Source: an uncultured Eubacteriales bacterium (GTDB taxonomy: Bacteria; Bacillota; Clostridia; Lachnospirales; Lachnospiraceae). From it: DNA of 64,000 bases. Under the pieces are notes generated by a model that did no database searches, was not told the origin of the DNA, and worked only from the letters and a program-made list of their open reading frames with translations. Position numbers and translations under genes: made by a program. Positions 1 through 64,000 of the stretch are shown here, piece after piece (position 1 is the stretch's first letter; each line of letters begins with the position of its first letter). Where the stretch lies: assembly GCA_900317515.1 (NCBI GenBank), contig ONHA01000015.1, positions 2,049-66,048 of the forward strand, given 5' to 3'.

Positions 1-366
1 GGAAAGGCGTCGGATTGTAACACGAAGTCGGGCGAGCAGTTCTTCTACAGAGAAAGGCTTTGTCAGATAATCGTCAGCGCCTGCATCCAGAGCGGTAATT
101 TTATCATCATCTTCACTTCTGGCGCTGATGACGATAATCGGCATATTTGACCAACTTCTGATCTGCCTGATAATCTCAATACCATCCATATCCGGAAGGC
201 CCAGATCCAGAAACACGACATCGGGGTTGTGGGATGATGCCATCATGATAGCATCCCGGCCTGTCGGTGCTGTCAAGTATTTATAGTCGTGTGTTTTTAG
301 CGTTGTACTCATCAGATTGCGAACCGGAGCGTCGTCCTCAACAACAAGAATTACAGGTTTATTCAT
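1..366 (-). CDS. kdpE: KdpE-type OmpR-family response regulator (3' end runs off the window)
   Basis: Manual translation from the ATG at 366: MNKPVILVVEDDAPVRNLM...VVFLDLGLPDMDGIEIIRQIRSWSNMPIIVISAR...AGADDYLTKPFSVEELLARLR. It overlaps the kdpD stop. Not in the ORF track because it is partial. Confidence 0.9.
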   Translation of the reverse strand, partial: MNKPVILVVEDDAPVRNLMSTTLKTHDYKYLTAPTGRDAIMMASSHNPDVVFLDLGLPDMDGIEIIRQIRSWSNMPIIVISARSEDDDKITALDAGADDYLTKPFSVEELLARLRVTIRRLS

Positions 367-2304
367 GGATTGTCATCTCCTCTGCCGGCAGAGAAAAAGT
401 AAAGCAGCAGCCGGTTGGATGATTGTCTGCCAGGGTTATCATCCCTCCGTGGGCCTCTACAATGGATTTGCACAACGCAAGGCCGAGGCCGATTCCTCTT
501 CTGCTGTCAGATACATTGGTTTGCCCTGTATAGAACATCTCGAAGATATGCGGCTTCATACTGTCTGAGATGCCGGGACCATTGTCTTTAACATGTACAA
601 GGATAGTATCATCTGCCTTCTCGCTGATAATGATGATTTCAGAGCCGGGTTGGGTGTTTTTTACGGCGTTGTTGAGCAGATTGATCAATACCTGTGTGAT
701 AAGTCTTGCGTCCATCCTGGCAATCAGGACATCGCTGCTTTGCTGAACGATGATATGATGCTGGGAAGCGTTTTTGTCAATATGCCGCAATGCCTCTTCA
801 ATTACATCATTTACAACTTCCAGGGACAGATGAAGATCCATTTGTCCATTTTCAATACGTGAAATGGAGAGCAGGTTCTCAACAAGATCGATCAGCCACT
901 CCGAATCATCATAGATGTCGGAGAAGATCTGCTTTAATGTCTCTGTCTCCATCTGATCATAATGTGTCAGTAGGTTGGTTGCGTTCCCCGATATGGATGT
1001 AAGCGGGGTCCGGATATCATGAGAAATCGAGCGCAGCAGATTTGACCGGAGCTGCTCGTTCCGCATGGCGATCGCCGCCTGCTCCTTCTCTTCAGCGTTT
1101 CGGAGCCCTTCCAGCGCCAAGGCACATTCGCCGATGATTGAGGAGAAAACACTGTACTCAAACGCTTCAAGACTGTCGCCATTTAAGTAAATAGCAATGA
1201 CGCCGTAACAATATCCATTTATGCAGATGGGATGATACAGCGATTTTGCCTTGCCGAACATCTCGGTATGAGCGCCGGCAGCAGCCTGATTGAGAAAGAC
1301 CCATTGCGCGATCTCGGCTTCGTTCTCGTCCTGCCCGGATGATCTGTAGTAATATGGGGAGGCATTCAGCGCCACAGCGCTTCCAAGCTCTTTGCTTTCA
1401 GAGCATGGGAATACCATCACGTCACGGTCCAGCAGCGTTTTTACCTGCTGTGCGGTGATACGGATCACATCTTCTGCAGATTCTGCCTTCTGCAGCAATT
1501 GGTTCGTATCAAAGAGGACCTTCGCCCGAAATGCCTCCCGGGATGATTGTCTGGCGTTTCCCTTCAACTTATTTGCCAACGTACCGGTAATAAGAGAGAC
1601 GATCAGCATGATCGCAAACGTGACAACATACTCGGGCTCATATGTATGGAAACTGAGCTTTGGGTCAATGAAAAACCAGTTGAACAACAGTACACTTGCC
1701 AGAGAACTCACGGCGCTATAGAGCGGGCTGACAGTCACAACAGAAATCATCAATACGCCAAGAATAAAAACAGTAATGATATTTGCTTCTGAAAACCCGA
1801 ACAGTGTGAAAAGAAGTCCTACTCCGGTGGAGGCAATGAGCAGCAGAAGCGTGATGAGGGAATCCCTCCGTGTTGGGTGGATCTGGTTTGTAAGGTTAAG
1901 TTTTTGGGTTTGTTGCTTTATATCCGCTGAAGAATCAGGTATGATATAAACATCCACGTCCGGCGCATTCAGAATGATCTGTTCTGTCAGAGAAGCCTTG
2001 CTCCAGAAGTGCGGCCTTTTTGCACCACTCCGGCCTACCACGATTTTCGTAGTGCCGGAAATGTGGGCGTATTCGGCTATTTCAATAGGAACATCATTGC
2101 CTACAACATTAATAATGGTAGCGCCGTTTTGCTCAGCGAACTTTATGTTGTTTTGAAGGCGGATCTTGTCTGATTCAGGAAGAGAATCATAATTGGAGGG
2201 CTTCACATAGATGGCTGTAAGCCAGCATTTATGACCTTTTGGTTTGATGGTGAGGAGGAAAGACAAACAAGGATTCGCTCACCACTTTCATAATTCTTTT
2301 CCAT
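359..2304 (-). pseudogene. kdpD: KdpD-like sensor histidine kinase (USP + 4TM + GAF + HisKA + HATPase), frameshifted near the N-terminus
   Basis: An RBS-preceded ATG at 2304 gives MEKNYESGERILVCLSSSPSNQKVINAG then a stop at 2203-2205. The rest of the protein (LTAIYV..., LRSISHDIRTPLT H-box, GIGLGL G-box) is in another frame (ORF 359..2266). Confidence 0.8.
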
Positions 2305-2334
2305 CTCCTCACCTCTTTCATTTGCTTAAAAATT

Positions 2335-2345
2335 ATTATATCACA
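2335..2345 (-). promoter_or_regulatory. Extended -10 promoter (TGnTATAAT) upstream of kdpD
   Basis: The minus strand reads TGTGATATAAT about 30 bp upstream of the ATG at 2304. Confidence 0.55.
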
Positions 2346-2360
2346 GAGGACAGCCTTCTT

Positions 2361-2675
2361 CTACTGCCGGAGATCGTATTTAATCGTATAGCCAGACGCT
2401 TCCAGGTGCTCGATGATGTGCGGATCGAGCGACTTACAGATAATGATTTCGTATTCTTCATCATCCGGCAGTGCATCCAGCATGGAGTTGACCTCTTGAG
2501 ATATCGCCTTTACACCCTTTCCCTCAGTCTCAGCTATATAGACCTTCCTGCTTGGCTTCTGTGGCTCCCAATAGCCACGGAAATTCTCATCCATAAATTT
2601 ACCAAAATGGTCTACCACAAAATACCCGAAAGCGAAGATGGCAAGCATCATTATAGCCAACAGGATGTCTTCCAC
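2361..2675 (-). CDS. Small hypothetical protein with an N-terminal TM helix, between ktr and kdpD
   Basis: 104-aa ORF with a hydrophobic N-terminus and an upstream GAGGAGG RBS. Confidence 0.7.
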   Translation of the reverse strand: MEDILLAIMMLAIFAFGYFVVDHFGKFMDENFRGYWEPQKPSRKVYIAETEGKGVKAISQEVNSMLDALPDDEEYEIIICKSLDPHIIEHLEASGYTIKYDLRQ

Positions 2676-2709
2676 GCGAATTCACCTCCTCTACGGGATA
2701 CAGAAAGGG

Positions 2710-4671
2710 CTAAATCTTAAAGCACTTTTGCATAGATTTTCGCTCCCCAAGCACGAGCATCGTCTTATTCTCGTTGAGAATTGTTTCTGGTGTTACAGAA
2801 AGATTCATTTTCCCGTTCTCTTTTATCGCCAAAATATTGATTCCGTAGCGTTTCCTTATGTCGATCTGCCCGATGGATTTTCCGATCCAGTCCTTTGGAA
2901 CAGACACTTCGTAGATTGCATGGTCATCATCAAGATTGATATAATCTAAGATATGATTGGACGTATAACGTATCGCCGCCCACTGGGCGATTTGCTTTTC
3001 GGGATTGATCACCTCGTCCGCCCCGTTTCTGAGCAGGAATTTTGCCTGAACCTCTCTGTCGGCACGGGACACAACAAGTCTTCCGCCTAACTCCTTCAGC
3101 AGGGATGTGGTTTCCAGCGAGCTTTGAAAGTCACTGCCTATCGTCACGATGCAGACATCAAAATTATTGATTCCGAGCGAGCGCAGGAAAGCCTCATTTG
3201 TACTGTCCCCGATCTGCGCATCTGTGACCAAAGGAAGGATCGCGTTAATTCGCGCCTCGTCCCGATCCACAGCCAAGACCTGATGCCCGAGATCGTGCAG
3301 CTGCTTTGCAATCATGGTTCCGAAATTGTTGATGCCACATCCGACGATTATCTTCTCTACAGGCCTCTGAGAGACATTGGTGCTTTTGCTGTTAATGGCA
3401 GCATAAATCAATGTCAGGCCACCCACTCGTCCTAAGAACATTAAAAGAATAAGTATAATGTGTGAAACAAGGCTGAGCGAAGGGGTAATCCCCAACGACA
3501 AACCGACCGTTCCGATAGCAGAAACTGTCTCAAAAATGCAGGCCCCGATCGGAAGTCCATCCGCCATGCTGATCACGGCAGCACCAATCATCGACAGAAT
3601 CAGATACATCAATAAGAGCGTTGCTGCGTTTCTGATCGTGCTGTCTTCTATCCTTCTTCCGAACAGCTGCGCGCTTTTTTTCCTCCGAAAGACTGAGACG
3701 GCGCCTGCAAAAAGAACGGCGATCGTCGTTGTCTTCATACCTCCTGCAGTCGATCCGGGGGATCCTCCGATCAGCATCAATACAACCAGCAGCATCCTTC
3801 CTGTCCCCGACAGATAAGAAAAGGAAACTGTATTGAAGCCTGCGGTTCTGGGTGTGATTGCCTGGAACAGGGAGAGGAAGACCCTGCCCTTGACAGCTCC
3901 GCTGGTATACTCAAATAAAAGCAAAAGAAGCATTGGAACGATGATCAGGGCTCCGGTTGTTGCAAGAACGACTTTACTTTGCATACGGTAGCTGCGAATG
4001 TGAAGCTTGTTGGTGGCAATATCTTCCCAGGTAAGGAATCCTATCCCTCCAATGATGATCAGCAAACAAATCGGAATCACGATTCCGGGATTCGAAGCAA
4101 AGGATGTCAGAGAGGAAAAAGGGCCTGTCTTGTCGCCCATAATGTCAAAGCCTGCGTTGCAGAATGCTGATACGGAATGAAAAACGGACATCCATATTCC
4201 GGAAAGACCATACCGCCCGCAAAATACAGGAAGCATGATCAGTGTGCCGGAAAGCTCGGCAACCAGTGCGATCTTAAAGACAAAACCTGTCATTTTTACG
4301 ATCCCGCCGATTTGATGGGCTGAGATGCTGTCCTGAAGCATGCTGCGCTGCAGCAGAGTAATCTTTCTCCCGGAAAGCATCGCAATGAATGCTGCGACGG
4401 ATACGATCCCCAGACCTCCGATTTGGATCAGGATCAGAATCACGGCCTGACCAAACCCGGACCAGTATGAAGCGGTATCTCTCACGACCAATCCTGTAAC
4501 GCACACGGCGGATGTGGATGTGAACAGGGCATCCTCGAGTGACGCGCTGCTGCCCTCCTTTACTGCAAAGGGAAGCATCAGCAGAGCTGTTCCAATCAGT
4601 ATTAATCCCAAAAATCCAAAGATGATAATTTGAAAGGGGGATAGTTTCTTTCCTAAAAAACGAATAACCAT
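2710..4671 (-). CDS. Fused TrkH/KtrB K+ transporter and TrkA/KtrA RCK regulatory subunit
   Basis: SAVCVTGL, SAFCNAGF, PRTAGF, GGSPGSTAGG and SAIGTVGLS pore motifs followed in frame by RCK_N and RCK_C domains. Start moved to the ATG at 4671 (GAAAGGAGG RBS). Confidence 0.9.
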   Translation of the reverse strand: MVIRFLGKKLSPFQIIIFGFLGLILIGTALLMLPFAVKEGSSASLEDALFTSTSAVCVTGLVVRDTASYWSGFGQAVILILIQIGGLGIVSVAAFIAMLSGRKITLLQRSMLQDSISAHQIGGIVKMTGFVFKIALVAELSGTLIMLPVFCGRYGLSGIWMSVFHSVSAFCNAGFDIMGDKTGPFSSLTSFASNPGIVIPICLLIIIGGIGFLTWEDIATNKLHIRSYRMQSKVVLATTGALIIVPMLLLLLFEYTSGAVKGRVFLSLFQAITPRTAGFNTVSFSYLSGTGRMLLVVLMLIGGSPGSTAGGMKTTTIAVLFAGAVSVFRRKKSAQLFGRRIEDSTIRNAATLLLMYLILSMIGAAVISMADGLPIGACIFETVSAIGTVGLSLGITPSLSLVSHIILILLMFLGRVGGLTLIYAAINSKSTNVSQRPVEKIIVGCGINNFGTMIAKQLHDLGHQVLAVDRDEARINAILPLVTDAQIGDSTNEAFLRSLGINNFDVCIVTIGSDFQSSLETTSLLKELGGRLVVSRADREVQAKFLLRNGADEVINPEKQIAQWAAIRYTSNHILDYINLDDDHAIYEVSVPKDWIGKSIGQIDIRKRYGINILAIKENGKMNLSVTPETILNENKTMLVLGERKSMQKCFKI

Positions 4672-4705
4672 ATTCTGCCTCCTTTCAAATACTGTGAGCA
4701 CATTG

Positions 4706-4779
4706 TATAACGCGAGCTGCAAAGATGGCATTAAGGTACTATGCCTTAGAATTAAAATTGCATAAAGATGGGATAAAGC
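4706..4779 (-). promoter_or_regulatory. Putative ktr promoter with tandem OmpR/KdpE-type boxes
   Basis: AAAGATGGCATTAAGG (4721-4736) and AAAGATGGGATAAAGC (4764-4779), TAAA half-sites at about 11-bp spacing, and a TATACAAT -10-like element on the minus strand. Confidence 0.4.
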
Positions 4780-4804
4780 CCTGTACGCCTCAAACTTGCA
4801 GGGC
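4778..4804 (-). terminator. Intrinsic terminator-like hairpin
   Basis: GCCCTGTA...TGCAGGGC stem followed by TTT on the minus strand. Confidence 0.5.
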
Positions 4805-4851
4805 GTTTCTATGTATGCACCGCAGGGGCTCCTGCGGTGTGTTTTTCTGTC

Positions 4852-5043
4852 TTAGTGTCCTCTGTCATAGCTATAGCTGCGGTGCCGGGGCTCCTGCCGC
4901 CTTGCGCCGTTCCGTCTCTTTGCCTCTGCCTCCATATCCCGGAGCTTCTTTCGGATGCTCTCCTTTTCAGGCGGTTTCTGCTGGGGCATTTCTTCGCCTT
5001 TGACCTGACGCTCCCATGCGACCAGATCACGGTTGTTCGTCGA
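4852..5043 (-). pseudogene. C-terminal remnant of a mobilisation/conjugation-element protein
   Basis: Start-less frame ...NNRDLVAWERQVKGEEMPQQKPPEKESIRKKLRDMEAEAKRRN...RSYSYDRGH*. This charged tail style recalls Firmicute ICE/IME proteins (inference). It is bounded upstream by an in-frame TGA. Confidence 0.35.
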
Positions 5044-5115
5044 TCAGGCAAAGCAGAAGCTGATCGAAAAAGGTACATAAGTACCGTGGCACCTTGAAAT
5101 ACGAATACGGGAACG

Positions 5116-5140
5116 AAAAAAGCCGGTCATAAAGACCGGC
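5116..5140 (-). terminator. Intrinsic terminator
   Basis: GCCGGTC-ATAAA-GACCGGC with an A6 tract on the plus strand (U tract on the minus strand). Confidence 0.6.
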
Positions 5141-5292
5141 GGATATGGTTAACAACGAGGAAAATGGACACGGCATTTATGCCGGTGGACATTTGACGAC
5201 TGTCTCCACGGAGGCGATAGCCGACGTGGTAACACGCACACCATATGTCACAGACCCGATTGCCACGGATACGGAAAGGAGAATCACGATCT

Positions 5293-5805
5293 ATGGCAAA
5301 AGGATCTGTCAGAAAGAAAGGCAAAAAGTGGTACTACCGCTTCTACGTGGAAAACGAAAGCGGAAATCTGGTGCAGAAGGAATACGCCGGGACGGAAAGC
5401 AAGTCCGAGACGGAAGCCCTGCTCCGAAAGGCAATGGAGGACTACGAGGCAAAGAAGTTCGTTGCCAGGTCCGAAAACGTCACGGTGGGCGATCTGCTGG
5501 ATATGTGGATCGAGGAAGATGTCAAGCCCGGCAATCTCTCCAACGGTACGGTAATGGCTTATCAGGGGGCTGTGGGACGCATCAAGCAGTTTCCCATCGG
5601 CAGCCGGAAGCTCAAAAACGTCACCTCGGAGCATTTGCAGGCGTTCTTCGATCTTCTGTCCTTCGGAGGCACCAATGCTGACGGTACAGAGGTCAAACCG
5701 CACAGCCGCGGCTATATGCGGCAGTTTTCGGCGGTGATGCAGGGCGCATTCTTTGTAAGAACCCGGAACTATCTCCCAATCACAAACTCAACACCCAGGG
5801 TATAG
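5293..5805 (+). pseudogene. Truncated tyrosine recombinase/integrase (arm-binding and core-binding domains only)
   Basis: MAKGSVRKKGKKWYYRFYVE...TVGDLLDMWIE...LKNVTSEHLQAFFD after a GAAAGGAG RBS. Resemblance ends at about 5751 (SAVMQGAF) and no catalytic RHRY domain follows. Confidence 0.85.
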
Positions 5806-5930
5806 GTATCATAATCCCCCGGGCCTCTCAAATCCATGATTCTGACCATAAGCCTGTAGCTGCCGTTATTAAGGCATTTCGAAAGACACACCTTATGAAC
5901 ATTTGTAAAATATTTTTACTTCAAAGAATA

Positions 5931-5956
5931 AAGGGCTTCGGTCTCCCGAAACCCTT
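5931..5956. terminator. Hairpin downstream of the duplicated tRNA 3' end
   Basis: AAGGGCTTCGG-TCTC-CCGAAACCCTT, an imperfect stem with AT-rich flanks. Confidence 0.45.
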
Positions 5957-5963
5957 ATATTTA

Positions 5964-6031
5964 TTGAGTCGATGCGACAGGATTTTCCCGTCAGAACGTC
6001 CACCGGACGTTCTGACCCTCTGCGTCCCGAA
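5964..6031 (-). repeat. Interrupted duplicate of the tRNA-Pro 3' half (att-like)
   Basis: TTGAGTCGATGCGACAGGATTT at 5964-5985 equals 6115-6136, and CCTCTGCGTCCCGAA at 6017-6031 equals 6147-6161. The two blocks are separated by the palindrome TCAGAACGTCC-ACC-GGACGTTCTGA (5991-6015). Confidence 0.9.
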
Positions 6032-6078
6032 AGTTCGGTCCTGCAGAAGCCGCAGATTCGATTCTCTCACTTCGTGTC

Positions 6079-6116
6079 AAACAAAAACGGATGCCATTCG
6101 GCATCCGTTTCTGTTT
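6079..6116 (-). terminator. tRNA-Pro terminator hairpin
   Basis: AAACAAAAACGGATGCC-ATTC-GGCATCCGTTTCTGTTT directly downstream of the tRNA. Confidence 0.7.
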
Positions 6117-6119
6117 GAG

Positions 6120-6193
6120 TCGATGCGACAGGATTTGAACCTGCGACCTCTGCGTCCCGAACGCAGCGCTCTACCAAACTGAGCCACGCATCG
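6120..6193 (-). tRNA. tRNA-Pro (anticodon CGG), CCA not encoded
   Basis: Minus strand CGATGCGTGGCTCAGTTTGGTAGAGCGCTGCGTTCGGGACGCAGAGGTCGCAGGTTCAAATCCTGTCGCATCGA folds into a cloverleaf with anticodon loop TTCGGGA. Confidence 0.97.
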
Positions 6194-6226
6194 ATTGCCT
6201 TGGGGTGTTCCCCGACAGCAATAGTA

Positions 6227-6255
6227 ATTATAATCATGTAGCTCCCATTTGTCAA
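6227..6255 (-). promoter_or_regulatory. Consensus sigma-A promoter of the tRNA gene
   Basis: TTGACA-N17-TATAAT, a perfect match on the minus strand. Confidence 0.85.
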
Positions 6256-6290
6256 CAACTTTTTTCGAATTTTTTCAAACAATTTGCAAT

Positions 6291-6971
6291 TTATTCATCG
6301 TCCGGGGTTCTCGCATAGAGGACCCCGAAAACCACGGCCAAAACGACAAAGATAGTAGAGCCTGCCCCGACGAGCAGTGACAGGACTGTCAGCACCATGA
6401 AGACGACCATGAAGATGAACATCTTTTTCTTCCTGCCGGTCACGCCCCGGGAGCCTGACGTAAAAGCCCCGCTCTCCCACTCCGGGGATGCATCTCTTCG
6501 CTGCATTCTCATGTCGCGCCGCACCGGATTCGGATCCCGCACGATCCTGCGCCCGTAGGAATCCTGAAAGCGATCGGTCAGAATCAGAATGATATCTATG
6601 AACCAGCCAAAACCAAATATGCCGAGGGTACACAGGTAGAGAACCCCTCTTCCGATCCTCCCCGCATAAAAATGGTGTGCGCCGAACAAACCGAGAAAAA
6701 TGCACAGAAGCAGCGTCTCCAGCCAGTCCTTCTGAGACACGATCGGAGCCGAATAGCTCTCACCCGACAAAGGCCGCGTATCTCCGTAGCTGTATTCGCT
6801 TGCCCCGCTCTTCTTCTCCGGTCCCCCCTGAAAATAGAAATTATTGATCACCTGCTTACTCGAATGATCCTCGATATTATTGACGGTCTCCGGCGCCGTT
6901 CTCGGCATCTCCGCCCCGCAGTACTCGCAGAATTTGCCGGTCACCTGGGCTCCGCAGTTCGGGCATTTCAT
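6291..6971 (-). CDS. Zinc-ribbon and TM2-domain membrane protein
   Basis: MKCPNCGA...KFCEYCG at the N-terminus and LLLCIFLGLFGAHHFYAGRIGRG (TM2 signature). Confidence 0.85.
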   Translation of the reverse strand: MKCPNCGAQVTGKFCEYCGAEMPRTAPETVNNIEDHSSKQVINNFYFQGGPEKKSGASEYSYGDTRPLSGESYSAPIVSQKDWLETLLLCIFLGLFGAHHFYAGRIGRGVLYLCTLGIFGFGWFIDIILILTDRFQDSYGRRIVRDPNPVRRDMRMQRRDASPEWESGAFTSGSRGVTGRKKKMFIFMVVFMVLTVLSLLVGAGSTIFVVLAVVFGVLYARTPDDE

Positions 6972-7143
6972 TTTACGCCACCTCACTCAAAAAATGTGAT
7001 GAAAAAGCCTTTTCATCCATCCGTATTGTATGCAACTTCCATTTGGAAACCCATCCCCAAAATATTTCCAAACGCAAATCTCTCTCCCCTCTTTCCGAAA
7101 TATGCCTTATAATAAATACAGCATGACAAGGAGAGGTATCAAT

Positions 7144-8172
7144 ATGAAATCATCGACCTTAAAACTACCGACGATTCCCAACGAGCTCAGACTCGGCTGC
7201 ATCGCCTCCCTCTATTTTGAGGAGGTCAGGGATGTGCCCATGCCGAAACAGATCGAGGTGCTGGATACATTTTTCAAAGGCTTTATCGTGGAGGAGATCC
7301 CGTCCGACGGCCAGACCAAGCAGAATGCGGTCTACGATGATATTGACGGTCATATCAAGGCGGTGCGCTATCAGGGGAGCTATCACACCGGCCAGAGCAA
7401 GCGTGTGACCCAGATCATAGGGCGGCTGATCGGTACCGCAAAAAAAGGGATCGAGAAGGAGCGAAAGACTGCCTCCATCATTCAGGAAAGGATCGCCGGC
7501 GAGCTAGCCAATGATATCACTCGTGTAAATGAAGTGCGCCTCACCGTCATTGCCCTGTTTGAAAGCTTATCGGAACCGGAACTCGAGCGCTTCTACCTGA
7601 CATTTGCGAATTACATCAATGCGGTCGTCGCCCGCCGCGAGGCTATCAGCGAGCGCGACAAGGAGCTCGAGCTCTTCCCGATGAACGACGAGATCTTCTA
7701 CGATCTCATGAACTGCGTGATCGATGAGTGGAACAAAGACGAGCTGGAGCCGAAAGTAAACTCCGTAACCTGGCTGCTCTTAGGCGCCCTGCTCCGCAAC
7801 CGGATCAGCCGGCTCACCTACGTCTACGACAGCGCCTTCAACTTAAGAAGAGCCCAGCCGGCCGCGATCCGGGAGGATGAGGACTTCGAGTATTATTATG
7901 AGGGTGATGACCTGGACAAGCGCTTCCCGGGGATCGAGTGGTACTGCGACCGCTGCGGTGAGCATTTAAACGAGCAGGAGGGCTTCGACGACCACCACCA
8001 TATCTGGAAATGCACAAACTGCGGCTATAAAAATGCCATCGAGATCCGAAACATCTACGATCCCGATGACTTCGAGGTGAACGGCGGCCAGCCGACCGTC
8101 CCTGACAAGTTTTTCAAGGCTTTAAAGGAGCGGACGGACGAGCTGGACGAAATGAACGGGGACGGTTCCTGA
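7144..8172 (+). CDS. Hypothetical protein with a C-terminal 4-Cys zinc finger
   Basis: ATG at 7144 after an AGGAGAGG RBS; WYCDRCGEHLNEQEGF...WKCTNCGYKN. Confidence 0.8.
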   Translation: MKSSTLKLPTIPNELRLGCIASLYFEEVRDVPMPKQIEVLDTFFKGFIVEEIPSDGQTKQNAVYDDIDGHIKAVRYQGSYHTGQSKRVTQIIGRLIGTAKKGIEKERKTASIIQERIAGELANDITRVNEVRLTVIALFESLSEPELERFYLTFANYINAVVARREAISERDKELELFPMNDEIFYDLMNCVIDEWNKDELEPKVNSVTWLLLGALLRNRISRLTYVYDSAFNLRRAQPAAIREDEDFEYYYEGDDLDKRFPGIEWYCDRCGEHLNEQEGFDDHHHIWKCTNCGYKNAIEIRNIYDPDDFEVNGGQPTVPDKFFKALKERTDELDEMNGDGS

Positions 8173-8184
8173 AGAATCGTCCCC
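8158..8184. repeat. REP-like palindrome overlapping a stop codon between convergent genes
   Basis: GGGGACGGTTC-CTGAA-GAATCGTCCCC, the same core as the cluster at 45667-45758. Confidence 0.65.
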
Positions 8185-8201
8185 GTTTCCGTCTGCCCTG
8201 A

Positions 8202-8669
8202 TTATTTCAGCAGGCACACCGCCTGCGCCGCGATCCCGAGGCCTTCCCCGGTAAACCCGAGGCCCTCCTCCGTCGTGGCTTTCACGTTCACCTGAGACAA
8301 GCCGATTGCAAGATCCTCCGCGATATTGTTCCGCATCGCCTCGATATGAGGCCGCATCTTCGGCCTCTGGGCGATGATGGTGGCGTCGATATTTTCGACT
8401 GTGTAACCGGCATCCGCCAAAAGCTGCCGCACACGACGGAGCAGCACCCTGGAGTCTATGTCCTTGAATTCTGCCCCGGTATCCGGAAAATGAAGCCCGA
8501 TATCACCGAGCGCCGCAGCCCCCAAAAGCGCATCCATGATCGCATGAAGAAGCACATCCGCGTCCGAGTGGCCAAGGAGGCCCTTCTCATAGGGGATCTC
8601 AACGCCGCCGATGATCAGCTTCCTGTTCTCCGTAAGTCTGTGTACATCATATCCGGTTCCGATTCTCAT
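8202..8669 (-). CDS. ispF: 2-C-methyl-D-erythritol 2,4-cyclodiphosphate synthase
   Basis: [17 protein letters not shown] and [12 protein letters not shown] motifs. Confidence 0.97.
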
Positions 8670-8672
8670 TTT

Positions 8673-9107
8673 TCAGTCCCCGAAGATTCCCTGCAGACTT
8701 TCCTGGCCGACCAGCTTGATGGAGGCTGCGCGGAGCACCTTCTCGGCCTTTTCTAGGTCAGCGACCTTGAGGACCGGCTAAGCCGTATCTTTCTTGCGGG
8801 TCAGGAATTACTCCAGATTGATGCCTTCCTTGCCGAGAAGGTCAAGAATTTTGGAGAGTGCGCCCGGCTCATCCTGCATCTCGATCGTCAGAACCTTTGT
8901 GATCTGGCAGACATAGCCGGCGTCTTTCAGCACGGTCATGGTGTTGTAGACATCGTCCACAATGATGCGGGCGATACCGAAATCCATCGCATCCGCCACG
9001 CACATTGCACGCATATCAACGTTGTGGTCGCAGAGGACGCCTGTCAGCTCGGCAAGCGTGCCGGGACGATTTTCAAGAAATACAGAAATCTGCTGCGTGT
9101 AAACCAT
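8673..9107 (-). pseudogene. ACT-domain protein (paaK-associated) with two in-frame stops
   Basis: QQISVFLENRPG N-terminus. The frame continues INLE*FLTRKKDTA*PVLKVADLEKAEKVL...FGD*, with stops at 8808-8810 and 8778-8780. Confidence 0.8.
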
Positions 9108-9142
9108 CTTGTTACCCTCCTTCTTTTATGAACTTCTTTAAA

Positions 9143-10450
9143 TTAACCTTTGTACAGGTTTCTTCTGTCAATGACACGGACTGCCTTGCCCTCGGAGCGA
9201 ATGATCGACTTCGGCTCCACAAGGCGGACAACCGCGTAGATGCCCAGCATGGACTTGAGTGCCGCGACAAGCTCTTTCTCGCGGGCCGTGATCTTGGACA
9301 GCTCGTCGGAGAACATTTCCGGCGTCATCTCAACGCGGACTTCGATGCTGTCGCTGTTCTTCTGACGGTCGACGATGATCTGATAGTTGGCGGCATAGCC
9401 GTGGTTCAGGAGCACGGTCTCGATCTGGCTCGGGAACACGTTGACGCCCTTGACGATCAGCATGTCGTCGGAGCGGCCGAGCGGCTTGGTCATCTTGACG
9501 AAGGTGCGGCCGCAGGAGCATTTCTCACGGGAGAGAATGCAGATGTCCTTGGTGCGGTAGCGGATGAGCGGGAACGCTTCCTTTGAGAAGGACGTGAAGA
9601 CAAGCTCACCCTTCTCGCCGTCCGGCAGGACCTCGCCGGTCTTCGGATTGATGACTTCCGCGATGAAGTAATCCTCATTGATGTGCATGCCGGTCTGCTC
9701 GGAGCACTCGAAGGAGACGCCCGGTCCGGAGATCTCGGTCAGACCGTAGATATCGTAAGCCTTGATGCCGAGCGCCTGCTCGATATCATGGCGCATCTCT
9801 TCCGTCCACGCCTCTGCGCCGAAGATGCCGGCCTTAAGGTGAATCTTGTCGCGCAGGCCTCTCTCGTTGATGGACTCAGCGAGGTATGCCGCGTAGGACG
9901 GCGTGCAGCAGATGATCGTGGACTGAAGGTCCGTCATGAACTGGATCTGGCGGTCGGTGTTGCCCGAGGACATCGGAAGCGTGAGGCTGCCGAGCTTGTG
10001 GGAGCCGCCGTTTAAGCCGGGACCGCCGGTGAAGAGGCCGTAGCCGTAGCTGACATGGACAACATCGTCCTTCGTGCCGCCGGCAGCGACCAGGGCGCGC
10101 GCGCAGCACTCTTCCCAGAGATCGATGTCATTCTGCGTGTAAAATGCAACCACGCGGCGGCCTGTCGTGCCGGATGTGCTCTGGATACGGACGCAGTCCG
10201 TAAGCGGTCTCGCCATGAGTCCGTACGGATAAGCTTCGCGAAGATCGTCCTTGGTCAGGAACGGAAGCTTGTGAAGGTCTTCCAAACCGTGGATATCATC
10301 CGGCGTCACGCCGGCTTCTTCCATCTTATTGCGGTAATACGGAACATTTTCATAAACGCGCTTCACGCAGTCGACGAGCCCTTTGCTCTGCCATTCTCTG
10401 ATCTGCTCTCTCGAAGCGGTCTCTTTTTCCGGTGAAAAATAGTTACCCAT
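9143..10450 (-). CDS. paaK: Phenylacetate-CoA ligase family protein
   Basis: STSGTTG P-loop, YDIYGLTE, PLIRYRTKD and GRSDDMLIVKGVNVFP motifs. Start set at MGNYF. Confidence 0.9.
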   Translation of the reverse strand: MGNYFSPEKETASREQIREWQSKGLVDCVKRVYENVPYYRNKMEEAGVTPDDIHGLEDLHKLPFLTKDDLREAYPYGLMARPLTDCVRIQSTSGTTGRRVVAFYTQNDIDLWEECCARALVAAGGTKDDVVHVSYGYGLFTGGPGLNGGSHKLGSLTLPMSSGNTDRQIQFMTDLQSTIICCTPSYAAYLAESINERGLRDKIHLKAGIFGAEAWTEEMRHDIEQALGIKAYDIYGLTEISGPGVSFECSEQTGMHINEDYFIAEVINPKTGEVLPDGEKGELVFTSFSKEAFPLIRYRTKDICILSREKCSCGRTFVKMTKPLGRSDDMLIVKGVNVFPSQIETVLLNHGYAANYQIIVDRQKNSDSIEVRVEMTPEMFSDELSKITAREKELVAALKSMLGIYAVVRLVEPKSIIRSEGKAVRVIDRRNLYKG

Positions 10451-10586
10451 ACGACATTTCTCCTCTCGTTGCACAAAAAAAATCATTTAAGCCGTAACGC
10501 TTTCCATCTATAATAGCACGACTGAGAGTGAAATGCCACAAAAATTTTAGCGCTTTACCGCATTAAATTGCATTTATTTAACTTGT

Positions 10587-13500
10587 TTACAGCTGTCTGA
10601 ACTCCACCTCAAAGTGGATCGGCCGCTCCGCCGTCGGTATATACTCCGGAAGCGGTCTGGCTCCCCAGCTGTCGTCTCCTCCGACACCCATCTGCGTCAG
10701 GGAGACACGCACGAACGTGTAACGTGGGGCCGGCAGCTCGCTGGCATGTTCCACCGTCTCAAGCATCTGTGCGCTGTAGGGGATCGCCTGGAAGTTCATG
10801 GTCTCACCCGTGAGCGGGTTCGCCGAGTTGATCGACGTCAGTGTCTGGGTTCCCTGTTTCCATCCCGGGACACTGAAGATAAGGCCTCTGCCCTTCTTAT
10901 CCTGCACCAGAGCCCAGCGCACGCCGGTCCTGTTGCCGCACTCCTGCGGTTTTAAATACGGTTCGACATTGTCGGCCACTCTGCCGTTGAATACACCGAG
11001 CTTCGCGCCCATGTTCCGGTCGCAGTAGTTCTCCTCCGGGCCAAGCCCGTACCAGGCCATGCGGTCATAATCCGCCTCCATGCGGAACAGCAGGCCGAAT
11101 CCGGGCAGAGGCGGCAGATTCTTTCCCGCCTCCATATCAAGAAGGATCCGCACCGTCCCGTTCGGAAAGACAAGGTATGTCATCAGGATCGGAAGGTCGT
11201 CCAGCGACGGCAGGAATTTTCTGAAGCAGATCTCAAAATAATCCTCTGACTCCTTTATCTTCGGATACTCGTCGTGGTCTTCATTTTCCTTATTAAGCGG
11301 CATTGTCGAGGCGTAGAGGCTCGCAAGCTTCCATGCGGAGAGCCGTTCCGGCATGCGCCAGCCCCGGTCATTGTCCGTCGGAGCCCGCCAGAAATCAGCC
11401 CTCGGCGGTGCGTTCAGATATTCGATATCGCCGCAGCGGTAGGAGACGAGATTTCCATCCCTGAGTGAGAAGAGGACTTCAAAATGGTCCCCGACAACCC
11501 CGATGTTGAAATCGCCCCGAACCACGGTAAGGCCCGGCCTTTTGCGCTCAAACCGCACTCTCTCCCGCTCCGTCAGCCGATGCTCTTCGCGTCCGTTGAT
11601 GAGGTAAGCCGACTGGCCGAACGCGACCTCATGGCCCTTTCCGGCCCACGGCTTGTCCTCCTTCAGGGTCATCGACACGGTAAAGACATACTCTCCGGGC
11701 TCTTCCCAGCGGACCGGCGGCAGTCTGAAGGTCTCCCTCGAGAGCGGCGGGACATTGATTTCCGGGTGAAGTTCCTGATAGATAACTCCTTCCTTTTCCA
11801 GCCTCACCGTACAGTCAAAGCGGTCGGTTCCGATAAACAGGTTTCGGTTCTCAACCGTAAATGTCCTCGGCCCCACCTCGATCGAGATGTTCTGATAGAG
11901 GTACCTGACCTCCTGCATCTTCCCATAGGGCTTCCGGTCAGCCGTGAGAAGGCCGTTGCCGCTGAAGTTCCGGTCGTTCGGCCGGTCGCCAAAGTCACCG
12001 CCGTACGCCAGGTATTCATTTCCGAGACAGTCCTTCTGATAGATGGCCTGGTCGATAAAGTCCCAGATAAACCCGCCCTGATAGCGCGGCCTTTTCTCCG
12101 CGAGCTCCGTGTACTTGTACAGCCCTCCGTTGGAGTTCCCCATCGAGTGGCTCATCTCGCAGGAAATGAACGGCTTCTCCGGATGTGTGTCCAGCCATTT
12201 TTCGATGTCCTTTGCAGGCATGTACATACGGCTCACCATATCGGACGTGTCCGGATACCGCGGATCGTTTGCGATCCCCTCGTAGTGCACGAGCCGGTCG
12301 GGGTCGTGGGTGCGGAAGCGGTTCGCCATCTCATTTGCCACATAACCGCCGAAGGACTCATTGCCGATCGACCAGATGAGGATCGAGGGGTGGTTTCTGA
12401 GCAGGCGGCAGGTCGAGTCGACCCGGTCCAGCAGCATCGGCAGGTACTCGATGTGGTCGCCCGGCAGGACAGCCTCCTTCGGCTGCTTCCCCATCAGATA
12501 GGGAACCCAGGTTCCATGGGTCTCCATGTTGTTCTCGGCCATCACATAGATGCCGAAGAAATCGCAGATCCGGTATATATAGAAGGCATTCACATAGTGA
12601 CTCGTACGGAGCGCATTGATGTTGTTCCGCTTCATCACCGCGATGTCGTTGACCGCCTCCGCAAAATTGGGCACGCGTCCCCTCTTCGCGCTCCACTCAT
12701 GCCGGTTCACGCCCTTAAAGACGATCCTCTTCCCGTTGAGGCACATAAGACCGTCCTTCATCTCAAAGCGCCGGAAGCCGATCTCGAGGCCGGCCGCCTC
12801 GACGACCCGCCCGGACGCGTCCAGGACCTCCAGAAAGAGGTCGTAGAGCTGCGGATCCTCCGCGCTCCAGAGGATCGGCCTGTCGATGGTCTTCTTGATG
12901 ATCGTCTTCTCCCGGATCGGCACTTCCATGTCGAGCACCCGGGTCTGTCCGTGCTTTAAGATGATGTGCAGGCGCCCCTGATAGCGCTGCTTTGCTCCCG
13001 GGTTTTCATTTTCCCCGGGATAAGGGACATGGAAATCCGCCCTCACCGAGAAGTTTCCGACCGCAAGATTCCTGGTCGGAATTGCCTTCACCCTGAGGTC
13101 AAAGATATGAAGGGCCGGCACCTCATAGAGATAGACGTCCCTGAATATGCCAGAAAAGCGGAAAAAGTCCTGGTCCTCAAACCAGCTGCCGCTCGTCCAT
13201 TTGTAGACCTGGATCGCAAGCCGGTTCCAGCCCTCCTTCACGTAGGGCGTGAGTTCAAATTCGGAAGGCGTGAAGGAATCCTCGCTGTAGCCCACGAACT
13301 CCCCGTTCAGCCAGAGGGAGAAGCCGCTCTCCACACCGCGGAAGGAAATGAAAACCCTGTTTCCGTTCCACCTCTCCGGTATGCGGATATCCCGCACATA
13401 GCTTCCGACCGGATTCGTAGTCACGGGCGCCTTCCCGCGGGGCACATCCTCGTGGCCGTCCCAGGGGTACTGAACATTCACATACTGGGGCTTTCCGAAG

Positions 13501-13838
13501 CCCTCCATCTCGATATGGGCGGGCACATAGATGTCATCCCAGCCCGAGACATCAAAATCTTCAGCAAAAAAGCCGGGAATGACAGCATCCCGGTTTTTTG
13601 CATAATGGAATTTATAAAAGCCGTTAAGACTAAGCCTCATCGAGGAAAAGAAGGTCTCGTCAACCGATCGCTTCATATCTTCCCCGGCAGCGGCTCTCTT
13701 AAGGCAGTCTTTCAGCATCATACCGGCGCGAAGCATCTCGTTCATATCGGTGTAGACGACATGGTCGGAATGAGCCGGAAGTGCATTGATTTTGTATATA
13801 TGCGGGTCAGAAAGCATCCCGTAATCAAAGTCCATCAT
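10587..13838 (-). CDS. lacZ: GH2 beta-galactosidase
   Basis: KGVNRHE, RTSHY, WSIGNES (acid/base), CEMSHSMGNS (nucleophile) and C-terminal GVGGDDSWG motifs. Confidence 0.93.
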   Translation of the reverse strand: MMDFDYGMLSDPHIYKINALPAHSDHVVYTDMNEMLRAGMMLKDCLKRAAAGEDMKRSVDETFFSSMRLSLNGFYKFHYAKNRDAVIPGFFAEDFDVSGWDDIYVPAHIEMEGFGKPQYVNVQYPWDGHEDVPRGKAPVTTNPVGSYVRDIRIPERWNGNRVFISFRGVESGFSLWLNGEFVGYSEDSFTPSEFELTPYVKEGWNRLAIQVYKWTSGSWFEDQDFFRFSGIFRDVYLYEVPALHIFDLRVKAIPTRNLAVGNFSVRADFHVPYPGENENPGAKQRYQGRLHIILKHGQTRVLDMEVPIREKTIIKKTIDRPILWSAEDPQLYDLFLEVLDASGRVVEAAGLEIGFRRFEMKDGLMCLNGKRIVFKGVNRHEWSAKRGRVPNFAEAVNDIAVMKRNNINALRTSHYVNAFYIYRICDFFGIYVMAENNMETHGTWVPYLMGKQPKEAVLPGDHIEYLPMLLDRVDSTCRLLRNHPSILIWSIGNESFGGYVANEMANRFRTHDPDRLVHYEGIANDPRYPDTSDMVSRMYMPAKDIEKWLDTHPEKPFISCEMSHSMGNSNGGLYKYTELAEKRPRYQGGFIWDFIDQAIYQKDCLGNEYLAYGGDFGDRPNDRNFSGNGLLTADRKPYGKMQEVRYLYQNISIEVGPRTFTVENRNLFIGTDRFDCTVRLEKEGVIYQELHPEINVPPLSRETFRLPPVRWEEPGEYVFTVSMTLKEDKPWAGKGHEVAFGQSAYLINGREEHRLTERERVRFERKRPGLTVVRGDFNIGVVGDHFEVLFSLRDGNLVSYRCGDIEYLNAPPRADFWRAPTDNDRGWRMPERLSAWKLASLYASTMPLNKENEDHDEYPKIKESEDYFEICFRKFLPSLDDLPILMTYLVFPNGTVRILLDMEAGKNLPPLPGFGLLFRMEADYDRMAWYGLGPEENYCDRNMGAKLGVFNGRVADNVEPYLKPQECGNRTGVRWALVQDKKGRGLIFSVPGWKQGTQTLTSINSANPLTGETMNFQAIPYSAQMLETVEHASELPAPRYTFVRVSLTQMGVGGDDSWGARPLPEYIPTAERPIHFEVEFRQL

Positions 13839-13851
13839 ACAGTACTCCGTA

Positions 13852-14310
13852 TCAGTTCAGCTTAAAATTCTCCGGCAGCAGCTCCCTGAGCTGATATACC
13901 TTCCTCTCCGTATGGCTTTTTGCCAGAATGACCATAAACTCAGGACCGCAGAATTCCGTCATGACCTGCCGGCAGACACCGCAGGGCGGACAGTAATCCG
14001 TCACATTCCCATCAGGTCCGCCGACGACCGCGATCGCCTCGAATTTTCTGCATCCGTCCGCAACCGCATTGAAAAATGCAGTCCTCTCCGCGCAGCAGGT
14101 GGGCGAATAAGCTGCATTTTCCACATTGCAGCCGGTGTAAATCTTCCCGTTTCTCCCGAGGAGCGCGGCGCCTACCGTAAAATGACTGTAGGGTGCATAG
14201 GCCCGCCGCATCATGTCAAATGCAAACCGCACAAGCGTATCCGCCGTCTGCCCTTTCTCCAGCGTCTTCTGCCGGAGCTGCTCCTCGAGCCTCATCCTTG
14301 CTTCGTTCAT
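13852..14310 (-). CDS. cdd: Cytidine deaminase
   Basis: AYAPYSHFTVGAA, CAER and PCGVCRQ motifs. Confidence 0.95.
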   Translation of the reverse strand: MNEARMRLEEQLRQKTLEKGQTADTLVRFAFDMMRRAYAPYSHFTVGAALLGRNGKIYTGCNVENAAYSPTCCAERTAFFNAVADGCRKFEAIAVVGGPDGNVTDYCPPCGVCRQVMTEFCGPEFMVILAKSHTERKVYQLRELLPENFKLN

Positions 14311-15005
14311 TCTGCCTGCACTCCGTTTTCCAGATTCTTGAGATAGAGCCTGATGAGCCTGCTCGTGCCGAGCCGCTCCGCACCGAATTTAAGGTACAGT
14401 TCCGCCTCCTCCATGGTGCGGATGCCGCCTGCCGCCTTGATCTTCACGCCCTCCCCGATGTGCTCCTTAAAGAGAGCCACATCCGGGAACGTAGCGCCGC
14501 CCGCCTGGAAGCCCGTGGAGGTCTTGATGTAGTCCGCCTTTGCCTCGGTGACCGCCTCGCACATGCGGATCTTCTCCTCCTCCGTGAGCAGGCAGGCTTC
14601 CACGATCACCTTAAGGATCCGGTCTCCGCAGACCGCCTTGACCGCCTTGATCTCCTTCACGACCTCGTCGCTGCGTCCGTCCTTTACCCAGCCGATGTTG
14701 ATGACCATATCGATCTCATCCGCACCGTTCAAAACCGCGTCGGAAGCCTCGAACACCTTGGCAGCCGTCGTCGCATACCCGTTCGGGAATCCGATCACGG
14801 TGGTGATTCTGATCCTGTTCCCGACATAGGACTTTACATGCTTCACATAGGCGGGCGCGACACAGACCGAGGCCGCCTCACAGGCGATCGCCTCGTCGCA
14901 CAGTTTCTGAATATCGCTCCATGTCGCCGTCGGAGAGAGCTCCGTATGGTCGACATGGCGAAGAATTTCCTTTACATCCAACGTTTTATCCTCCGTTCGC
15001 CTCAA
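14307..15005 (-). CDS. deoC: Deoxyribose-phosphate aldolase
   Basis: DHTEL, TVIGFPNG, IKTSTGF and IKAAGGI motifs. Confidence 0.96.
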   Translation of the reverse strand: MRRTEDKTLDVKEILRHVDHTELSPTATWSDIQKLCDEAIACEAASVCVAPAYVKHVKSYVGNRIRITTVIGFPNGYATTAAKVFEASDAVLNGADEIDMVINIGWVKDGRSDEVVKEIKAVKAVCGDRILKVIVEACLLTEEEKIRMCEAVTEAKADYIKTSTGFQAGGATFPDVALFKEHIGEGVKIKAAGGIRTMEEAELYLKFGAERLGTSRLIRLYLKNLENGVQAE

Positions 15006-15730
15006 AGCGCGACAACCGTATCAAGCGCGAGCTCCATCATCTGCTTAAAGCCCTTCTCACGGTCTTCCGAGGGAAGCGAATTGCCGGAATAGAGCTCGTC
15101 CGAGATCGTAAAGAGCGCAAGTGCATTCTTTCCGCACCGGGCGGCGTTCATATAGAGCGCTGCCGACTCCATCTCAACGCACAGGATACCCATCTTCTTC
15201 CAGTTTGCGGTCGCATTCGGATCGTCGCCGTAGAAGACATCCGACGAGAGAACGTTGCCGACCTTGAAGGGAATAGCAAGCTTCTCCGCCGTCTTCACCG
15301 TCTCCGAGAGGAGCTTCCAGCTTGCAAGCGGCGCAAATGTGCCGGCAAGCCCGTACTGGTGAGCCCAGTTCGAATCCGTCGACGCCCCCTGGGCGATCAC
15401 GATATCCATCACGTGGACATTCTCGTTCACGGCGCCTGCCGACCCGATCCGGATCAGGTTCTCGCAGCCGTAAAAATTCATGAGCTCGTAGGAGTAGATG
15501 CCAATGGAGGGCATGCCCATGCCGGTACCCATGACGGAGACTCTGCGCCCCTTCCATTCGCCCGTAAAGCCGAGGATGTTGCGCACGCCTGTTACAAGCT
15601 TTGCATTTTCAAGAAAGTTCTCTGCGATAAACTTCGCTCTGAGCGGATCGCCCGGAAGCAGGACCGTCTCGGCGAAATCGCCCGCTTTTGCCGCGATATG
15701 CGGGGTCGGAATGTTATTGTTGTCTCCCAT
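15002..15730 (-). CDS. deoD: Purine nucleoside phosphorylase, DeoD type
   Basis: TPHIAA, LLPGDPLRAKFIAE, GMGMPSIGIY and VEMES motifs. Confidence 0.96.
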   Translation of the reverse strand: MGDNNNIPTPHIAAKAGDFAETVLLPGDPLRAKFIAENFLENAKLVTGVRNILGFTGEWKGRRVSVMGTGMGMPSIGIYSYELMNFYGCENLIRIGSAGAVNENVHVMDIVIAQGASTDSNWAHQYGLAGTFAPLASWKLLSETVKTAEKLAIPFKVGNVLSSDVFYGDDPNATANWKKMGILCVEMESAALYMNAARCGKNALALFTISDELYSGNSLPSEDREKGFKQMMELALDTVVAL

Positions 15731-15742
15731 GCTCAAATCCTC

Positions 15743-16510
15743 CTATGCTTTCATAAGAAGCCGTATTGCCTCTACAGCGGTCTTTATAGCAGCGTTCGTG
15801 TCATGTACGACAGGGTTTTCAAGTCCGGCCTTTGCGCGTTCCTGGTTAGCCATCACGAGAAAGACGGAGCCGATGCGGACACGGTGGAAGGATCCGGCGA
15901 TAAAGAGCGCCGCGCTCTCCATCTCCGAGGCGAGGCAGCCCATCCTCTTCCATGCCTCCCACTTGTTCTCGAGTTCGTAGGATACAGGCATGATCTCCGG
16001 CATGTGCTGGCCGTAAAATGCATCCTTGCACTGCACGACGCCGACATGATACGGAAATGAAAGACTCTTCGCCGCCTCAATGAGCGCCGCCGTCACCTCA
16101 AAGTCCGGCACCGCCGGATACTCGATCGGCGCGTACTCTCTTGACGTGCCTTCCATGCGCACCGCACCGTTTGCGATGATTATGTCCCCGCTCCTCACGT
16201 CCGTCTGCATGCCGCCGCAGGTCCCGACCCGAAGGAACGTCTTCGCGCCGCAGCGCACCAGCTCCTCCAGCGCAATCGAGGCGGACGGACCGCCGATACC
16301 GGTCGAGGTCACGGACACCTTCTTTCCGTCGAGAGTGCCCGTGTAGGTCTTGAACTCCCGGTTGTAGGCAACAAGTTTCGGTTCATCAAAATAGCTCGCA
16401 ATCAGATCGCAGCGCCCGGGATCTCCCGGAAGGATCACATACTCCCCGACTTCGCCCGGCGCGACCTGAATGTGGTACTGTTTTTCAGGATTGAAAGAAT
16501 AGTTAATCAT
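15743..16510 (-). CDS. udp: Uridine phosphorylase
   Basis: [29 protein letters not shown] and SEMESA motifs. Confidence 0.95.
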
Positions 16511-16590
16511 ACGAGGTCCTCCCTTATTGGACATATTTTACCACATTTTCCCCGGCAAGTCTCTTATTTCTGTGAATATTCACCGTTTTT

Positions 16591-17226
16591 TCATAAACCG
16601 TTCTTTTCACAGATGTCCGCAAGGCAGCACTTGTCGCAGAAGGGCTTTGTTCTCGCGGTGCAGACCGCCCTTCCGTGGAGCACGAGCCTGTGGCAGAAGT
16701 TGTTTCCCTCCTCCGGAGGCACGATCTTCCACAGCGCCATCTCCACCTTCTTCGGATCCTTTACGCCATCCACAAGGCCGATCCGGTTGGAAAGGCGGAT
16801 ACAGTGGGTGTCCGTCACGATCGCCGGCTTGCCGAAGACATCGCCCATGATGAGGTTGGCGCTTTTCCGACCGACTCCCGGAAGCTTTAAGAGCTCGTCG
16901 AAATCTCCGGGCACCCTGTCATGGTACTTCTCATGGAGGATCTTCATGCAGGCCGAGATGTCCCTGGCCTTGCTCCGCCCGAGCCCGCAGGGTCTCACGA
17001 TCTCCTCGATCTCCTCCGGCGAGGCCGCCGCGAGCGAGGCCACATCGGGATATTTTGCGTAGAGATCCTCCACGACCACGTTGACGCGGGCATCCGTGCA
17101 CTGGGCCGCCAGCCGCACCGAGACGAGGAGCTTCCAGGCTTCATCATAGTCCAGTGTGCAGTCCGCATCCGGGTATTCATTTTTAAGGCGCTCTATCGCA
17201 GAAAGAGCCAGTTTCTTCTTATCCAT
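16591..17226 (-). CDS. nth: Endonuclease III
   Basis: HhH motif LPGVGRKSAN, VTDTH and C-terminal Fe-S cysteines. Confidence 0.95.
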   Translation of the reverse strand: MDKKKLALSAIERLKNEYPDADCTLDYDEAWKLLVSVRLAAQCTDARVNVVVEDLYAKYPDVASLAAASPEEIEEIVRPCGLGRSKARDISACMKILHEKYHDRVPGDFDELLKLPGVGRKSANLIMGDVFGKPAIVTDTHCIRLSNRIGLVDGVKDPKKVEMALWKIVPPEEGNNFCHRLVLHGRAVCTARTKPFCDKCCLADICEKNGL

Positions 17227-17283
17227 ATACTCTTCTCCCTTAAAGAAATAAGGCCCGCTCACATCCATGGAGCGGGCTTACGC

Positions 17284-18219
17284 TTACAACAGGCCGTAGC
17301 GCTTTTGGATCTCCTCGGCAGCCATCTTATAGGCCGGCATCGGAACATGATACTCTTCTCCGAGGCGGAGCACCTCCCCGATCAGAGAATCGATCTCCGA
17401 CGGCTTTCCCGCCTCGATGTCCCGCTGGAGCGACGTCGAGGCCGTCGGCTTCAGCGTATTCATGATTCTCAGGTTCTCCCTGACGAAGTCGCGGCCGAAT
17501 GGGCAGCCCATCGCATAGGCAAGAGCCATGATCTCCCTGATCATCGTCTTGAACATCTCCCTGGGCTCACCGGGCTTCTGAAAATCGCCCGCGCGGGCAC
17601 CCAGATAAAGTCCGGCCGCTGCCGCCGGCGACACATAGGAGAATTTCTCAAGGATATCGCACCTTATATTTTCGGAAAATACCGCATTGATCCCGCGGCT
17701 TACGAGGTCCTCTGCAATCTCCCTCACTCTTCGGTCGTCCTCCTTCGCATCCTGCATGCCGAATATAATCTTCAGTATGCTCCCATACTGCACAAGGACT
17801 CCGGGCTCCGCGATATTGGCGGACACATAGATAAGCCCCGCGGGAACCGTATAGTCCGGAAGAGCTTCGCTGATGCGTCTTCCTATACTGATCCCGTTGA
17901 GCAGAGGTATGATAACGGTATTCTTTTTTGCGGCATTGCGGATAAAATCGTAGCATCCTTCAAGGGAATAATCCTTGACACACAAAAATATAACATCCGG
18001 ACGCTCGGAATAGTGGTCCATGTCGGTAGCTTTTATATGCATGCATTCGGATGTCTCGTCCCAGAGCCTGCGGATGGTGAGCCCGTTCGCCCGGATCGCT
18101 CGAAGGTGCTCCCCCCGGGCGATCAGCGTCACATAAAGCCCGGCTTTGGACATCGCATGGGCGAGAACGCCGCCGGTTCCCCCGGCTCCGATAATCAAAT
18201 AATTAAACTTTCTGGCCAT
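17284..18219 (-). CDS. panE: Ketopantoate reductase family protein
   Basis: GAGGTGG, LCVKDY, LLNG and SLQRDIEAGKPSEID motifs. Confidence 0.85.
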   Translation of the reverse strand: MARKFNYLIIGAGGTGGVLAHAMSKAGLYVTLIARGEHLRAIRANGLTIRRLWDETSECMHIKATDMDHYSERPDVIFLCVKDYSLEGCYDFIRNAAKKNTVIIPLLNGISIGRRISEALPDYTVPAGLIYVSANIAEPGVLVQYGSILKIIFGMQDAKEDDRRVREIAEDLVSRGINAVFSENIRCDILEKFSYVSPAAAAGLYLGARAGDFQKPGEPREMFKTMIREIMALAYAMGCPFGRDFVRENLRIMNTLKPTASTSLQRDIEAGKPSEIDSLIGEVLRLGEEYHVPMPAYKMAAEEIQKRYGLL

Positions 18220-18425
18220 AACGCCGTTCCACTGCTTTCTTTAGGTATTACAATAATATTTTAATACTATTTTACCCTGTAGTAAAGAGCAAGCAGACGG
18301 AAAATAGATATCCATAAAAAAAACAGCACAAATACCTATACATTCCTCACAAAAGCACACTTGTAAATCCTCTCTTTTCCATATAAAATAGACATATAAA
18401 AACAGATAAAAAGGAGGTTTCACAC

Positions 18426-19532
18426 ATGGAAACAAGGCCTTATGTATCATGGGAACTGATGAACAGCTTTATGATCGATGTATTCAGGAAGTACGGTGTC
18501 CCTGAGGAAGATGCTAAGATTTGTGCCGACGTCCTCCTCGAAAGTGACCGCCGCGGCATCGAGAGCCACGGCTGCAACCGCTTCAAGCCGATCTACCTCG
18601 ACCGCATTGAAAACGGCACACTGCTCCCCGTCACGAAGATGGACATCCTGAAAGACACCCCCACGACCGTCGTCATGGATGCCAACAACGGCATGGGCAT
18701 GGTTGCCTCCTACCACATGATGGAAATGCTGATCGAGAAGGCGAAAAAATACGGCATGGCCGGCGGCGCGATCATGAACTCCACCCACTACGGCATCGCG
18801 GGCTACTGGACCACCATGGCCGAGAAGGCCGGCATGATCGGCATCACCGGCACCAATGCCCGCCCCTCCGTCGCTCCGACCTTCGGTGTGGAGCCCATGA
18901 TGGGCACCAATCCGCTGACCTTTACTATGCCGACCGACGAGGAATTCCCCTTCAATTTTGACTGCGCAACCTCCATCGTCCAGAACGGCAAGATCGAGTT
19001 CTATGAAAGAAGCGGCAAGCCGACACCGGCAGGCGTCGTCATCACGAAGGACGGCGGCACGATGACCGAGTCCGGCGAGATCTTAAAGGAAATGCGCCGG
19101 GGCAACTGCGCTCTCCTGCCTCTCGGCGGCGCCGGCGAGGAAACCGGCGGCTTCAAGGGCTACGGCTTCACAACGATCGTGGAGATCCTCTCCGCGGCTC
19201 TCGCAGGCGGCCCCTTCATGAAGGAACTCTCAGGCAAGAATCCGGACGGCACGAACAAGATGTACCGCCTCGGCCATTTCTTCTTCGTGATCAACCCCGA
19301 GTTCTTCATGGGGCTCGACACCTTCAGGAAGACAGCCGGCGACATCTGCCGCGAACTTCGCGCTTCCGAAAAAGCTCCGGGCGCCGAGCGGATCTACACC
19401 GCCGGCGAGAAGGAGTGGGAGGCATGGCAGGACCGCAAGGACAAGGGCGTCCCGGTCGGCGAATCGATCCAGAAGGAGCTCATCGGCCTTCGCGACAGGT
19501 TCGGTCTCGACTATACGTTCCCGTTCGAGTGA
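18426..19532 (+). CDS. Ldh_2 family (malate/L-lactate-type) oxidoreductase
   Basis: RGIESHG, STHYGIAG, GTNPL, DCATS and KGYG motifs. Confidence 0.9.
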   Translation: METRPYVSWELMNSFMIDVFRKYGVPEEDAKICADVLLESDRRGIESHGCNRFKPIYLDRIENGTLLPVTKMDILKDTPTTVVMDANNGMGMVASYHMMEMLIEKAKKYGMAGGAIMNSTHYGIAGYWTTMAEKAGMIGITGTNARPSVAPTFGVEPMMGTNPLTFTMPTDEEFPFNFDCATSIVQNGKIEFYERSGKPTPAGVVITKDGGTMTESGEILKEMRRGNCALLPLGGAGEETGGFKGYGFTTIVEILSAALAGGPFMKELSGKNPDGTNKMYRLGHFFFVINPEFFMGLDTFRKTAGDICRELRASEKAPGAERIYTAGEKEWEAWQDRKDKGVPVGESIQKELIGLRDRFGLDYTFPFE

Positions 19533-19551
19533 GTACTGAATATTCTGAAAA

Positions 19552-19583
19552 TGAAAATGCCGGGCGAAAGCCCGGCGTTTTCA
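19552..19583. terminator. Bidirectional intrinsic terminator
   Basis: TGAAAATGCCGGGC-GAAA-GCCCGGCGTTTTCA between convergent genes. Confidence 0.8.
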
Positions 19584-19599
19584 TTGCTTCTGTTCACTT

Positions 19600-21591
19600 T
19601 CACTCCCCGGTATGCCCCACAAACCACTCCGTGATCTCCTTCAGCCTCCGCACCCTGTGCTTCGGCTTCCCGGACCGTGAGAGCTCATGGTTCTCCCCGT
19701 GGAAAATGCACATCCTTGTCTCCACCCCGCGTCCTGCGAGCGCCTGCATCATCTGCATCCCTTCCGGCAGCGGGCATCTGTAATCCTCGTCGCTGTGGAT
19801 AAAGAGCGTCGGCGTCTTCACCTTATCGGCGTACTTGAGCGGCGAATGGTTCCACAGGATCTCCGTATTCTTAGCCCCGTACATCCCCTTCGCGCCGTTC
19901 TGGTCCGGACCGAAATAGCCTCCGATATCCGACATGAACCCGAAAGAGATCCAGTTCGAGATCGACCGCTGGCTGGCCGCGCAGACAAACCGGTCCGTGT
20001 GCCCGATGATCCAGTTGGTCATGAACCCGCCGTAGCTTCCGCCGGTCACGCACACGCGCTTCTGATCGATATTCGGATATCTCATGAGCACCTCATCCGT
20101 GAAATCCATGAGGTTCTGGAAGTCTGTTCCGCCGTAGTCGTTTCTGATGTCGGCAAACGCGTCCCCGCGTCCGTCCGACCCCTTTATGTTGGTAAAGAAG
20201 ACCACGAACCCTCTTGCGGCCCAGAGCTGCATCTCATGGAAGAATGTCTCCCCGTAGGCACACCTCGGCCCTCCGTGGACATCCAGAACCGCCGGATAGG
20301 TCTTCTTCTCACTGAAATCCTGCGGCAGAAGGACCCAGCCCCGAAGATCGTATCCGCAGGACTTGTAGTCGACCCGGACCGGCTCCGCGATGTAGCGGCC
20401 GATAAGCGCCTCATCGTTCAGGCAGGTGATCTTCTTAAAATCACTCCCGTCGCGGTTCATCTCATACACTTCCGCAACGTGATTCCAATCCTGGAAAACC
20501 AGCGCGATCTTCTCCTTCGAGCCCGCCATGGAGCAGGCCATACCGTCCATCTCCCAGACGGTCTTCTTCTCAAGGCCTGTCTCCCCTTCGGAAAATGCAA
20601 ACACCGCATTGTGGTCGCGGATCGTCGCCAGCGTAAGGTAGGAGCTTCCGTCCGCGTACTCCGAGACGCCGCCCTCCGCGGTGTCCCCGATCACGCTCGA
20701 GTAGAGCGAGACCTCCGGCACATAGACCGGCACGATGCGATCCTCCCCGATGAGGCATATATTGGATGTCTCGTTTACCCCGTAGGTCTTCATGTCCGAG
20801 GCGTGGCCGAACAGCCGGCCGCCCATCACAAAGAGACGCCCCGTGGAGAAATCATTCTTCCGGTAGATCCCCTCAGACCGTTTCGTCACCGTATCATAGA
20901 CGAAGACCTTGTTGGTGAGGGACATTTTCGCCTTCCTGACAGCGCCCGCGTAGTAGATTTTCGTCCCGTCAACGCAGAAGCTGTCCAGATCAAAATACGG
21001 AGCCGTGAGACGTTTTATGACCGTCTTTCCCTCCTTCAGAGCAATAAAGAAGAGCGCCGTCCGCTTCTTGTTGGTGAAGCCGGCCCCGTTGAACCAGTAG
21101 GGAAGCTCGTCGACGACCTGATAGTCCTTCTCTTCCTTCTTTGCCTCGGCTTTCTTCTTTCGTTCCTCAGGCTTGTCCTTCCACGCGTCCGGATCCTCCG
21201 CGTCGATGCGGATGGACGCGGCGTAGCCTCCCTCCATCTTCTTCATCTGAAGGAGCGCGAACGGCAGCGTCATGAAAGGCTCGGCCTCCCCGCCGTGCAC
21301 GGAGAGCCTGAAGAGCTCGGTCACGCCGGTCTCCTCCTTCTTCGTCACGCGCCTTATGATCAGCGTGTCGTCATCCTCCCAGAGGACGATGTTCGCGTCG
21401 ATCGACCAGGTCACCTGCCGCGCCTGCCCGTTCCGGGAGAGCCAGACGTCCGTGTGGTATTCATTTTTCTCAAGATCCGCCCGCATGACCTCGAACGCGA
21501 GATACGTACCGTCCGGGCTGTAGACCGGGTTATGCGGGATCCTGTAGGCGGCAATGTCCTTCATTTTAACTGCTTTCAGTTTCTGCTTCAT
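19600..21591 (-). CDS. S9 family (prolyl oligopeptidase/acylaminoacyl) peptidase
   Basis: VHGGP, GGSYGG nucleophile elbow, DYRCP and NHELSRSG motifs. Confidence 0.92.
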   Translation of the reverse strand: MKQKLKAVKMKDIAAYRIPHNPVYSPDGTYLAFEVMRADLEKNEYHTDVWLSRNGQARQVTWSIDANIVLWEDDDTLIIRRVTKKEETGVTELFRLSVHGGEAEPFMTLPFALLQMKKMEGGYAASIRIDAEDPDAWKDKPEERKKKAEAKKEEKDYQVVDELPYWFNGAGFTNKKRTALFFIALKEGKTVIKRLTAPYFDLDSFCVDGTKIYYAGAVRKAKMSLTNKVFVYDTVTKRSEGIYRKNDFSTGRLFVMGGRLFGHASDMKTYGVNETSNICLIGEDRIVPVYVPEVSLYSSVIGDTAEGGVSEYADGSSYLTLATIRDHNAVFAFSEGETGLEKKTVWEMDGMACSMAGSKEKIALVFQDWNHVAEVYEMNRDGSDFKKITCLNDEALIGRYIAEPVRVDYKSCGYDLRGWVLLPQDFSEKKTYPAVLDVHGGPRCAYGETFFHEMQLWAARGFVVFFTNIKGSDGRGDAFADIRNDYGGTDFQNLMDFTDEVLMRYPNIDQKRVCVTGGSYGGFMTNWIIGHTDRFVCAASQRSISNWISFGFMSDIGGYFGPDQNGAKGMYGAKNTEILWNHSPLKYADKVKTPTLFIHSDEDYRCPLPEGMQMMQALAGRGVETRMCIFHGENHELSRSGKPKHRVRRLKEITEWFVGHTGE

Positions 21592-21592
21592 C

Positions 21593-23224
21593 TCACCACA
21601 CCTTTACATACTGCTCGTTCATGATATCCTGGATCTCCTCGTAGGGGACCGTCATCTCCGTAAAGAGGTCGATCGGGCAGTCCGGGAACAGCCTCTTGCT
21701 GAAAATGAAAACCGGTCCGTTCGGCGAAAGCCGGAAATCGAGGTTCCCGTACTGCTCCGGATCGACGGTCATCCCTTTAAGCTTCTGAAGGAACGCTTCC
21801 GACTGGAAATACCCCTCGAACCGCTCGTTCGTATAACCCCTGAAATACTCCTCAAACATCCCTGCCAGCCGCTCCGGATCCGTGACAAGGTCCGGGACCG
21901 TGAGGGTCTTCCCGCTCTTTGCGTCGAGAACATAGTAGCGGAACTCGCTCTCGGGGCCGTCCGTACCGAAGGTCTCCCAGGCGCCGTCCTCGATTATGAA
22001 TGTCACCAGGAGATCATCCGCATGCGTCACCCGCATGTCCGTCCAGAGACTGCTGAAGATAACCTGGTCTTTCTTCTTCCGATACCCCTTGAGGCCGCTC
22101 GTGAGCCTCCCGAAAGCCTCGTCGAAGCCCTTCTCCCCCCGCTCGCGGGCCTGCTCATTCAGTGTTTCGAGGGCGGCGGCGAGGTTTTCATTTTCCAGGT
22201 CATCTGTCACGAAATGATCCACTGTGACCTTGGTGTATTCGCCGCTCGCCTCGTCGGTCTTCTTCCTGACATCCTCCTCGACCGGGATCGTCAGCGCGGC
22301 CTCCCTGTTCTCCGGATCCTCGCCGAAGCGCTTCATCGGGATCCAGGGCTCGTACTCCCCGGTCTCCTGGTTCCAGCCCGCGTCGATAAACGCCTTGTAG
22401 AGGTACTCGTTGGCGAGTTTCATGAAGTTGAACCAGTCTCCCGGCACATCCTTCCAGTTGGCTGTCGAGAAATACGAACCGCCGTCCCCGTACGTGATCC
22501 GGACCGTGTAATCGTCCACGGTCTCCGGCATGTCCTCCGTGCGGATATTGAGCCCGTTCAGGTCAGCGAGATGATAGCGGTCCGCCAGCTCCCGAAGCTC
22601 CTCCCAGGTTTCCTCCGGCAGCGGGATCTCCGCGCTGCAGAAGTTCGAGGCGATCATGCGGACGCCGTTCTCCGTCCTGACCGCATACTCATACCGGCCG
22701 GTCTTCGGCAGAAAAACCGTGCTCATCATATAGTGACTGTAATCCACCGTCTCATAGAAGCTCATCTCGATCAGGGCGGCGTCGTCCCAGCGGATCTCCT
22801 TCGGGGCGTCCGGGTCGGAGAGGTCGATCCTCTCCCCGTAGACCGGTTCCGGCGGAGCCACGTAGGGAGTCCGTCTGAACTCGTGCGACATGGTCCCGTA
22901 ATCGAGAACAAACATCTCCGAGACGATGATGTCCTGCCCCGGATCGTAGAAGAGTTCCTCATAAAACTCCGCGTTTTTATCAAGTTCGATCCGTTTTCTG
23001 CTGCCGTCATCCTTCAGGGTGAAGCGCCCGCTGTAGGCTACCGGATCGGGCGTCTCAAAGCCGTAGAGGTAGCGCAGACGGCCTCCGCTGATCTCGATCC
23101 GGTCCGCATTTTCGGACGCCTGCTCATACCAGGTGCCGTCGAGAGCGCTCTTTGAGCCCCCGCATCCAAACAGAAAACCCATGGAAATGAAAGCCATGAC
23201 GATCACCGCGACCTTTTCAATCAT
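21593..23224 (-). CDS. Hypothetical lipoprotein
   Basis: 543-aa ORF with an FLFGC lipobox. No recognised catalytic motif. Confidence 0.75.
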   Translation of the reverse strand: MIEKVAVIVMAFISMGFLFGCGGSKSALDGTWYEQASENADRIEISGGRLRYLYGFETPDPVAYSGRFTLKDDGSRKRIELDKNAEFYEELFYDPGQDIIVSEMFVLDYGTMSHEFRRTPYVAPPEPVYGERIDLSDPDAPKEIRWDDAALIEMSFYETVDYSHYMMSTVFLPKTGRYEYAVRTENGVRMIASNFCSAEIPLPEETWEELRELADRYHLADLNGLNIRTEDMPETVDDYTVRITYGDGGSYFSTANWKDVPGDWFNFMKLANEYLYKAFIDAGWNQETGEYEPWIPMKRFGEDPENREAALTIPVEEDVRKKTDEASGEYTKVTVDHFVTDDLENENLAAALETLNEQARERGEKGFDEAFGRLTSGLKGYRKKKDQVIFSSLWTDMRVTHADDLLVTFIIEDGAWETFGTDGPESEFRYYVLDAKSGKTLTVPDLVTDPERLAGMFEEYFRGYTNERFEGYFQSEAFLQKLKGMTVDPEQYGNLDFRLSPNGPVFIFSKRLFPDCPIDLFTEMTVPYEEIQDIMNEQYVKVW

Positions 23225-23236
23225 GCTGCACCTCCC

Positions 23237-23695
23237 TTATTTCTTTGCGAACAGTTCCTCCGAATCAAGAACCATCGTGAAGGGACCTTCGTTGGTGAGC
23301 CGGATCCGCATCTCCGCGCCGAAGACACCATGCTCCGTGTGGATGCCCGCCTCCCGGCACTTCGCGATGATGTGCTCATAGAGCGCCTCCGCCTTGTCGG
23401 GCGCACCTGCCTTCACAAAGCTGGGCCTGTTGCCCTTCCGCGCATCCGCGTACAGCGTAAACTGGGAAATGACAAGCAGGCTCCCGTTTGTGTCCGCCAG
23501 CGAAAGATTGGTCTTCCCATTCTCGTCCGGATAGATGCGGAGCGCCAGCATCTTCTTCACCATCTTGTCGGCAATTTCCTCCGTGTCCTCCTGACCGACT
23601 CCGACCAGCACCGAGGCCCCGTTTTTGATGGCCCCCACAACTTTTCCCTCAACTTCCACGCTCGCCTCCGAGCATACCTGTACAACCAGTTTCAT
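23237..23695 (-). CDS. dtd: D-aminoacyl-tRNA deacylase
   Basis: MKLVVQ, SQFTL, GNRPSF and NEGPFT motifs. Confidence 0.95.
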   Translation of the reverse strand: MKLVVQVCSEASVEVEGKVVGAIKNGASVLVGVGQEDTEEIADKMVKKMLALRIYPDENGKTNLSLADTNGSLLVISQFTLYADARKGNRPSFVKAGAPDKAEALYEHIIAKCREAGIHTEHGVFGAEMRIRLTNEGPFTMVLDSEELFAKK

Positions 23696-23789
23696 ATCAT
23701 TCACTCTCCTTTTCAATTAGTATAACATGTTCTTTTAAATTGTGGTATGATAGTCAGATCAAATATCAGAGAAAAAACGAGGAACCGCA

Positions 23790-24416
23790 ATGAACCGTCT
23801 CTTAAGTGCAAATGACCTCGCCCGCGTCTCCACGCGCGAGTGCGAAGGCTGCGGCGAATGCTGCCGCGGCATGGGCGACACGATCCATCTCGACCCCTAT
23901 GACATCTATCTCCTCACAAAGCATCTTCACTGCACCGTGAACGATCTCATGGATACCAGCATCGGCCTCCATGTGGAGGACGGTCTGGTCATCCCCCACC
24001 TTCTCATGACAGAAAAAAGCAGCCGCTGCACCTTCCTCGGCGCAGACGGCCGCTGCCGCATACACGCATTTCGTCCCGGCTTCTGCCGGCTCTTCCCCCT
24101 TGGCCGCGAGTACCGCGACGGGACCTTCGGCTACTTCATCGTCCCGGAGGCCTGCAAGAAACCCGGTCAGGTGAAGGTCCGCATCAAAAACTACCTGGGT
24201 TACGAGGACATTGTCTCCTATGAGCGCTTTACGCTCACCTGGCACACTTTCGTGCGGGAAATGCAGACCCTTCTCGCCCGCGCCGAAGCCGACTACCGGT
24301 CGCAGGCGGCTGTCTACCTCCTGCGCCTCTTCTACGTGAAGCCCTACGACACGGAGGCCCCGTTCATGCCCCAGTTTGAGGCCCGCCTTGCGGACGCCAG
24401 GGATACATTTTCCTGA
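23790..24416 (+). CDS. YkgJ-family cysteine-cluster protein
   Basis: CEGCGECC, CTFL, CRIHAFRPGFCRLFPLGR. Confidence 0.85.
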   Translation: MNRLLSANDLARVSTRECEGCGECCRGMGDTIHLDPYDIYLLTKHLHCTVNDLMDTSIGLHVEDGLVIPHLLMTEKSSRCTFLGADGRCRIHAFRPGFCRLFPLGREYRDGTFGYFIVPEACKKPGQVKVRIKNYLGYEDIVSYERFTLTWHTFVREMQTLLARAEADYRSQAAVYLLRLFYVKPYDTEAPFMPQFEARLADARDTFS

Positions 24417-24419
24417 TAC

Positions 24420-25160
24420 TCAGCCAAGGTTCCCAAAAACAAAGTCCTTCACCAGTGCGATGCACTCCCGCAGCATATTGTTCGGGAGGAACGTGACGTT
24501 TGAATCCGCCGCGATCGCGCACGGATTCTTAAGTCCCGCGGCCTCTCCCAGCTTAAGGGCTCTCGCAGCATGGAAATTGTTGGTCACGATGCCGACGCTC
24601 TCGTAATCTTCACCCATAAGCGCTTTGCTGAAGGCGATGTTCTCCGTCGTATTCTTTGATCTGTCTTCCTTTATGATCCGGGCTTCGTCAATCCCGAGAC
24701 TGACCAGATAATCGCACATGCCCTCCGCTTCCGGAAAGGGCTCGTTGCTCCCCTGGCCGCCTGAGACAATGCAGCGCGTGTTTTCATTTTCAGCAAGGTA
24801 CGCGGCGGCCTTATCCAGCCGGTACTTGAGGACCACGCTGGGTCCGCTCTCGTGCACCTGGGCCCCGAGCACGATGATATAGTCGAGCCCGCGCTCTCCC
24901 GGAGCATGAAACTGCGCCATGATCACCCCGTTTAAAATGCAGAGCAGTATGATGCCCGCGGCAACCACGATCCCGCATACAATGTCAAATCTGATATGTC
25001 TTTCAAGGAAACCGCTCCGGATAAGGCCGGCCAGCAGGAAAAAGAGGACGCCGAGCCCCATCCAGACCAGGTAGAATTTGCTGCCCGAGCCGACGCTCAG
25101 CACGACCATCCCGTACAGGATGCACAGCACTCCCGCCGCAGCGGGTATAATCATTTTCAA
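24420..25160 (-). CDS. YdcF/DUF218 family membrane protein
   Basis: IVLGAQV, IVSGGQG, EDRSKNTTEN and VTNNFH motifs. Confidence 0.9.
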   Translation of the reverse strand: MKMIIPAAAGVLCILYGMVVLSVGSGSKFYLVWMGLGVLFFLLAGLIRSGFLERHIRFDIVCGIVVAAGIILLCILNGVIMAQFHAPGERGLDYIIVLGAQVHESGPSVVLKYRLDKAAAYLAENENTRCIVSGGQGSNEPFPEAEGMCDYLVSLGIDEARIIKEDRSKNTTENIAFSKALMGEDYESVGIVTNNFHAARALKLGEAAGLKNPCAIAADSNVTFLPNNMLRECIALVKDFVFGNLG

Positions 25161-25777
25161 ACCATATCCTCCGTGAGCAATGCTTCAATCTTCTGCCGGA
25201 ACAGATCATAGGCCACATCATTCATGCCGCTGTTGATGACGATGTCCGCCTTCGCGCGGGTCGGATCGACGTACAGGTAGTGCATGGGCTTTACCGTAGT
25301 GAGGTACTGGTTGATGATGCCCCTTAGATCGCGCCCGCGCTCCTCGACGTCGCGCAGCACGCGCCGGAGGATGCGCTCATCCGCATCCGCCTCCACATAC
25401 ACCTTGATGTCGAGAAGGTCCCTCACCCTCGGGTCATAGAGGACCAGAATCCCCTCCACCAGAATAATCCGGCTCGGCTTGATCTCGATGACCTTGTCCG
25501 ACCGGTTATGAACCGTGTAGTCATAGACCGGGCAGAGGATCGTCTGACCGTTCTTGAGCGCCCGGAGATGCTCCACGAAGAGGTCGGTCTCCAGCGCGTC
25601 CGGATGGTCGTAATTCACCTTCACGCGCTCCTCAAAGGGTATATCATCCTGCCTTTTGTAGTAGTTGTCATGATAGAGAACCGAGATCCGGTCGCCGAAA
25701 TACCGTTTGAGCCGGTTTGTAAAGGTCGATTTTCCTGATCCCGTGCCGCCCGCAATTCCTATGGTGATCGTATTCAC
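25157..25777 (-). CDS. udk: Uridine kinase
   Basis: IGIAGGTGSGKST, NYDHPDA and RRVLRDVEERGR motifs. Confidence 0.96.
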   Translation of the reverse strand: MNTITIGIAGGTGSGKSTFTNRLKRYFGDRISVLYHDNYYKRQDDIPFEERVKVNYDHPDALETDLFVEHLRALKNGQTILCPVYDYTVHNRSDKVIEIKPSRIILVEGILVLYDPRVRDLLDIKVYVEADADERILRRVLRDVEERGRDLRGIINQYLTTVKPMHYLYVDPTRAKADIVINSGMNDVAYDLFRQKIEALLTEDMV

Positions 25778-25799
25778 AGCTAATCTCCTCTTTAGTGTA

Positions 25800-26912
25800 T
25801 TATGCTTCGCCCGTCAGATACCTGTTCGCAAGAAGAAATACCGCATCCCTCGTAGACCGATGATATTTCGGAAAATCAAGAATCAGGTATAAGACGGTAA
25901 GAAATACGCCTTTTTTCTGGGTGAAGCTCTGCAGTTTCCTCCGTTCCAGCGCATAGAAAATGTCATTGATCAGTATTTTTCTGTCTCCGACGGAGATATC
26001 CTCGATCCATTCGTCAAAGGCCTTCTTAAACCGCCTGGATTTTTTATCCGTGCTGTTCGCCAGCATGAACATGCTCTTCTTCAGATCGACATTCCACGTA
26101 AACGCGTCGTGCTGCAGAAAGCCTTTCGCCGAGCTCTTTACGATGACCGGATCCTTCATAAAATCAAGGACCTGCCCGATCACCGAGGACTCGACGATGT
26201 AGCGGCTGATACGGTCCTTTATCCTGAGGAAGCCCTCGGTCTCATAGACGCCCCGAAGGAAGCCGGGCGCCTCGTTGCTGTAGACTCTTACGATGCGGTT
26301 TGCGATCTCCGGCTCACAGTTGGCCGCCGCGAACACCGCAAGGTGCCCGCCCTTGGAATGGCCGCCTGTCCTGATCGGTGCATCATCCCGCCGCTGCGTC
26401 TCGTTCAGGTAATTCGCCGCCCTCACCTCGGACGGGATCGTCCCGCATACGATCGAAAATGACTCCTTCCAGCCGTCGAGCGAGCTGTCGCTCCCCCGGT
26501 AGGAAATATACCGCACGCCGTCCCCGGTCCTGATCTCAATGGCTCCGAAATGTTCCCTGAGCTCATCATCGTCGATCCCCAACAGATTGTTTAAGACCGC
26601 GTGACCGAAGCGCCTCGACTTTGCCATCCGGCTGAACATCCGGTAGACCGGCACCATGAAGACGTCGCCGCGCAGAAGCTCCCTGGCCGGGTGCTCCGCG
26701 AAAAACCGCTTTGCGGCCTCCCTGATCGTGATCCCCTCCCGGGCCGGCCCCGGAAACTCCGGGACGATCCCCTTTAAGGGAAGATAGGCAAAGCAGGACA
26801 GAAGCAGGTTGTCAAGCTCGTTGAATGGCAGGCTGCTCATCGTCCGCGAGGCGGCTTTGTTTAAGTAATCCATCATATTATAGTGTTTCGTAGGTCTCAA
26901 CTCCTGTCTCAC
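25800..26912 (-). CDS. DUF2974-family lipase-like protein
   Basis: FNELDNLLLS, YRGSD and GHSKGG nucleophile motifs. Confidence 0.8.
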   Translation of the reverse strand: MRQELRPTKHYNMMDYLNKAASRTMSSLPFNELDNLLLSCFAYLPLKGIVPEFPGPAREGITIREAAKRFFAEHPARELLRGDVFMVPVYRMFSRMAKSRRFGHAVLNNLLGIDDDELREHFGAIEIRTGDGVRYISYRGSDSSLDGWKESFSIVCGTIPSEVRAANYLNETQRRDDAPIRTGGHSKGGHLAVFAAANCEPEIANRIVRVYSNEAPGFLRGVYETEGFLRIKDRISRYIVESSVIGQVLDFMKDPVIVKSSAKGFLQHDAFTWNVDLKKSMFMLANSTDKKSRRFKKAFDEWIEDISVGDRKILINDIFYALERRKLQSFTQKKGVFLTVLYLILDFPKYHRSTRDAVFLLANRYLTGEA

Positions 26913-27889
26913 TTACGTCCTGCGGGCTCCTGCGCCTGCAGAGGAAAATGACAAGCCACCTTGCGCCCGTAGATCTCACGCAGCGGAGGTTCTTCCGCTT
27001 TGCATTTTTCCGTGGCGTAGGGGCATCTTGTGTGAAAACGGCAGCCGGACGGTGGTTCCACCGCGCTCGGGATCTCCCCGGCAAGGAGCTCTGCCTTGTC
27101 GTTACGGCTGTGCGGATCCGGCTTCTGCACCGCGTTCAGGAGAAATCTCGTGTAGGGATGCATCGGAGCGCTGTAGACATCCTCCACGGCGCCGACCTCG
27201 CACACCTTTCCGAGGAACATGATGAGGACCCGGTCCGAGATATGGCGGACGACCGACAGATCATGACTGATGAAAAGGTATGTGAGTCCTCTCTCCTTTT
27301 TGAGGTCCATGAGCAGGTTCAGGACCTGGTTCTGGACCGAAACGTCAAGGGCGGAGACCGGCTCATCGCAGACGATCAGGGACGGATCGATGGCGATTGC
27401 CCTCGCGATGCCGATCCTCTGGCGCTGTCCGCCGGAAAACTGGTGCGGATAGCGGTAGAGAAATTCTCCCGGGATGCCCACGGCCTTCATGAGTTCAAGG
27501 ACACGGTCCGTGGTCGCCTCCTTCGTCGGACAGACCTTGTAGGTGATAAGCGGCTCCGCGATCAGGTCCCGCACGGTCATTCTCGGATTCAGGGAAGCAT
27601 ACGGATCCTGAAAGATCATCTGCAGCTGCCGCCTGTATTTCCTGAACTCTCTCTCCTTAAGCCCGGTGACCGTCTCGCCTCTCACCGAGATCTCACCGGC
27701 CGTCGGCTCAATAAGGCGGATCAGCATCCTTCCCAGAGTGGATTTTCCGCAGCCGGATTCTCCGACAAGTCCCAGCGTCTCGCCTTCATAAAGCTCCAGA
27801 GACACATCCGAAACGGCGTGCACTTTCTTTTTTCCGCCGGCAGGAAATTCCTTTGTGAGATTCTTCCCTGTAAGCAGTACTCGGCTCAT
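26909..27889 (-). CDS. oppF: Oligopeptide/dipeptide ABC transporter ATP-binding protein (OppF-like)
   Basis: GESGCGKST, FSGGQRQR and GCRFHTRCP motifs. Start at MSRVLL. Confidence 0.9.
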   Translation of the reverse strand: MSRVLLTGKNLTKEFPAGGKKKVHAVSDVSLELYEGETLGLVGESGCGKSTLGRMLIRLIEPTAGEISVRGETVTGLKEREFRKYRRQLQMIFQDPYASLNPRMTVRDLIAEPLITYKVCPTKEATTDRVLELMKAVGIPGEFLYRYPHQFSGGQRQRIGIARAIAIDPSLIVCDEPVSALDVSVQNQVLNLLMDLKKERGLTYLFISHDLSVVRHISDRVLIMFLGKVCEVGAVEDVYSAPMHPYTRFLLNAVQKPDPHSRNDKAELLAGEIPSAVEPPSGCRFHTRCPYATEKCKAEEPPLREIYGRKVACHFPLQAQEPAGRK

Positions 27890-27903
27890 AGCAATGCCTC
27901 CCA

Positions 27904-28875
27904 TTAATGCTCCCCCGCAAAGGTGCAGAGCACCTTGTGGCCCGGGGAAATCTCCCGATACTCCGGCATGACGTCGCCGCACTCCTTCCGGCATTCACCG
28001 CAGCGGAGCGAAAATGCGCATCCCTCCGGCAGATAAAGCAGGTTCGGGACCACACCCGGAATCGTATCCAGCCTTTCGCCGCCGCGCCGCAGCGATGAGA
28101 CCGCGTTCAGAAGCCCCTTTGTGTAGGGGTGCTGCGGATCGTCGAATAAGGTAAATGTGTCCGCCTCCTCCACGACCTTGCCGGCATACATGACATACAC
28201 ATAGTCGCAGATCTGGGCGATGACGCCCAGGTTGTGGCTGATCATGAGAATACTGGTCCCGCCTTCGCACAGCTTTTTCATGAGGCGGAGGATCTGGGCC
28301 TCGACCGTGACATCAAGTGCCGTGGTCGGCTCGTCGGCAATCAGGATCTCCGGCTTCATGATCATGGCCATGGCGATCATCACGCGCTGTCTGAGTCCCC
28401 CCGAGAGCTGGTGCGGATAGCAGTCATACCGCTTCTCCGGATCGGAGATGCCGACCTCCCTGAATATCTCGATCGTGCGGCGCTTTGCCTCCTTCCGCGT
28501 CACATTCGAGTGAAGAAGGACTGCCTCATCCACCTGCTTTCCGACCTTTATGACCGGGTTAAGACTCGTCATGGGTTCCTGAAAGATCATGGAGATCCGG
28601 GAGCCTCTGATGCTGCATTTCTCGCGCTCGGAGAGAGGCAGAATATTCTGCCCATCCAGCCGGATCTCTCCTCCGACGACCTTCCCCGGGTACTTCAAAA
28701 GCCCCATGATTGCCCGGGCGGTCATACTCTTTCCGCAGCCGGACTCACCCACGATGCCGACGATCTTCCCGGCGGGGATCCTGAGCGAGACATCGTTGAC
28801 CGCCCTGACTTCCCCGTTCATCGTAAAAAAACTGACTTTGAGGTTATCGACCTCGAGCGTCATTTTATTTTCCAT
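27904..28875 (-). CDS. oppD: Oligopeptide/dipeptide ABC transporter ATP-binding protein (OppD-like)
   Basis: GESGCGKS, LSGGLRQR and DEPTTALDVT motifs. Confidence 0.9.
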   Translation of the reverse strand: MENKMTLEVDNLKVSFFTMNGEVRAVNDVSLRIPAGKIVGIVGESGCGKSMTARAIMGLLKYPGKVVGGEIRLDGQNILPLSEREKCSIRGSRISMIFQEPMTSLNPVIKVGKQVDEAVLLHSNVTRKEAKRRTIEIFREVGISDPEKRYDCYPHQLSGGLRQRVMIAMAMIMKPEILIADEPTTALDVTVEAQILRLMKKLCEGGTSILMISHNLGVIAQICDYVYVMYAGKVVEEADTFTLFDDPQHPYTKGLLNAVSSLRRGGERLDTIPGVVPNLLYLPEGCAFSLRCGECRKECGDVMPEYREISPGHKVLCTFAGEH

Positions 28876-28894
28876 GAAGCACCTCTTCTTCCGT

Positions 28895-29809
28895 TTACCC
28901 CTTCTTCTGATGCGGATCCAGCACGTCTCGAAGACCGTCCCCCAGGAAATTAAAGGCCAGCACGACCAGCATGATCGCCGCGCTCGGAGCGAAGGCCAGC
29001 CACGGAGCGTTGGTCAGAAACTGTCTCCCCGCATTAACCATGAGGCCCCAGGAAGCACTCGGCGGCTGTATGCCGAGACCCAGGAAGCTTAAGCTGCTCT
29101 CCGTCAGGATCGAGGACGGTACATTCAGGGTAAAGAGCACGATAAAGGTCGGCAGGCAGTTGGGCAGGATGTGCCTGAGGATGATAACCGGCCGGGGCAC
29201 ACCGATTACGCGGGCCGCCTCGACGTATTCATTTCCCTTGAGCTGCAGCGTCTCCGACCGGACGATGCGGGCGACGCTGGCCCAGTTGACCAGTGCCAGG
29301 GTCAGGATCACATTGCCGAGCCCGTCGCCCAGCATGTACATGATGACCATCGCAAGGAGCATGGACGGAAATGCCAGCATGATGTCCGCAAGCCGCATGA
29401 TCAGCATATCTGCGATTCCGCCGTAGTAACCCGCGATCATGCCGAGCGCCGCCCCGACCACCATTGCAAGGAGGGTCGGCACCACGCCGATGAAGAGGGA
29501 GACGCGGGAACCGTAGAGAAGCCTGGTCAGGATATCCCTGCCGCCCTCATCCGTTCCCAGCAGATGGGCCGCCGAAGGTCCCGAGAGGCGGTTCATAAGA
29601 TCCATGCCGTCGTATGTGTAAGGTGTGAGGACCGGCGCAAAGATAGCCCCCAGCATGATAAGAAGGATGAGTACAAGGGAAAATGCCGCCAGCCTGTTCT
29701 CCCTCACGAGACGCAGCATGATCGTCCTTGCATTCTCCTCCTCGCCGGCCTGGCTTCTGAGCCGAATGTCCCTGATCTCTTCAGACTGTTTTTTTCTTCC
29801 GAAGGGCAT
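28895..29809 (-). CDS. oppC: ABC transporter permease (OppC-like)
   Basis: HLLGTDEGGRD, EYVEAARVIG and LSFLGLG motifs. Confidence 0.9.
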   Translation of the reverse strand: MPFGRKKQSEEIRDIRLRSQAGEEENARTIMLRLVRENRLAAFSLVLILLIMLGAIFAPVLTPYTYDGMDLMNRLSGPSAAHLLGTDEGGRDILTRLLYGSRVSLFIGVVPTLLAMVVGAALGMIAGYYGGIADMLIMRLADIMLAFPSMLLAMVIMYMLGDGLGNVILTLALVNWASVARIVRSETLQLKGNEYVEAARVIGVPRPVIILRHILPNCLPTFIVLFTLNVPSSILTESSLSFLGLGIQPPSASWGLMVNAGRQFLTNAPWLAFAPSAAIMLVVLAFNFLGDGLRDVLDPHQKKG

Positions 29810-29812
29810 GAC

Positions 29813-30736
29813 TTACGCCTCCTTTCCGGTTCTCGGATCCAGCACGCCGTAGAGGCTGTCCGCCAGAAGGCTGCCCAGGATCACAACGAACGTGGAGAAA
29901 AGGGCCGTGCCCTGCAGAAGCGGTATATCTCTGCCGTTTATGGCCTGGACCGCAAGCCGGCCGATCCCGTTGATGGAGAAGATCGTCTCCGTGATGACGG
30001 CGCCCGAGAGCAGGCTCGAGAGCTGGATCGCCATCATCGTGACGACCGGCAGCATGGCGTTCCGAAGAGCGTGAAGCACGATTACCCCCATGCGTCCCCT
30101 GCCCTTGGCCCTCGCGGTGTCGATATAGTCCTCCCCGAGGATCTCGATCAGCGTCGACCGGACAAGACGCGAAACACTCCCGGCGGAATTCCATCCGAGA
30201 GCGATTGCGGGCAGTATGTAGCATTTCCAGTTGTCGCCGCCCGATATCGGCAGCCAGTGCAGATAGAAGGCGAAGACATACTGCAGGATCATGGCGACCA
30301 TAAAGACCGGCATCGAGACGCCGAACAGGGAAAGTCCCATGAAGATCCGGTCCGGTATGCCGTTTTTCTTCACGGCGGCGATCACGCCGCAGACGATTCC
30401 GACGATCCATGCAAATAAAGCCGCCATGATCGCCAGCTTCAGCGTGTTTCCGAAAGCCGCACCAATGAGGGAGGATACGGGCCGCCCCAGCGTGTAGCTG
30501 GTCCCGAAATCACCTCTCACGGCTCCCGCGACATATCTTATAAACTGGGTGAGCGGCGGCTGGTCCAGGCCCAGCTCGGCCGTCATCCGGTCAATGGTGG
30601 CCTGGTCGGCATGTTCCCCCATCAGTGTCAGGATCGGGTTTCCGGGAACGATACGCAGCATGAAGAAAATGAGAAGCGCCACCCCCAGAAGCACGCCGAC
30701 CGCCTGAATCAGCCTCTGTAATATACTGCGTGTCAT
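29813..30736 (-). CDS. oppB: ABC transporter permease (OppB-like)
   Basis: GDFGTSY, DYIDTARAKG and HALRNA motifs. Confidence 0.9.
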   Translation of the reverse strand: MTRSILQRLIQAVGVLLGVALLIFFMLRIVPGNPILTLMGEHADQATIDRMTAELGLDQPPLTQFIRYVAGAVRGDFGTSYTLGRPVSSLIGAAFGNTLKLAIMAALFAWIVGIVCGVIAAVKKNGIPDRIFMGLSLFGVSMPVFMVAMILQYVFAFYLHWLPISGGDNWKCYILPAIALGWNSAGSVSRLVRSTLIEILGEDYIDTARAKGRGRMGVIVLHALRNAMLPVVTMMAIQLSSLLSGAVITETIFSINGIGRLAVQAINGRDIPLLQGTALFSTFVVILGSLLADSLYGVLDPRTGKEA

Positions 30737-30808
30737 CTGAATTCTCCAAGGTATACATACGGCTCCCTGAAGCTGCCCTTCAGAGAGCCTTATATCAATG
30801 CATTTTTA

Positions 30809-32476
30809 TTACTTCAGAACCACATCGGAGGCATAGAAATCGGAGAAGCCTGCCCACTGCGGTGTGAAGGAAGCGACACGGCTTCCGATGCAGTACTGGT
30901 GAAGCTCCGTGTAGAGCGGGATCCAGGCTGCGTCTTCGCCGATCAGCTTCTTCTCAAGATTCTGGTATTCGGTCATGCGCTCGGCATCGTCGACGATGGA
31001 GGAAGCGGCCGCAACCCTTGCCATGGTCTCCGTATCTGGATAGTTGATGCTGCGCGATTTGGTCTGGGACTCGCCGCCGAAGAAGGTCGCCATGATGTTG
31101 GCCGGATCGTTGTAATCCATGCCCCAGCGGGCAACAAACGAATCCATCTCACCGCTCTTGCGGAGATCCAGCCATACGGACTGGTCATAGCTCTTGACCT
31201 CGGCCTTGATGCCGATCTCATTAAGGGACTGTCTGATGGACTCATAGACCAGCTGGATCGTGCTGTTGGCCGAGGAATCCAGGGCGAGCTCAAACGTGAT
31301 CTGGCCGTCCGTGTAGCCGGACTTTGCAAGCAGTTCCTTGGCTGCAGCCGGATCGTACTTCATGCCTTCCAGGCTGTCATTGTGGCCCCAGCAGCCGGTG
31401 GGGATGATACCGTTCTCTCTGACCGCATTTCCGGAGTAGAGATTGTCGATGAGCACGTCGACGTTGATTGCCATGCCGATCGCCTTGCGGACATTGACGT
31501 CCTTCAGGTACTCATGGGCGTTGTTCAGCACAAGGTAGGTCATGCCGACCTTCGGGGTGCTGACGATCTGGTCCTTGTAGGCTTCCGCATAGGAAGACTG
31601 CACGATCGCGCTGTCCAGGTTCTGGAGGTCGATGAGGTCAAGCTCGCCGTTCTGGAACATCAGGTTCTGGGTGTTCGCATCCGGAACGATGCTGACGATC
31701 AGCTTCTTGACGCTCGGCTCAGCACCCCAGTACTTGTCGTTGTAAACCAGTGTGTAGTGGTCATTTGCGACCCACTCAGTAACGATGTACGGACCCGAGC
31801 CGATCGTGTCGGCCGGCTCCTTGCCGAAGCCGCTCACCTTCTCCATCGTCTCCGCGTCCACGATACCCATGGCCGCACTGGAGAGCTCCGCGAGGAAGCC
31901 TGCGTTCGGCTTTTCCAGCGTGACCGTGAGATGCGTATCATCCTTCACGCTGATGCCTTCGAGGGAATCCGCCTCGCCGTTCGCCAGGGCTTCGCCGCCG
32001 ACGACCTCCCGGGCGATGTCTGTATTTTCATGATTGATCCTGAGCAGTCTCTCAAATGTGTACTTCACATCGGACGCGGTCAGCTCGCTGCCGTTGGAGA
32101 AGACAACACCGCTTTTGATCGTGAAATCATAGGTGAGGCCGTCCTCGCTGACCGTGTAGTCCTCGCAGAGGCTCTTCACGACTTCCGCCGTCCCGCCCAC
32201 GTTTCTGGTCTCGAAGAGACGGTCGAAAACGTTCATCGGGATGAGATAGTTGTCGGAGGTCTCCGCCACATCCATCGTGGAGATATCATAGAGCACCGCC
32301 GTGCGGACAAGACCGTCCTCCGCCGCCACAGCTGCCGGAGCTGCCGCCGCAGTCGATTCAGCCGCGCCCTGAGCCGGAGCGGTGCTGCCTGTGCTGTTTC
32401 CGGACGCTCCGCCGCAGCCGGCGAGAAGCGAAGCCGTTAAAGCCAAAGCCGTAATGGTTCCAAATACTTTCTTCAT
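30809..32476 (-). CDS. oppA: ABC transporter substrate-binding lipoprotein, family 5 (OppA-like)
   Basis: LLAGC lipobox, FSNGSELTASDVKYTFER and IGSGPY motifs. Confidence 0.9.
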   Translation of the reverse strand: MKKVFGTITALALTASLLAGCGGASGNSTGSTAPAQGAAESTAAAAPAAVAAEDGLVRTAVLYDISTMDVAETSDNYLIPMNVFDRLFETRNVGGTAEVVKSLCEDYTVSEDGLTYDFTIKSGVVFSNGSELTASDVKYTFERLLRINHENTDIAREVVGGEALANGEADSLEGISVKDDTHLTVTLEKPNAGFLAELSSAAMGIVDAETMEKVSGFGKEPADTIGSGPYIVTEWVANDHYTLVYNDKYWGAEPSVKKLIVSIVPDANTQNLMFQNGELDLIDLQNLDSAIVQSSYAEAYKDQIVSTPKVGMTYLVLNNAHEYLKDVNVRKAIGMAINVDVLIDNLYSGNAVRENGIIPTGCWGHNDSLEGMKYDPAAAKELLAKSGYTDGQITFELALDSSANSTIQLVYESIRQSLNEIGIKAEVKSYDQSVWLDLRKSGEMDSFVARWGMDYNDPANIMATFFGGESQTKSRSINYPDTETMARVAAASSIVDDAERMTEYQNLEKKLIGEDAAWIPLYTELHQYCIGSRVASFTPQWAGFSDFYASDVVLK

Positions 32477-32480
32477 CTCT

Positions 32481-33110
32481 TTATCCTTCCTTTAAGACTT
32501 TTATGATGAGCAGCCGCCCTTCCTTTACCGTCACCTCCGCCGTCTTTCCCGGCAGAACCTCATTGCTCACGCCGATCGGGTACTCGCAGGTGATCTCGGC
32601 ATCGGAGAGCGGATACAGTGCGTTCCTGATTGTCACGCCCTTCGCGGTTCCCGTGATGTTAAGGAGCGAGAAGTAGGAATACCTGTCGGGAATCAATGCT
32701 CTCTCCCGGGAAACGATCTCCATGTCGGAGAAGTCATCCGCGATGACAGCCTTTTTCCCGGCGGAATCCAGCATGAGAAGGATCGCCACATTGCCGAGGG
32801 TGTGGTCGAGCCGGCCGCCCACGACGCCGATGAGCAGAAACTCCTCAAACCCGCGCCGCAGAGCCTCCTTGACCGCAAACACCGTATCGGTGTCGTCCTT
32901 CACGTGCGGAAGCACGATGGTCTCAACATCCATGTGCGGGTTTACGTGGGAATCAAAGTCTCCGACGATGAGGTCCGGCTTCCGCCCCAGGGCTTCCATG
33001 TGCCGAAGGCCGCTGTCGCAGAAAATGAAAACCATCTCCTCCGTCAAAAGCTCCCGTATCCGCCCGTAATCTCTGATATCGGCTCCTCCGACGATCACGC
33101 ATTTTTTCAT
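32481..33110 (-). CDS. thiN: Thiamine diphosphokinase
   Basis: DSGLRH, GDFDS, KDDTDT, GGRLDH and GVSNE motifs. Confidence 0.93.
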   Translation of the reverse strand: MKKCVIVGGADIRDYGRIRELLTEEMVFIFCDSGLRHMEALGRKPDLIVGDFDSHVNPHMDVETIVLPHVKDDTDTVFAVKEALRRGFEEFLLIGVVGGRLDHTLGNVAILLMLDSAGKKAVIADDFSDMEIVSRERALIPDRYSYFSLLNITGTAKGVTIRNALYPLSDAEITCEYPIGVSNEVLPGKTAEVTVKEGRLLIIKVLKEG

Positions 33111-33138
33111 GAAGGCCTCCTTTTACATCCCGAAGGCA

Positions 33139-34962
33139 TCAATCCGTCCTGTAGTGGACGACGACCGGAATTCCGACGTAAATCTTCTCGTAGAGCTCCC
33201 TTGCCTTGTCCAGCGAGAGGTTGATGCAGCCGTGAGACCCGTCGTAGAGGTACTGGCCGCTGCCGAACTGGTCCTCCGTACGCCACTGGGCATCGTGGAA
33301 ACCGCAGCTGCCCGTGAACGGCATCCAGTATTCCACCTCCGCAATATATTCATAGGTTCCGTCTTTCTTCTTCGGCCCGTACAGGGTGGCGTCTTCCATC
33401 TTTCCGTTCAGCTTATGAATACCGATCGGTGTCCGGTAGCCGGCATGGTAGAAGGTCCCCGAGACGCACGGCGCGTCGAAGACGAGCTCATGGTTCTGAT
33501 ACATGTATACATGCTGCATCGACATATCTACCTCGACATAGGAGCCGCCCATGTCGAAGCCCTTCTCGGTATCGTTCCGGATGTAGACCGGAGCCCTTTC
33601 AGAGGACTCGTGGTTCCAGATATTGTTGAAGAGAGCCTCGGATTCCGTGGCTTCATCCAGGATAACCGCGTAGGTGCCCGCATTGTCGAACCAGATGGTA
33701 CCGTGATTCGTCGAATTGAACGGAACCTCATCGTACTCCGCATAGACCGCCGCGGCCATCTCGGCCACAAACGCCTTCGTCTTCTCTCTGACCACGGACT
33801 CCTCCACATGGTAGTATCCGTTGTCATCCCGCGTGATCCAGCTGACCAGATCGTCGCGGTCCAGCGTTCTTGTCTCACCGTTTGAGAGCGTGTAGGTGAC
33901 GCTCGTTGAGAGGAAGCCGTTGAGGTTCTCAAGCTCCCAGTTGAGGTCCGGGTTGTCCGCATAGACGACCGGTGCGTCGTAGATGCCGCTCATGGCGGTG
34001 AAATCTACCGATGCCTGCCTGTCCTCGACCGCGTCAAGCACGGTGTTGATGACCGGCTCGTTGAAGACGAAGTTGCCCTGTACCTCCGGTACGATGGAAA
34101 ATGTCAGATCCTCATTCAGATTGAGATACGCATTCTGGGGAGCCGTCTCGTTCTCCGGCTGAAGTTCCGGGAGGGAGGCCACGACATTTCGTAAGAGCTC
34201 CCTGTCGTAATCCGTCGACCAGGAGATCTTGTACTCATAGGTCTTTCCGAATTTGGTAAGACCCCAGTCGTAGATATTCTGCTCCTCGAGGATCTTCTGC
34301 GCCTCTCCGCTCGAGACATAGTGGTAATCGAACTGGGTGCCGTCGATCGTCTCCGTGGAATCCCTGAACGTGAGATCGATGGAGTAGACTTCCGCTCCGA
34401 CGCGGATGTAATCCTCGAAATCGGCAGGCGTACCCTCACTGACGTCAACGCCATTGATCGTCGTTCCGGGGAGGTAGCGCGTCTTGTAGTCGTCGGCAAT
34501 GCCGATGTAAACACCGGCCAGAGAGACCAGGACTACCACGGCCACAAAGCAGGCGACCAGAATGCCCGTCTGCCACGGTTTCCGTGGTGCCTTCTCCTTC
34601 GGGCCCTTGACCGCAGCGATGTAATCCATTATGCTGCGGGAACGTTCATCCCCGTCATCTTCGTCCTCTTCTTCCTCGTCCTCATCATATTCCATGAAGG
34701 CTTCGTCCGGTTCTTCGTAAGGATCGTCCGCTTCATCCAGAAAATCGTCCGCCTCATCCGTTGAATCATCCGGCTCTTCATTGAAATCATCCGGTTCATC
34801 GAAAAAGCTTTCCGGGATCTTGAGGAAATTTTCCGGTTCGTTTTCTCCCGGCTCAAAACTGTCCGGTTCGTTCGTATCGACTTCATCAAAATAAAAATCG
34901 TCCGTCTCCCCGGTCTCCGGAATATCTGTTTCCAAAAGGGAATCCTTTTGTTCTTCTGACAT
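33139..34962 (-). CDS. Membrane-anchored L,D-transpeptidase with an acidic repetitive N-terminus
   Basis: C-terminal YkuD motif GFHDAQW...SHGCINL, one TM helix, and an Asp/Glu-rich N-terminal region. Confidence 0.9.
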   Translation of the reverse strand: MSEEQKDSLLETDIPETGETDDFYFDEVDTNEPDSFEPGENEPENFLKIPESFFDEPDDFNEEPDDSTDEADDFLDEADDPYEEPDEAFMEYDEDEEEEDEDDGDERSRSIMDYIAAVKGPKEKAPRKPWQTGILVACFVAVVVLVSLAGVYIGIADDYKTRYLPGTTINGVDVSEGTPADFEDYIRVGAEVYSIDLTFRDSTETIDGTQFDYHYVSSGEAQKILEEQNIYDWGLTKFGKTYEYKISWSTDYDRELLRNVVASLPELQPENETAPQNAYLNLNEDLTFSIVPEVQGNFVFNEPVINTVLDAVEDRQASVDFTAMSGIYDAPVVYADNPDLNWELENLNGFLSTSVTYTLSNGETRTLDRDDLVSWITRDDNGYYHVEESVVREKTKAFVAEMAAAVYAEYDEVPFNSTNHGTIWFDNAGTYAVILDEATESEALFNNIWNHESSERAPVYIRNDTEKGFDMGGSYVEVDMSMQHVYMYQNHELVFDAPCVSGTFYHAGYRTPIGIHKLNGKMEDATLYGPKKKDGTYEYIAEVEYWMPFTGSCGFHDAQWRTEDQFGSGQYLYDGSHGCINLSLDKARELYEKIYVGIPVVVHYRTD

Positions 34963-35042
34963 AGATACCTGCCTCACAAATTACAGATTATAATATACAT
35001 ACCTGCTGTTCCCTGTCCTCATATAAGCACGCGAACTAATTT

Positions 35043-35071
35043 ATTATAGACCATTCAAAGCCCCGCGTCAA
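35043..35071 (-). promoter_or_regulatory. Sigma-A promoter upstream of the L,D-transpeptidase/thiN/opp run
   Basis: TTGACG-N17-TATAAT on the minus strand. Confidence 0.7.
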
Positions 35072-35097
35072 ATTGAATAATTACCAAATGAGACGCC

Positions 35098-36690
35098 TCA
35101 TTTTCCCGCCTGTCCCGCCATTTTTTCAAACACCTGCTTCTTGCTTCGTGCGTTCCTTGCGGCGGGATGATCGCTCTCGGCCGAAACTCCTTCCGGAAGA
35201 AGCTTCAGGCTCTCCGCCGCCATGTTCTTCGCAAGATCGAGCAGCTGACCGGATATATCCTCGTCACTGTCCATTCCCACATAGAGGATCCGGGGCACAA
35301 AGCCAGGGGAAGCTGAAGTGTACCAGTTTCCGTTGAACTTGTTCCCGTCCGCTTTGTTGTCCGTAACGGGCGAATTGATCTTGTTGGTAAGATAGGCTAT
35401 GACCAGATTCTTTTCCGGATCGATCATGACCAGCGTGCCGGTCCACCCCTGATGGCCGATTGTACCGGGTCCTGCCTGGGGCCCGAAGTACTTTGTCCGC
35501 ATATTGCCGCCCTGCCGCCACCAGCCGAGGCCCCATTCTGCCTCGCGCTCCGACTTCGGTGCGGTGAATATGTCGATCGCCTCCCGCGAGAAGAACCGGT
35601 TTTCTCCGTACCCTCCCGAGAGCATCACAGAGGCCAGCTTCGCGAGGTCGCCCGCATTCGAAAAGAGGCCCGCATGCCCGGAGACGCCCGCCATGCAGTA
35701 GTAGGCCATCTCGTCGTGCACTTCCCCCTGAATCGTGTCTCTCCGAAACCCGTTAATGGGAATCAGCCCGTCTCTGGTGTTCCCGTTCAGCTCGGTCGCG
35801 GCACAGTCGTCCTTTGAGAATCCGTTGTCGAGCGGCCTGTAGGTGATGCGGGTAAGGCCCATCGGCTCAAAAAAATTTTCCTTAAGGTACGCGTCAAGCC
35901 CCTGTCCGGTGATCTTCTCCACGATAAGGCCCAGGATTATGTAGTCAAGATCCGAGTAGACGGTCTTCGTTCCGGGCTCATAATCGGGAGGTGTCTTCAT
36001 GATCATTTTGATCACCGCCTGCCTGGTCGCCTCATCCGCGCCGCAGCCGACATAGAGCGGATTCGCCTCGTAGGTCTCGCCATCGGCAAGGGTCGGTTTA
36101 TATATGTAGGGCGCCTGACAGCGGGGACTTGCCGGAAGTCCGCCCTCATGGCACAGAAGATCCCGTATGGTCAGCCCTGCCTTCCAGGCTTTGAGCGTCT
36201 CAAGGCCGGTTCCCGGCAGCTTCTTATTTTCCATTGTCTCCGTCACGAACACCTCTCCGAGGAACTCCGTGATTTTTGCGTCAAGACACACCTTGCCGTC
36301 CGTGAAAAGCTTTTGCAGCGCATAGTTGACCGAGAACATTTTCGTCACCGAGGCGAGGTCATAGAGCGTGTCCGTCGTGACGGGAGCGCTGTCCGTATCG
36401 GGCGTGCCGTCCTTATGGAAGGAGTTGGTCCTGCCCCAGGCGTTTTCATACACGAGCCTCCCGTTTCTGATCACGGCAAGCTGGGCGCTCGTAAACCCGT
36501 TCTTTATATCCGTCTCTATGATATCGGAAATGAAAGAAAGCGCCTCCTCCCGGATTCCCGCTTCTTCCGGCGTCCCTTTAAGAATGACCGGATAGGGGCT
36601 CTCTGCCTTTTTCTTATCTCCGCACACACATAAGGCCGCGGCCGGTGCTTTTAAGAGTACCGGGCCTGCGGCCGCTTTTCTTCCGTCCAC
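35098..36690 (-). CDS. Serine hydrolase of the beta-lactamase/PBP4B-like family
   Basis: LASVTKMF (SxxK), YSDLDY, GVSGHAGLFS and GHQGWTG motifs. Confidence 0.85.
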   Translation of the reverse strand: MDGRKAAAGPVLLKAPAAALCVCGDKKKAESPYPVILKGTPEEAGIREEALSFISDIIETDIKNGFTSAQLAVIRNGRLVYENAWGRTNSFHKDGTPDTDSAPVTTDTLYDLASVTKMFSVNYALQKLFTDGKVCLDAKITEFLGEVFVTETMENKKLPGTGLETLKAWKAGLTIRDLLCHEGGLPASPRCQAPYIYKPTLADGETYEANPLYVGCGADEATRQAVIKMIMKTPPDYEPGTKTVYSDLDYIILGLIVEKITGQGLDAYLKENFFEPMGLTRITYRPLDNGFSKDDCAATELNGNTRDGLIPINGFRRDTIQGEVHDEMAYYCMAGVSGHAGLFSNAGDLAKLASVMLSGGYGENRFFSREAIDIFTAPKSEREAEWGLGWWRQGGNMRTKYFGPQAGPGTIGHQGWTGTLVMIDPEKNLVIAYLTNKINSPVTDNKADGNKFNGNWYTSASPGFVPRILYVGMDSDEDISGQLLDLAKNMAAESLKLLPEGVSAESDHPAARNARSKKQVFEKMAGQAGK

Positions 36691-36704
36691 CGATGTCTGC
36701 CTCT

Positions 36705-37283
36705 TTATTCTTCCATCTTCTTAATGATGACCATCTCCACATCACGTCCCTGGATGTACACCTTGACGTCGTCCGCCAGATGATTGACGACGGAGCGCTC
36801 CAGCTCGTCCCAGGCCTCCTTCGCTCCGGCTTCCTGCGCATCGAGCTGGTTCTGCACGGTCTGCTCATAGGCTCTCATCGACCAGATAAAATCAGCCGAC
36901 GTCCCGTCCGGCGAGGAGTTGTACGGGACCTGAAGACCATCCAGCGGATCGAAAAATGTCCTGATCTTTCCCATAATTCCCCGGGCTGCTTCATTTTTTC
37001 CGCTCGTCGAGGCCTTGAGCAGCTGCTCGCGCTTCTCGAAATCGACAAAGGTCTTCACCTTAAGGTGCAGCTGGAAGGCACCCTTCTCATCCTCGATCCA
37101 GAAACGCCCCTTCACATTGCCGGTGATCGACCGCATCATGCCCAGCATCTCCTCGGTCAGAAGGCGCAGGTGCAGCGCTGCCTTGTGGGAAAGCCCCTTG
37201 TACTGCGCGGTTTTCTCTGCCTGGACAAGCGCCTCCTCCATCTCACTTCCGTCACTGTAGATCACAATCACATCTGTTTTCAT
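36705..37283 (-). CDS. Hypothetical protein with a possible degenerate GHKL/anti-sigma-like N-terminus
   Basis: 192-aa ORF with an RBS. LRLLTEEMLGMM resembles the RsbW-type N-box helix but lacks the Asn. Confidence 0.7.
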   Translation of the reverse strand: MKTDVIVIYSDGSEMEEALVQAEKTAQYKGLSHKAALHLRLLTEEMLGMMRSITGNVKGRFWIEDEKGAFQLHLKVKTFVDFEKREQLLKASTSGKNEAARGIMGKIRTFFDPLDGLQVPYNSSPDGTSADFIWSMRAYEQTVQNQLDAQEAGAKEAWDELERSVVNHLADDVKVYIQGRDVEMVIIKKMEE

Positions 37284-37298
37284 ACTATGTTCTCCTCT

Positions 37299-37994
37299 TT
37301 ATTTTCGATTCATTCTGGCCATGGATGCGATCGTCGGGATCTCCATCGGGCACACATCCATGCAGGAAAATGCCTTGGAGCAGCCCCTCCCGAAATGCTC
37401 CCCATAGGCCTCCCTGATATTCTCCGCCTTGCTGCGGTTTCGGGATGCCACAAGATAGCAGTCATTTGCAAAAATGGCGCCGAAAAAGTTCTTCCCGTTC
37501 GTATAATTCGGGCACACCTCAAGGCAAAGGCCGCACTTAAGGCACTTCGCCGCCGTGTACTGGAGCGAATGCTCCCTCTCCTTCCGCGACGCTCTCCCCT
37601 GATCTTCCGGCTGATACTCCCTGATGAAGATGTTCATCTTCTTGAGATTCTCGTGGATGACCGACCGGTCGACCAGAAGATCGTGGATCACGGGGAATTT
37701 TCTTAAGGGCCTGATCGTGATCTCATCCCCTTTAAGGTCCTTCACGAACGTCTCGCAGGCGAGTGCGGGAACCTCATTGATCACCATCGCGCAGGAGCCG
37801 CAGATACCCTGGAGGCACGAGCACTCCCAGCCGATCCTGGTCGTCTTTCGCCCGTTCTCGTCCAGAATATCATCCCGGTAATTCAGGTGGTCGATCAGCC
37901 CCGCGATCGACATGTCCCCGGGGACATCCGCGTCAAATGTCTCCCAGTAAGGCTCCGAAACGGGCGACTGCTGCCTTTGTATCTTAACTTTCAT
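37299..37994 (-). CDS. sdhB: Succinate dehydrogenase/fumarate reductase Fe-S subunit
   Basis: CSCLQGICGSC...C (2Fe-2S), CLKCGLCLEVCP and CSKAFSCMDVCP. Start at MKVKIQ. Confidence 0.92.
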   Translation of the reverse strand: MKVKIQRQQSPVSEPYWETFDADVPGDMSIAGLIDHLNYRDDILDENGRKTTRIGWECSCLQGICGSCAMVINEVPALACETFVKDLKGDEITIRPLRKFPVIHDLLVDRSVIHENLKKMNIFIREYQPEDQGRASRKEREHSLQYTAAKCLKCGLCLEVCPNYTNGKNFFGAIFANDCYLVASRNRSKAENIREAYGEHFGRGCSKAFSCMDVCPMEIPTIASMARMNRK

Positions 37995-39621
37995 AGAACT
38001 TCTCCCTGTCAAGCCACACCCGGTATTTGCCGTTGTCAAAAGAGATGACGGACCCGTACGCCATGCTCTCATTCGCTGCCGGATAATCTTTTCTGAAATG
38101 AGAACCGCGGCTCTCCCTGCGCGCCAGCGCACTTGTGAGCGTCGCCCTCGCCAGCGTCAGGATCCCCGTCAGCGAGTAGTTGGCGTACATCATGACGCTG
38201 CTGTCGTACGCGATCCGCTCCGCGATGGAGAGGTAATAGTCCATATCGGTGAGCCCCCGCATGAGGGACTCTTCGTCCCGGACGATACCGAGCTCCCGGT
38301 TCATGGTCTCCGCCGCCATATCCCGGATGTACATGACTGGGAATGGACTTTTGGAGGCCCGGAGGTTCCTTAGCTTTTCATTTTCAGCATCGGTCAGTGC
38401 CGTGAAATCAGGCCTCTTTCCCGCAGGCGACGGCCTCTCCGCGATCACGCTCGCGGCGACCCGGCCGCCGTAGAGCGCGGCCAGCAGGGAGTTCCCGCCG
38501 AGCCGGTTGGCCCCGTGATAGATGGAGGCGCACTCTCCCACCGCAAACAGGTTCTCGATGTTGGTCTCGTGATTCAGGCGCACCGCAATCCCGCCCATAA
38601 AGAAATGGACGGACGGGCTCACCGGGATCGGCTCCCGGGTGATGTCAATCCCCCTGTATTTCCGGCACAGATCCCGCACCTCCGGGATCCTGCGCCCGAT
38701 CTCCCTGGCGCCCAGGAAGGAGATATCGAGGAAGACATCCTTTCCCGTCGCCTCGATCTCGCGGCTCACCACGTCGCGGGTCATGAGGTTTCCGCGGGGG
38801 CCGTATTTTTCTTCCATAAAATAGACTCTCTTCCCGTTTTCCAGGTAAAACAGTCTTCCGCCCTCGCCGCGGACTGCCTCGGAGACCAGCATTTTCTTCT
38901 GGGCAGTCTCCAGCGTCGTCGGATGATACTGGATGAACTCCAGATTCTTCAGGTCGACACCCTGGCGGAAGAGCCGGCCGGCCGCGTAGCCGTCGCACTG
39001 GGTAGAGCCGGTCGTCTTCCCGAAAAGAGCGTTCTGGCCGCCGACCGCCATGACAAGCGCATCGGCGTACTCCGCCTCGATCTTTCCGGTCGTCTCGTCA
39101 AAGAGCAGGGCTCCGTAGCAGACACCGTCCTTAATGAGCGCCGAGTGAAAGCAGCTCCACAGCCTGCGCCGGATCATGCCGGCGCCTTCCAGTCTTCGGA
39201 CCTCCATGACCAGGGCCGAGACAATCTGCTTGCCGGTCGCCGAGCCGCAGTAGCAGGTCCTCTTGAAGGACTGGCCGCCGAAGGCTCTCCTTGCCGGATG
39301 TCCGTCCTCGTCCACGGAAAAAACCGTCCCGATTTTCTCGAGATAACGGATGATCTCCTCCGCGTTCTCGCAAAGGCCGGCGACAGCCTCCTTACCGGCG
39401 ATTCCGCATCCGCCGTCCATTGTATCCTTTATGTGGCATTCCACCGAATCCCCGGGCTCACAGTCGGCAAGGACCGCGTTGATTCCGCCGGCCGCCATCA
39501 CGGACTGAGACCGCTCGGACGGAAACGGCGAGACCAGGACAACCTGGACGCCCTCCTCCGCAAGCTTCACCGCGCAGGCCATGCCGGCGATGCCGCTTCC
39601 TATAATGATTGCGTCTTTCAT
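37984..39621 (-). CDS. sdhA: Succinate dehydrogenase/fumarate reductase flavoprotein subunit
   Basis: GSGIAG, QYHPT, SEAVRGEGG, RDVVSR, HFFMGG, HGANRLGGNSL and RRESRGSH motifs. Confidence 0.92.
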   Translation of the reverse strand: MKDAIIIGSGIAGMACAVKLAEEGVQVVLVSPFPSERSQSVMAAGGINAVLADCEPGDSVECHIKDTMDGGCGIAGKEAVAGLCENAEEIIRYLEKIGTVFSVDEDGHPARRAFGGQSFKRTCYCGSATGKQIVSALVMEVRRLEGAGMIRRRLWSCFHSALIKDGVCYGALLFDETTGKIEAEYADALVMAVGGQNALFGKTTGSTQCDGYAAGRLFRQGVDLKNLEFIQYHPTTLETAQKKMLVSEAVRGEGGRLFYLENGKRVYFMEEKYGPRGNLMTRDVVSREIEATGKDVFLDISFLGAREIGRRIPEVRDLCRKYRGIDITREPIPVSPSVHFFMGGIAVRLNHETNIENLFAVGECASIYHGANRLGGNSLLAALYGGRVAASVIAERPSPAGKRPDFTALTDAENEKLRNLRASKSPFPVMYIRDMAAETMNRELGIVRDEESLMRGLTDMDYYLSIAERIAYDSSVMMYANYSLTGILTLARATLTSALARRESRGSHFRKDYPAANESMAYGSVISFDNGKYRVWLDREKFYES

Positions 39622-39630
39622 TTATCCTCC

Positions 39631-40194
39631 TTAGCCCACGATAAACATGGCGATCTGCACCTTCACGACCGCAAAAACCGCGATCACGTAGAACACGGCG
39701 CCGAGCACATACACGATCTTGTCCAGCTTCTTCTGTGTCTCTCTGGCCGAGAGGAGCCCCAGCGTGACCAGCCCTTTCGTAAACGAGACCGCCACATGGG
39801 TGACCACAACGGCAAAAAAGAGAAGTTCGGCAAGGATGAAAATCAGGATGAACGGAACCTGTCCTTTCTCTGCCGCCCCCTTCATCATGGAAAATGTATT
39901 GATATGCAGGATCAGCAGCGGGAAAATAAGAGCCGCGGAAAGCCTCTGCAGGATCGTTCCCATATTTTTCTTCGGGTAGAGATCCAGCCTTGTCCCGTCC
40001 GCCTGGGTGAAGACCGTCATCATGCCTAAGACCGCATGCAGGCAGACCAGCACCATGAAGGGCACGGCGAACAGGTTCTTAAGGAACGGGTTGTAGTAGA
40101 ATGCAAGGTACGCATACACCGTGTAGCCCATGTGCAGGAGCATGAAAACAATGGACAGAAGTCCCAGGGCCGCGTTGATCTTTTTTAACTTCAT
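39631..40194 (-). CDS. sdhC: Probable cytochrome b membrane anchor of Sdh/Frd
   Basis: Five hydrophobic segments with His residues in TM helices (LHMG, LHAV, LHIN, THVA). First gene of the operon. Confidence 0.7.
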   Translation of the reverse strand: MKLKKINAALGLLSIVFMLLHMGYTVYAYLAFYYNPFLKNLFAVPFMVLVCLHAVLGMMTVFTQADGTRLDLYPKKNMGTILQRLSAALIFPLLILHINTFSMMKGAAEKGQVPFILIFILAELLFFAVVVTHVAVSFTKGLVTLGLLSARETQKKLDKIVYVLGAVFYVIAVFAVVKVQIAMFIVG

Positions 40195-40274
40195 AATCAC
40201 ATCTCTCCTCCTCTTCCATCCATAATAACTTCCCGCCCGAAAAAAGTAAAGAGATAACAAAAACCAGGGGCAAT

Positions 40275-41324
40275 TCAAGCCCCCGAATCCCCGGCCGCCT
40301 CCGCAGCCTCCCGGAACTTCGAGTACGCAGTGTCCTCCCAGACAAGTTCTCCGTCCTTCCCGAAGATCCTGAGAAACTCCGCGTCCTCCTTCTCCGCCTG
40401 CCTCTCCTCGAAGATCACAAGCATCTTCTGCGAGATCGCAAACCCTGACTTTGCCGCAACGTCAATTCGGAAGGTCAGGTCCTGCTCAAGCGCAAGATCC
40501 TTTGGCAGCTCGATTTCAGTCCCATTCAGAGCCTCTTTCGTCGCGTCAACGGATGCGAGTTCCTTGCCGCCCGTCATGTAGGTCACCGTCACGGACTCGA
40601 TCTCTTCCTTGTGATCAATGTTCAAGGTGTAGGAACCCTCGCATTTCATTTTCGCGAAGGATTCGGACGACGTCAAATTGAAGGCCACGGCCGGCATCGG
40701 CAGGTAATCCCAGAAGAAGTATTCCGGGAAATCATAGACCTCCTCCGTCCGCGTGACGCCGCCTTCGACAACCGAAACCGAGGTCCCCGAATACGCCTTG
40801 AAGAGCTCCGCGGTGAACTTCCCGTGAAAGCCTCCCGCGCCGCTGCCGGCAAGCGCGACCGCCTCTCCGTTAATGTTTAGGAAAACTTCCGTATCTTTCG
40901 AAAACTCCCTGAGCGTGACCGCGACATCGACATCCGCCGTACACGCCTCAAGATCCGGATTGGAGACTTCCCAGGTTACGTCTGTGAGGAGGGTTTCATT
41001 TTTCGCAAGCTCCTCCCTGAGCCTTAACACCTCATAAGAAGTCTCCCGCTCACGCGTCTCGAGATCATTTATTCTGTTCTGCATGCTCATGAGCAATCCG
41101 TTGGCGGTCCCTGTATTTACAAGGCACACCACGACGAGACCCATGAGAAGTACCCGGTAGATGCCGGCCACGGTGTCCTTCGGTTCCGGGATCGCGCTGT
41201 GCGTATCCCGCGCCTCCCCTCTGGCGATCTTATCGAGCCTCCTGTTGTAGGCGAACACGCTCACGGCGATGACCACGCCCGCGCACACAAGCATGATAAC
41301 GATATAGCTTCCGATAATCGACAT
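40275..41324 (-). CDS. Hypothetical two-TM membrane protein with a large C-terminal domain
   Basis: Two N-terminal hydrophobic helices, a coiled coil and a beta-rich domain. Follows the LytTR gene by 12 bp. Confidence 0.8.
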   Translation of the reverse strand: MSIIGSYIVIMLVCAGVVIAVSVFAYNRRLDKIARGEARDTHSAIPEPKDTVAGIYRVLLMGLVVVCLVNTGTANGLLMSMQNRINDLETRERETSYEVLRLREELAKNETLLTDVTWEVSNPDLEACTADVDVAVTLREFSKDTEVFLNINGEAVALAGSGAGGFHGKFTAELFKAYSGTSVSVVEGGVTRTEEVYDFPEYFFWDYLPMPAVAFNLTSSESFAKMKCEGSYTLNIDHKEEIESVTVTYMTGGKELASVDATKEALNGTEIELPKDLALEQDLTFRIDVAAKSGFAISQKMLVIFEERQAEKEDAEFLRIFGKDGELVWEDTAYSKFREAAEAAGDSGA

Positions 41325-41336
41325 CGCATTCACCTC

Positions 41337-41786
41337 CTAAAAACCGAAAAATCTTCGAAAATCGCTGTAGTAGCTTCTCGTGACGTCCACGAGCGTTCCG
41401 TTTGTCATCGTCAGGATATATTTCATGGACAGGGTCGGCCGGATCTTCTTCACATGCCCCCTTGCGATGATCACGGACTTGCTCACGCGCAGGAACTCTT
41501 TCGGGTTAAGCCCCTCCTCCAGCTGATACATGCGCTCCCCGGCAAGGAAGGTTCCCTCCGCCGTATGGACCTCGATCTCCTTCCCGAATGCCTCAATGAA
41601 GATCACCTCGTCCGTCCTGATACGGGCCCGCTCTCCCTCCCGGCTCTTCACGGTCAGAAACGTCGGGTACCGCGACGCTCCCGTGACCACATAGTCCGCA
41701 TCCTCGGAAAGTTCGACGCCGCGCTCTTTCAGATAGTCTCTCACGCCCTCGTACTCTTCCTCCGGGACGTCGATTCGGAATTTCAT
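41337..41786 (-). CDS. LytTR-domain transcriptional regulator without a receiver domain
   Basis: VIFIEAFG, FLRVSKSVII and VDVTRSY motifs. Confidence 0.9.
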   Translation of the reverse strand: MKFRIDVPEEEYEGVRDYLKERGVELSEDADYVVTGASRYPTFLTVKSREGERARIRTDEVIFIEAFGKEIEVHTAEGTFLAGERMYQLEEGLNPKEFLRVSKSVIIARGHVKKIRPTLSMKYILTMTNGTLVDVTRSYYSDFRRFFGF

Positions 41787-41858
41787 GCGGCACCTCCTTT
41801 CCATCGCACTTTTATTTTATCAGGGAACTGCGGAAAATGAAACCCTCCCAAAACAAGA

Positions 41859-41891
41859 TGCACTGCAGGCCGGCATGACTTGCAGTGCATT
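41859..41891. repeat. 10-bp perfect inverted repeat (terminator or operator)
   Basis: ATGCACTGCA-N13-TGCAGTGCAT between the GNAT gene and the LytTR gene. Confidence 0.5.
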
Positions 41892-41929
41892 TTATGGAAA
41901 TCGTTTTCAGTTACGGAAAGCTATTCCGA

Positions 41930-42274
41930 TTATTTCCTGTGCCGCGGAATCCCGCAGGCATCCCCCGCAAGTTCGGCAGCCCTCTTCTTCTCCTCCTCCG
42001 GGTCGATCAGCAGGTGATCAAGCTCCGGATGCTTCGCAAACCATCTCACCGCGTAGGAGCAGGTGAGCGTGGCTTTTCGGCCGTCCGCCGCGAGCTTCTT
42101 TGCCAGCGCTTCCATGAGCTTTCCGGCCACTCCCTGCCCGCGGAGCGAGGGGTCGACGACGGTGTGGGTCACCTCAACTTTTCCGGGTTCGAATTCCGGG
42201 AAATCGACGAACGCGATTGCCGCGCCGTTTTCGTCTTCGAGCCAGATCTTTTCGTTCGATGTCTTGAATTCCAT
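41930..42274 (-). CDS. Small GNAT-family (YjdJ-like) N-acetyltransferase
   Basis: VTHTVVDPSLRGQGVAGKL...CSYA motif. Confidence 0.88.
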   Translation of the reverse strand: MEFKTSNEKIWLEDENGAAIAFVDFPEFEPGKVEVTHTVVDPSLRGQGVAGKLMEALAKKLAADGRKATLTCSYAVRWFAKHPELDHLLIDPEEEKKRAAELAGDACGIPRHRK

Positions 42275-42288
42275 GAGAACCTCCTTAT

Positions 42289-42987
42289 TCACACCTTTCG
42301 ATCACACAGAAATACCGCCGGCCCCGCCTCATACGCAGTTATCGGCATCCCGTGGACTTCTTCATCTCTTCCCAGAATTTCCCCGGAAAGGACCTTCCCT
42401 GCTGCCTCATAGAGTTCCATGATGAGCGGCGGATAGACCGGGCAGCTGCCGTGGCACGGATAGATCTCGTCAAACCGATCCGCAAAAGTATCAAGGCGTT
42501 TTAAGCTGTGCATGTAGGCGTGCATCTCTCTCTGAATCCCGAACATGAAAATCCGCCCGTCCTGCACCGGATCCCCGGTAAAAATCCTGCGGTTCTTCTC
42601 ATCCAGCACCGCGATACTCCCCGGTGTGTGCCCGGGAAGCCCGATGATGCGGAGCGGCCGTTCCCCGAGATCAATCACTTCCCCGTCCCAGACCGGAACA
42701 AATTCCCCGCTCTCTCCGCGGCTCTTGTAATAATTCGAGGCCTCCGCCGGGTGCATGTAGAACCTGTCAAACTCCCGGTTGCTCCCGATATGGTCCGGAT
42801 CGGCGTGGGTGTTGAGAAGCGCAAGCGGGAGTTTTGTCAGACTCTCCGCAAGCTCCTTCGCATTGCGGGTCATCATGCCGCTGTCGATGAGCAGCGCTCT
42901 TTCCGTTCCGGCAAGGAGAAAGAAACGAACCCCTGCCTCGTCGAAGATCCAGGTCGATGCATCTGCCTGTGTGATTTTGACTTCCAT
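42289..42987 (-). CDS. MBL-fold metallo-hydrolase
   Basis: THADPDHIG, GHTPGS and FTGD motifs. Confidence 0.9.
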   Translation of the reverse strand: MEVKITQADASTWIFDEAGVRFFLLAGTERALLIDSGMMTRNAKELAESLTKLPLALLNTHADPDHIGSNREFDRFYMHPAEASNYYKSRGESGEFVPVWDGEVIDLGERPLRIIGLPGHTPGSIAVLDEKNRRIFTGDPVQDGRIFMFGIQREMHAYMHSLKRLDTFADRFDEIYPCHGSCPVYPPLIMELYEAAGKVLSGEILGRDEEVHGMPITAYEAGPAVFLCDRKV

Positions 42988-42988
42988 A

Positions 42989-43720
42989 TCATTTCCTTCC
43001 CCGCGCCGCCGCGCGAACCACATAATACACCCCATAGAGGAGCAGCATCAGAAATACATACCCGAGCATGTATCCGACCAGGTACCCCCTGCCCGTCCCG
43101 AAGATGTCCGCGATCAGCATGAGCGGCGACCCCGGCACCGGAAGCTGCAGGAACCCGTAGTTCATTTTAAAATGAAGATCAAACGGCAGCATAACCGCCG
43201 CATAAAGAACAATAAAGATGACCGGCACCCAGCTTTTTCGGATATCCGGGCGGATGCTGCCCTCCTCCATGCTGAGGAGGATATAGGTCGGGATCGACGC
43301 GTGTACCAGAAACGCTCCTATACTGACCGGCGAGAGCACATCGTAGGGGGTCCAGTCCGGACTCAAGAGAGCGCAGACGGCCCCCGGCAGCATCGGGTAG
43401 AAGAAGATCTGAGTAAGGCGCGGCCAGGGACCCCATTTTAAAGACGCGAATCGGTGCAGAACGCTCCCGTAGCAGGCAAATGCGCAGACGTGGAGCGGCA
43501 GCGTATCGAGCCCGTAGGTTCCGTCCAGCACGCGGGAGGTCCCCACGATGAGCTGGCCCGTGAGCGCGGCCAGAACGGTTCCCGTCTTCAGGTTCTCACG
43601 CAGCTTTCCGCCCTTCCGCCCGGCGATGAGCACCGCTGCCGCGGCGCAGGCGAGCACGAGGAGCCAGGTGATGTGGCTTTGGTCATAGAGGGCGAAGCCT
43701 TTGTATGTCTTCATTTTCAC
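42989..43720 (-). CDS. YwaF-family integral membrane protein
   Basis: LPLHVC and ALLSPD motifs; multiple TM helices. Confidence 0.8.
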   Translation of the reverse strand: MKMKTYKGFALYDQSHITWLLVLACAAAAVLIAGRKGGKLRENLKTGTVLAALTGQLIVGTSRVLDGTYGLDTLPLHVCAFACYGSVLHRFASLKWGPWPRLTQIFFYPMLPGAVCALLSPDWTPYDVLSPVSIGAFLVHASIPTYILLSMEEGSIRPDIRKSWVPVIFIVLYAAVMLPFDLHFKMNYGFLQLPVPGSPLMLIADIFGTGRGYLVGYMLGYVFLMLLLYGVYYVVRAAARGRK

Positions 43721-45579
43721 CCCACTCGTATCTCAACCTTCTTGCCTGAAAATGCAGCCCCGTAGCACACGATCTTCTCAATGCCCCTCTGCTGCATCTC
43801 CGTCTTGTAGGCATGGTCTTCGATCTGCCTGAGCGCCTTCTCTGCGAGCTCCGGCAGGCGGCCCGCATCCTTTGCCCCCGCGGCCTTGAACTCCATGATG
43901 ACTCCCGGCAGGCTCTTCTGCTTCGGCTCGAGCTGAAGGTCGAACCGTCCCTCCCCGGACTCCCGGTTCGAACGGATATAATATCTTGACGAGAGCGAGG
44001 CCACAAGTCCCAGCACCATTCCGTGATAAAAGCCTTCGGCCGCCCCGTCAAAGCTGCTTGCGCACGTGAGCATATAATTTCTGAGAGCTTCCTTAAGGCG
44101 CTCGGCGTCGTTCAAGTAAATGGCCTTCTCCACCTGCGAAACCGCATTCGGACTGGTCCGCCCCTTGATCCAGGAGAGGATCTCCGTGTTGTAGACCCGC
44201 CGCACCTCCAGATTCGGGAGCCGAAGGTCCGCAAATGTGCCGATATCCGTCTCCTCGGGAACCCTCTCCGGCGTGAGATAGCCCGCCAGAAGCAGGAAGC
44301 TGAAGACCGCGTCCGGCCCGTCCGCGATTCCGGGGTAGATCACCTCCGTGTTGATCTGGGTGGAAACCCGCCTTCCCTGCAGCAGGGAAATGAGCTCCTC
44401 CGCAAGCTCCGGCGTGATGGCTGCCATGAGATTCCTCAGGATTTCATTGTCGCTTGTGTTGACCCAGAAATTCTTTGCCGTGCAGTCATTATAAAAATAG
44501 CTCGAGACCGACCAGGGATTGTAGATCTCCCTGCTGCCGAAGCGGTAGCCGTCATACCATGCACGGATCTCATCCATCTTTTCGGGCTTGCCGTAGTAGT
44601 CAGCCATGCCCTGCACTTCATTTTCCGTAAAACCGAAGCAGTCGCTGTACTTCGTATCGAGCACCGTGTTGACCGAGAGATTGTTGAGCCCGCTGAAGAG
44701 GTTCTCCTTGGAGACTCTCAGAATTCCCGTCAGAACGCCGAACAGAAGCTCATCATTGTCCTTGAGGCCCCCGGAGAGGAAATTCCGCATGAACGTGATG
44801 ACATCTTCATAGAATCCCTTGATAAATCCCTGCTGGATCGGCGTATCGTACTCATCAATTAAAATGATAACCTGCTCCCCGCAGTGAGCGGCCAGCATTT
44901 TTGTCAGATAGAGCAGGGACCGGCTGTACTCGACCGAACTCAGCGTTCCCCTGACCATCCGCTGGTAGAAGTCGCGGTCCGCCCCGTCGAGCTTTTCGGA
45001 GTGTTCAAGCTCACTGTGCCGCCGGAATTCATCCCGCAGCACGAGCCGGATGGCTTCCATCGAATCCGCCCAGTTGTTGTATTTCACGTCCTTGAACGAG
45101 AGGAAAATGACCGGAAACTTTCCCTGCAGCTCCCTGTATTTTTTGCCGCAGGACCAGATCTTCTTATCTTTAAAATAAAGGGCTGTATCCTCCTCCGTCC
45201 TCTCGAAAAATGTCTTCAGCATGCTCATCGCAAGCGTCTTCCCGAAGCGGCGCGGCCGCGTAAAGAGCGTCACCATGCTCTTGTCATCGACAAGCTCCTT
45301 TATAAGGAGGGTTTTGTCCACGTAATAGCAGTCCCGGATGACATCCACGTAGGAGGTGTTGCCGACCGCGCACGGCCGAAGCCCGGCAGAGTCTTCTCTC
45401 CCCCGGGTGTTTCTGCTCCTTGCATAGGCGATTACCTCCTCTTCGGGCATCATCCATTTTTTTCCTTCCCGCACGGCGTCCTTGATCTCACCCGACCGGC
45501 AGAGTCCCGTCACGCGCCGGTCCGTCAGGTTCAGGTAATCCGCGGCCTCACCGGCTCCGATGTACTTTACGTGTCCCAT
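43717..45579 (-). CDS. HTH + AAA-ATPase-like + PD-(D/E)XK nuclease protein
   Basis: N-terminal excisionase-like HTH (EAADYLNLTDRRVTGLCRSG), YVDKT, RPRRFGKTL, ILIDEYD, YDGYRFG, and C-terminal SNRESGEGRFDLQL...IMEFK. Confidence 0.9.
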   Translation of the reverse strand: MGHVKYIGAGEAADYLNLTDRRVTGLCRSGEIKDAVREGKKWMMPEEEVIAYARSRNTRGREDSAGLRPCAVGNTSYVDVIRDCYYVDKTLLIKELVDDKSMVTLFTRPRRFGKTLAMSMLKTFFERTEEDTALYFKDKKIWSCGKKYRELQGKFPVIFLSFKDVKYNNWADSMEAIRLVLRDEFRRHSELEHSEKLDGADRDFYQRMVRGTLSSVEYSRSLLYLTKMLAAHCGEQVIILIDEYDTPIQQGFIKGFYEDVITFMRNFLSGGLKDNDELLFGVLTGILRVSKENLFSGLNNLSVNTVLDTKYSDCFGFTENEVQGMADYYGKPEKMDEIRAWYDGYRFGSREIYNPWSVSSYFYNDCTAKNFWVNTSDNEILRNLMAAITPELAEELISLLQGRRVSTQINTEVIYPGIADGPDAVFSFLLLAGYLTPERVPEETDIGTFADLRLPNLEVRRVYNTEILSWIKGRTSPNAVSQVEKAIYLNDAERLKEALRNYMLTCASSFDGAAEGFYHGMVLGLVASLSSRYYIRSNRESGEGRFDLQLEPKQKSLPGVIMEFKAAGAKDAGRLPELAEKALRQIEDHAYKTEMQQRGIEKIVCYGAAFSGKKVEIRVG

Positions 45580-45601
45580 GCTTCCGCCTCCTTCCGGAAA
45601 C

Positions 45602-45645
45602 ATTATACCACAAACCGGAAGCATCTTTCAACACTTCCGGTTTGT
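45602..45645 (-). promoter_or_regulatory. Promoter with an overlapping palindromic operator
   Basis: TTGAAA-N18-TATAAT with a TG extension on the minus strand. The perfect inverted repeat ACAAACCGGAAG (45610-45621) / CTTCCGGTTTGT (45634-45645) brackets the -35. Confidence 0.7.
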
Positions 45646-45666
45646 TTCCGATACATTTCCGCTTAC

Positions 45667-45758
45667 GGGGACGGTTCTTCGCGGAGGGGGACGGTTCTCC
45701 TCTGCGGAGAACCGTCCCCCTCCGCGAAGAACCGTCCCCCTCTGCGAAGAACCGTCCC
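45667..45758. repeat. REP-like tandem/palindromic repeat cluster
   Basis: 20-bp unit with core GGGGACGGTTCT in arrangement > > < < <. Perfect 34-bp inverted repeat 45667-45700 / 45706-45739 with a 5-nt loop. Confidence 0.9.
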
Positions 45759-45766
45759 TGCCACTC

Positions 45767-46084
45767 TCACATCCTCTTCTCCACGATCCTCGCCGCCGCG
45801 CCGACATAATCGTTGCACTTCCCGCGCAGAATCCCCCGAAGGTCCGCGCACTTGATCGACCCGTAGAGCTTCATAAACTCCGCCTCGGCCTCCTCCCGGG
45901 TCCCGAGGCCCATCTCCCCAAGAAGCTGGCCCGCCGCGAGAACCGCCCCGCACTTTCCTCCGTCACCTCTCGGCTTCGGCGGCGCGGTCGGGTTAGGATT
46001 CTCCCCCGCAAATGCCGTGTACACGGAGACGGCACAGTTCATCCTGTTTCTGTGATTTTCTCTTGCGATACGTTCATGATCCAT
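45767..46084 (-). CDS. C-GCAxxG-C-C family protein
   Basis: NCAVSV, KCGAVLAAG, SIKCADL and KCNDYV cysteine pattern. Confidence 0.8.
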   Translation of the reverse strand: MDHERIARENHRNRMNCAVSVYTAFAGENPNPTAPPKPRGDGGKCGAVLAAGQLLGEMGLGTREEAEAEFMKLYGSIKCADLRGILRGKCNDYVGAAARIVEKRM

Positions 46085-46271
46085 TATAATTCCCCCTTTC
46101 TCTTCCTCTCTATCCTACCATATACTCTGCAGGAAAGACATCCGGAATTCCTCAAAAAGAAATCCCTGTCTTGCTTTTCCCTCTTAAACGCACTATACTG
46201 ATAAGACATGACGATGTATACAGAATACAGCATACATTTTTTTACATATCTCATTGTTAGGAGCATACTAT

Positions 46272-48614
46272 ATGAATCTCAGCACCTTAAAGCCGGGCGA
46301 ATCCGCCCGCATCACTAAGGTCGGCGGCGAGGGAGCCCTTCGCCAGCATTTCCTCGATATGGGCGTGATCCCGGGCGCTTCCGTCACCGTGATCAAGCTG
46401 GCCCCCTTAGGCGACCCGATGGAGCTTCGCATTCACGGCTATGAACTGACTCTCCGGGTCGCGGACGCCGAACAGATCGGCGTGGAACCGCTGGAAGGCG
46501 GCGACAGCCCCCAAAATCCTTCCAAAAAGAGGCAGAAGACAGAACACCCCGGCCTCGGTGAGGAGGGCCGCTTCCATCCGAAGGGCACCGGCACACCGCT
46601 TTCGGAGGAAACCGTTCTCACCTTCGCCCTTGTGGGAAATCAAAACAGCGGTAAAACCACCCTCTTCAACCAGCTGACCGGTGCGAACCAGCATGTGGGA
46701 AATTTCCCCGGCGTCACCGTCGACCGCAAGGACGGCGTGATCCGCAAGCATCCGAACACGCTGATCACGGACCTTCCGGGCATCTACTCCATGTCCCCCT
46801 ACTCGAGGGAGGAGCTTGTCTCCCGGGATTTCGTCCTCGATGACCACCCGAAAGCTATCATCAACATCGTCGATGCCACCAACATCGAACGCAACCTCTA
46901 TCTCACGATGCAGCTCCTTGAGCTCGGCATTCCCATGGTCGTCGCCCTCAACATGATGGACGAACTCCGCGGAAACGGCGGCACCGTCGACGTAAACCGC
47001 ATGGAATCCATGCTGGGCGTCCCGGTCGTTCCGATCTCAGCCGCAAAAAATGAAGGCGTCGACGAGCTCATTCACCACGCCGTCCACATCGCAAAATATC
47101 AGGAAAAGCCGACCCGGCAGGACTTCTGCGGGGCCGAGGACCACGGCGGAGCGGTTCATCGCGCGATCCATGCCGTGAGCCACCTGATCGAGGACCACGC
47201 CTCCCGCACGGAACTGCCCGTCCGCTTTGCCTCCTGCAAGCTGATCGAGGGCGACGAGCTCATCGCCGAGAGACTGGATCTCGATGCGAACGAGAAGGAA
47301 ATGCTCACCCACATCGTCCTTCAGATGGAGAAGGAGCGCGGCATGGACCACAGCGCCGCCATCGCGGACATGCGCTTTGATTTCATTCAGAAAGTCTGTG
47401 ACTCCTGCATCATAAAACCGCACGAGAGTAAGGAACACATCCGCAGTCAGAAGATCGATGAGGTCCTGACCGGAAAATACACCGGCATCCCCGTCTTCAT
47501 CGGCGTCATGGCGCTGGTCTTCTATCTGACCTTCTTCCTGATCGGACCGTTCCTTCAGGGTCTGCTCGAAGCAGGCATCAATGTCCTCAAAGGTGCAGTC
47601 CGGCAGGGCATGGTGACCGTCCATGTCAATCCGGCCATCCAGAGTCTGGTTCTCGAGGGTATCTTCGAGGGTGTCGGCACCGTGGTCAGCTTCCTGCCGA
47701 TCATCGTTGTCCTCTTCTTCTTTCTCTCGATTCTGGAGGACAGCGGCTACATTGCCCGCGTCGCCTTCGTCATGGACAAGCTTCTCCGCCGCATCGGCCT
47801 CTCCGGCCGCAGCATCGTGCCCATGCTCTTAGGCTTCGGCTGCACGGTCCCGGCGGTCATGTCCACCCGGACCCTGCCCAGCGAGCGCGACCGCCGCATG
47901 ACGATCCTGCTCACGCCCTTTATGTCCTGCACAGCCAAGCTTCCGATCTACGGGTTCTTCGTGAACGCGTTCTTCCCGAAGCAAAGCTGGCTCATCATCA
48001 CGGGCCTCTATATTCTGGGCATCCTCACTGCCATCCTGGCGGCCTTCTTCTTCAAGAAGACCCTCTTCAAGGGCGAAGCCGTCCCGTTCGTCATGGAGCT
48101 CCCGAACTACCGCTTCCCGAGCGCCAAGAATGTCGCCCAGCTTCTCTGGGAAAAATCCAGAGATTTCCTGCAGCGCGCCTTCTCGGTCATTCTGATCGCG
48201 ACGATCGTGGTCTGGTTCCTCAAGAGCTTCGACTTCGGCTTCAACCTGGTCGAGGACTCCCATGCGAGCATCCTCGCCGCGGTCTCAGGCTTCTTCGTCC
48301 CGCTCATGCGGCCGGTCGGCCTCGGCGACTGGAGGATCATCACGTCGCTCGTCAGCGGTTTCATGGCCAAGGAGAGTGTCGTCTCGGTCATGGAGACCCT
48401 CTTCGTCGGCGGCGTGACCTCGATCGGTACCCTCTCAGCCGTCTCCATGCTGGTCTTCAGCCTGATCTACACCCCGTGCGTCGCCGCGGTGGCCTCGATC
48501 AAGCGCGAGCTCGGCGGCCGCTGGGCTTTCGGGATCGTCATCTGGCAGTGCGTACTGGCCTGGGTCATGGCGCTTATCGTTCGACTGATCGGGCTTGCCC
48601 TCGGCCTCGGTTAA
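46272..48614 (+). CDS. feoB: Ferrous iron transporter FeoB with a fused N-terminal FeoA domain
   Basis: FeoA-like QHFLDMGVIPG...APLGDP, G1 GNQNSGKT, NFPGVT, DLPGIYS, GFGCTVPA and FMSCTAK motifs. Confidence 0.96.
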   Translation: MNLSTLKPGESARITKVGGEGALRQHFLDMGVIPGASVTVIKLAPLGDPMELRIHGYELTLRVADAEQIGVEPLEGGDSPQNPSKKRQKTEHPGLGEEGRFHPKGTGTPLSEETVLTFALVGNQNSGKTTLFNQLTGANQHVGNFPGVTVDRKDGVIRKHPNTLITDLPGIYSMSPYSREELVSRDFVLDDHPKAIINIVDATNIERNLYLTMQLLELGIPMVVALNMMDELRGNGGTVDVNRMESMLGVPVVPISAAKNEGVDELIHHAVHIAKYQEKPTRQDFCGAEDHGGAVHRAIHAVSHLIEDHASRTELPVRFASCKLIEGDELIAERLDLDANEKEMLTHIVLQMEKERGMDHSAAIADMRFDFIQKVCDSCIIKPHESKEHIRSQKIDEVLTGKYTGIPVFIGVMALVFYLTFFLIGPFLQGLLEAGINVLKGAVRQGMVTVHVNPAIQSLVLEGIFEGVGTVVSFLPIIVVLFFFLSILEDSGYIARVAFVMDKLLRRIGLSGRSIVPMLLGFGCTVPAVMSTRTLPSERDRRMTILLTPFMSCTAKLPIYGFFVNAFFPKQSWLIITGLYILGILTAILAAFFFKKTLFKGEAVPFVMELPNYRFPSAKNVAQLLWEKSRDFLQRAFSVILIATIVVWFLKSFDFGFNLVEDSHASILAAVSGFFVPLMRPVGLGDWRIITSLVSGFMAKESVVSVMETLFVGGVTSIGTLSAVSMLVFSLIYTPCVAAVASIKRELGGRWAFGIVIWQCVLAWVMALIVRLIGLALGLG

Positions 48615-48626
48615 GGAGTGTGGAAA

Positions 48627-48758
48627 ATGAACATCTTCGATATCCTGATCCTTCTTATCATCGCCGGCATTGCCGCGTTCTCCTACAAAAAGCATAAGAA
48701 AAACGGAAGCTGCTGCAAAGACTGCAATGACTGCGGCAGCTCCTGCTGCAAAAGATGA
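48627..48758 (+). CDS. FeoB-associated Cys-rich small membrane protein
   Basis: Manual translation MNIFDILILLIIAGIAAFSYKKHKKNGSCCKDCNDCGSSCCKR (43 aa) after an AAGGAG RBS. Below the ORF-track cutoff. Confidence 0.85.
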   Translation: MNIFDILILLIIAGIAAFSYKKHKKNGSCCKDCNDCGSSCCKR

Positions 48759-48790
48759 GGTGACGGCTTGGGGCCGTCACCTCTTTTTTT
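48757..48790 (+). terminator. Intrinsic terminator of the feo operon
   Basis: GAGGTGACGGC-TTGGG-GCCGTCACCTC followed by T7. Confidence 0.85.
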
Positions 48791-48802
48791 CAATCATTTT
48801 TG

Positions 48803-49408
48803 TTATCTTGCTTTCCTTTTCCTGCCGCTTATTATCAGCGCTGCGATTCCTGTGACCGCAAGACACATGAGACCTGCCCAGAGCGCCGCATGACTTTTGT
48901 CGCCTGTCTGGGGCGACAGCCTTGGTGGGATCGGTACATACCTGGCCTCGCCGCAGCCGGTGCAGGTATATTTGATCTGTCCCGGTTCACCGCCCGATGC
49001 CTGCTTTACAATCACTCCGCTGTCCCACGTATGGACATGAGGAGGCGGAGCAAAGACGACTGTCAACAAGGCATTCCCCGTCAGGGCAGGTGCGGTATAC
49101 ACGCCGCCCGATACCGACTCCGTGACGTTCTCGCCGTTATAGAGGACGCTGCTTATCTTGCATCCGCTGTCAGGTGTGATCGTATAGGTGAGAACCGTAT
49201 CCGGATCCGCCTTGAAAGAGGCGTCACCCGTGTACGTGAGACCGCCTGTCGTGACCGCTCCGTGATCCCCGATGCTCAGCGTCACCGTACATGGAATGGA
49301 GGTGGTAAGGGTCATGCTCCCTTCGGCAGCATATACCGGGAGCGATAAAGCTGCAGGCAGAAGCAAAACGGCAAGGAAAGCGGAAAAGAGCCTTACAATT
49401 CTTTTCAT
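48803..49408 (-). CDS. Small sortase-anchored surface protein
   Basis: Signal peptide, Ig-like beta domain, HVHTWDSG...YTCTGCG motif, then SPQTGD + TM helix + RKRKAR tail. Confidence 0.8.
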   Translation of the reverse strand: MKRIVRLFSAFLAVLLLPAALSLPVYAAEGSMTLTTSIPCTVTLSIGDHGAVTTGGLTYTGDASFKADPDTVLTYTITPDSGCKISSVLYNGENVTESVSGGVYTAPALTGNALLTVVFAPPPHVHTWDSGVIVKQASGGEPGQIKYTCTGCGEARYVPIPPRLSPQTGDKSHAALWAGLMCLAVTGIAALIISGRKRKAR

Positions 49409-49433
49409 ATGCTTACCTCTGAGAAAGATTGCT

Positions 49434-49967
49434 CTATATTATGATCCTGAACGAGAACGTTACTGTCGCCTGATAGGTCGCGCCTGCCGTTGCGCCTGAC
49501 CAGTCGCCCACCTTGGCAAAATATTCGATATTGCTATAACCATTTTCGTCAAAATTCGGAAAAGTATTATGGTCGACACCTTTTTCATACGCAATCGGCC
49601 GGGCGTTCGACTCGTCCAAACCATTCTTTTTTACCAATTTGGGAGTATTGTAATTTTCGTAATGCTCATAAAGCTCCAGCGGAATTGTATCTGTGGAATC
49701 AGCTGTATTGATCAAGTCGTCATAAGGGGCTTTAACAGAAATCTTATTGAGCCCGGACACATCGGTGACATATACAATGCCCAGACTCTGCAGTTCCGTA
49801 TTTCCATATTCCAGCGTGTAATCGGCCGGGATATGAATGGTATACGTGGGTGCCGGGATCTCAGCCGTAAGGGTCATGCTGGCGGTCGGTTCCTCCTCTG
49901 CATAGACGGCAACGGACATGCCGAGAACCAATACAAGACTGAGCATAAGAGCGATCATTTTTTTCAT
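49434..49967 (-). CDS. Secreted hypothetical protein (WxL/pilin-like beta fold possible)
   Basis: Signal peptide ending VYA-E and a C-terminal TYQATVTFSF strand. Confidence 0.75.
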   Translation of the reverse strand: MKKMIALMLSLVLVLGMSVAVYAEEEPTASMTLTAEIPAPTYTIHIPADYTLEYGNTELQSLGIVYVTDVSGLNKISVKAPYDDLINTADSTDTIPLELYEHYENYNTPKLVKKNGLDESNARPIAYEKGVDHNTFPNFDENGYSNIEYFAKVGDWSGATAGATYQATVTFSFRIII

Positions 49968-49990
49968 CGTGTTTGTTTCCTTTCAATTAT

Positions 49991-50485
49991 TTATTTGACC
50001 TTCAGGGTCAGATTAGTTTCTACGCCGTTCAGCGGCGTCAGAGCTTCGTCCATCATGAAGCATTCATACTTCAAAACGGCGTCTTTGTACTCGCCCGCGG
50101 AAAGCGGAGTACTAAATACAACGGGACCGGATTCTTCTCCCGGGGCGATCAGTTCCGAAGTCCAGAGGAGCGTTCCGTCCTCAAGAAGCAGGCTGGCCCG
50201 GATATAACAGAAATTCTTCTCCGGGTTCGACAGACAAACCTCCTGTCTTTCGGTTCCCGCTTTAAAGCTCAGCTCCCCATAGCCGGGAAGCTCTATACTG
50301 TCGGTCAGCTTCTCTGCTGACTGAGCGGAGGAATTCGATGCATTTTGTCCCGCGCCGTCCGTTTTGTCCTTACTGCGCGTGGTAACCGGCCATATTGCAG
50401 CGGCAATCACGGCCGCCACGGCAATCAGGGCCAGTCCAACGATGAGGATATCCTTTTTCGTAAAATTCGCTTTTATCTGCCTCAC
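49991..50485 (-). CDS. Membrane-anchored exported hypothetical protein
   Basis: GTG start after GGAGGG, one N-terminal TM helix, LSNPEKNFCY...LIAPGE...LNG beta-rich domain. Confidence 0.8.
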   Translation of the reverse strand: MRQIKANFTKKDILIVGLALIAVAAVIAAAIWPVTTRSKDKTDGAGQNASNSSAQSAEKLTDSIELPGYGELSFKAGTERQEVCLSNPEKNFCYIRASLLLEDGTLLWTSELIAPGEESGPVVFSTPLSAGEYKDAVLKYECFMMDEALTPLNGVETNLTLKVK

Positions 50486-50796
50486 CCCTCCTGCTTTTTA
50501 ATAAACTTCCCAAGGCGGGGATCAAGAGGAGGTTTGGGCTGTCCTCCCGGAAGATGCGGCTTTCTGCCGTTGCCGCACGGATCATCCGTCTCCATCGGAT
50601 CCTTCGGCCCCTGAAGGACGACAGGCGTGCTGCCGCACGGATCATCGGGATTCTTCGGAAGCACCGGTCCTTCAAGCTCGTGGGGCTCATTACCGCACCA
50701 GGACGCCTGCGCCAGCTTGAGGTCCGCATCTTTTTTATCCCGGAGTTTTTCTGCCTGCGCTATGACGCGGTTTTTGGAAATTTCCTTTTCACTCAT
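50482..50796 (-). CDS. 104-aa Pro-rich protein with Cys-Gly repeats at a 20-residue period
   Basis: Strong GAGGAGGAG RBS, 18 bp after the response regulator and overlapping the next gene by 4 nt. C34, C54 and C74 are each followed by Gly. Confidence 0.75.
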   Translation of the reverse strand: MSEKEISKNRVIAQAEKLRDKKDADLKLAQASWCGNEPHELEGPVLPKNPDDPCGSTPVVLQGPKDPMETDDPCGNGRKPHLPGGQPKPPLDPRLGKFIKKQEG

Positions 50797-50814
50797 TTTC
50801 TCTCCTCCTCAAGA

Positions 50815-51471
50815 TTAGTTTTTATGATGATTGGTCCGTTCATCGTCATGGATGACCAGACCCAGCATCCGTACATTCATCGCCAGTTCGAGACGACTGG
50901 CAAAACCTGTCTTCTCCATGATATTCTGCAGATGCCGCTTTACCGTATTGACGGAAATATGCAGCTTGTCCGCAATCTCATCATTGGTGAGGCTGGCTGT
51001 CAGCTCACGCAGCACATCCAGTTCCCGTTCCGTCAGGTCGCTTCGCCTGATTCTGCCGAAGTTCACCTCCGGCGGCTCTGCCGGGTAGACCGATTCGCCT
51101 TCCGAGGTGCGGTCCATAATCTCGATCAGGCTGTGGTCGTCATACTCCTTGTACCAGAAGCTCTCCACACCGATTTCCCGGGCTTTGTCCTCCCAGCTGG
51201 TCTCCGAAGTGGATGTGGTCAGGATAATCTTAAGTTCCGGGTGCTTCTGCTTGATTAACCCGGCGGCAGTGAGCCCGTCGATTCCTTCCTGCATCATTAC
51301 ATCAAGAATTAAAAGGTCGGCTTCATGTACATCCACGTAATCGACCGCCTCCTGCGCTGTCCTGAGGGACGCGGCCAGTTCATAGCGGCCGGCGGCACGA
51401 ACATACATTTCGAAAAATCCCCGGGATATATTCTGATCGTCCGCTACGACGACTCTGATTCGGTCATTCAC
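50815..51471 (-). CDS. NarL/LuxR-family response regulator
   Basis: VVVADDQ, LLILDV phospho-Asp, conserved T and K, and HTH LTERELDVL...TVKRHLQNI. Confidence 0.93.
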   Translation of the reverse strand: MNDRIRVVVADDQNISRGFFEMYVRAAGRYELAASLRTAQEAVDYVDVHEADLLILDVMMQEGIDGLTAAGLIKQKHPELKIILTTSTSETSWEDKAREIGVESFWYKEYDDHSLIEIMDRTSEGESVYPAEPPEVNFGRIRRSDLTERELDVLRELTASLTNDEIADKLHISVNTVKRHLQNIMEKTGFASRLELAMNVRMLGLVIHDDERTNHHKN

Positions 51472-51641
51472 ATAAGCTCACCGTCCCTTCCGAAAATGCA
51501 GCGTAAAAAAAAGTATAGTTCACCCTTTCCCTCATTGATATACCATTATATCGGTCCGGGATAAGATTTCCTATCACCCATTTGTACCATTTTTGAAAAT
51601 AAAAAACGCTCCCAACCTTTCCCGGAAGGAAGCGCTGAATC

Positions 51642-52925
51642 TTATGAGTTCCCGATTGTCAGGGTCAGTGAAAATGACGGCAGATATTCTACGTGCATCT
51701 GTCCGCCCGCTGCTTCGACGCTGCGGCGCAGGGAAAGCAGACCGCCGCTCTCATCAATCGGACCCTTCGGAGGCTTGCCGTTGTTGGTGACGGTTATGAC
51801 GGTATCGGCAGCTTTTTCCGTGATTCGAACAAAAAGCCGGTCGCCCTCGGCGTGCTTGACAGCGTTGGCTGCACATTCCCGGATTGCGGCGGCAAGAAGA
51901 GAGCGCAGCTTTTCCGCCCGGGGAGGTTCGCCTTGCATCTCGACGGACACACCGATGCTGTCTGCCATATGAAACGTCTCCCGCAGCTTATCCCCGGGTT
52001 CGGTCATAGAAGCTTTGTTCTCACCCAGCAGAAAGCTGTTCATTTGCCCGGTCATCAGAGCGACCACGGCGGCGTCCGTGGTATCGGGATGCTCTATATA
52101 ATGGCGGCCCATCAGCAGCACCTGCCCCAGCTCGTTGTGGAGGGCGGTATGTGCCCCGGCCTTCTCCTGGTTCACAAACATCTCCCCGGACAGTTCCGAT
52201 GCTTTCCTCATACGGCGCTGAATCTCCTGCAGATGCTCGTTCTTTTCCCGGAGCTCCTCCGTAATACGGTACTGGCCGGTCGCATTCACCGCGCTTGTGC
52301 GCTCGTAATGCTGTCCGTCTATGGAAAGACTCTCCTCTTCGAACAGCCAGACTTCACCGCGCGGGGTATGGATGAGGTATTTGCCGCTCTGCTCCTCTTC
52401 GTTCTTCTTAATATAAGCCCGGAATGCCCGGGCATCAGACAGACGTTCGCCCGTGAGCTCACGGCACAAAGCGTCCATTTTGAGGTTCGCAAGCCGTACG
52501 GTGCCGTCCTCCGCACTGACCGAGATCCCTTCCGGGAGAAGATCGACAGCCTGCCGGATAGCCTCCGGGGTCACAGTATCTGTCTTATAACGCCTGTATT
52601 CCCGAAAATGAAACACCAGCACCGCCGCAGATAACGCCTCTAACCCCGCATAAATAACCCACGGCAGAGAAAAGACAAACCATTCTGTCTGAACCGAGTC
52701 TCTCGGTATCGTAAGAAAATTGACGTTGTCAAACCCATCCAGGATGACCACGAAAATCATAAAGCCGGCCAGAAGATGAAGCGCGGCAAACCGCAGCTGT
52801 TTTCCGCTCTTTTTCTCCTGAAGGGAAATCAGGAAAGCGGCTGTCTGGCCGATCACAAGGAAGAGAGCAGTCACGAGGAGGATCAATGCCCATGGTCTGT
52901 CAAGAATACTGTACAGCGGCCTCAT
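51642..52925 (-). CDS. HisKA_3-type sensor histidine kinase (3 TM + PAS-like + HATPase)
   Basis: ALHNELGQVL H-box, ECAANAVKHA N-box, TNNG and GGLLSLRRSVEAAGG G-boxes. Confidence 0.8.
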   Translation of the reverse strand: MRPLYSILDRPWALILLVTALFLVIGQTAAFLISLQEKKSGKQLRFAALHLLAGFMIFVVILDGFDNVNFLTIPRDSVQTEWFVFSLPWVIYAGLEALSAAVLVFHFREYRRYKTDTVTPEAIRQAVDLLPEGISVSAEDGTVRLANLKMDALCRELTGERLSDARAFRAYIKKNEEEQSGKYLIHTPRGEVWLFEEESLSIDGQHYERTSAVNATGQYRITEELREKNEHLQEIQRRMRKASELSGEMFVNQEKAGAHTALHNELGQVLLMGRHYIEHPDTTDAAVVALMTGQMNSFLLGENKASMTEPGDKLRETFHMADSIGVSVEMQGEPPRAEKLRSLLAAAIRECAANAVKHAEGDRLFVRITEKAADTVITVTNNGKPPKGPIDESGGLLSLRRSVEAAGGQMHVEYLPSFSLTLTIGNS

Positions 52926-54556
52926 CTTCCGCCACCTCCTTCCGCACGAACGGTCAGGAAGAAGCAGCCGTCGCTCTCCCTCAACTCCACCGGAAGCGCG
53001 GTCGCGGGCAAAGCAGGGCTCCTCGCTGCCTCCACGGCAAGCCGGACACCGCCTTTGGACAGCGATACGGTCATCCTGCGCATATACGGCAGGAAGGCTT
53101 CAATCAATGTTTCAAAACTGTCGTAGAGCGCATGAACGGAATCAAGCGGAAAACCGGAGTATTCTTCTCCCGTAGCCGCCGCATCAATTCCGCAGCATTT
53201 AAGGAAACGTGCAGACTCCTGCAGCGCAAGAAAAAGCTCACGGTTAGGCTGCGGGAGACTTTCCTCGGAAAGCAGCATCAGATTGCTCTTTCGTTTGCAG
53301 TAAGCGTTCAGTACGCAGCACACGGCCAGTACGGAGGGAAAGTTTTCCGACTCCGGAGACGTACTCTTCAGCAGCGACTCGATCTCTTTCTGTTTCGGGT
53401 AGAGCGCTGCCGCAATACGGTCATAAACCTGGTTCTGCGCGTCCAGATGAGCCTTCTTCGCCTTCAGCTCGTTCTCCAAGGCGATCAGGTCATTTTCCTC
53501 GCTTAAGAGTTCATTGGCCGAGGCAAGGCGCCTGCTCTCCTGATGGAGCCCGCTCTCATCTTCTGTCCAGAAGGCATAGCCGGGATGTATTTTCATTCCC
53601 AGAAGCTTTGTGTCTTCATTTAGATATACCGGCCCCCGTGCAGCTGCTGAAAGCTGCCCGGAGCCTGCGGCGACCGGCAGGTTGGTCTCGTAAACCGTCG
53701 TAAAGTCTTCGTCCGTTATGAGAACCGGCAGTCCCAGATTGGAAAAGAAGCTGATGTAATTCTCATTATACGGAATAAACCGGTTTCGGATACAGACCTC
53801 AAAAGAGCCCAACATGCCAAAAACCTGTATTTCCGGAAAATGGTACATGCGGACCAGATCAAGAGGTGTAAATACCAGTCTGTTGAGGAGGCTTAAGCCT
53901 GCCCAGATAAATGCGACCCCGGCGAACCATAATAATCCCCGAATATTCTGCCTGTATGTTTTACGGATCAGTATCACAAAGCCGGTCATCATCGTTATCA
54001 CGATCCAGCCGTACATCAGATAAAACAGCGGACCGTAGGTATAAGTGCCGACGATGCTGTGAAACTCCGAAAGCGGAATGAGCCGGTGATAGAACAACTG
54101 ATGCAGGTCGTTCATCATGATAAGGAGCAGCAAGGTGCAGGCGGAAAAGAGGAGCAGGCGTTCCTTCCCCTTCCCTTCGCCCTCCTCACCTCTGCTGATC
54201 CGGATGCAGGTCATAAGAAAAAGTGTCGGGACCAGGATCATCGGGATATTGTATGCATAATCGGCATAGCGCCTGATCACCACTTCCGTCAAAATGCGGA
54301 ATCTCAGGACCCGGACAAGAAGGTAGAAGATCATCAGGATGGCAGACGCTAAGATGTAGCCCCGGGCTTTGGTCGGCAGGAGCCTCTCCCGGACGGCCTG
54401 CATCCAGAAGATCAGCAGTCCGATGTAGATCATGAAGTTCGCGCTGAACATGAAGGTGTCTAAGATGGAGATGTGCGTTCTGGTCAGCATGTTGGTGATT
54501 CCCCCGAGAAGGAGGAAGCCGAAAAACAGCCTGGTGCTTCTCATCTGTTTTTTCAT
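52922..54556 (-). CDS. 7TM sensor with a degenerate kinase-like C-terminus (pseudokinase)
   Basis: About 7 hydrophobic helices, a PAS-like segment and a coiled coil. No H, N or G boxes. 4-nt overlap with the kinase gene. Confidence 0.7.
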   Translation of the reverse strand: MKKQMRSTRLFFGFLLLGGITNMLTRTHISILDTFMFSANFMIYIGLLIFWMQAVRERLLPTKARGYILASAILMIFYLLVRVLRFRILTEVVIRRYADYAYNIPMILVPTLFLMTCIRISRGEEGEGKGKERLLLFSACTLLLLIMMNDLHQLFYHRLIPLSEFHSIVGTYTYGPLFYLMYGWIVITMMTGFVILIRKTYRQNIRGLLWFAGVAFIWAGLSLLNRLVFTPLDLVRMYHFPEIQVFGMLGSFEVCIRNRFIPYNENYISFFSNLGLPVLITDEDFTTVYETNLPVAAGSGQLSAAARGPVYLNEDTKLLGMKIHPGYAFWTEDESGLHQESRRLASANELLSEENDLIALENELKAKKAHLDAQNQVYDRIAAALYPKQKEIESLLKSTSPESENFPSVLAVCCVLNAYCKRKSNLMLLSEESLPQPNRELFLALQESARFLKCCGIDAAATGEEYSGFPLDSVHALYDSFETLIEAFLPYMRRMTVSLSKGGVRLAVEAARSPALPATALPVELRESDGCFFLTVRAEGGGGR

Positions 54557-54568
54557 AACTGCCCTTCT

Positions 54569-55360
54569 TTAAATGCGGATCTTCCGCATCACGCTCCCGA
54601 TGCTCTCGTGAAAGACCAGATCCGCCCTGCCTTCAAGCCTCGTCGGCCCCTTGTTGATGATCACCAGGTATTTCCCGTGGTACATGTGCGCGAGCTGGGC
54701 CGCCGAACCCACCTCAAGCGAGGTCCCGCCGATGATGAGGCAGTCCGCGTAGCGGATCCAGGCGGCCGCCTGCTCGTACTCGTTCGTGGGGAGAAACTCC
54801 CCGTACAGCGTGACGTCCGGCCGTACAACGCCGCCGCACTCCGGGCAGTGCGGGATGGGCTCTTCATTTTCGAAAATGAAATTCTCCCCGTACTCCCGCC
54901 TGCACTTCGTACAGTAACTCCGCAGCACGCTTCCGTGGATCTCCGCCACGCGGCGGCTCCCGGCTTTCTGGTGCAGCCCGTCGATGTTCTGCGTGATGAC
55001 CCCGTCGAGCCTGCCGGCCTTCTCCATCTCCGCAAGTTTCTCGTGAGCCGCGTTCGGCATAGCGCCTCTGCTGTCCAGGTTCTTGCGCATATAGGAGAAG
55101 AACACTTCAGGCTCCCGCTCGAGGCAGTCGATGCTAAGGAGATATTCCGGTTTGTATTTTTTGAAGGCCTTATCCCTCTTTTTGTAGAGCCCGTTTTTCC
55201 CGCGGAAATCCGGGATCCCGCTCTCCGTGGAGACGCCCGCGCCGCCTAAAAACACGATGTGCTCCGACTCCTTCAGGATACGGTTCAGGGCGTCATATTT
55301 CTCCTCGCCCTCTAGCGAATGAAAACACTTCTGTTTCTCCCTCTCGGAAATGAATTTCAC
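54569..55360 (-). CDS. cobB: NAD-dependent protein deacylase (sirtuin)
   Basis: GAGVSTESGIPDFR, TQNIDGLH, EIHGS, CxxC/CxxC and GTSL motifs. Confidence 0.93.
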   Translation of the reverse strand: MKFISEREKQKCFHSLEGEEKYDALNRILKESEHIVFLGGAGVSTESGIPDFRGKNGLYKKRDKAFKKYKPEYLLSIDCLEREPEVFFSYMRKNLDSRGAMPNAAHEKLAEMEKAGRLDGVITQNIDGLHQKAGSRRVAEIHGSVLRSYCTKCRREYGENFIFENEEPIPHCPECGGVVRPDVTLYGEFLPTNEYEQAAAWIRYADCLIIGGTSLEVGSAAQLAHMYHGKYLVIINKGPTRLEGRADLVFHESIGSVMRKIRI

Positions 55361-57846
55361 AGATACCTCCCTGTCACGCTCTCCTCATTCTCCTTGATCT
55401 CCTCCGGCGTCCCCACCGCGACAACTCTGCCGCCCAGCACGCCTCCGCCCGGTCCCATATCGACGATATAGTCCGCATTTTTGATCACGTCGAGATCGTG
55501 CTCGATCACGATGACGGTCGCCCCCATATCGATGAGGCTCTGAAAGACCTTGAGCAGCGTCTCCACATCCAGCGGATGCAGGCCGATCGTCGGCTCATCG
55601 AAGACAAACACCGAGTCCGCCTGGCCTCGTCCCATCTCGCTCGCAAGCTTGAGCCTCTGGGCCTCCCCGCCCGAAAGACTCGGCGTCTCCTCGCCGAGCG
55701 TCAGGTACCCAAGTCCCAGATCATGCAGTACCTGAAGTCTTCTCGCGACCACCGGCAGGTCCGCGCAGGCATCAAGAGCCTCGTCCACACTCATGTCCAT
55801 GAGTTCCGGCAGCGTATAGCCGCTCTCCGCCTTCTTCGGGATCCTCCGGATAAGGCTCGCCTCCTTCGCGTACCGCGAACCGCCGCACTCAGGGCACGGA
55901 ATGTCCACATCCGGCAGGAACTGCACATCGAGGCTGATCGTTCCCGTGCCGTCGCAGACCGGACACCGAAGCTTCCCGGTGTTGTAGGAGAAATCCCCCG
56001 CTTTAAGCCCTCTCTTCTTCGCGTCGCCGCTTCTCGCGTAGACCTTCCTCAGCTCATCGTGCACATCCGCGTAGGTCGCCACCGTGGAGCGCACGTTGAT
56101 TCCGATCGGCGTCGCGTCGATCAGCTTCACCTGCCGGATCCCCTCCGCGTTGATCGCCTTCACATGCTCCGGCAGCGTTTTCCCGTGAATCTGTGCCGCA
56201 AGTCCCGGAATAAGGCTCTCGAGGATCATGGTGGTCTTGCCCGACCCGGAAACTCCGGTCACCGCGATGAGCCTCCCTTTCGGGAACTGCACCGCAAGAG
56301 GCTTCACCGTATGAATCTCGCCGGTCTCAAGGCTGATCGTCCCGAGCGCGAACATCTCCTCCCGCGGAACATGCCGGCTGAGGTCGATAACGCTCTTCCC
56401 GGACAGGAACCCGCCGATGCGGGAGTCCGGATTCTTCTCTATATCGGAAATGCACCCCTCCGCAAGCACCCTGCCTCCCTTAGCGCCCGCCTCGGGCCCC
56501 ATCTCGATGAGCCAGTCCGCTTCCTTCAGGACATTCGTATCATGATCGACCATCACCACCGTGTTGCCGTCCGCCAGCAGGTCCTGCATGACGCCGGTCA
56601 GTCCCTCCATGTTGGCCGGATGGAGCCCGATCGAGGGCTCGTCCAGCACATAGAGAACGCCTGTCGTGCGGTTTCGGACCGCCCGGGCGAGCTGCATGCG
56701 CTGCCGCTCACCGGTGGAGAGCGTCGACGCGGCCCGGTCGAGTGTCAGATAGGTGAGTCCGAGATTCACAAGACGCTTCGCCGCCCCCTTAAAGGAGGCA
56801 CAGATGCTCTCCGCCATCGGCCGCATCTCCTCCGGCAGGGAGGCCGGCACGCCGTCCACCCACGTGATGAGCTCCGCGAGGGTCATCTTACAGGCGTCCG
56901 CCAGCGAGATTCCGCGCAGTCTCGGGGCTCTCGCGGCATCCGACAGCCTGGTTCCTCCGCAGTCCGGGCAGACCTCCTGCCGAAGGAACTTCTCCACCCG
57001 CTTCATGCCCTTCTCGTCCTTCACTTTGGAGAGGGCATTTTCCACGGTGTAGGTCGCGTTGAAATACGTGAAATCCATGTCTCCCACCGCGCCGCTCGTC
57101 TTGTTCTGGTAGATGATATTCTTCTTGACCGCAGGTCCGTGGAAGACGATCTCCCGCTCTTCCGGGGTCAGGTCCTTGAAGGGCACATTTGTCCGCACGC
57201 CCATCTCCCGGGCGATATCCTTCATCAGCGACCACATGAGGGTCTGCCAGGGCGCAACCGCCCCCTCGTCGATCGTGAGGTTCTCGTCCGGCACCAGTGT
57301 CGACTCGTCCACCGTCCGGACGATGCCCGTTCCGTCGCAGCGCTTGCAGGCTCCCTGGCTGTTGAAGGCCAGCTCTTCCGCACCCGGTCCGAAAAATGAC
57401 TCCCCGCAAACCGGACACACGATCGGCCGCTCGGCCGCCACGTTCATCGACGGCGGCGCATAGTGCCCGTTCGGGCACCTGTGGCTCGAAAGTCTCGAAA
57501 ACATGAGCCTCAAGATATTTAAGAGCTCCGTGCCGGTTCCGAAGGTGCTGCGGATTCCCGGAACCCCCGGCCGCTGCCGGAGCGCCAGCGCCGCCGGCAC
57601 ATATAAGACGTCGTCCACCTGGGCCTTCTCCGCCTGGGTCATGCGCCGCCTCGTGTAGGTGGAGAGCGACTCAAGATAGCGCCTTGACCCCTCCGCGTAC
57701 AGAATTCCCAGCGCCAGGGAGGATTTTCCCGAACCGGACACGCCGGCGATGCCGACGATCTTATGAAGCGGTATATCCACATCAATATTTTTTAGGTTAT
57801 GTACTCTTCCGCCGCGCACTTCAATGCGGTCCGGTGTTTTCATCAT
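55357..57846 (-). CDS. Class II UvrA-like (UvrA2/DrrC-like) ABC ATPase
   Basis: Two Walker A motifs (GVSGSGKS, GVSGSGKT), LSTGERQR and LSGGEAQRLKLA; shorter than canonical UvrA at 829 aa. Confidence 0.9.
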   Translation of the reverse strand: MMKTPDRIEVRGGRVHNLKNIDVDIPLHKIVGIAGVSGSGKSSLALGILYAEGSRRYLESLSTYTRRRMTQAEKAQVDDVLYVPAALALRQRPGVPGIRSTFGTGTELLNILRLMFSRLSSHRCPNGHYAPPSMNVAAERPIVCPVCGESFFGPGAEELAFNSQGACKRCDGTGIVRTVDESTLVPDENLTIDEGAVAPWQTLMWSLMKDIAREMGVRTNVPFKDLTPEEREIVFHGPAVKKNIIYQNKTSGAVGDMDFTYFNATYTVENALSKVKDEKGMKRVEKFLRQEVCPDCGGTRLSDAARAPRLRGISLADACKMTLAELITWVDGVPASLPEEMRPMAESICASFKGAAKRLVNLGLTYLTLDRAASTLSTGERQRMQLARAVRNRTTGVLYVLDEPSIGLHPANMEGLTGVMQDLLADGNTVVMVDHDTNVLKEADWLIEMGPEAGAKGGRVLAEGCISDIEKNPDSRIGGFLSGKSVIDLSRHVPREEMFALGTISLETGEIHTVKPLAVQFPKGRLIAVTGVSGSGKTTMILESLIPGLAAQIHGKTLPEHVKAINAEGIRQVKLIDATPIGINVRSTVATYADVHDELRKVYARSGDAKKRGLKAGDFSYNTGKLRCPVCDGTGTISLDVQFLPDVDIPCPECGGSRYAKEASLIRRIPKKAESGYTLPELMDMSVDEALDACADLPVVARRLQVLHDLGLGYLTLGEETPSLSGGEAQRLKLASEMGRGQADSVFVFDEPTIGLHPLDVETLLKVFQSLIDMGATVIVIEHDLDVIKNADYIVDMGPGGGVLGGRVVAVGTPEEIKENEESVTGRYL

Positions 57847-57938
57847 ATGTCCAGCTCCCTTATCATGTATTTCACCTTGCAGTTACCGGGAATCTACCTT
57901 ACAATAATATCTTAGCAAATCCAGGAAAGGACCACCCC

Positions 57939-58397
57939 ATGAACGAAACCGATTACACGCTTCTTCTCGCACAGGCCAAATCCCTCACGGAAGATGTCCC
58001 TCATTTCATCGCAAACCTCGCCAACATCGCCGCCCTGATCTACAACACCCTTCCGGATATCAACTGGGCCGGCTTCTACCTCGCCGAGGAAAATGAACTC
58101 ATCCTCGGCCCCTTTCAGGGCAAGCCCGCCTGCGTCGTCATCCCCTGGGGCAGGGGCGTCTGCGGGACTGCCGCGGCCAGGGATGAGACCCAGCTCGTCC
58201 CGAATGTCCATGAATTCAGCGGCCACATCGCCTGCGACAGCGCCTCAAACTCCGAGATCGTTATCCCGCTGCACAAAAACGGCAGGGTCGTCGGCGTCCT
58301 CGACATCGACAGCCCTTCATTTTCCCGCTTTTCGGAAAATGACAAAAACGGCCTCGAAGCTCTTGCGTCATTCCTCGAGGCCGTCGTGTTCTCGTGA
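57939..58397 (+). CDS. msrC: GAF-domain protein, free methionine-R-sulfoxide reductase type
   Basis: NWAGFY, LGPFQGKPAC, GVCG, HIACDSASNSEIV and DIDS motifs. Confidence 0.88.
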   Translation: MNETDYTLLLAQAKSLTEDVPHFIANLANIAALIYNTLPDINWAGFYLAEENELILGPFQGKPACVVIPWGRGVCGTAAARDETQLVPNVHEFSGHIACDSASNSEIVIPLHKNGRVVGVLDIDSPSFSRFSENDKNGLEALASFLEAVVFS

Positions 58398-58398
58398 T

Positions 58399-59424
58399 TT
58401 ATACCTTGATCTCCCCCGAGAGGATCTTCTTGTAGTCGATCAGGTTCTCCAGGAGAAGGTTCGGCGTGTCGAGCCCGTAGGGGCACTTCGATTTGCACTT
58501 GCCGCAGCGGATGCAGTCGTCGATCCGCAGCATCTTCTCCTGCCACTCGGGCGTGAGCCAGTTCGCCGACGGAGCCCGGCGGATCATCTGCCGCATCCGG
58601 GCGCAGTCGTTGATCTGAATCCCCACCGCGCAGGGCATGCAGTAGCCGCAGCCCCGGCAGAAATCGCCCATGAGCTCCTCGCGGTCCTTCGCGATCGCGG
58701 CTTTCCTCTCCTCATTCATCTCCGGCTGGTCTACAGCGAAGCTGAGAAACTCATCAAGCTCGCGCTCTCTCTGCACGCCCCAGATTGGAAGGACAATATC
58801 GTGCTCGCACATGAACGCGTAGCAGAGGTCCGCATGGTTTAAGAGACCGCCCGCGAGAGCCTTCATCGCGATAAAGCCCATTTTGTACTCCCGGCACATC
58901 TCGACGAGCCTGAGCTCCCTCTCCGTTGCAAGATACGAGAAGGGGAACTGGAGCGTTTCGTAGAGCCCGCTCTCAATTGCCTCCTCCGCGATATGCAGCC
59001 TGTGGTTCGTGATACCGATGTGGCGGATCTTGCCCTGGTCCTTGGCCTCGAGCGCCGCCTCATAGAGCCCCGTGCCGTCGCCCGGCTTCGGACAGAACGG
59101 CGGATTGTGGAACTGGTAGACGTCGATATAATCCGTCTTAAGGAGCGAAAGGCTCGTCTCGAGGTCCTTCCAGAAGTCCTCCGCCGTCTTTGCCATGGTC
59201 TTGGTTGCGATAAAAATGTCATTTCTCACATCCGAAAGAGCAAGCCCGATCTTCTTCTCGCTGTCCGAATAGGCCCGGGCGGTGTCAAAATACCGGATCC
59301 CGTTGTCATAAGCCTTCCGCAGCAGCATCCCCGCATACTCCTCCGAGACTCTCTGGATCGGCAGCGCACCGAAACCGTTCTTCGGAACCGTGATTCCCGT
59401 ACTTCCCAGTGTAACTGTCAGCAT
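58399..59424 (-). CDS. Aldo/keto reductase with a C-terminal 4Fe-4S domain
   Basis: GFGALPIQR, FDTARAY, CRGCGYCMPC and CIRCGKCKSKCP motifs. Confidence 0.9.
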   Translation of the reverse strand: MLTVTLGSTGITVPKNGFGALPIQRVSEEYAGMLLRKAYDNGIRYFDTARAYSDSEKKIGLALSDVRNDIFIATKTMAKTAEDFWKDLETSLSLLKTDYIDVYQFHNPPFCPKPGDGTGLYEAALEAKDQGKIRHIGITNHRLHIAEEAIESGLYETLQFPFSYLATERELRLVEMCREYKMGFIAMKALAGGLLNHADLCYAFMCEHDIVLPIWGVQRERELDEFLSFAVDQPEMNEERKAAIAKDREELMGDFCRGCGYCMPCAVGIQINDCARMRQMIRRAPSANWLTPEWQEKMLRIDDCIRCGKCKSKCPYGLDTPNLLLENLIDYKKILSGEIKV

Positions 59425-59436
59425 AAAAATACCTCC

Positions 59437-60759
59437 TTACAGTTTTCTGATTGATCTGATGAGGATCGGCACCTCCAGGATCGACATCGCGAACCAGCCG
59501 GTGAAGCAGGCCCACGGCACCGCCTCGATCCCCATTTTGAAAATGAAAACATACAGCACGCAGCTAAGAAACCGCATGCCCATATTCATGATACTGGCGA
59601 CCAGGGTAATCTTCATATTTCCGATTCCGCGGAAATACCCCTGAATTCCGTTGGTCAGCGCCGGCATAAGATACATGAGCGCGATCAGCCGGAGGTAGGT
59701 CTCCCCCTGCATAAGCACCGGAGCCTCATCCGTAAAGAGCCGCATGCCTGCCCCGTAGAAGAGAAAGAGCAGCACCGAAGCCGTCACTCCGAAACCCGTT
59801 TCCAGCGCCATCCCGACAAAAAAGGCCTTTTTTACTCTCTCCTTCTTGCCTGCGCCGTCATTCTGAGCCATCACCGCCGTCATCGCGTTGGCGATATTTC
59901 TCCCCGGGATCAGCGAGAAATCATCGATCCGGTTGGCCGCCGCGAAGCCGGCCGTCGCAGCCGCCCCCATCGAGTTGACGATTGCCTGGACACCCAGAAT
60001 CCCCATCTGGATCGTCGACTGCTGGATCGCGGTCACACTCCCGTAGGTCACCGTCTTCCTAAACATGGTCCTGTCAAATAAAAACCAATCCTTCCCCATA
60101 TTGAGGAAAGGGATTTTCCTCACAATATAGAGGTAGGCCAGCAGGCAGCTTAAGCCCTGGCACACCAGCGTGCTGAGCGCACAGCCGGCGATCCCCAGCT
60201 TAAACACCACGACCGCGACGATATCCCCGACGATATTGAGCCCTGCGCTAAGCGTAAGAAAATACAGCGGCGTCACACTGTCCCCGAGCGCCCGGAGTAC
60301 CGACGAAAAATAATTGTAAATGAAATTAAAGATCAGGCCCAGCCCGACGATCCTGAGATACAGTACCGCCGTCCCGAGTATCGCCTCATCCACCTGCAGG
60401 ATCCTGAGAAGGATCGGAGCCCCCGGCACGACCGGCACCGTGAGGATCAGGGCGAACACGCATCCTGAGACCATGCCGGTGCTGACCTGCCGCCTGAGCC
60501 GCTCCGTCTCGCCGCCCCCGAAGAGATGGCCGATCAGAACCGCGCACCCAAGGCTGATCCCCTGCATGAACATAATGAGGAGGGACATCAGCGGGTTGCT
60601 GGTCCCGACCGCCGCGAGCTCTCCGCTACCGACAAAACGGCCGAGTATGATCGAGTCCACCGCATTGTAGGTAAGCTGCAGGATGTTGCCGGCGATGAGC
60701 GGCAGCGTAAACTGAACCAGCAGCTTCAGGGTGGACCCCTCTGTCATATCATGTGTCAT
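59437..60759 (-). CDS. MATE-family efflux transporter
   Basis: GNILQLTYNAVDSIILGRFVG, LNIVGD and AQNDGAG; about 12 TM helices. Confidence 0.92.
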   Translation of the reverse strand: MTHDMTEGSTLKLLVQFTLPLIAGNILQLTYNAVDSIILGRFVGSGELAAVGTSNPLMSLLIMFMQGISLGCAVLIGHLFGGGETERLRRQVSTGMVSGCVFALILTVPVVPGAPILLRILQVDEAILGTAVLYLRIVGLGLIFNFIYNYFSSVLRALGDSVTPLYFLTLSAGLNIVGDIVAVVVFKLGIAGCALSTLVCQGLSCLLAYLYIVRKIPFLNMGKDWFLFDRTMFRKTVTYGSVTAIQQSTIQMGILGVQAIVNSMGAAATAGFAAANRIDDFSLIPGRNIANAMTAVMAQNDGAGKKERVKKAFFVGMALETGFGVTASVLLFLFYGAGMRLFTDEAPVLMQGETYLRLIALMYLMPALTNGIQGYFRGIGNMKITLVASIMNMGMRFLSCVLYVFIFKMGIEAVPWACFTGWFAMSILEVPILIRSIRKL

Positions 60760-60774
60760 ATAAATATCTTTCTG

Positions 60775-62274
60775 TTATCTGAGTTTCTTGTAAAGCTTAG
60801 CGTAATCGATCGTATCCTTCGGGAGAACGACTTTCAGAACTTCCTCCGTATCTCCGTCCACCATCTTATCAAAGGTTACTTCCAGCGTCCAGTCATATAT
60901 TTTTCCCTCGTTCAGCACCTGGCAGAGCGCGGTGTACGCGCAGGCCTTCCCGGCGATATACTCGAGCTTCTCCCTCGGGACGTCACTGTTCATCCGGATC
61001 GAGAGCCCCTGATAGACCTTGTTCATATTGTTAAATGCAAGCCCATACCAGGGATCATACGACCGAAGACTCTCCTCAAGCGCATCAAGCTCCTTCTCAT
61101 AGGTGCGGCGCAGCCTCGAAAGCTCGCGGCCCTTGCCCTCTATGCGCACAGCACTGCCCGAAACCTCAAGATTTCGGTAATAGTCTCCCTCCATAGCCTC
61201 AAGTTCGGCCGCGAAGGTCTCTGCATCTGTCCCCAGCATCGAAAGAAGTGTCTCATCGATGAGAACCGTCTCCATCTCCGTACCGTCGTCGAGGTTCAGA
61301 TCCGTCGCCGCATTGATCACCTCGACATCGATCTCTCCACGGTCATCGTCATAAGAGAAGGAATGCACCTCTCCGTCCTTTCCGACAAAGGAAAATGAAC
61401 CCCAGTCTCCCGTAAGCACATATCCCTCCATCTCAAGGATCCGGTAGAGCGTTCCGCAGGGCACACTGTAGAAACTCCAGCCCGCATAGGAGTAGCCCGG
61501 GTAAGCCGCCGTCTCCTCTCCGATCCGCCGAATCTCGGTGTTGTAGGGATCTGCCTGAATGGCCGCGCTTCTCTCTGCTATACTGTACTCGTCCATCCGG
61601 TCAAGGGCTCCGCTCGATATAGAGTCCATGAGATATCGGTTCTCGGCCTTTCTGAGCTCTTCCGCCGTCTCCTCATCCGTCATGCGGGCATCGAAAAATA
61701 CTGAATAATCGTTCCCTGCCAGCCACCGATCGCGGGCCTTCCCCGTATCGCTTCCCCGGAAACTCAAGTATATTACCGTGTCGTTGATCGTCGGATAAGA
61801 ATTCGCATGCTCCCGGTAGGCCTTAACGAAGATCGGTCCCTTCTCAAAATCCACCCGTCGCCCGAGCCCGCACACAATCCTGTGCCTGTAAACCCGGCCG
61901 CTTTCGTCTGTCATTTCCTCGATTCTGAAATCTTCCGGCAGCTCAAACGTCTCAAGCAGGACACACTCCTTCTGATATGCCAGATCGTCCGTGATCTGGT
62001 TTGTCACCCACTCGAGCCCCCAGTAGTGATCGTCGTAGACATGAAAGACCAGGTCCTCCGTGAGCGCAAACGCATCCGTCGACACCGTCCACATCCGGTC
62101 GGTGTATCCGTCCTCTCCTTCGACCTCCACGGGTCCTTCGAGTATGGAAAATGAAGAGATCCCCATCTCCTCCCTGATATATTTTTGAATATCGTCTTCT
62201 TTATAGTCTTTTGTGCAGGCCGTAAGGAGCAGCACCATGAGCAGCAGCGCGGCCTTGAGGATTGTTTTTTTCAT
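60775..62274 (-). CDS. Hypothetical lipoprotein
   Basis: MKKTILK...LLLTAC lipobox. No recognised motif. Confidence 0.75.
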   Translation of the reverse strand: MKKTILKAALLLMVLLLTACTKDYKEDDIQKYIREEMGISSFSILEGPVEVEGEDGYTDRMWTVSTDAFALTEDLVFHVYDDHYWGLEWVTNQITDDLAYQKECVLLETFELPEDFRIEEMTDESGRVYRHRIVCGLGRRVDFEKGPIFVKAYREHANSYPTINDTVIYLSFRGSDTGKARDRWLAGNDYSVFFDARMTDEETAEELRKAENRYLMDSISSGALDRMDEYSIAERSAAIQADPYNTEIRRIGEETAAYPGYSYAGWSFYSVPCGTLYRILEMEGYVLTGDWGSFSFVGKDGEVHSFSYDDDRGEIDVEVINAATDLNLDDGTEMETVLIDETLLSMLGTDAETFAAELEAMEGDYYRNLEVSGSAVRIEGKGRELSRLRRTYEKELDALEESLRSYDPWYGLAFNNMNKVYQGLSIRMNSDVPREKLEYIAGKACAYTALCQVLNEGKIYDWTLEVTFDKMVDGDTEEVLKVVLPKDTIDYAKLYKKLR

Positions 62275-62382
62275 TTCAGTACCGTCTTTTAGCAAAATGT
62301 AATGTCGCAGTCAGTGAAGCCTCTCATTTCCGCCATCCCTGCAGCACTTTCGGTCTGCCGCACTCTGTGCAGAACCTGTATC

Positions 62383-63207
62383 CTACAGCGCCTTCTTCGG
62401 ACAGTTCCTCACGCACTCCATGCACAAAATGCACTCCGTCCCATTCTCCCGCTTCCTCGAATTGTCCGTGACGTCAACATTCATCGGACACACCCGTTTG
62501 CATTTACCACAGGAAATGCACTTATCCTTATCGCACGTCACCCGAATCACCGAATAATAGCTCATCGGCTTCAGAAACACGGTGATCGGACAGATGTATT
62601 TGCAGAACGCCCGGTTGTCCTTGAACGCAAACGCCAGGGCGATACCGACACCGTAGTATGCAGCATTCCCGATGATGAATGCCCAGAACATAATACGCTC
62701 AAGATTCCCGACCTTCGCCAGGAAAAGCGCTGCTACGAAAATGAAAGACGCCGCAAACGTAACGTACCTGATCCACCCGATTTTTTTCCTCGGCTGAGCC
62801 GGCGTCTTGTAAGGCAGGAAATCCAGCACCATCGCCGTCCAGCAGGCATATCCGCACCAGCCTCTTCCGAAGAAGAGCGGCCCAAATATCTTCGCGACAG
62901 CGTAATGAATCGTCGCCGCCTCGAACACCCCGGTGAACAGGTAGTACCAGAAGCCCTCGATCTGCATATTTTCATTGCAGATGAGCCCCAGGTAAATGAG
63001 CATGTAAAGCCCGACCAGCAGCTGCACAACCCGCCTTGCATGCTTATACTCCCTGATAAACAGGAACATCCCGAGTGAAATCGAAATACCGATATAACTG
63101 AAATTGAACAGATAAAATATATTGTTCTTCGTCAGCCACAGCGTCACGGCGATCGTCTCAAAAATCGCAAGCATCATGACCGGCAGAAGGTAATTTCTTT
63201 TCTGCAT
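62383..63207 (-). CDS. Membrane 4Fe-4S binding (NapH/polyferredoxin-like) protein
   Basis: GRGWCGYACW, FCKYICP, CISCGKCKRVCP and CILCMECVRNCP motifs. Confidence 0.9.
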   Translation of the reverse strand: MQKRNYLLPVMMLAIFETIAVTLWLTKNNIFYLFNFSYIGISISLGMFLFIREYKHARRVVQLLVGLYMLIYLGLICNENMQIEGFWYYLFTGVFEAATIHYAVAKIFGPLFFGRGWCGYACWTAMVLDFLPYKTPAQPRKKIGWIRYVTFAASFIFVAALFLAKVGNLERIMFWAFIIGNAAYYGVGIALAFAFKDNRAFCKYICPITVFLKPMSYYSVIRVTCDKDKCISCGKCKRVCPMNVDVTDNSRKRENGTECILCMECVRNCPKKAL

Positions 63208-63261
63208 AAGCGCCCCCAGTGTTCTGCATTTCCGAACCGGCCCGGTTCAGTTTTCGAGGTT

Positions 63262-63363
63262 TTACCGAACCAGCTCCGCCCCCTTCGAGGCCTCCGTGAG
63301 CAGTGTGTCCGTGTTCCAGCCTTTTCTCGGTCCGGCGTTAACAACAATAATCTTTTTACTCAT
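63262..63363 (-). pseudogene. Internally deleted flavodoxin/NADPH-dependent FMN reductase family gene
   Basis: RBS and MSKKIIVVNAGPRKGWNTDTLLTEASKGAELVR*. The N-terminus is the [GA]xPRKxxNT FMN-binding start of this family but the ORF is only 33 aa. Confidence 0.7.
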
Positions 63364-63402
63364 TTTTCCTCTCTATACTCCACAAATCAATCTTCATAAA
63401 AA

Positions 63403-63819
63403 TCACAGCAGGCCGCTGATCACACTAAGATACTTCTTATCACACTCTTCAAAGAGTTCTTTGCCTTCCATTGCATAAGCGGCCAGAAGGTGCTCCCTTG
63501 CGAGCTCCTCATTTCCGGTTTCATACAGACACTCTCCATAGCGCAGCCGGGTGAACGGGTTCCCGTATTCCTCGTACTCCACCATCAGCTTCCGGAAGCA
63601 TTCCAGCGCTGCGCCGAAGTCCATTAACCAAAAATGACAATCTCCAATCGCCGCAAGCACCCACACAGACGCTTCCCACCGCTGCTTCGGTTCAGGGATA
63701 AGGTCAAGCGCCTTGCTGTACTCCTCCAGCGCCTCCGGGAATCTGCCGTGGTAGAACAGCCTCTCACCTTCATCGCTGTGTTCTTTGATTTTTTCATATA
63801 AGGCAGGATCCAGTTCCAT
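63403..63819 (-). CDS. TPR-repeat protein
   Basis: Helical repeats ALEEYSKALDLIP, WVLAAIGDCHF and RYGECLYE. Confidence 0.8.
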   Translation of the reverse strand: MELDPALYEKIKEHSDEGERLFYHGRFPEALEEYSKALDLIPEPKQRWEASVWVLAAIGDCHFWLMDFGAALECFRKLMVEYEEYGNPFTRLRYGECLYETGNEELAREHLLAAYAMEGKELFEECDKKYLSVISGLL

Positions 63820-63851
63820 ATTACCACTCCTCACAAATCTCAATCTTCCCT

Positions 63852-64000
63852 TCACCCAACCGTACACAACCTCCCCCTGAGAACATACCCGATCTTCTCA
63901 TAGCACGCATTCGACGCCGCATAATCCGCATCCGTATAGAGCATCGGCACGTACCCCGCCTCCTGCGCCCTCACCGTCACCTGATAGACCAGGTTCTCCG
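63852..64000 (-). CDS. GNAT-family acetyltransferase, C-terminal part (5' end outside the window)
   Basis: Manual translation ...ENLVYQVTVRAQEAGYVPMLYTDADYAASNACYEKIGYVLRGRLCTVG*. Confidence 0.8.
   Translation of the reverse strand, partial: ENLVYQVTVRAQEAGYVPMLYTDADYAASNACYEKIGYVLRGRLCTVG

What the first reader, a model, noticed from the sequence alone, without database searches (positions are those of the whole stretch)
50482..50796. 104-aa protein with Cys-Gly at exactly residues 34, 54 and 74 after a leader-like helix
Seen: a charged N-terminal ~32 aa, then repeats approximating CG[NS]xPxxL[EQ]GPxxPxxxDDP, and a decayed fourth unit (DPR at 92-94 in the DPC register). At DNA level TGCCGCACGGATCATC recurs exactly 60 bp apart (50571-50586 and 50631-50646). 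There is no signal peptide. Inference: either a multi-core RiPP or signal-peptide precursor that could be the ligand for the adjacent 7TM sensor, or a metal/thiol-binding disordered scaffold. No modifying enzyme or peptidase-transporter is visible in the window.
Basis: partly seen in the sequence, partly recalled or inferred. Interest (0 to 1): 0.7.

Follow-up and report, generated by a model that had tools for sequence, protein, structure and literature searches.

The report
Small Cys-repeat protein leading adhesin operons
The 104-residue Cys-Gly repeat protein is a real, rare and previously undescribed small disordered protein that always sits just in front of surface-protein (adhesin/sortase) genes on mobile elements of gut and rumen Clostridia; nothing supports it being a secreted pheromone or modified-peptide precursor, and its function is still only inferred.

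Summary
Window 50482-50796 (-) encodes 104 aa with Cys-Gly at 34, 54 and 74, an N-terminal helix, 20-aa units, and a 16-nt direct repeat 60 bp apart.

It belongs to a real but rare family: about 20 sequences of 53-113 aa, none in 399 other genomes sampled from its class.
- Members carry one to three Cys units.
- The best-conserved part is the last unit, DPCGNG[RK]xPxLPx6PxDPR[LV].
- Repeat number changes by in-frame deletions. An 84-aa relative lacks exactly the unit lying between the two 16-nt repeats.

The gene always directly precedes the first exported-protein gene of a surface-protein or sortase operon, and that gene's ribosome-binding site lies at the small gene's 3' end. It usually follows a 7TM-pseudokinase/kinase/NarL-regulator cassette. 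However, one locus has no such cassette, 20 homologous cassettes lack the gene, and an orthologous operon has lost it.

No maturase, peptidase or exporter accompanies it in any context. There is no signal peptide, and AlphaFold predicts disorder.

Best reading (about 0.35): an intracellular leader-cistron protein, translationally coupled to surface-protein synthesis, acting through a proline-rich Cys-bearing linear motif. RiPP or pheromone readings are disfavoured. The motif resembles apidaecin, which is only a post hoc lead.

The parts
50482..50796 (-). Small ORF, 104 aa: the Cys-Gly repeat protein, a member of a new family of 53-113 aa proteins
   Evidence: ORF list and sequence. Homologues found. 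Purifying selection. No Pfam, NCBIfam, PHROGs or PDB match.
50797..50814 (-). 18-nt spacer after the regulator's stop, carrying the ribosome-binding site GAGGAGGAG of the small ORF
   Evidence: Sequence. The spacer is in frame with the regulator gene and holds two stops, TAA and TGA.
50704..50790 (-). Charged N-terminal helix (residues 3-31). This is the variable part of the family, and natural alleles tolerate its deletion
   Evidence: AlphaFold2 helix 3-31. Poorly conserved apart from the MSEKK start. Lost or frameshifted in natural alleles.
50638..50697 (-). Unit 1 (residues 34-53), CGNEPHELEGPVLPKNPDDP
   Evidence: CG[NT]EPxxL is conserved in all long forms.
50578..50637 (-). Unit 2 (residues 54-73), CGSTPVVLQGPKDPMETDDP. 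It is bounded by the two 16-nt direct repeats and is absent from the 84-aa allele P0002
50571..50586 (.). Direct repeat copy 1, TGCCGCACGGATCATC (coding strand reads DDPCG)
   Evidence: 2 matches in the window, 0 expected.
50631..50646 (.). Direct repeat copy 2, exactly 60 bp from copy 1
50512..50583 (-). Conserved C-terminal module (residues 72-95), DPCGNGRKPHLPGGQPKPPLDPRL. This is the family's signature and the part under selection
   Evidence: 24 residues without indels in 9 loci, with CGN and PxDPR invariant. One residue longer in the two most divergent members.
50482..50511 (-). Purine-rich tail (GKFIKKQEG plus stop). It contains the ribosome-binding site (AGCAGGAGGGG) and the overlapping GTG start (GTGA) of the next gene
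   Evidence: The predicted hairpin between codons 89-91 (CCUCCUCUU) and this ribosome-binding site is seen only in the window.
49991..50485 (-). 164-aa protein with an N-terminal membrane anchor, translationally coupled to the small ORF
   Evidence: 55-60% identical homologues follow the small ORF in L020 and L088.
49434..49967 (-). 177-aa secreted protein with a signal peptide
   Evidence: Weak homologues lie in the same position in L020 and L088.
48803..49408 (-). 201-aa LPXTG-type wall-anchored protein, the last gene of the operon. A bidirectional terminator lies at 48757-48783
   Evidence: TIGR01167 LPXTG anchor, 20.3 bits against a cut-off of 15.9. Terminator.
50815..51471 (-). NarL/LuxR-type response regulator
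   Evidence: Pfam Response_reg 4.2e-15 and GerE 2.8e-16.
51642..52925 (-). Membrane histidine kinase, 427 aa
   Evidence: Pfam HATPase_c 8.4e-5. Conserved partner gene in every cassette examined.
52922..54556 (-). 544-aa 7TM sensor protein with no detectable ATPase domain
   Evidence: The only Pfam match is HisKA_7TM, 3.3e-9. Found in 33 of 401 genomes of the order.

Best explanation
The ORF is a genuine, translated gene for a new family of small, signal-less, intrinsically disordered proteins. It is the leader cistron of a horizontally mobile surface-protein/sortase operon.

Shown by sequence:
- It always lies at the 5' end of such an operon. It sits either 13-31 nt behind the NarL-type regulator of a 7TM-sensor/kinase/regulator cassette, or behind the operon's own promoter-like leader.
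- Its stop codon overlaps the start of the first exported-protein gene, or lies 5-40 nt before it. That gene's ribosome-binding site lies in or right after the small ORF's last codons. The two are therefore made from one mRNA and are very likely translationally coupled.
- The selected part is one C-terminal module of about 24 residues, DP-CGNG-[RK]x-P-x-L-P-x6-P-x-DPR-[LV].
- The upstream 20-aa Cys-Gly units are diverged copies of that module. They are gained and lost in frame by recombination between short direct repeats.

Inferred:
- The product stays in the cytoplasm and is made in step with the surface proteins.
- It acts through the proline-rich, Cys-bearing linear motif on a conserved cellular partner, so as to tune production or export of those proteins. 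Candidate partners are the translation or secretion-targeting machinery, rather than the fast-diverging sensor.
- It is a dispensable modulator, not a core part of either the two-component cassette or the adhesin operon.
- It is not a RiPP or pheromone precursor.
For: Real gene under selection.

Family of about 20 sequences with invariant C-G-N and P-x-D-P-R.

Position. The gene directly precedes the first signal-peptide or membrane-anchor gene of a surface operon in every context seen: window, L016, L020-22, L023-26, L027, L028-32, L033, L034, L035, L086, L087, L088. The downstream ribosome-binding site lies at the small ORF's 3' end.

It travels with the surface operon rather than the sensor:
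- L088 has the small ORF followed by 171-aa, 165-aa, Flg_new-LPXTG and sortase genes, with no kinase or regulator upstream.
- In clade B a terminator and a promoter-like site separate it from the regulator.
- 20 homologous cassettes lack it.

In clade B the signal peptide of the next gene is conserved together with the small ORF, while the mature adhesin parts are swapped.

Intracellular and disordered: no hydrophobic segment, and a helix plus disorder in AlphaFold2.

The motif is conserved far better than the sensors: 7TM 27%, kinase 28-31% and regulator 48% identity between clades, against a 24-aa motif without indels.

Dispensable or modulatory: in-frame unit losses, a 5' deletion allele, a frameshifted allele, and clean absence from an orthologous operon.
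Against: - No partner is identified. An AlphaFold2 model of the natural in-frame read-through fusion of regulator and small protein left the repeat region undocked (pLDDT about 35).
- No residues in the sensor, kinase or regulator are specific to cassettes that carry the small gene.
- The many broken or shortened alleles could mean weak selection. In the L028-L032 allele the native start is gone and no standard in-frame start follows the promoter-like site, yet the adhesin gene persists.
- Stop/start overlap is common in operons and does not by itself prove functional coupling.
- The role of the invariant Cys remains unexplained.
Confidence: 0.35

Rival explanations
1. Cis-acting nascent-chain regulator (arrest or pause peptide). 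As the ribosome nears the end of the small ORF, the roughly 21-residue stretch from CGNG to DPR[LV] fills the exit tunnel and slows elongation. This gates the hand-over of ribosomes, or exposure of the ribosome-binding site, for the downstream exported-protein gene. It would work like SecM, MifM or VemP but without a secretion-sensing N-terminus.
For: - Conservation is confined to a C-terminal, nearly fixed-length, proline-rich module, while the N-terminal part varies and can be deleted.
- The ORF ends at the ribosome-binding site and start of the next gene.
- The motif resembles apidaecin, a peptide that lies in the exit tunnel in nascent-chain orientation with its Arg-Leu end at the peptidyl-transferase centre (PMC5960728; similarity test, shuffle p 0.0002 for the window and 0.004-0.04 for other members).
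- In the window, codons 89-91 can pair with the downstream ribosome-binding site.
Against: - There is no conserved hairpin sequestering the ribosome-binding site across loci. Its unpaired probability is 0.43-0.73.
- The distance from the DPR codons to the downstream start varies from about 23 to 55 nt.
- There is no N-terminal export or membrane segment, which all known monitoring substrates have.
- It does not explain why the extra Cys-Gly units are conserved in the long forms.
- The apidaecin comparison was chosen after the fact.
Confidence: 0.15
2. Accessory or feedback component of the two-component cassette (a connector protein in the sense of MgrB, PmrD or DegQ). It would be produced under control of the regulator and bind the kinase, pseudokinase or regulator to tune signalling, possibly through a thiol switch.
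For: - It lies directly after, or under the presumed control of, a homologous 7TM/kinase/NarL cassette in all contexts with upstream sequence except one.
- It has persisted with cassettes that have diverged to 27-48% identity.
Against: - L088 has the gene with no cassette upstream.
- 20 homologous cassettes of the same order lack it, including ones closer to the window's cassette than clade B is.
- An orthologous operon (G012) lacks it.
- AlphaFold2 predicts no docking to the regulator.
- No cassette residues are specific to carriers of the gene.
Confidence: 0.15
3. Redox, electrophile or metal-responsive thiol protein. The exposed Cys of each unit would be the working residue (disulfide, persulfide or metal bridging, or a covalent modification site), linking a thiol-reactive cue to surface-protein production.
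For: - Cys followed by Gly is the most conserved feature of every unit, and at least one is present in every member.
- Each Cys sits in a disordered, solvent-exposed context flanked by Asp-Pro.
Against: - Cys number varies from 1 to 3 between close relatives.
- There are no CxxC or CxC clusters and no His partners.
- Equally invariant non-thiol residues (GN, PxDPR) point to peptide recognition rather than chemistry alone.
- Nothing here tests the chemistry.
Confidence: 0.15
4. Multi-core RiPP or peptide-pheromone precursor, exported and sensed by the 7TM sensor.
For: - The outline looks right: an N-terminal helix, then repeated Cys-containing units.
- The gene is adjacent to a multi-pass sensor and a NarL-type regulator, as ComX is to ComP/ComA (general knowledge).
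- Repeat number is variable.
Against: - No maturase, protease or exporter appears in any of about ten mobile contexts.
- No radical SAM gene lies on the contig, and the only C39 transporter is elsewhere in the genome.
- There is no export signal and the sequence is highly hydrophilic.
- The supposed core is conserved while sensors diverge to 27% identity, and the supposed leader is variable.
- Cassettes exist without the gene, and the gene exists without a cassette.
Confidence: 0.07
5. A decaying or selfish leftover with no function of its own. On this view it survives only because its 3' end carries the ribosome-binding site of the next gene.
For: - Broken, shortened or frameshifted alleles are frequent (P0003, P0005, P0011-P0014).
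- The gene is rare and patchy: 0 of 399 other genomes of the class.
Against: - The motif is kept at amino-acid level with synonymous sites near saturation (pS 0.5-0.8 against pN 0.2-0.34).
- It is retained across cassettes that are only 27-48% identical.
- The selected residues lie 3-12 codons upstream of the ribosome-binding site, so that site cannot explain their conservation.
Confidence: 0.08

Closest known systems
Regulatory upstream ORFs that encode arrest peptides (SecM-secA, MifM-yidC2, VemP-secDF2; ApcA, ApdA and ApdP, PMC7897499)
   Same: A protein of about 90-170 aa is encoded directly upstream of, and coupled to, a gene of the export pathway. Conservation is concentrated in a proline-containing C-terminal stretch about as long as the ribosomal tunnel.
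   Different: There is no N-terminal signal or membrane segment. The downstream gene is an exported substrate (adhesin or anchor protein), not export machinery. No conserved hairpin masks the ribosome-binding site, and no known arrest motif (RAGP, RAPP) is present. Stalling is untested.
Apidaecin-type (type II) proline-rich antimicrobial peptides of insects (PMC5960728, PMC13233979)
   Same: GN[NG]R at the start, K/R-P and P-x-P in the middle, and [H/D]-P-R-[L] at the end over 18-21 residues. Both come from multi-unit precursors with acidic, proline-rich spacers.
   Different: The bacterial motif lies inside a larger cytoplasmic protein and is followed by 3-12 more residues. It therefore lacks the free Arg-Leu C-terminus needed to trap release factors. 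It has no secretion or processing signals. The similarity is short, low in complexity and was noticed post hoc.
Gram-positive peptide pheromone precursors (AgrD, ComX)
   Same: Small and signal-less, with an N-terminal helix and a conserved Cys or modified residue. Encoded next to a multi-pass membrane kinase and, for ComX, a NarL-type regulator.
   Different: No AgrB- or ComQ-like processing gene is present. The 'mature' part is the conserved part instead of the variable one. The gene also occurs without the sensor cassette, and the cassette occurs without the gene.
Small modulators of two-component systems (MgrB, PmrD, DegQ, DegR)
   Same: A small protein encoded in or next to the regulon of a two-component system, which is dispensable and modulatory.
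   Different: There is no sequence similarity and no membrane segment (unlike MgrB). Co-occurrence with the cassette is not obligatory, and no interaction was predicted.
Multi-core RiPP precursors
   Same: Tandem similar units, each with a conserved Cys, following an N-terminal helix.
   Different: No maturase or exporter appears in any context, and conservation of 'leader' versus 'core' is reversed.

Membership tests
RiPP precursor (multi-core) | Co-localised modifying enzyme (radical SAM/SPASM, YcaO, LanM and similar) | tested here: not met
   None appears in the gene lists of about ten contexts. All 19 radical SAM genes of the genome lie on other contigs.
RiPP precursor (multi-core) | Conserved leader and variable core | tested here: not met
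   The N-terminal part is variable and tolerates deletion. The C-terminal unit is the conserved part.
RiPP precursor (multi-core) | Dedicated peptidase or exporter | tested here: not met
   No such gene appears in any context. The single C39 transporter is on contig C30, away from the window's contig C44.
Peptide pheromone precursor (AgrD/ComX type) | Adjacent processing or modification gene (AgrB, ComQ, ComAB) | tested here: not met
   Absent from all contexts.
Peptide pheromone precursor (AgrD/ComX type) | Obligate pairing with its sensor kinase | tested here: not met
   L088 has the gene without a cassette. 20 cassettes and the G012 ortholog have no such gene.
Peptide pheromone precursor (AgrD/ComX type) | Exported, processed peptide detectable outside the cell | not testable with these tools
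   This needs peptidomics. No export signal is present in the sequence.
Ribosome arrest peptide / monitoring substrate | ORF directly upstream of, and coupled to, the regulated gene | tested here: met
   The stop overlaps the next start or lies 5-40 nt before it, and the ribosome-binding site lies at the ORF's 3' end.
Ribosome arrest peptide / monitoring substrate | Conserved C-terminal motif about as long as the tunnel | tested here: met
   A 24-residue module without indels in 9 loci. It is one residue longer in P0022 and P0023.
Ribosome arrest peptide / monitoring substrate | N-terminal signal or membrane segment that senses the export machinery | tested here: not met
   The longest hydrophobic run is 3 residues in five members.
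Ribosome arrest peptide / monitoring substrate | mRNA structure masking the downstream ribosome-binding site, opened by the stalled ribosome | tested here: inconclusive
   A hairpin is predicted in the window only. The unpaired probability of the ribosome-binding site is 0.43-0.73 in 8 loci.
Ribosome arrest peptide / monitoring substrate | Demonstrated elongation or termination arrest | not testable with these tools
   This needs toeprinting or ribosome profiling.
Type II proline-rich antimicrobial peptide (apidaecin-like) | Penultimate Arg and hydrophobic last residue at a free C-terminus | tested here: not met
   R-[LV] is invariant but is followed by 3-12 residues in every member.
Type II proline-rich antimicrobial peptide (apidaecin-like) | N-terminal Gly, K/R-P motifs and an 18-20-residue Pro-rich body | tested here: met
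   Alignment GNGRKPHLPGGQPKPPLDPRL against GNNRPVYIPQPRPPHPRL. Composition-preserving shuffle p is 0.0002 for the window and 0.004-0.04 for other members. The apidaecin sequence is from memory and the comparison is post hoc.
Small two-component modulator (connector) | Physical interaction with kinase or regulator | tested here: inconclusive
   An AlphaFold2 model of the regulator/small-protein read-through fusion shows no docking. The alignment for the small part was shallow, and the kinases could not be tested.
Metallothionein-like / metal-binding peptide | Clustered Cys (CxC, CxxC) or Cys/His ligand sets | tested here: not met
   There is one Cys per 20 residues, and 1 to 3 Cys per protein.

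The most novel reading that the evidence does not exclude
The conserved C-terminal module (CGNG[RK]xPxLPx6PxDPR[LV]) is a bacterial, gene-encoded counterpart of apidaecin-type tunnel-binding peptides. It would engage the ribosomal exit tunnel either as the nascent chain (a new class of arrest or pause peptide that gates translation hand-over to adhesin genes without a secretion-sensing N-terminus) or, after trimming, in trans as a modulator of translation termination. The invariant Cys could then make this brake sensitive to a thiol-reactive cue.
Probability: 0.08. Interest if true: 0.85.

Novelty: new variant of a known kind. Interest (0 to 1): 0.48.

Why it matters
Small proteins on mobile elements of gut anaerobes are largely uncharted. 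This one is a clean case. It is a conserved, disordered, Cys-bearing repeat protein that marks the 5' end of horizontally exchanged adhesin/sortase operons, whose mature adhesin parts are swapped behind a constant 'small ORF plus signal peptide' head.

If it tunes adhesin production, it is a handle on how commensal Clostridia control surface display and possibly cell-to-cell contact during conjugation. If the tunnel-binding reading holds, it would be a new type of nascent-chain regulator and an unexpected bacterial parallel to insect antimicrobial peptides.

The negative result is also useful. A 'leader helix plus repeated Cys cores next to a sensor kinase' is not enough to call a RiPP or pheromone.

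Tried and rejected
- **Family libraries.** Pfam, NCBIfam, PHROGs and a PDB profile search gave no match for the small protein.
- **Tandem Repeats Finder.** It found no DNA-level array.
- **Close and distant relatives.** A search of 60 relatives gave only chance-level hits. 400 genomes of the class gave none besides the window's own.
- **Contig collection scans.** Genome contigs and metagenome contigs returned only 2 loci each. A first attempt with the wide alignment failed for lack of a conserved stretch.
- **Docking test.** The regulator and the small ORF happen to be in frame, so I modelled the read-through fusion (TAA=Q, TGA=W). The regulator folded well and the repeat region stayed undocked. 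A first alignment that included divergent small proteins was misaligned by MAFFT and was discarded.
- **Masking hairpin.** I looked for a conserved hairpin over the downstream ribosome-binding site and found none.
- **Carrier-specific residues.** Nothing notable in the sensor, kinase or regulator, and no Cys.
- **Rfam.** No family matched the clade-B leader or that part of the window.
- **G012 fusion idea.** I tested whether G012's longer 217-aa protein is a fusion with the small ORF's N-terminus. It is not; it aligns to the membrane protein's own N-terminus.
- **P0007.** This is a eukaryote-like protein with CCP-type repeats, hit through DCGSTPVILNG. I treated it as spurious.
- **Literature.** Searches on HisKA_7TM and on small protein/sortase/conjugative contexts found nothing on this family.
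Full report
**1. The observation**

The minus-strand ORF 50482-50796 encodes MSEKEISKNRVIAQAEKLRDKKDADLKLAQASWCGNEPHELEGPVLPKNPDDPCGSTPVVLQGPKDPMETDDPCGNGRKPHLPGGQPKPPLDPRLGKFIKKQEG.
- Cys-Gly sits at 34/35, 54/55 and 74/75, and DPR at 92-94 is in the register of the DPC boundaries.
- The 16-mer TGCCGCACGGATCATC occurs at 50571-50586 and 50631-50646 only, with 0 expected. On the coding strand it reads DDPCG.
- Tandem Repeats Finder reports nothing, so the units are old copies that share only this boundary.
- A GAGGAGGAG ribosome-binding site precedes the ATG. The gene starts 18 nt after the stop of a NarL/LuxR-type response regulator, and its stop overlaps the GTG start of the next gene (GTGA).
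- AlphaFold2 with a 17-sequence alignment gives a helix at residues 3-31 and no structure after it (mean pLDDT 61.5).
- No hydrophobic run exceeds 3 residues, so there is no signal peptide or membrane segment.

**2. It is a real family**

A phmmer search of 1.84 billion representative proteins found five true relatives plus one spurious hit. Two profile searches of the 5.8-billion-protein collection raised this to about 20 distinct sequences of 53-113 aa. None matches Pfam, NCBIfam, PHROGs or any PDB chain.

All members have:
- an MSEKK-like start in most cases, followed by a variable charged stretch;
- zero to two units of the form CG[NT]EPxxLxxPx5DP;
- one terminal unit DPCGNG[RK]xPxLPx6PxDPR[LV], followed by a short purine-codon (basic) tail.

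P-x-D-P-R is invariant and C-G-N nearly so. The terminal module is 24 residues without indels in nine loci, and one residue longer in the two most divergent members.

Selection is visible at the codon level:
- Whole-protein dN/dS is mostly 0.2-0.5.
- In the module, synonymous sites are near saturation (pS 0.5-0.8) while pN is 0.2-0.34.
- The DPR codons differ between loci, so selection acts on the peptide, not the RNA.

**3. Repeat number is polymorphic**

- An 84-aa protein from a 98%-identical relative (GCA_045544135) lacks exactly unit 2. This is the product expected from recombination between the two 16-nt repeats.
- P0011 and P0012 are other in-frame deletion forms, with one hybrid unit or the terminal unit only.
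- The P0005 allele has a frameshift 17 codons into the ORF, rescued by a GTG 4 nt after the ATG.
- The L028-L032 allele has lost the whole leader and the first ~20 codons through a deletion between CGTAAG and CGTAAAG microhomologies.
- P0003 is a frameshifted variant of the window's protein.

The N-terminal two thirds is thus expendable in nature. The terminal module is kept in all but P0003 and, in part, P0011.

**4. Context**

In the window the operon on the minus strand runs as follows:
1. 7TM sensor without a detectable ATPase domain (HisKA_7TM)
2. Membrane histidine kinase
3. NarL-type regulator
4. Small ORF
5. 164-aa membrane-anchored protein
6. 177-aa secreted protein
7. 201-aa LPXTG protein
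8. Terminator

The block has lower G+C (0.49-0.55) than its flanks (0.58-0.63). It lies between cobB and feoB, and in the close relative it is followed by a partial second copy of cobB.

Elsewhere the small gene was found in about ten further contexts from human gut, rumen and other metagenomes. Many lie next to relaxases and serine recombinases. Two things are constant.
- **It is immediately followed by the first exported-protein gene of a surface operon.**
  - The downstream operons are of two kinds. One is the 164/177/LPXTG type. The other is large Flg_new/Big_3 adhesins, often with DUF5640 and a sortase.
  - The small gene's stop overlaps the next start or lies 5-40 nt before it.
  - The ribosome-binding site of the next gene lies in or just after its last codons.
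  - This explains the basic tail: AAA AAG CAG GAG GGG, AAC AAA ACA AAG AGG and similar codon strings.
- **It is usually preceded by a homologous sensor/kinase/regulator cassette.**

**5. Which neighbour does it belong to?**

Several results tie it to the surface operon rather than to the sensor.
- In clade B (L023, L034, L086) an intrinsic terminator follows the regulator. A ~430-nt leader with a promoter-like site then precedes the small ORF.
- In L088 the same kind of leader, the small ORF and a 171-aa/165-aa/215-aa/Flg_new-LPXTG/sortase operon lie next to guaA with no kinase or regulator upstream. The 171-aa protein is 55% identical to the window's 164-aa protein.
- The 7TM-sensor gene occurs in 33 of 401 genomes of the order. 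In all 17 fetched loci long enough to show all three genes, it was followed by the kinase and regulator genes. None of the 20 loci fetched encodes a relative of the small protein, including cassettes closer to the window's (regulator 56-62% identical) than clade B is (48%).
- In species G012 of the same genus, an operon whose regulator is 84% identical goes straight from the regulator into the membrane-anchored protein.
- In clade B the signal peptide of the downstream adhesin is conserved together with the small ORF, while the mature parts differ in at least four ways.

The family is very rare: 0 of 60 relatives and 0 of 399 other genomes of the class.

**6. What it is not**

A RiPP or pheromone precursor needs a maturase, a protease or an exporter.
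- None is present in any context, although these are mobile cassettes that must work in new hosts.
- All 19 radical SAM genes of this genome lie on other contigs, and the one C39 transporter is on contig C30.
- The conservation pattern is the reverse of leader/core logic.
- The motif is almost unchanged between cassettes whose sensors are 27% identical. This is not how pheromone-receptor pairs evolve.
- The protein is hydrophilic throughout.

A dedicated metal site is unlikely with one Cys per 20 residues and 1-3 Cys per protein.

**7. What it most likely is**

*Shown.* It is a translated small gene at the head of the surface operon. It shares an mRNA with the first exported-protein gene and very probably is translationally coupled to it. 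Its product is disordered, and the constraint lies on a short linear motif.

*Inferred.* The protein stays in the cell, is made in proportion to the surface proteins, and acts through the proline-rich, Cys-bearing motif on a conserved partner. Because the motif outlasts the divergence of the sensors and occurs without them, the partner is more likely general machinery (translation, targeting or export) than the cassette. I give this reading about 0.35.

Tests of a regulator partner were negative but weak.
- The regulator and the small ORF are in frame, so the read-through fusion could be modelled. The regulator folded (pLDDT above 85-97) while the repeat region stayed at pLDDT about 35.
- No cassette residues are specific to carriers of the small gene.

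**8. The cis alternative and the apidaecin lead**

The pattern (a C-terminal, nearly fixed-length, proline-rich module in an ORF that ends at the next gene's start, with an expendable N-terminus) is also what arrest peptides such as SecM, MifM and VemP look like.

The module resembles apidaecin 1b: GNGRKPHLPGGQPKPPLDPRL against GNNRPVYIPQPRPPHPRL.
- The composition-preserving shuffle p is 0.0002 for the window and 0.004-0.04 for other members.
- The pattern is unique in the six-frame translation of the genome.
- Apidaecin-type peptides lie in the exit tunnel in nascent-chain orientation, with the penultimate Arg and the last hydrophobic residue at the peptidyl-transferase centre (PMC5960728, PMC13233979).

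Against this reading:
- The comparison was made after the fact, with a sequence recalled from memory.
- The bacterial motif is followed by 3-12 residues.
- The distance from DPR to the next start varies from 23 to 55 nt.
- No conserved hairpin masks the ribosome-binding site.
- There is no secretion-sensing N-terminus.

I rate the cis reading 0.15 and the specific tunnel-mimic idea about 0.08.

**9. Limits**

No partner is identified, and the role of the Cys is unexplained. The many damaged alleles leave room for weak selection. The experiments that would settle the question are listed under next steps.

Noticed in passing
L034 4024-4448; L023 7538-7997; L086 about 7512-7970; L088 1575-2055: A conserved leader of about 430 nt precedes the small ORF where it is not fused to the regulator. 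In order it holds a terminator after the regulator, a promoter-like site (TTGACA-17-GACAAT in L034; TTGACG-17-TATGCT in L088), a short tandem repeat, a hairpin with a T run, and a conserved AAAGGNGGTGGT box. The tandem repeat differs in unit and copy number: (ACAG)4 in L034, (ACAG)6 in L023, a longer mixed array in L086 and (GGCTACA)4 in L088. No Rfam family matches. It could be a phase-variable or attenuator-type leader for the adhesin operon. Several assemblies break here (L028, L033, L035).
   Followed up: partly
L029 about 3790-3880 (also L028, L030-L032): A natural deletion allele. Microhomology between CGTAAG and CGTAAAG removes the whole leader and the first ~20 codons of the small ORF. 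This places the upstream TATAAT box directly before the truncated ORF and the adhesin gene, so it may be a 'locked' expression variant.
   Followed up: partly
L023, L028, L033, L034, L035, L086: first ~40 codons of the gene after the small ORF: The signal peptides of the downstream adhesins are homologous (…RLFSxLLxLVMLxGLLPMGQVxxA), but the mature N-termini differ in at least four ways. Adhesin bodies appear to be exchanged behind a constant 'small ORF plus signal peptide' head.
   Followed up: partly
L088 (GCA_965354805) 2056-6111: The most divergent family member is 80 aa, with the motif WCGNNPTVPPLEKPAPSPPLDPRL. It heads a 171-aa/165-aa/215-aa/Flg_new-LPXTG/sortase operon beside guaA, with no two-component cassette upstream.
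   Followed up: yes
L016 6234-6668 compared with window 54919-55354: In the 98%-identical relative, the seven-gene block is followed by a second, truncated copy of the 5' part of cobB (94.5% identical over 436 bp), plus an ApbA-family gene that the window lacks. The insertion site is therefore prone to rearrangement. The block has lower G+C (0.49-0.55) than its flanks (0.58-0.63).
   Followed up: partly
window 51642-54556: The 544-aa 7TM protein matches only HisKA_7TM and no ATPase domain, while the 427-aa partner has HATPase_c. In the 17 fetched loci of the same order long enough to show them, the sensor gene was followed by the kinase and NarL-type regulator genes in that order, and the sensor gene itself occurs in 33 of 401 genomes. 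In those loci the cassette is followed by varied genes, several of them for secreted proteins.
   Followed up: partly
L069 and L081 (regulator genes of related cassettes): The regulator genes of two related cassettes carry an internal stop in the aligned stretch. They are possible pseudogenes or assembly errors.
   Followed up: no
window 6120-6193 (-): A tRNA gene. It was the only Rfam match in the window.
   Followed up: no
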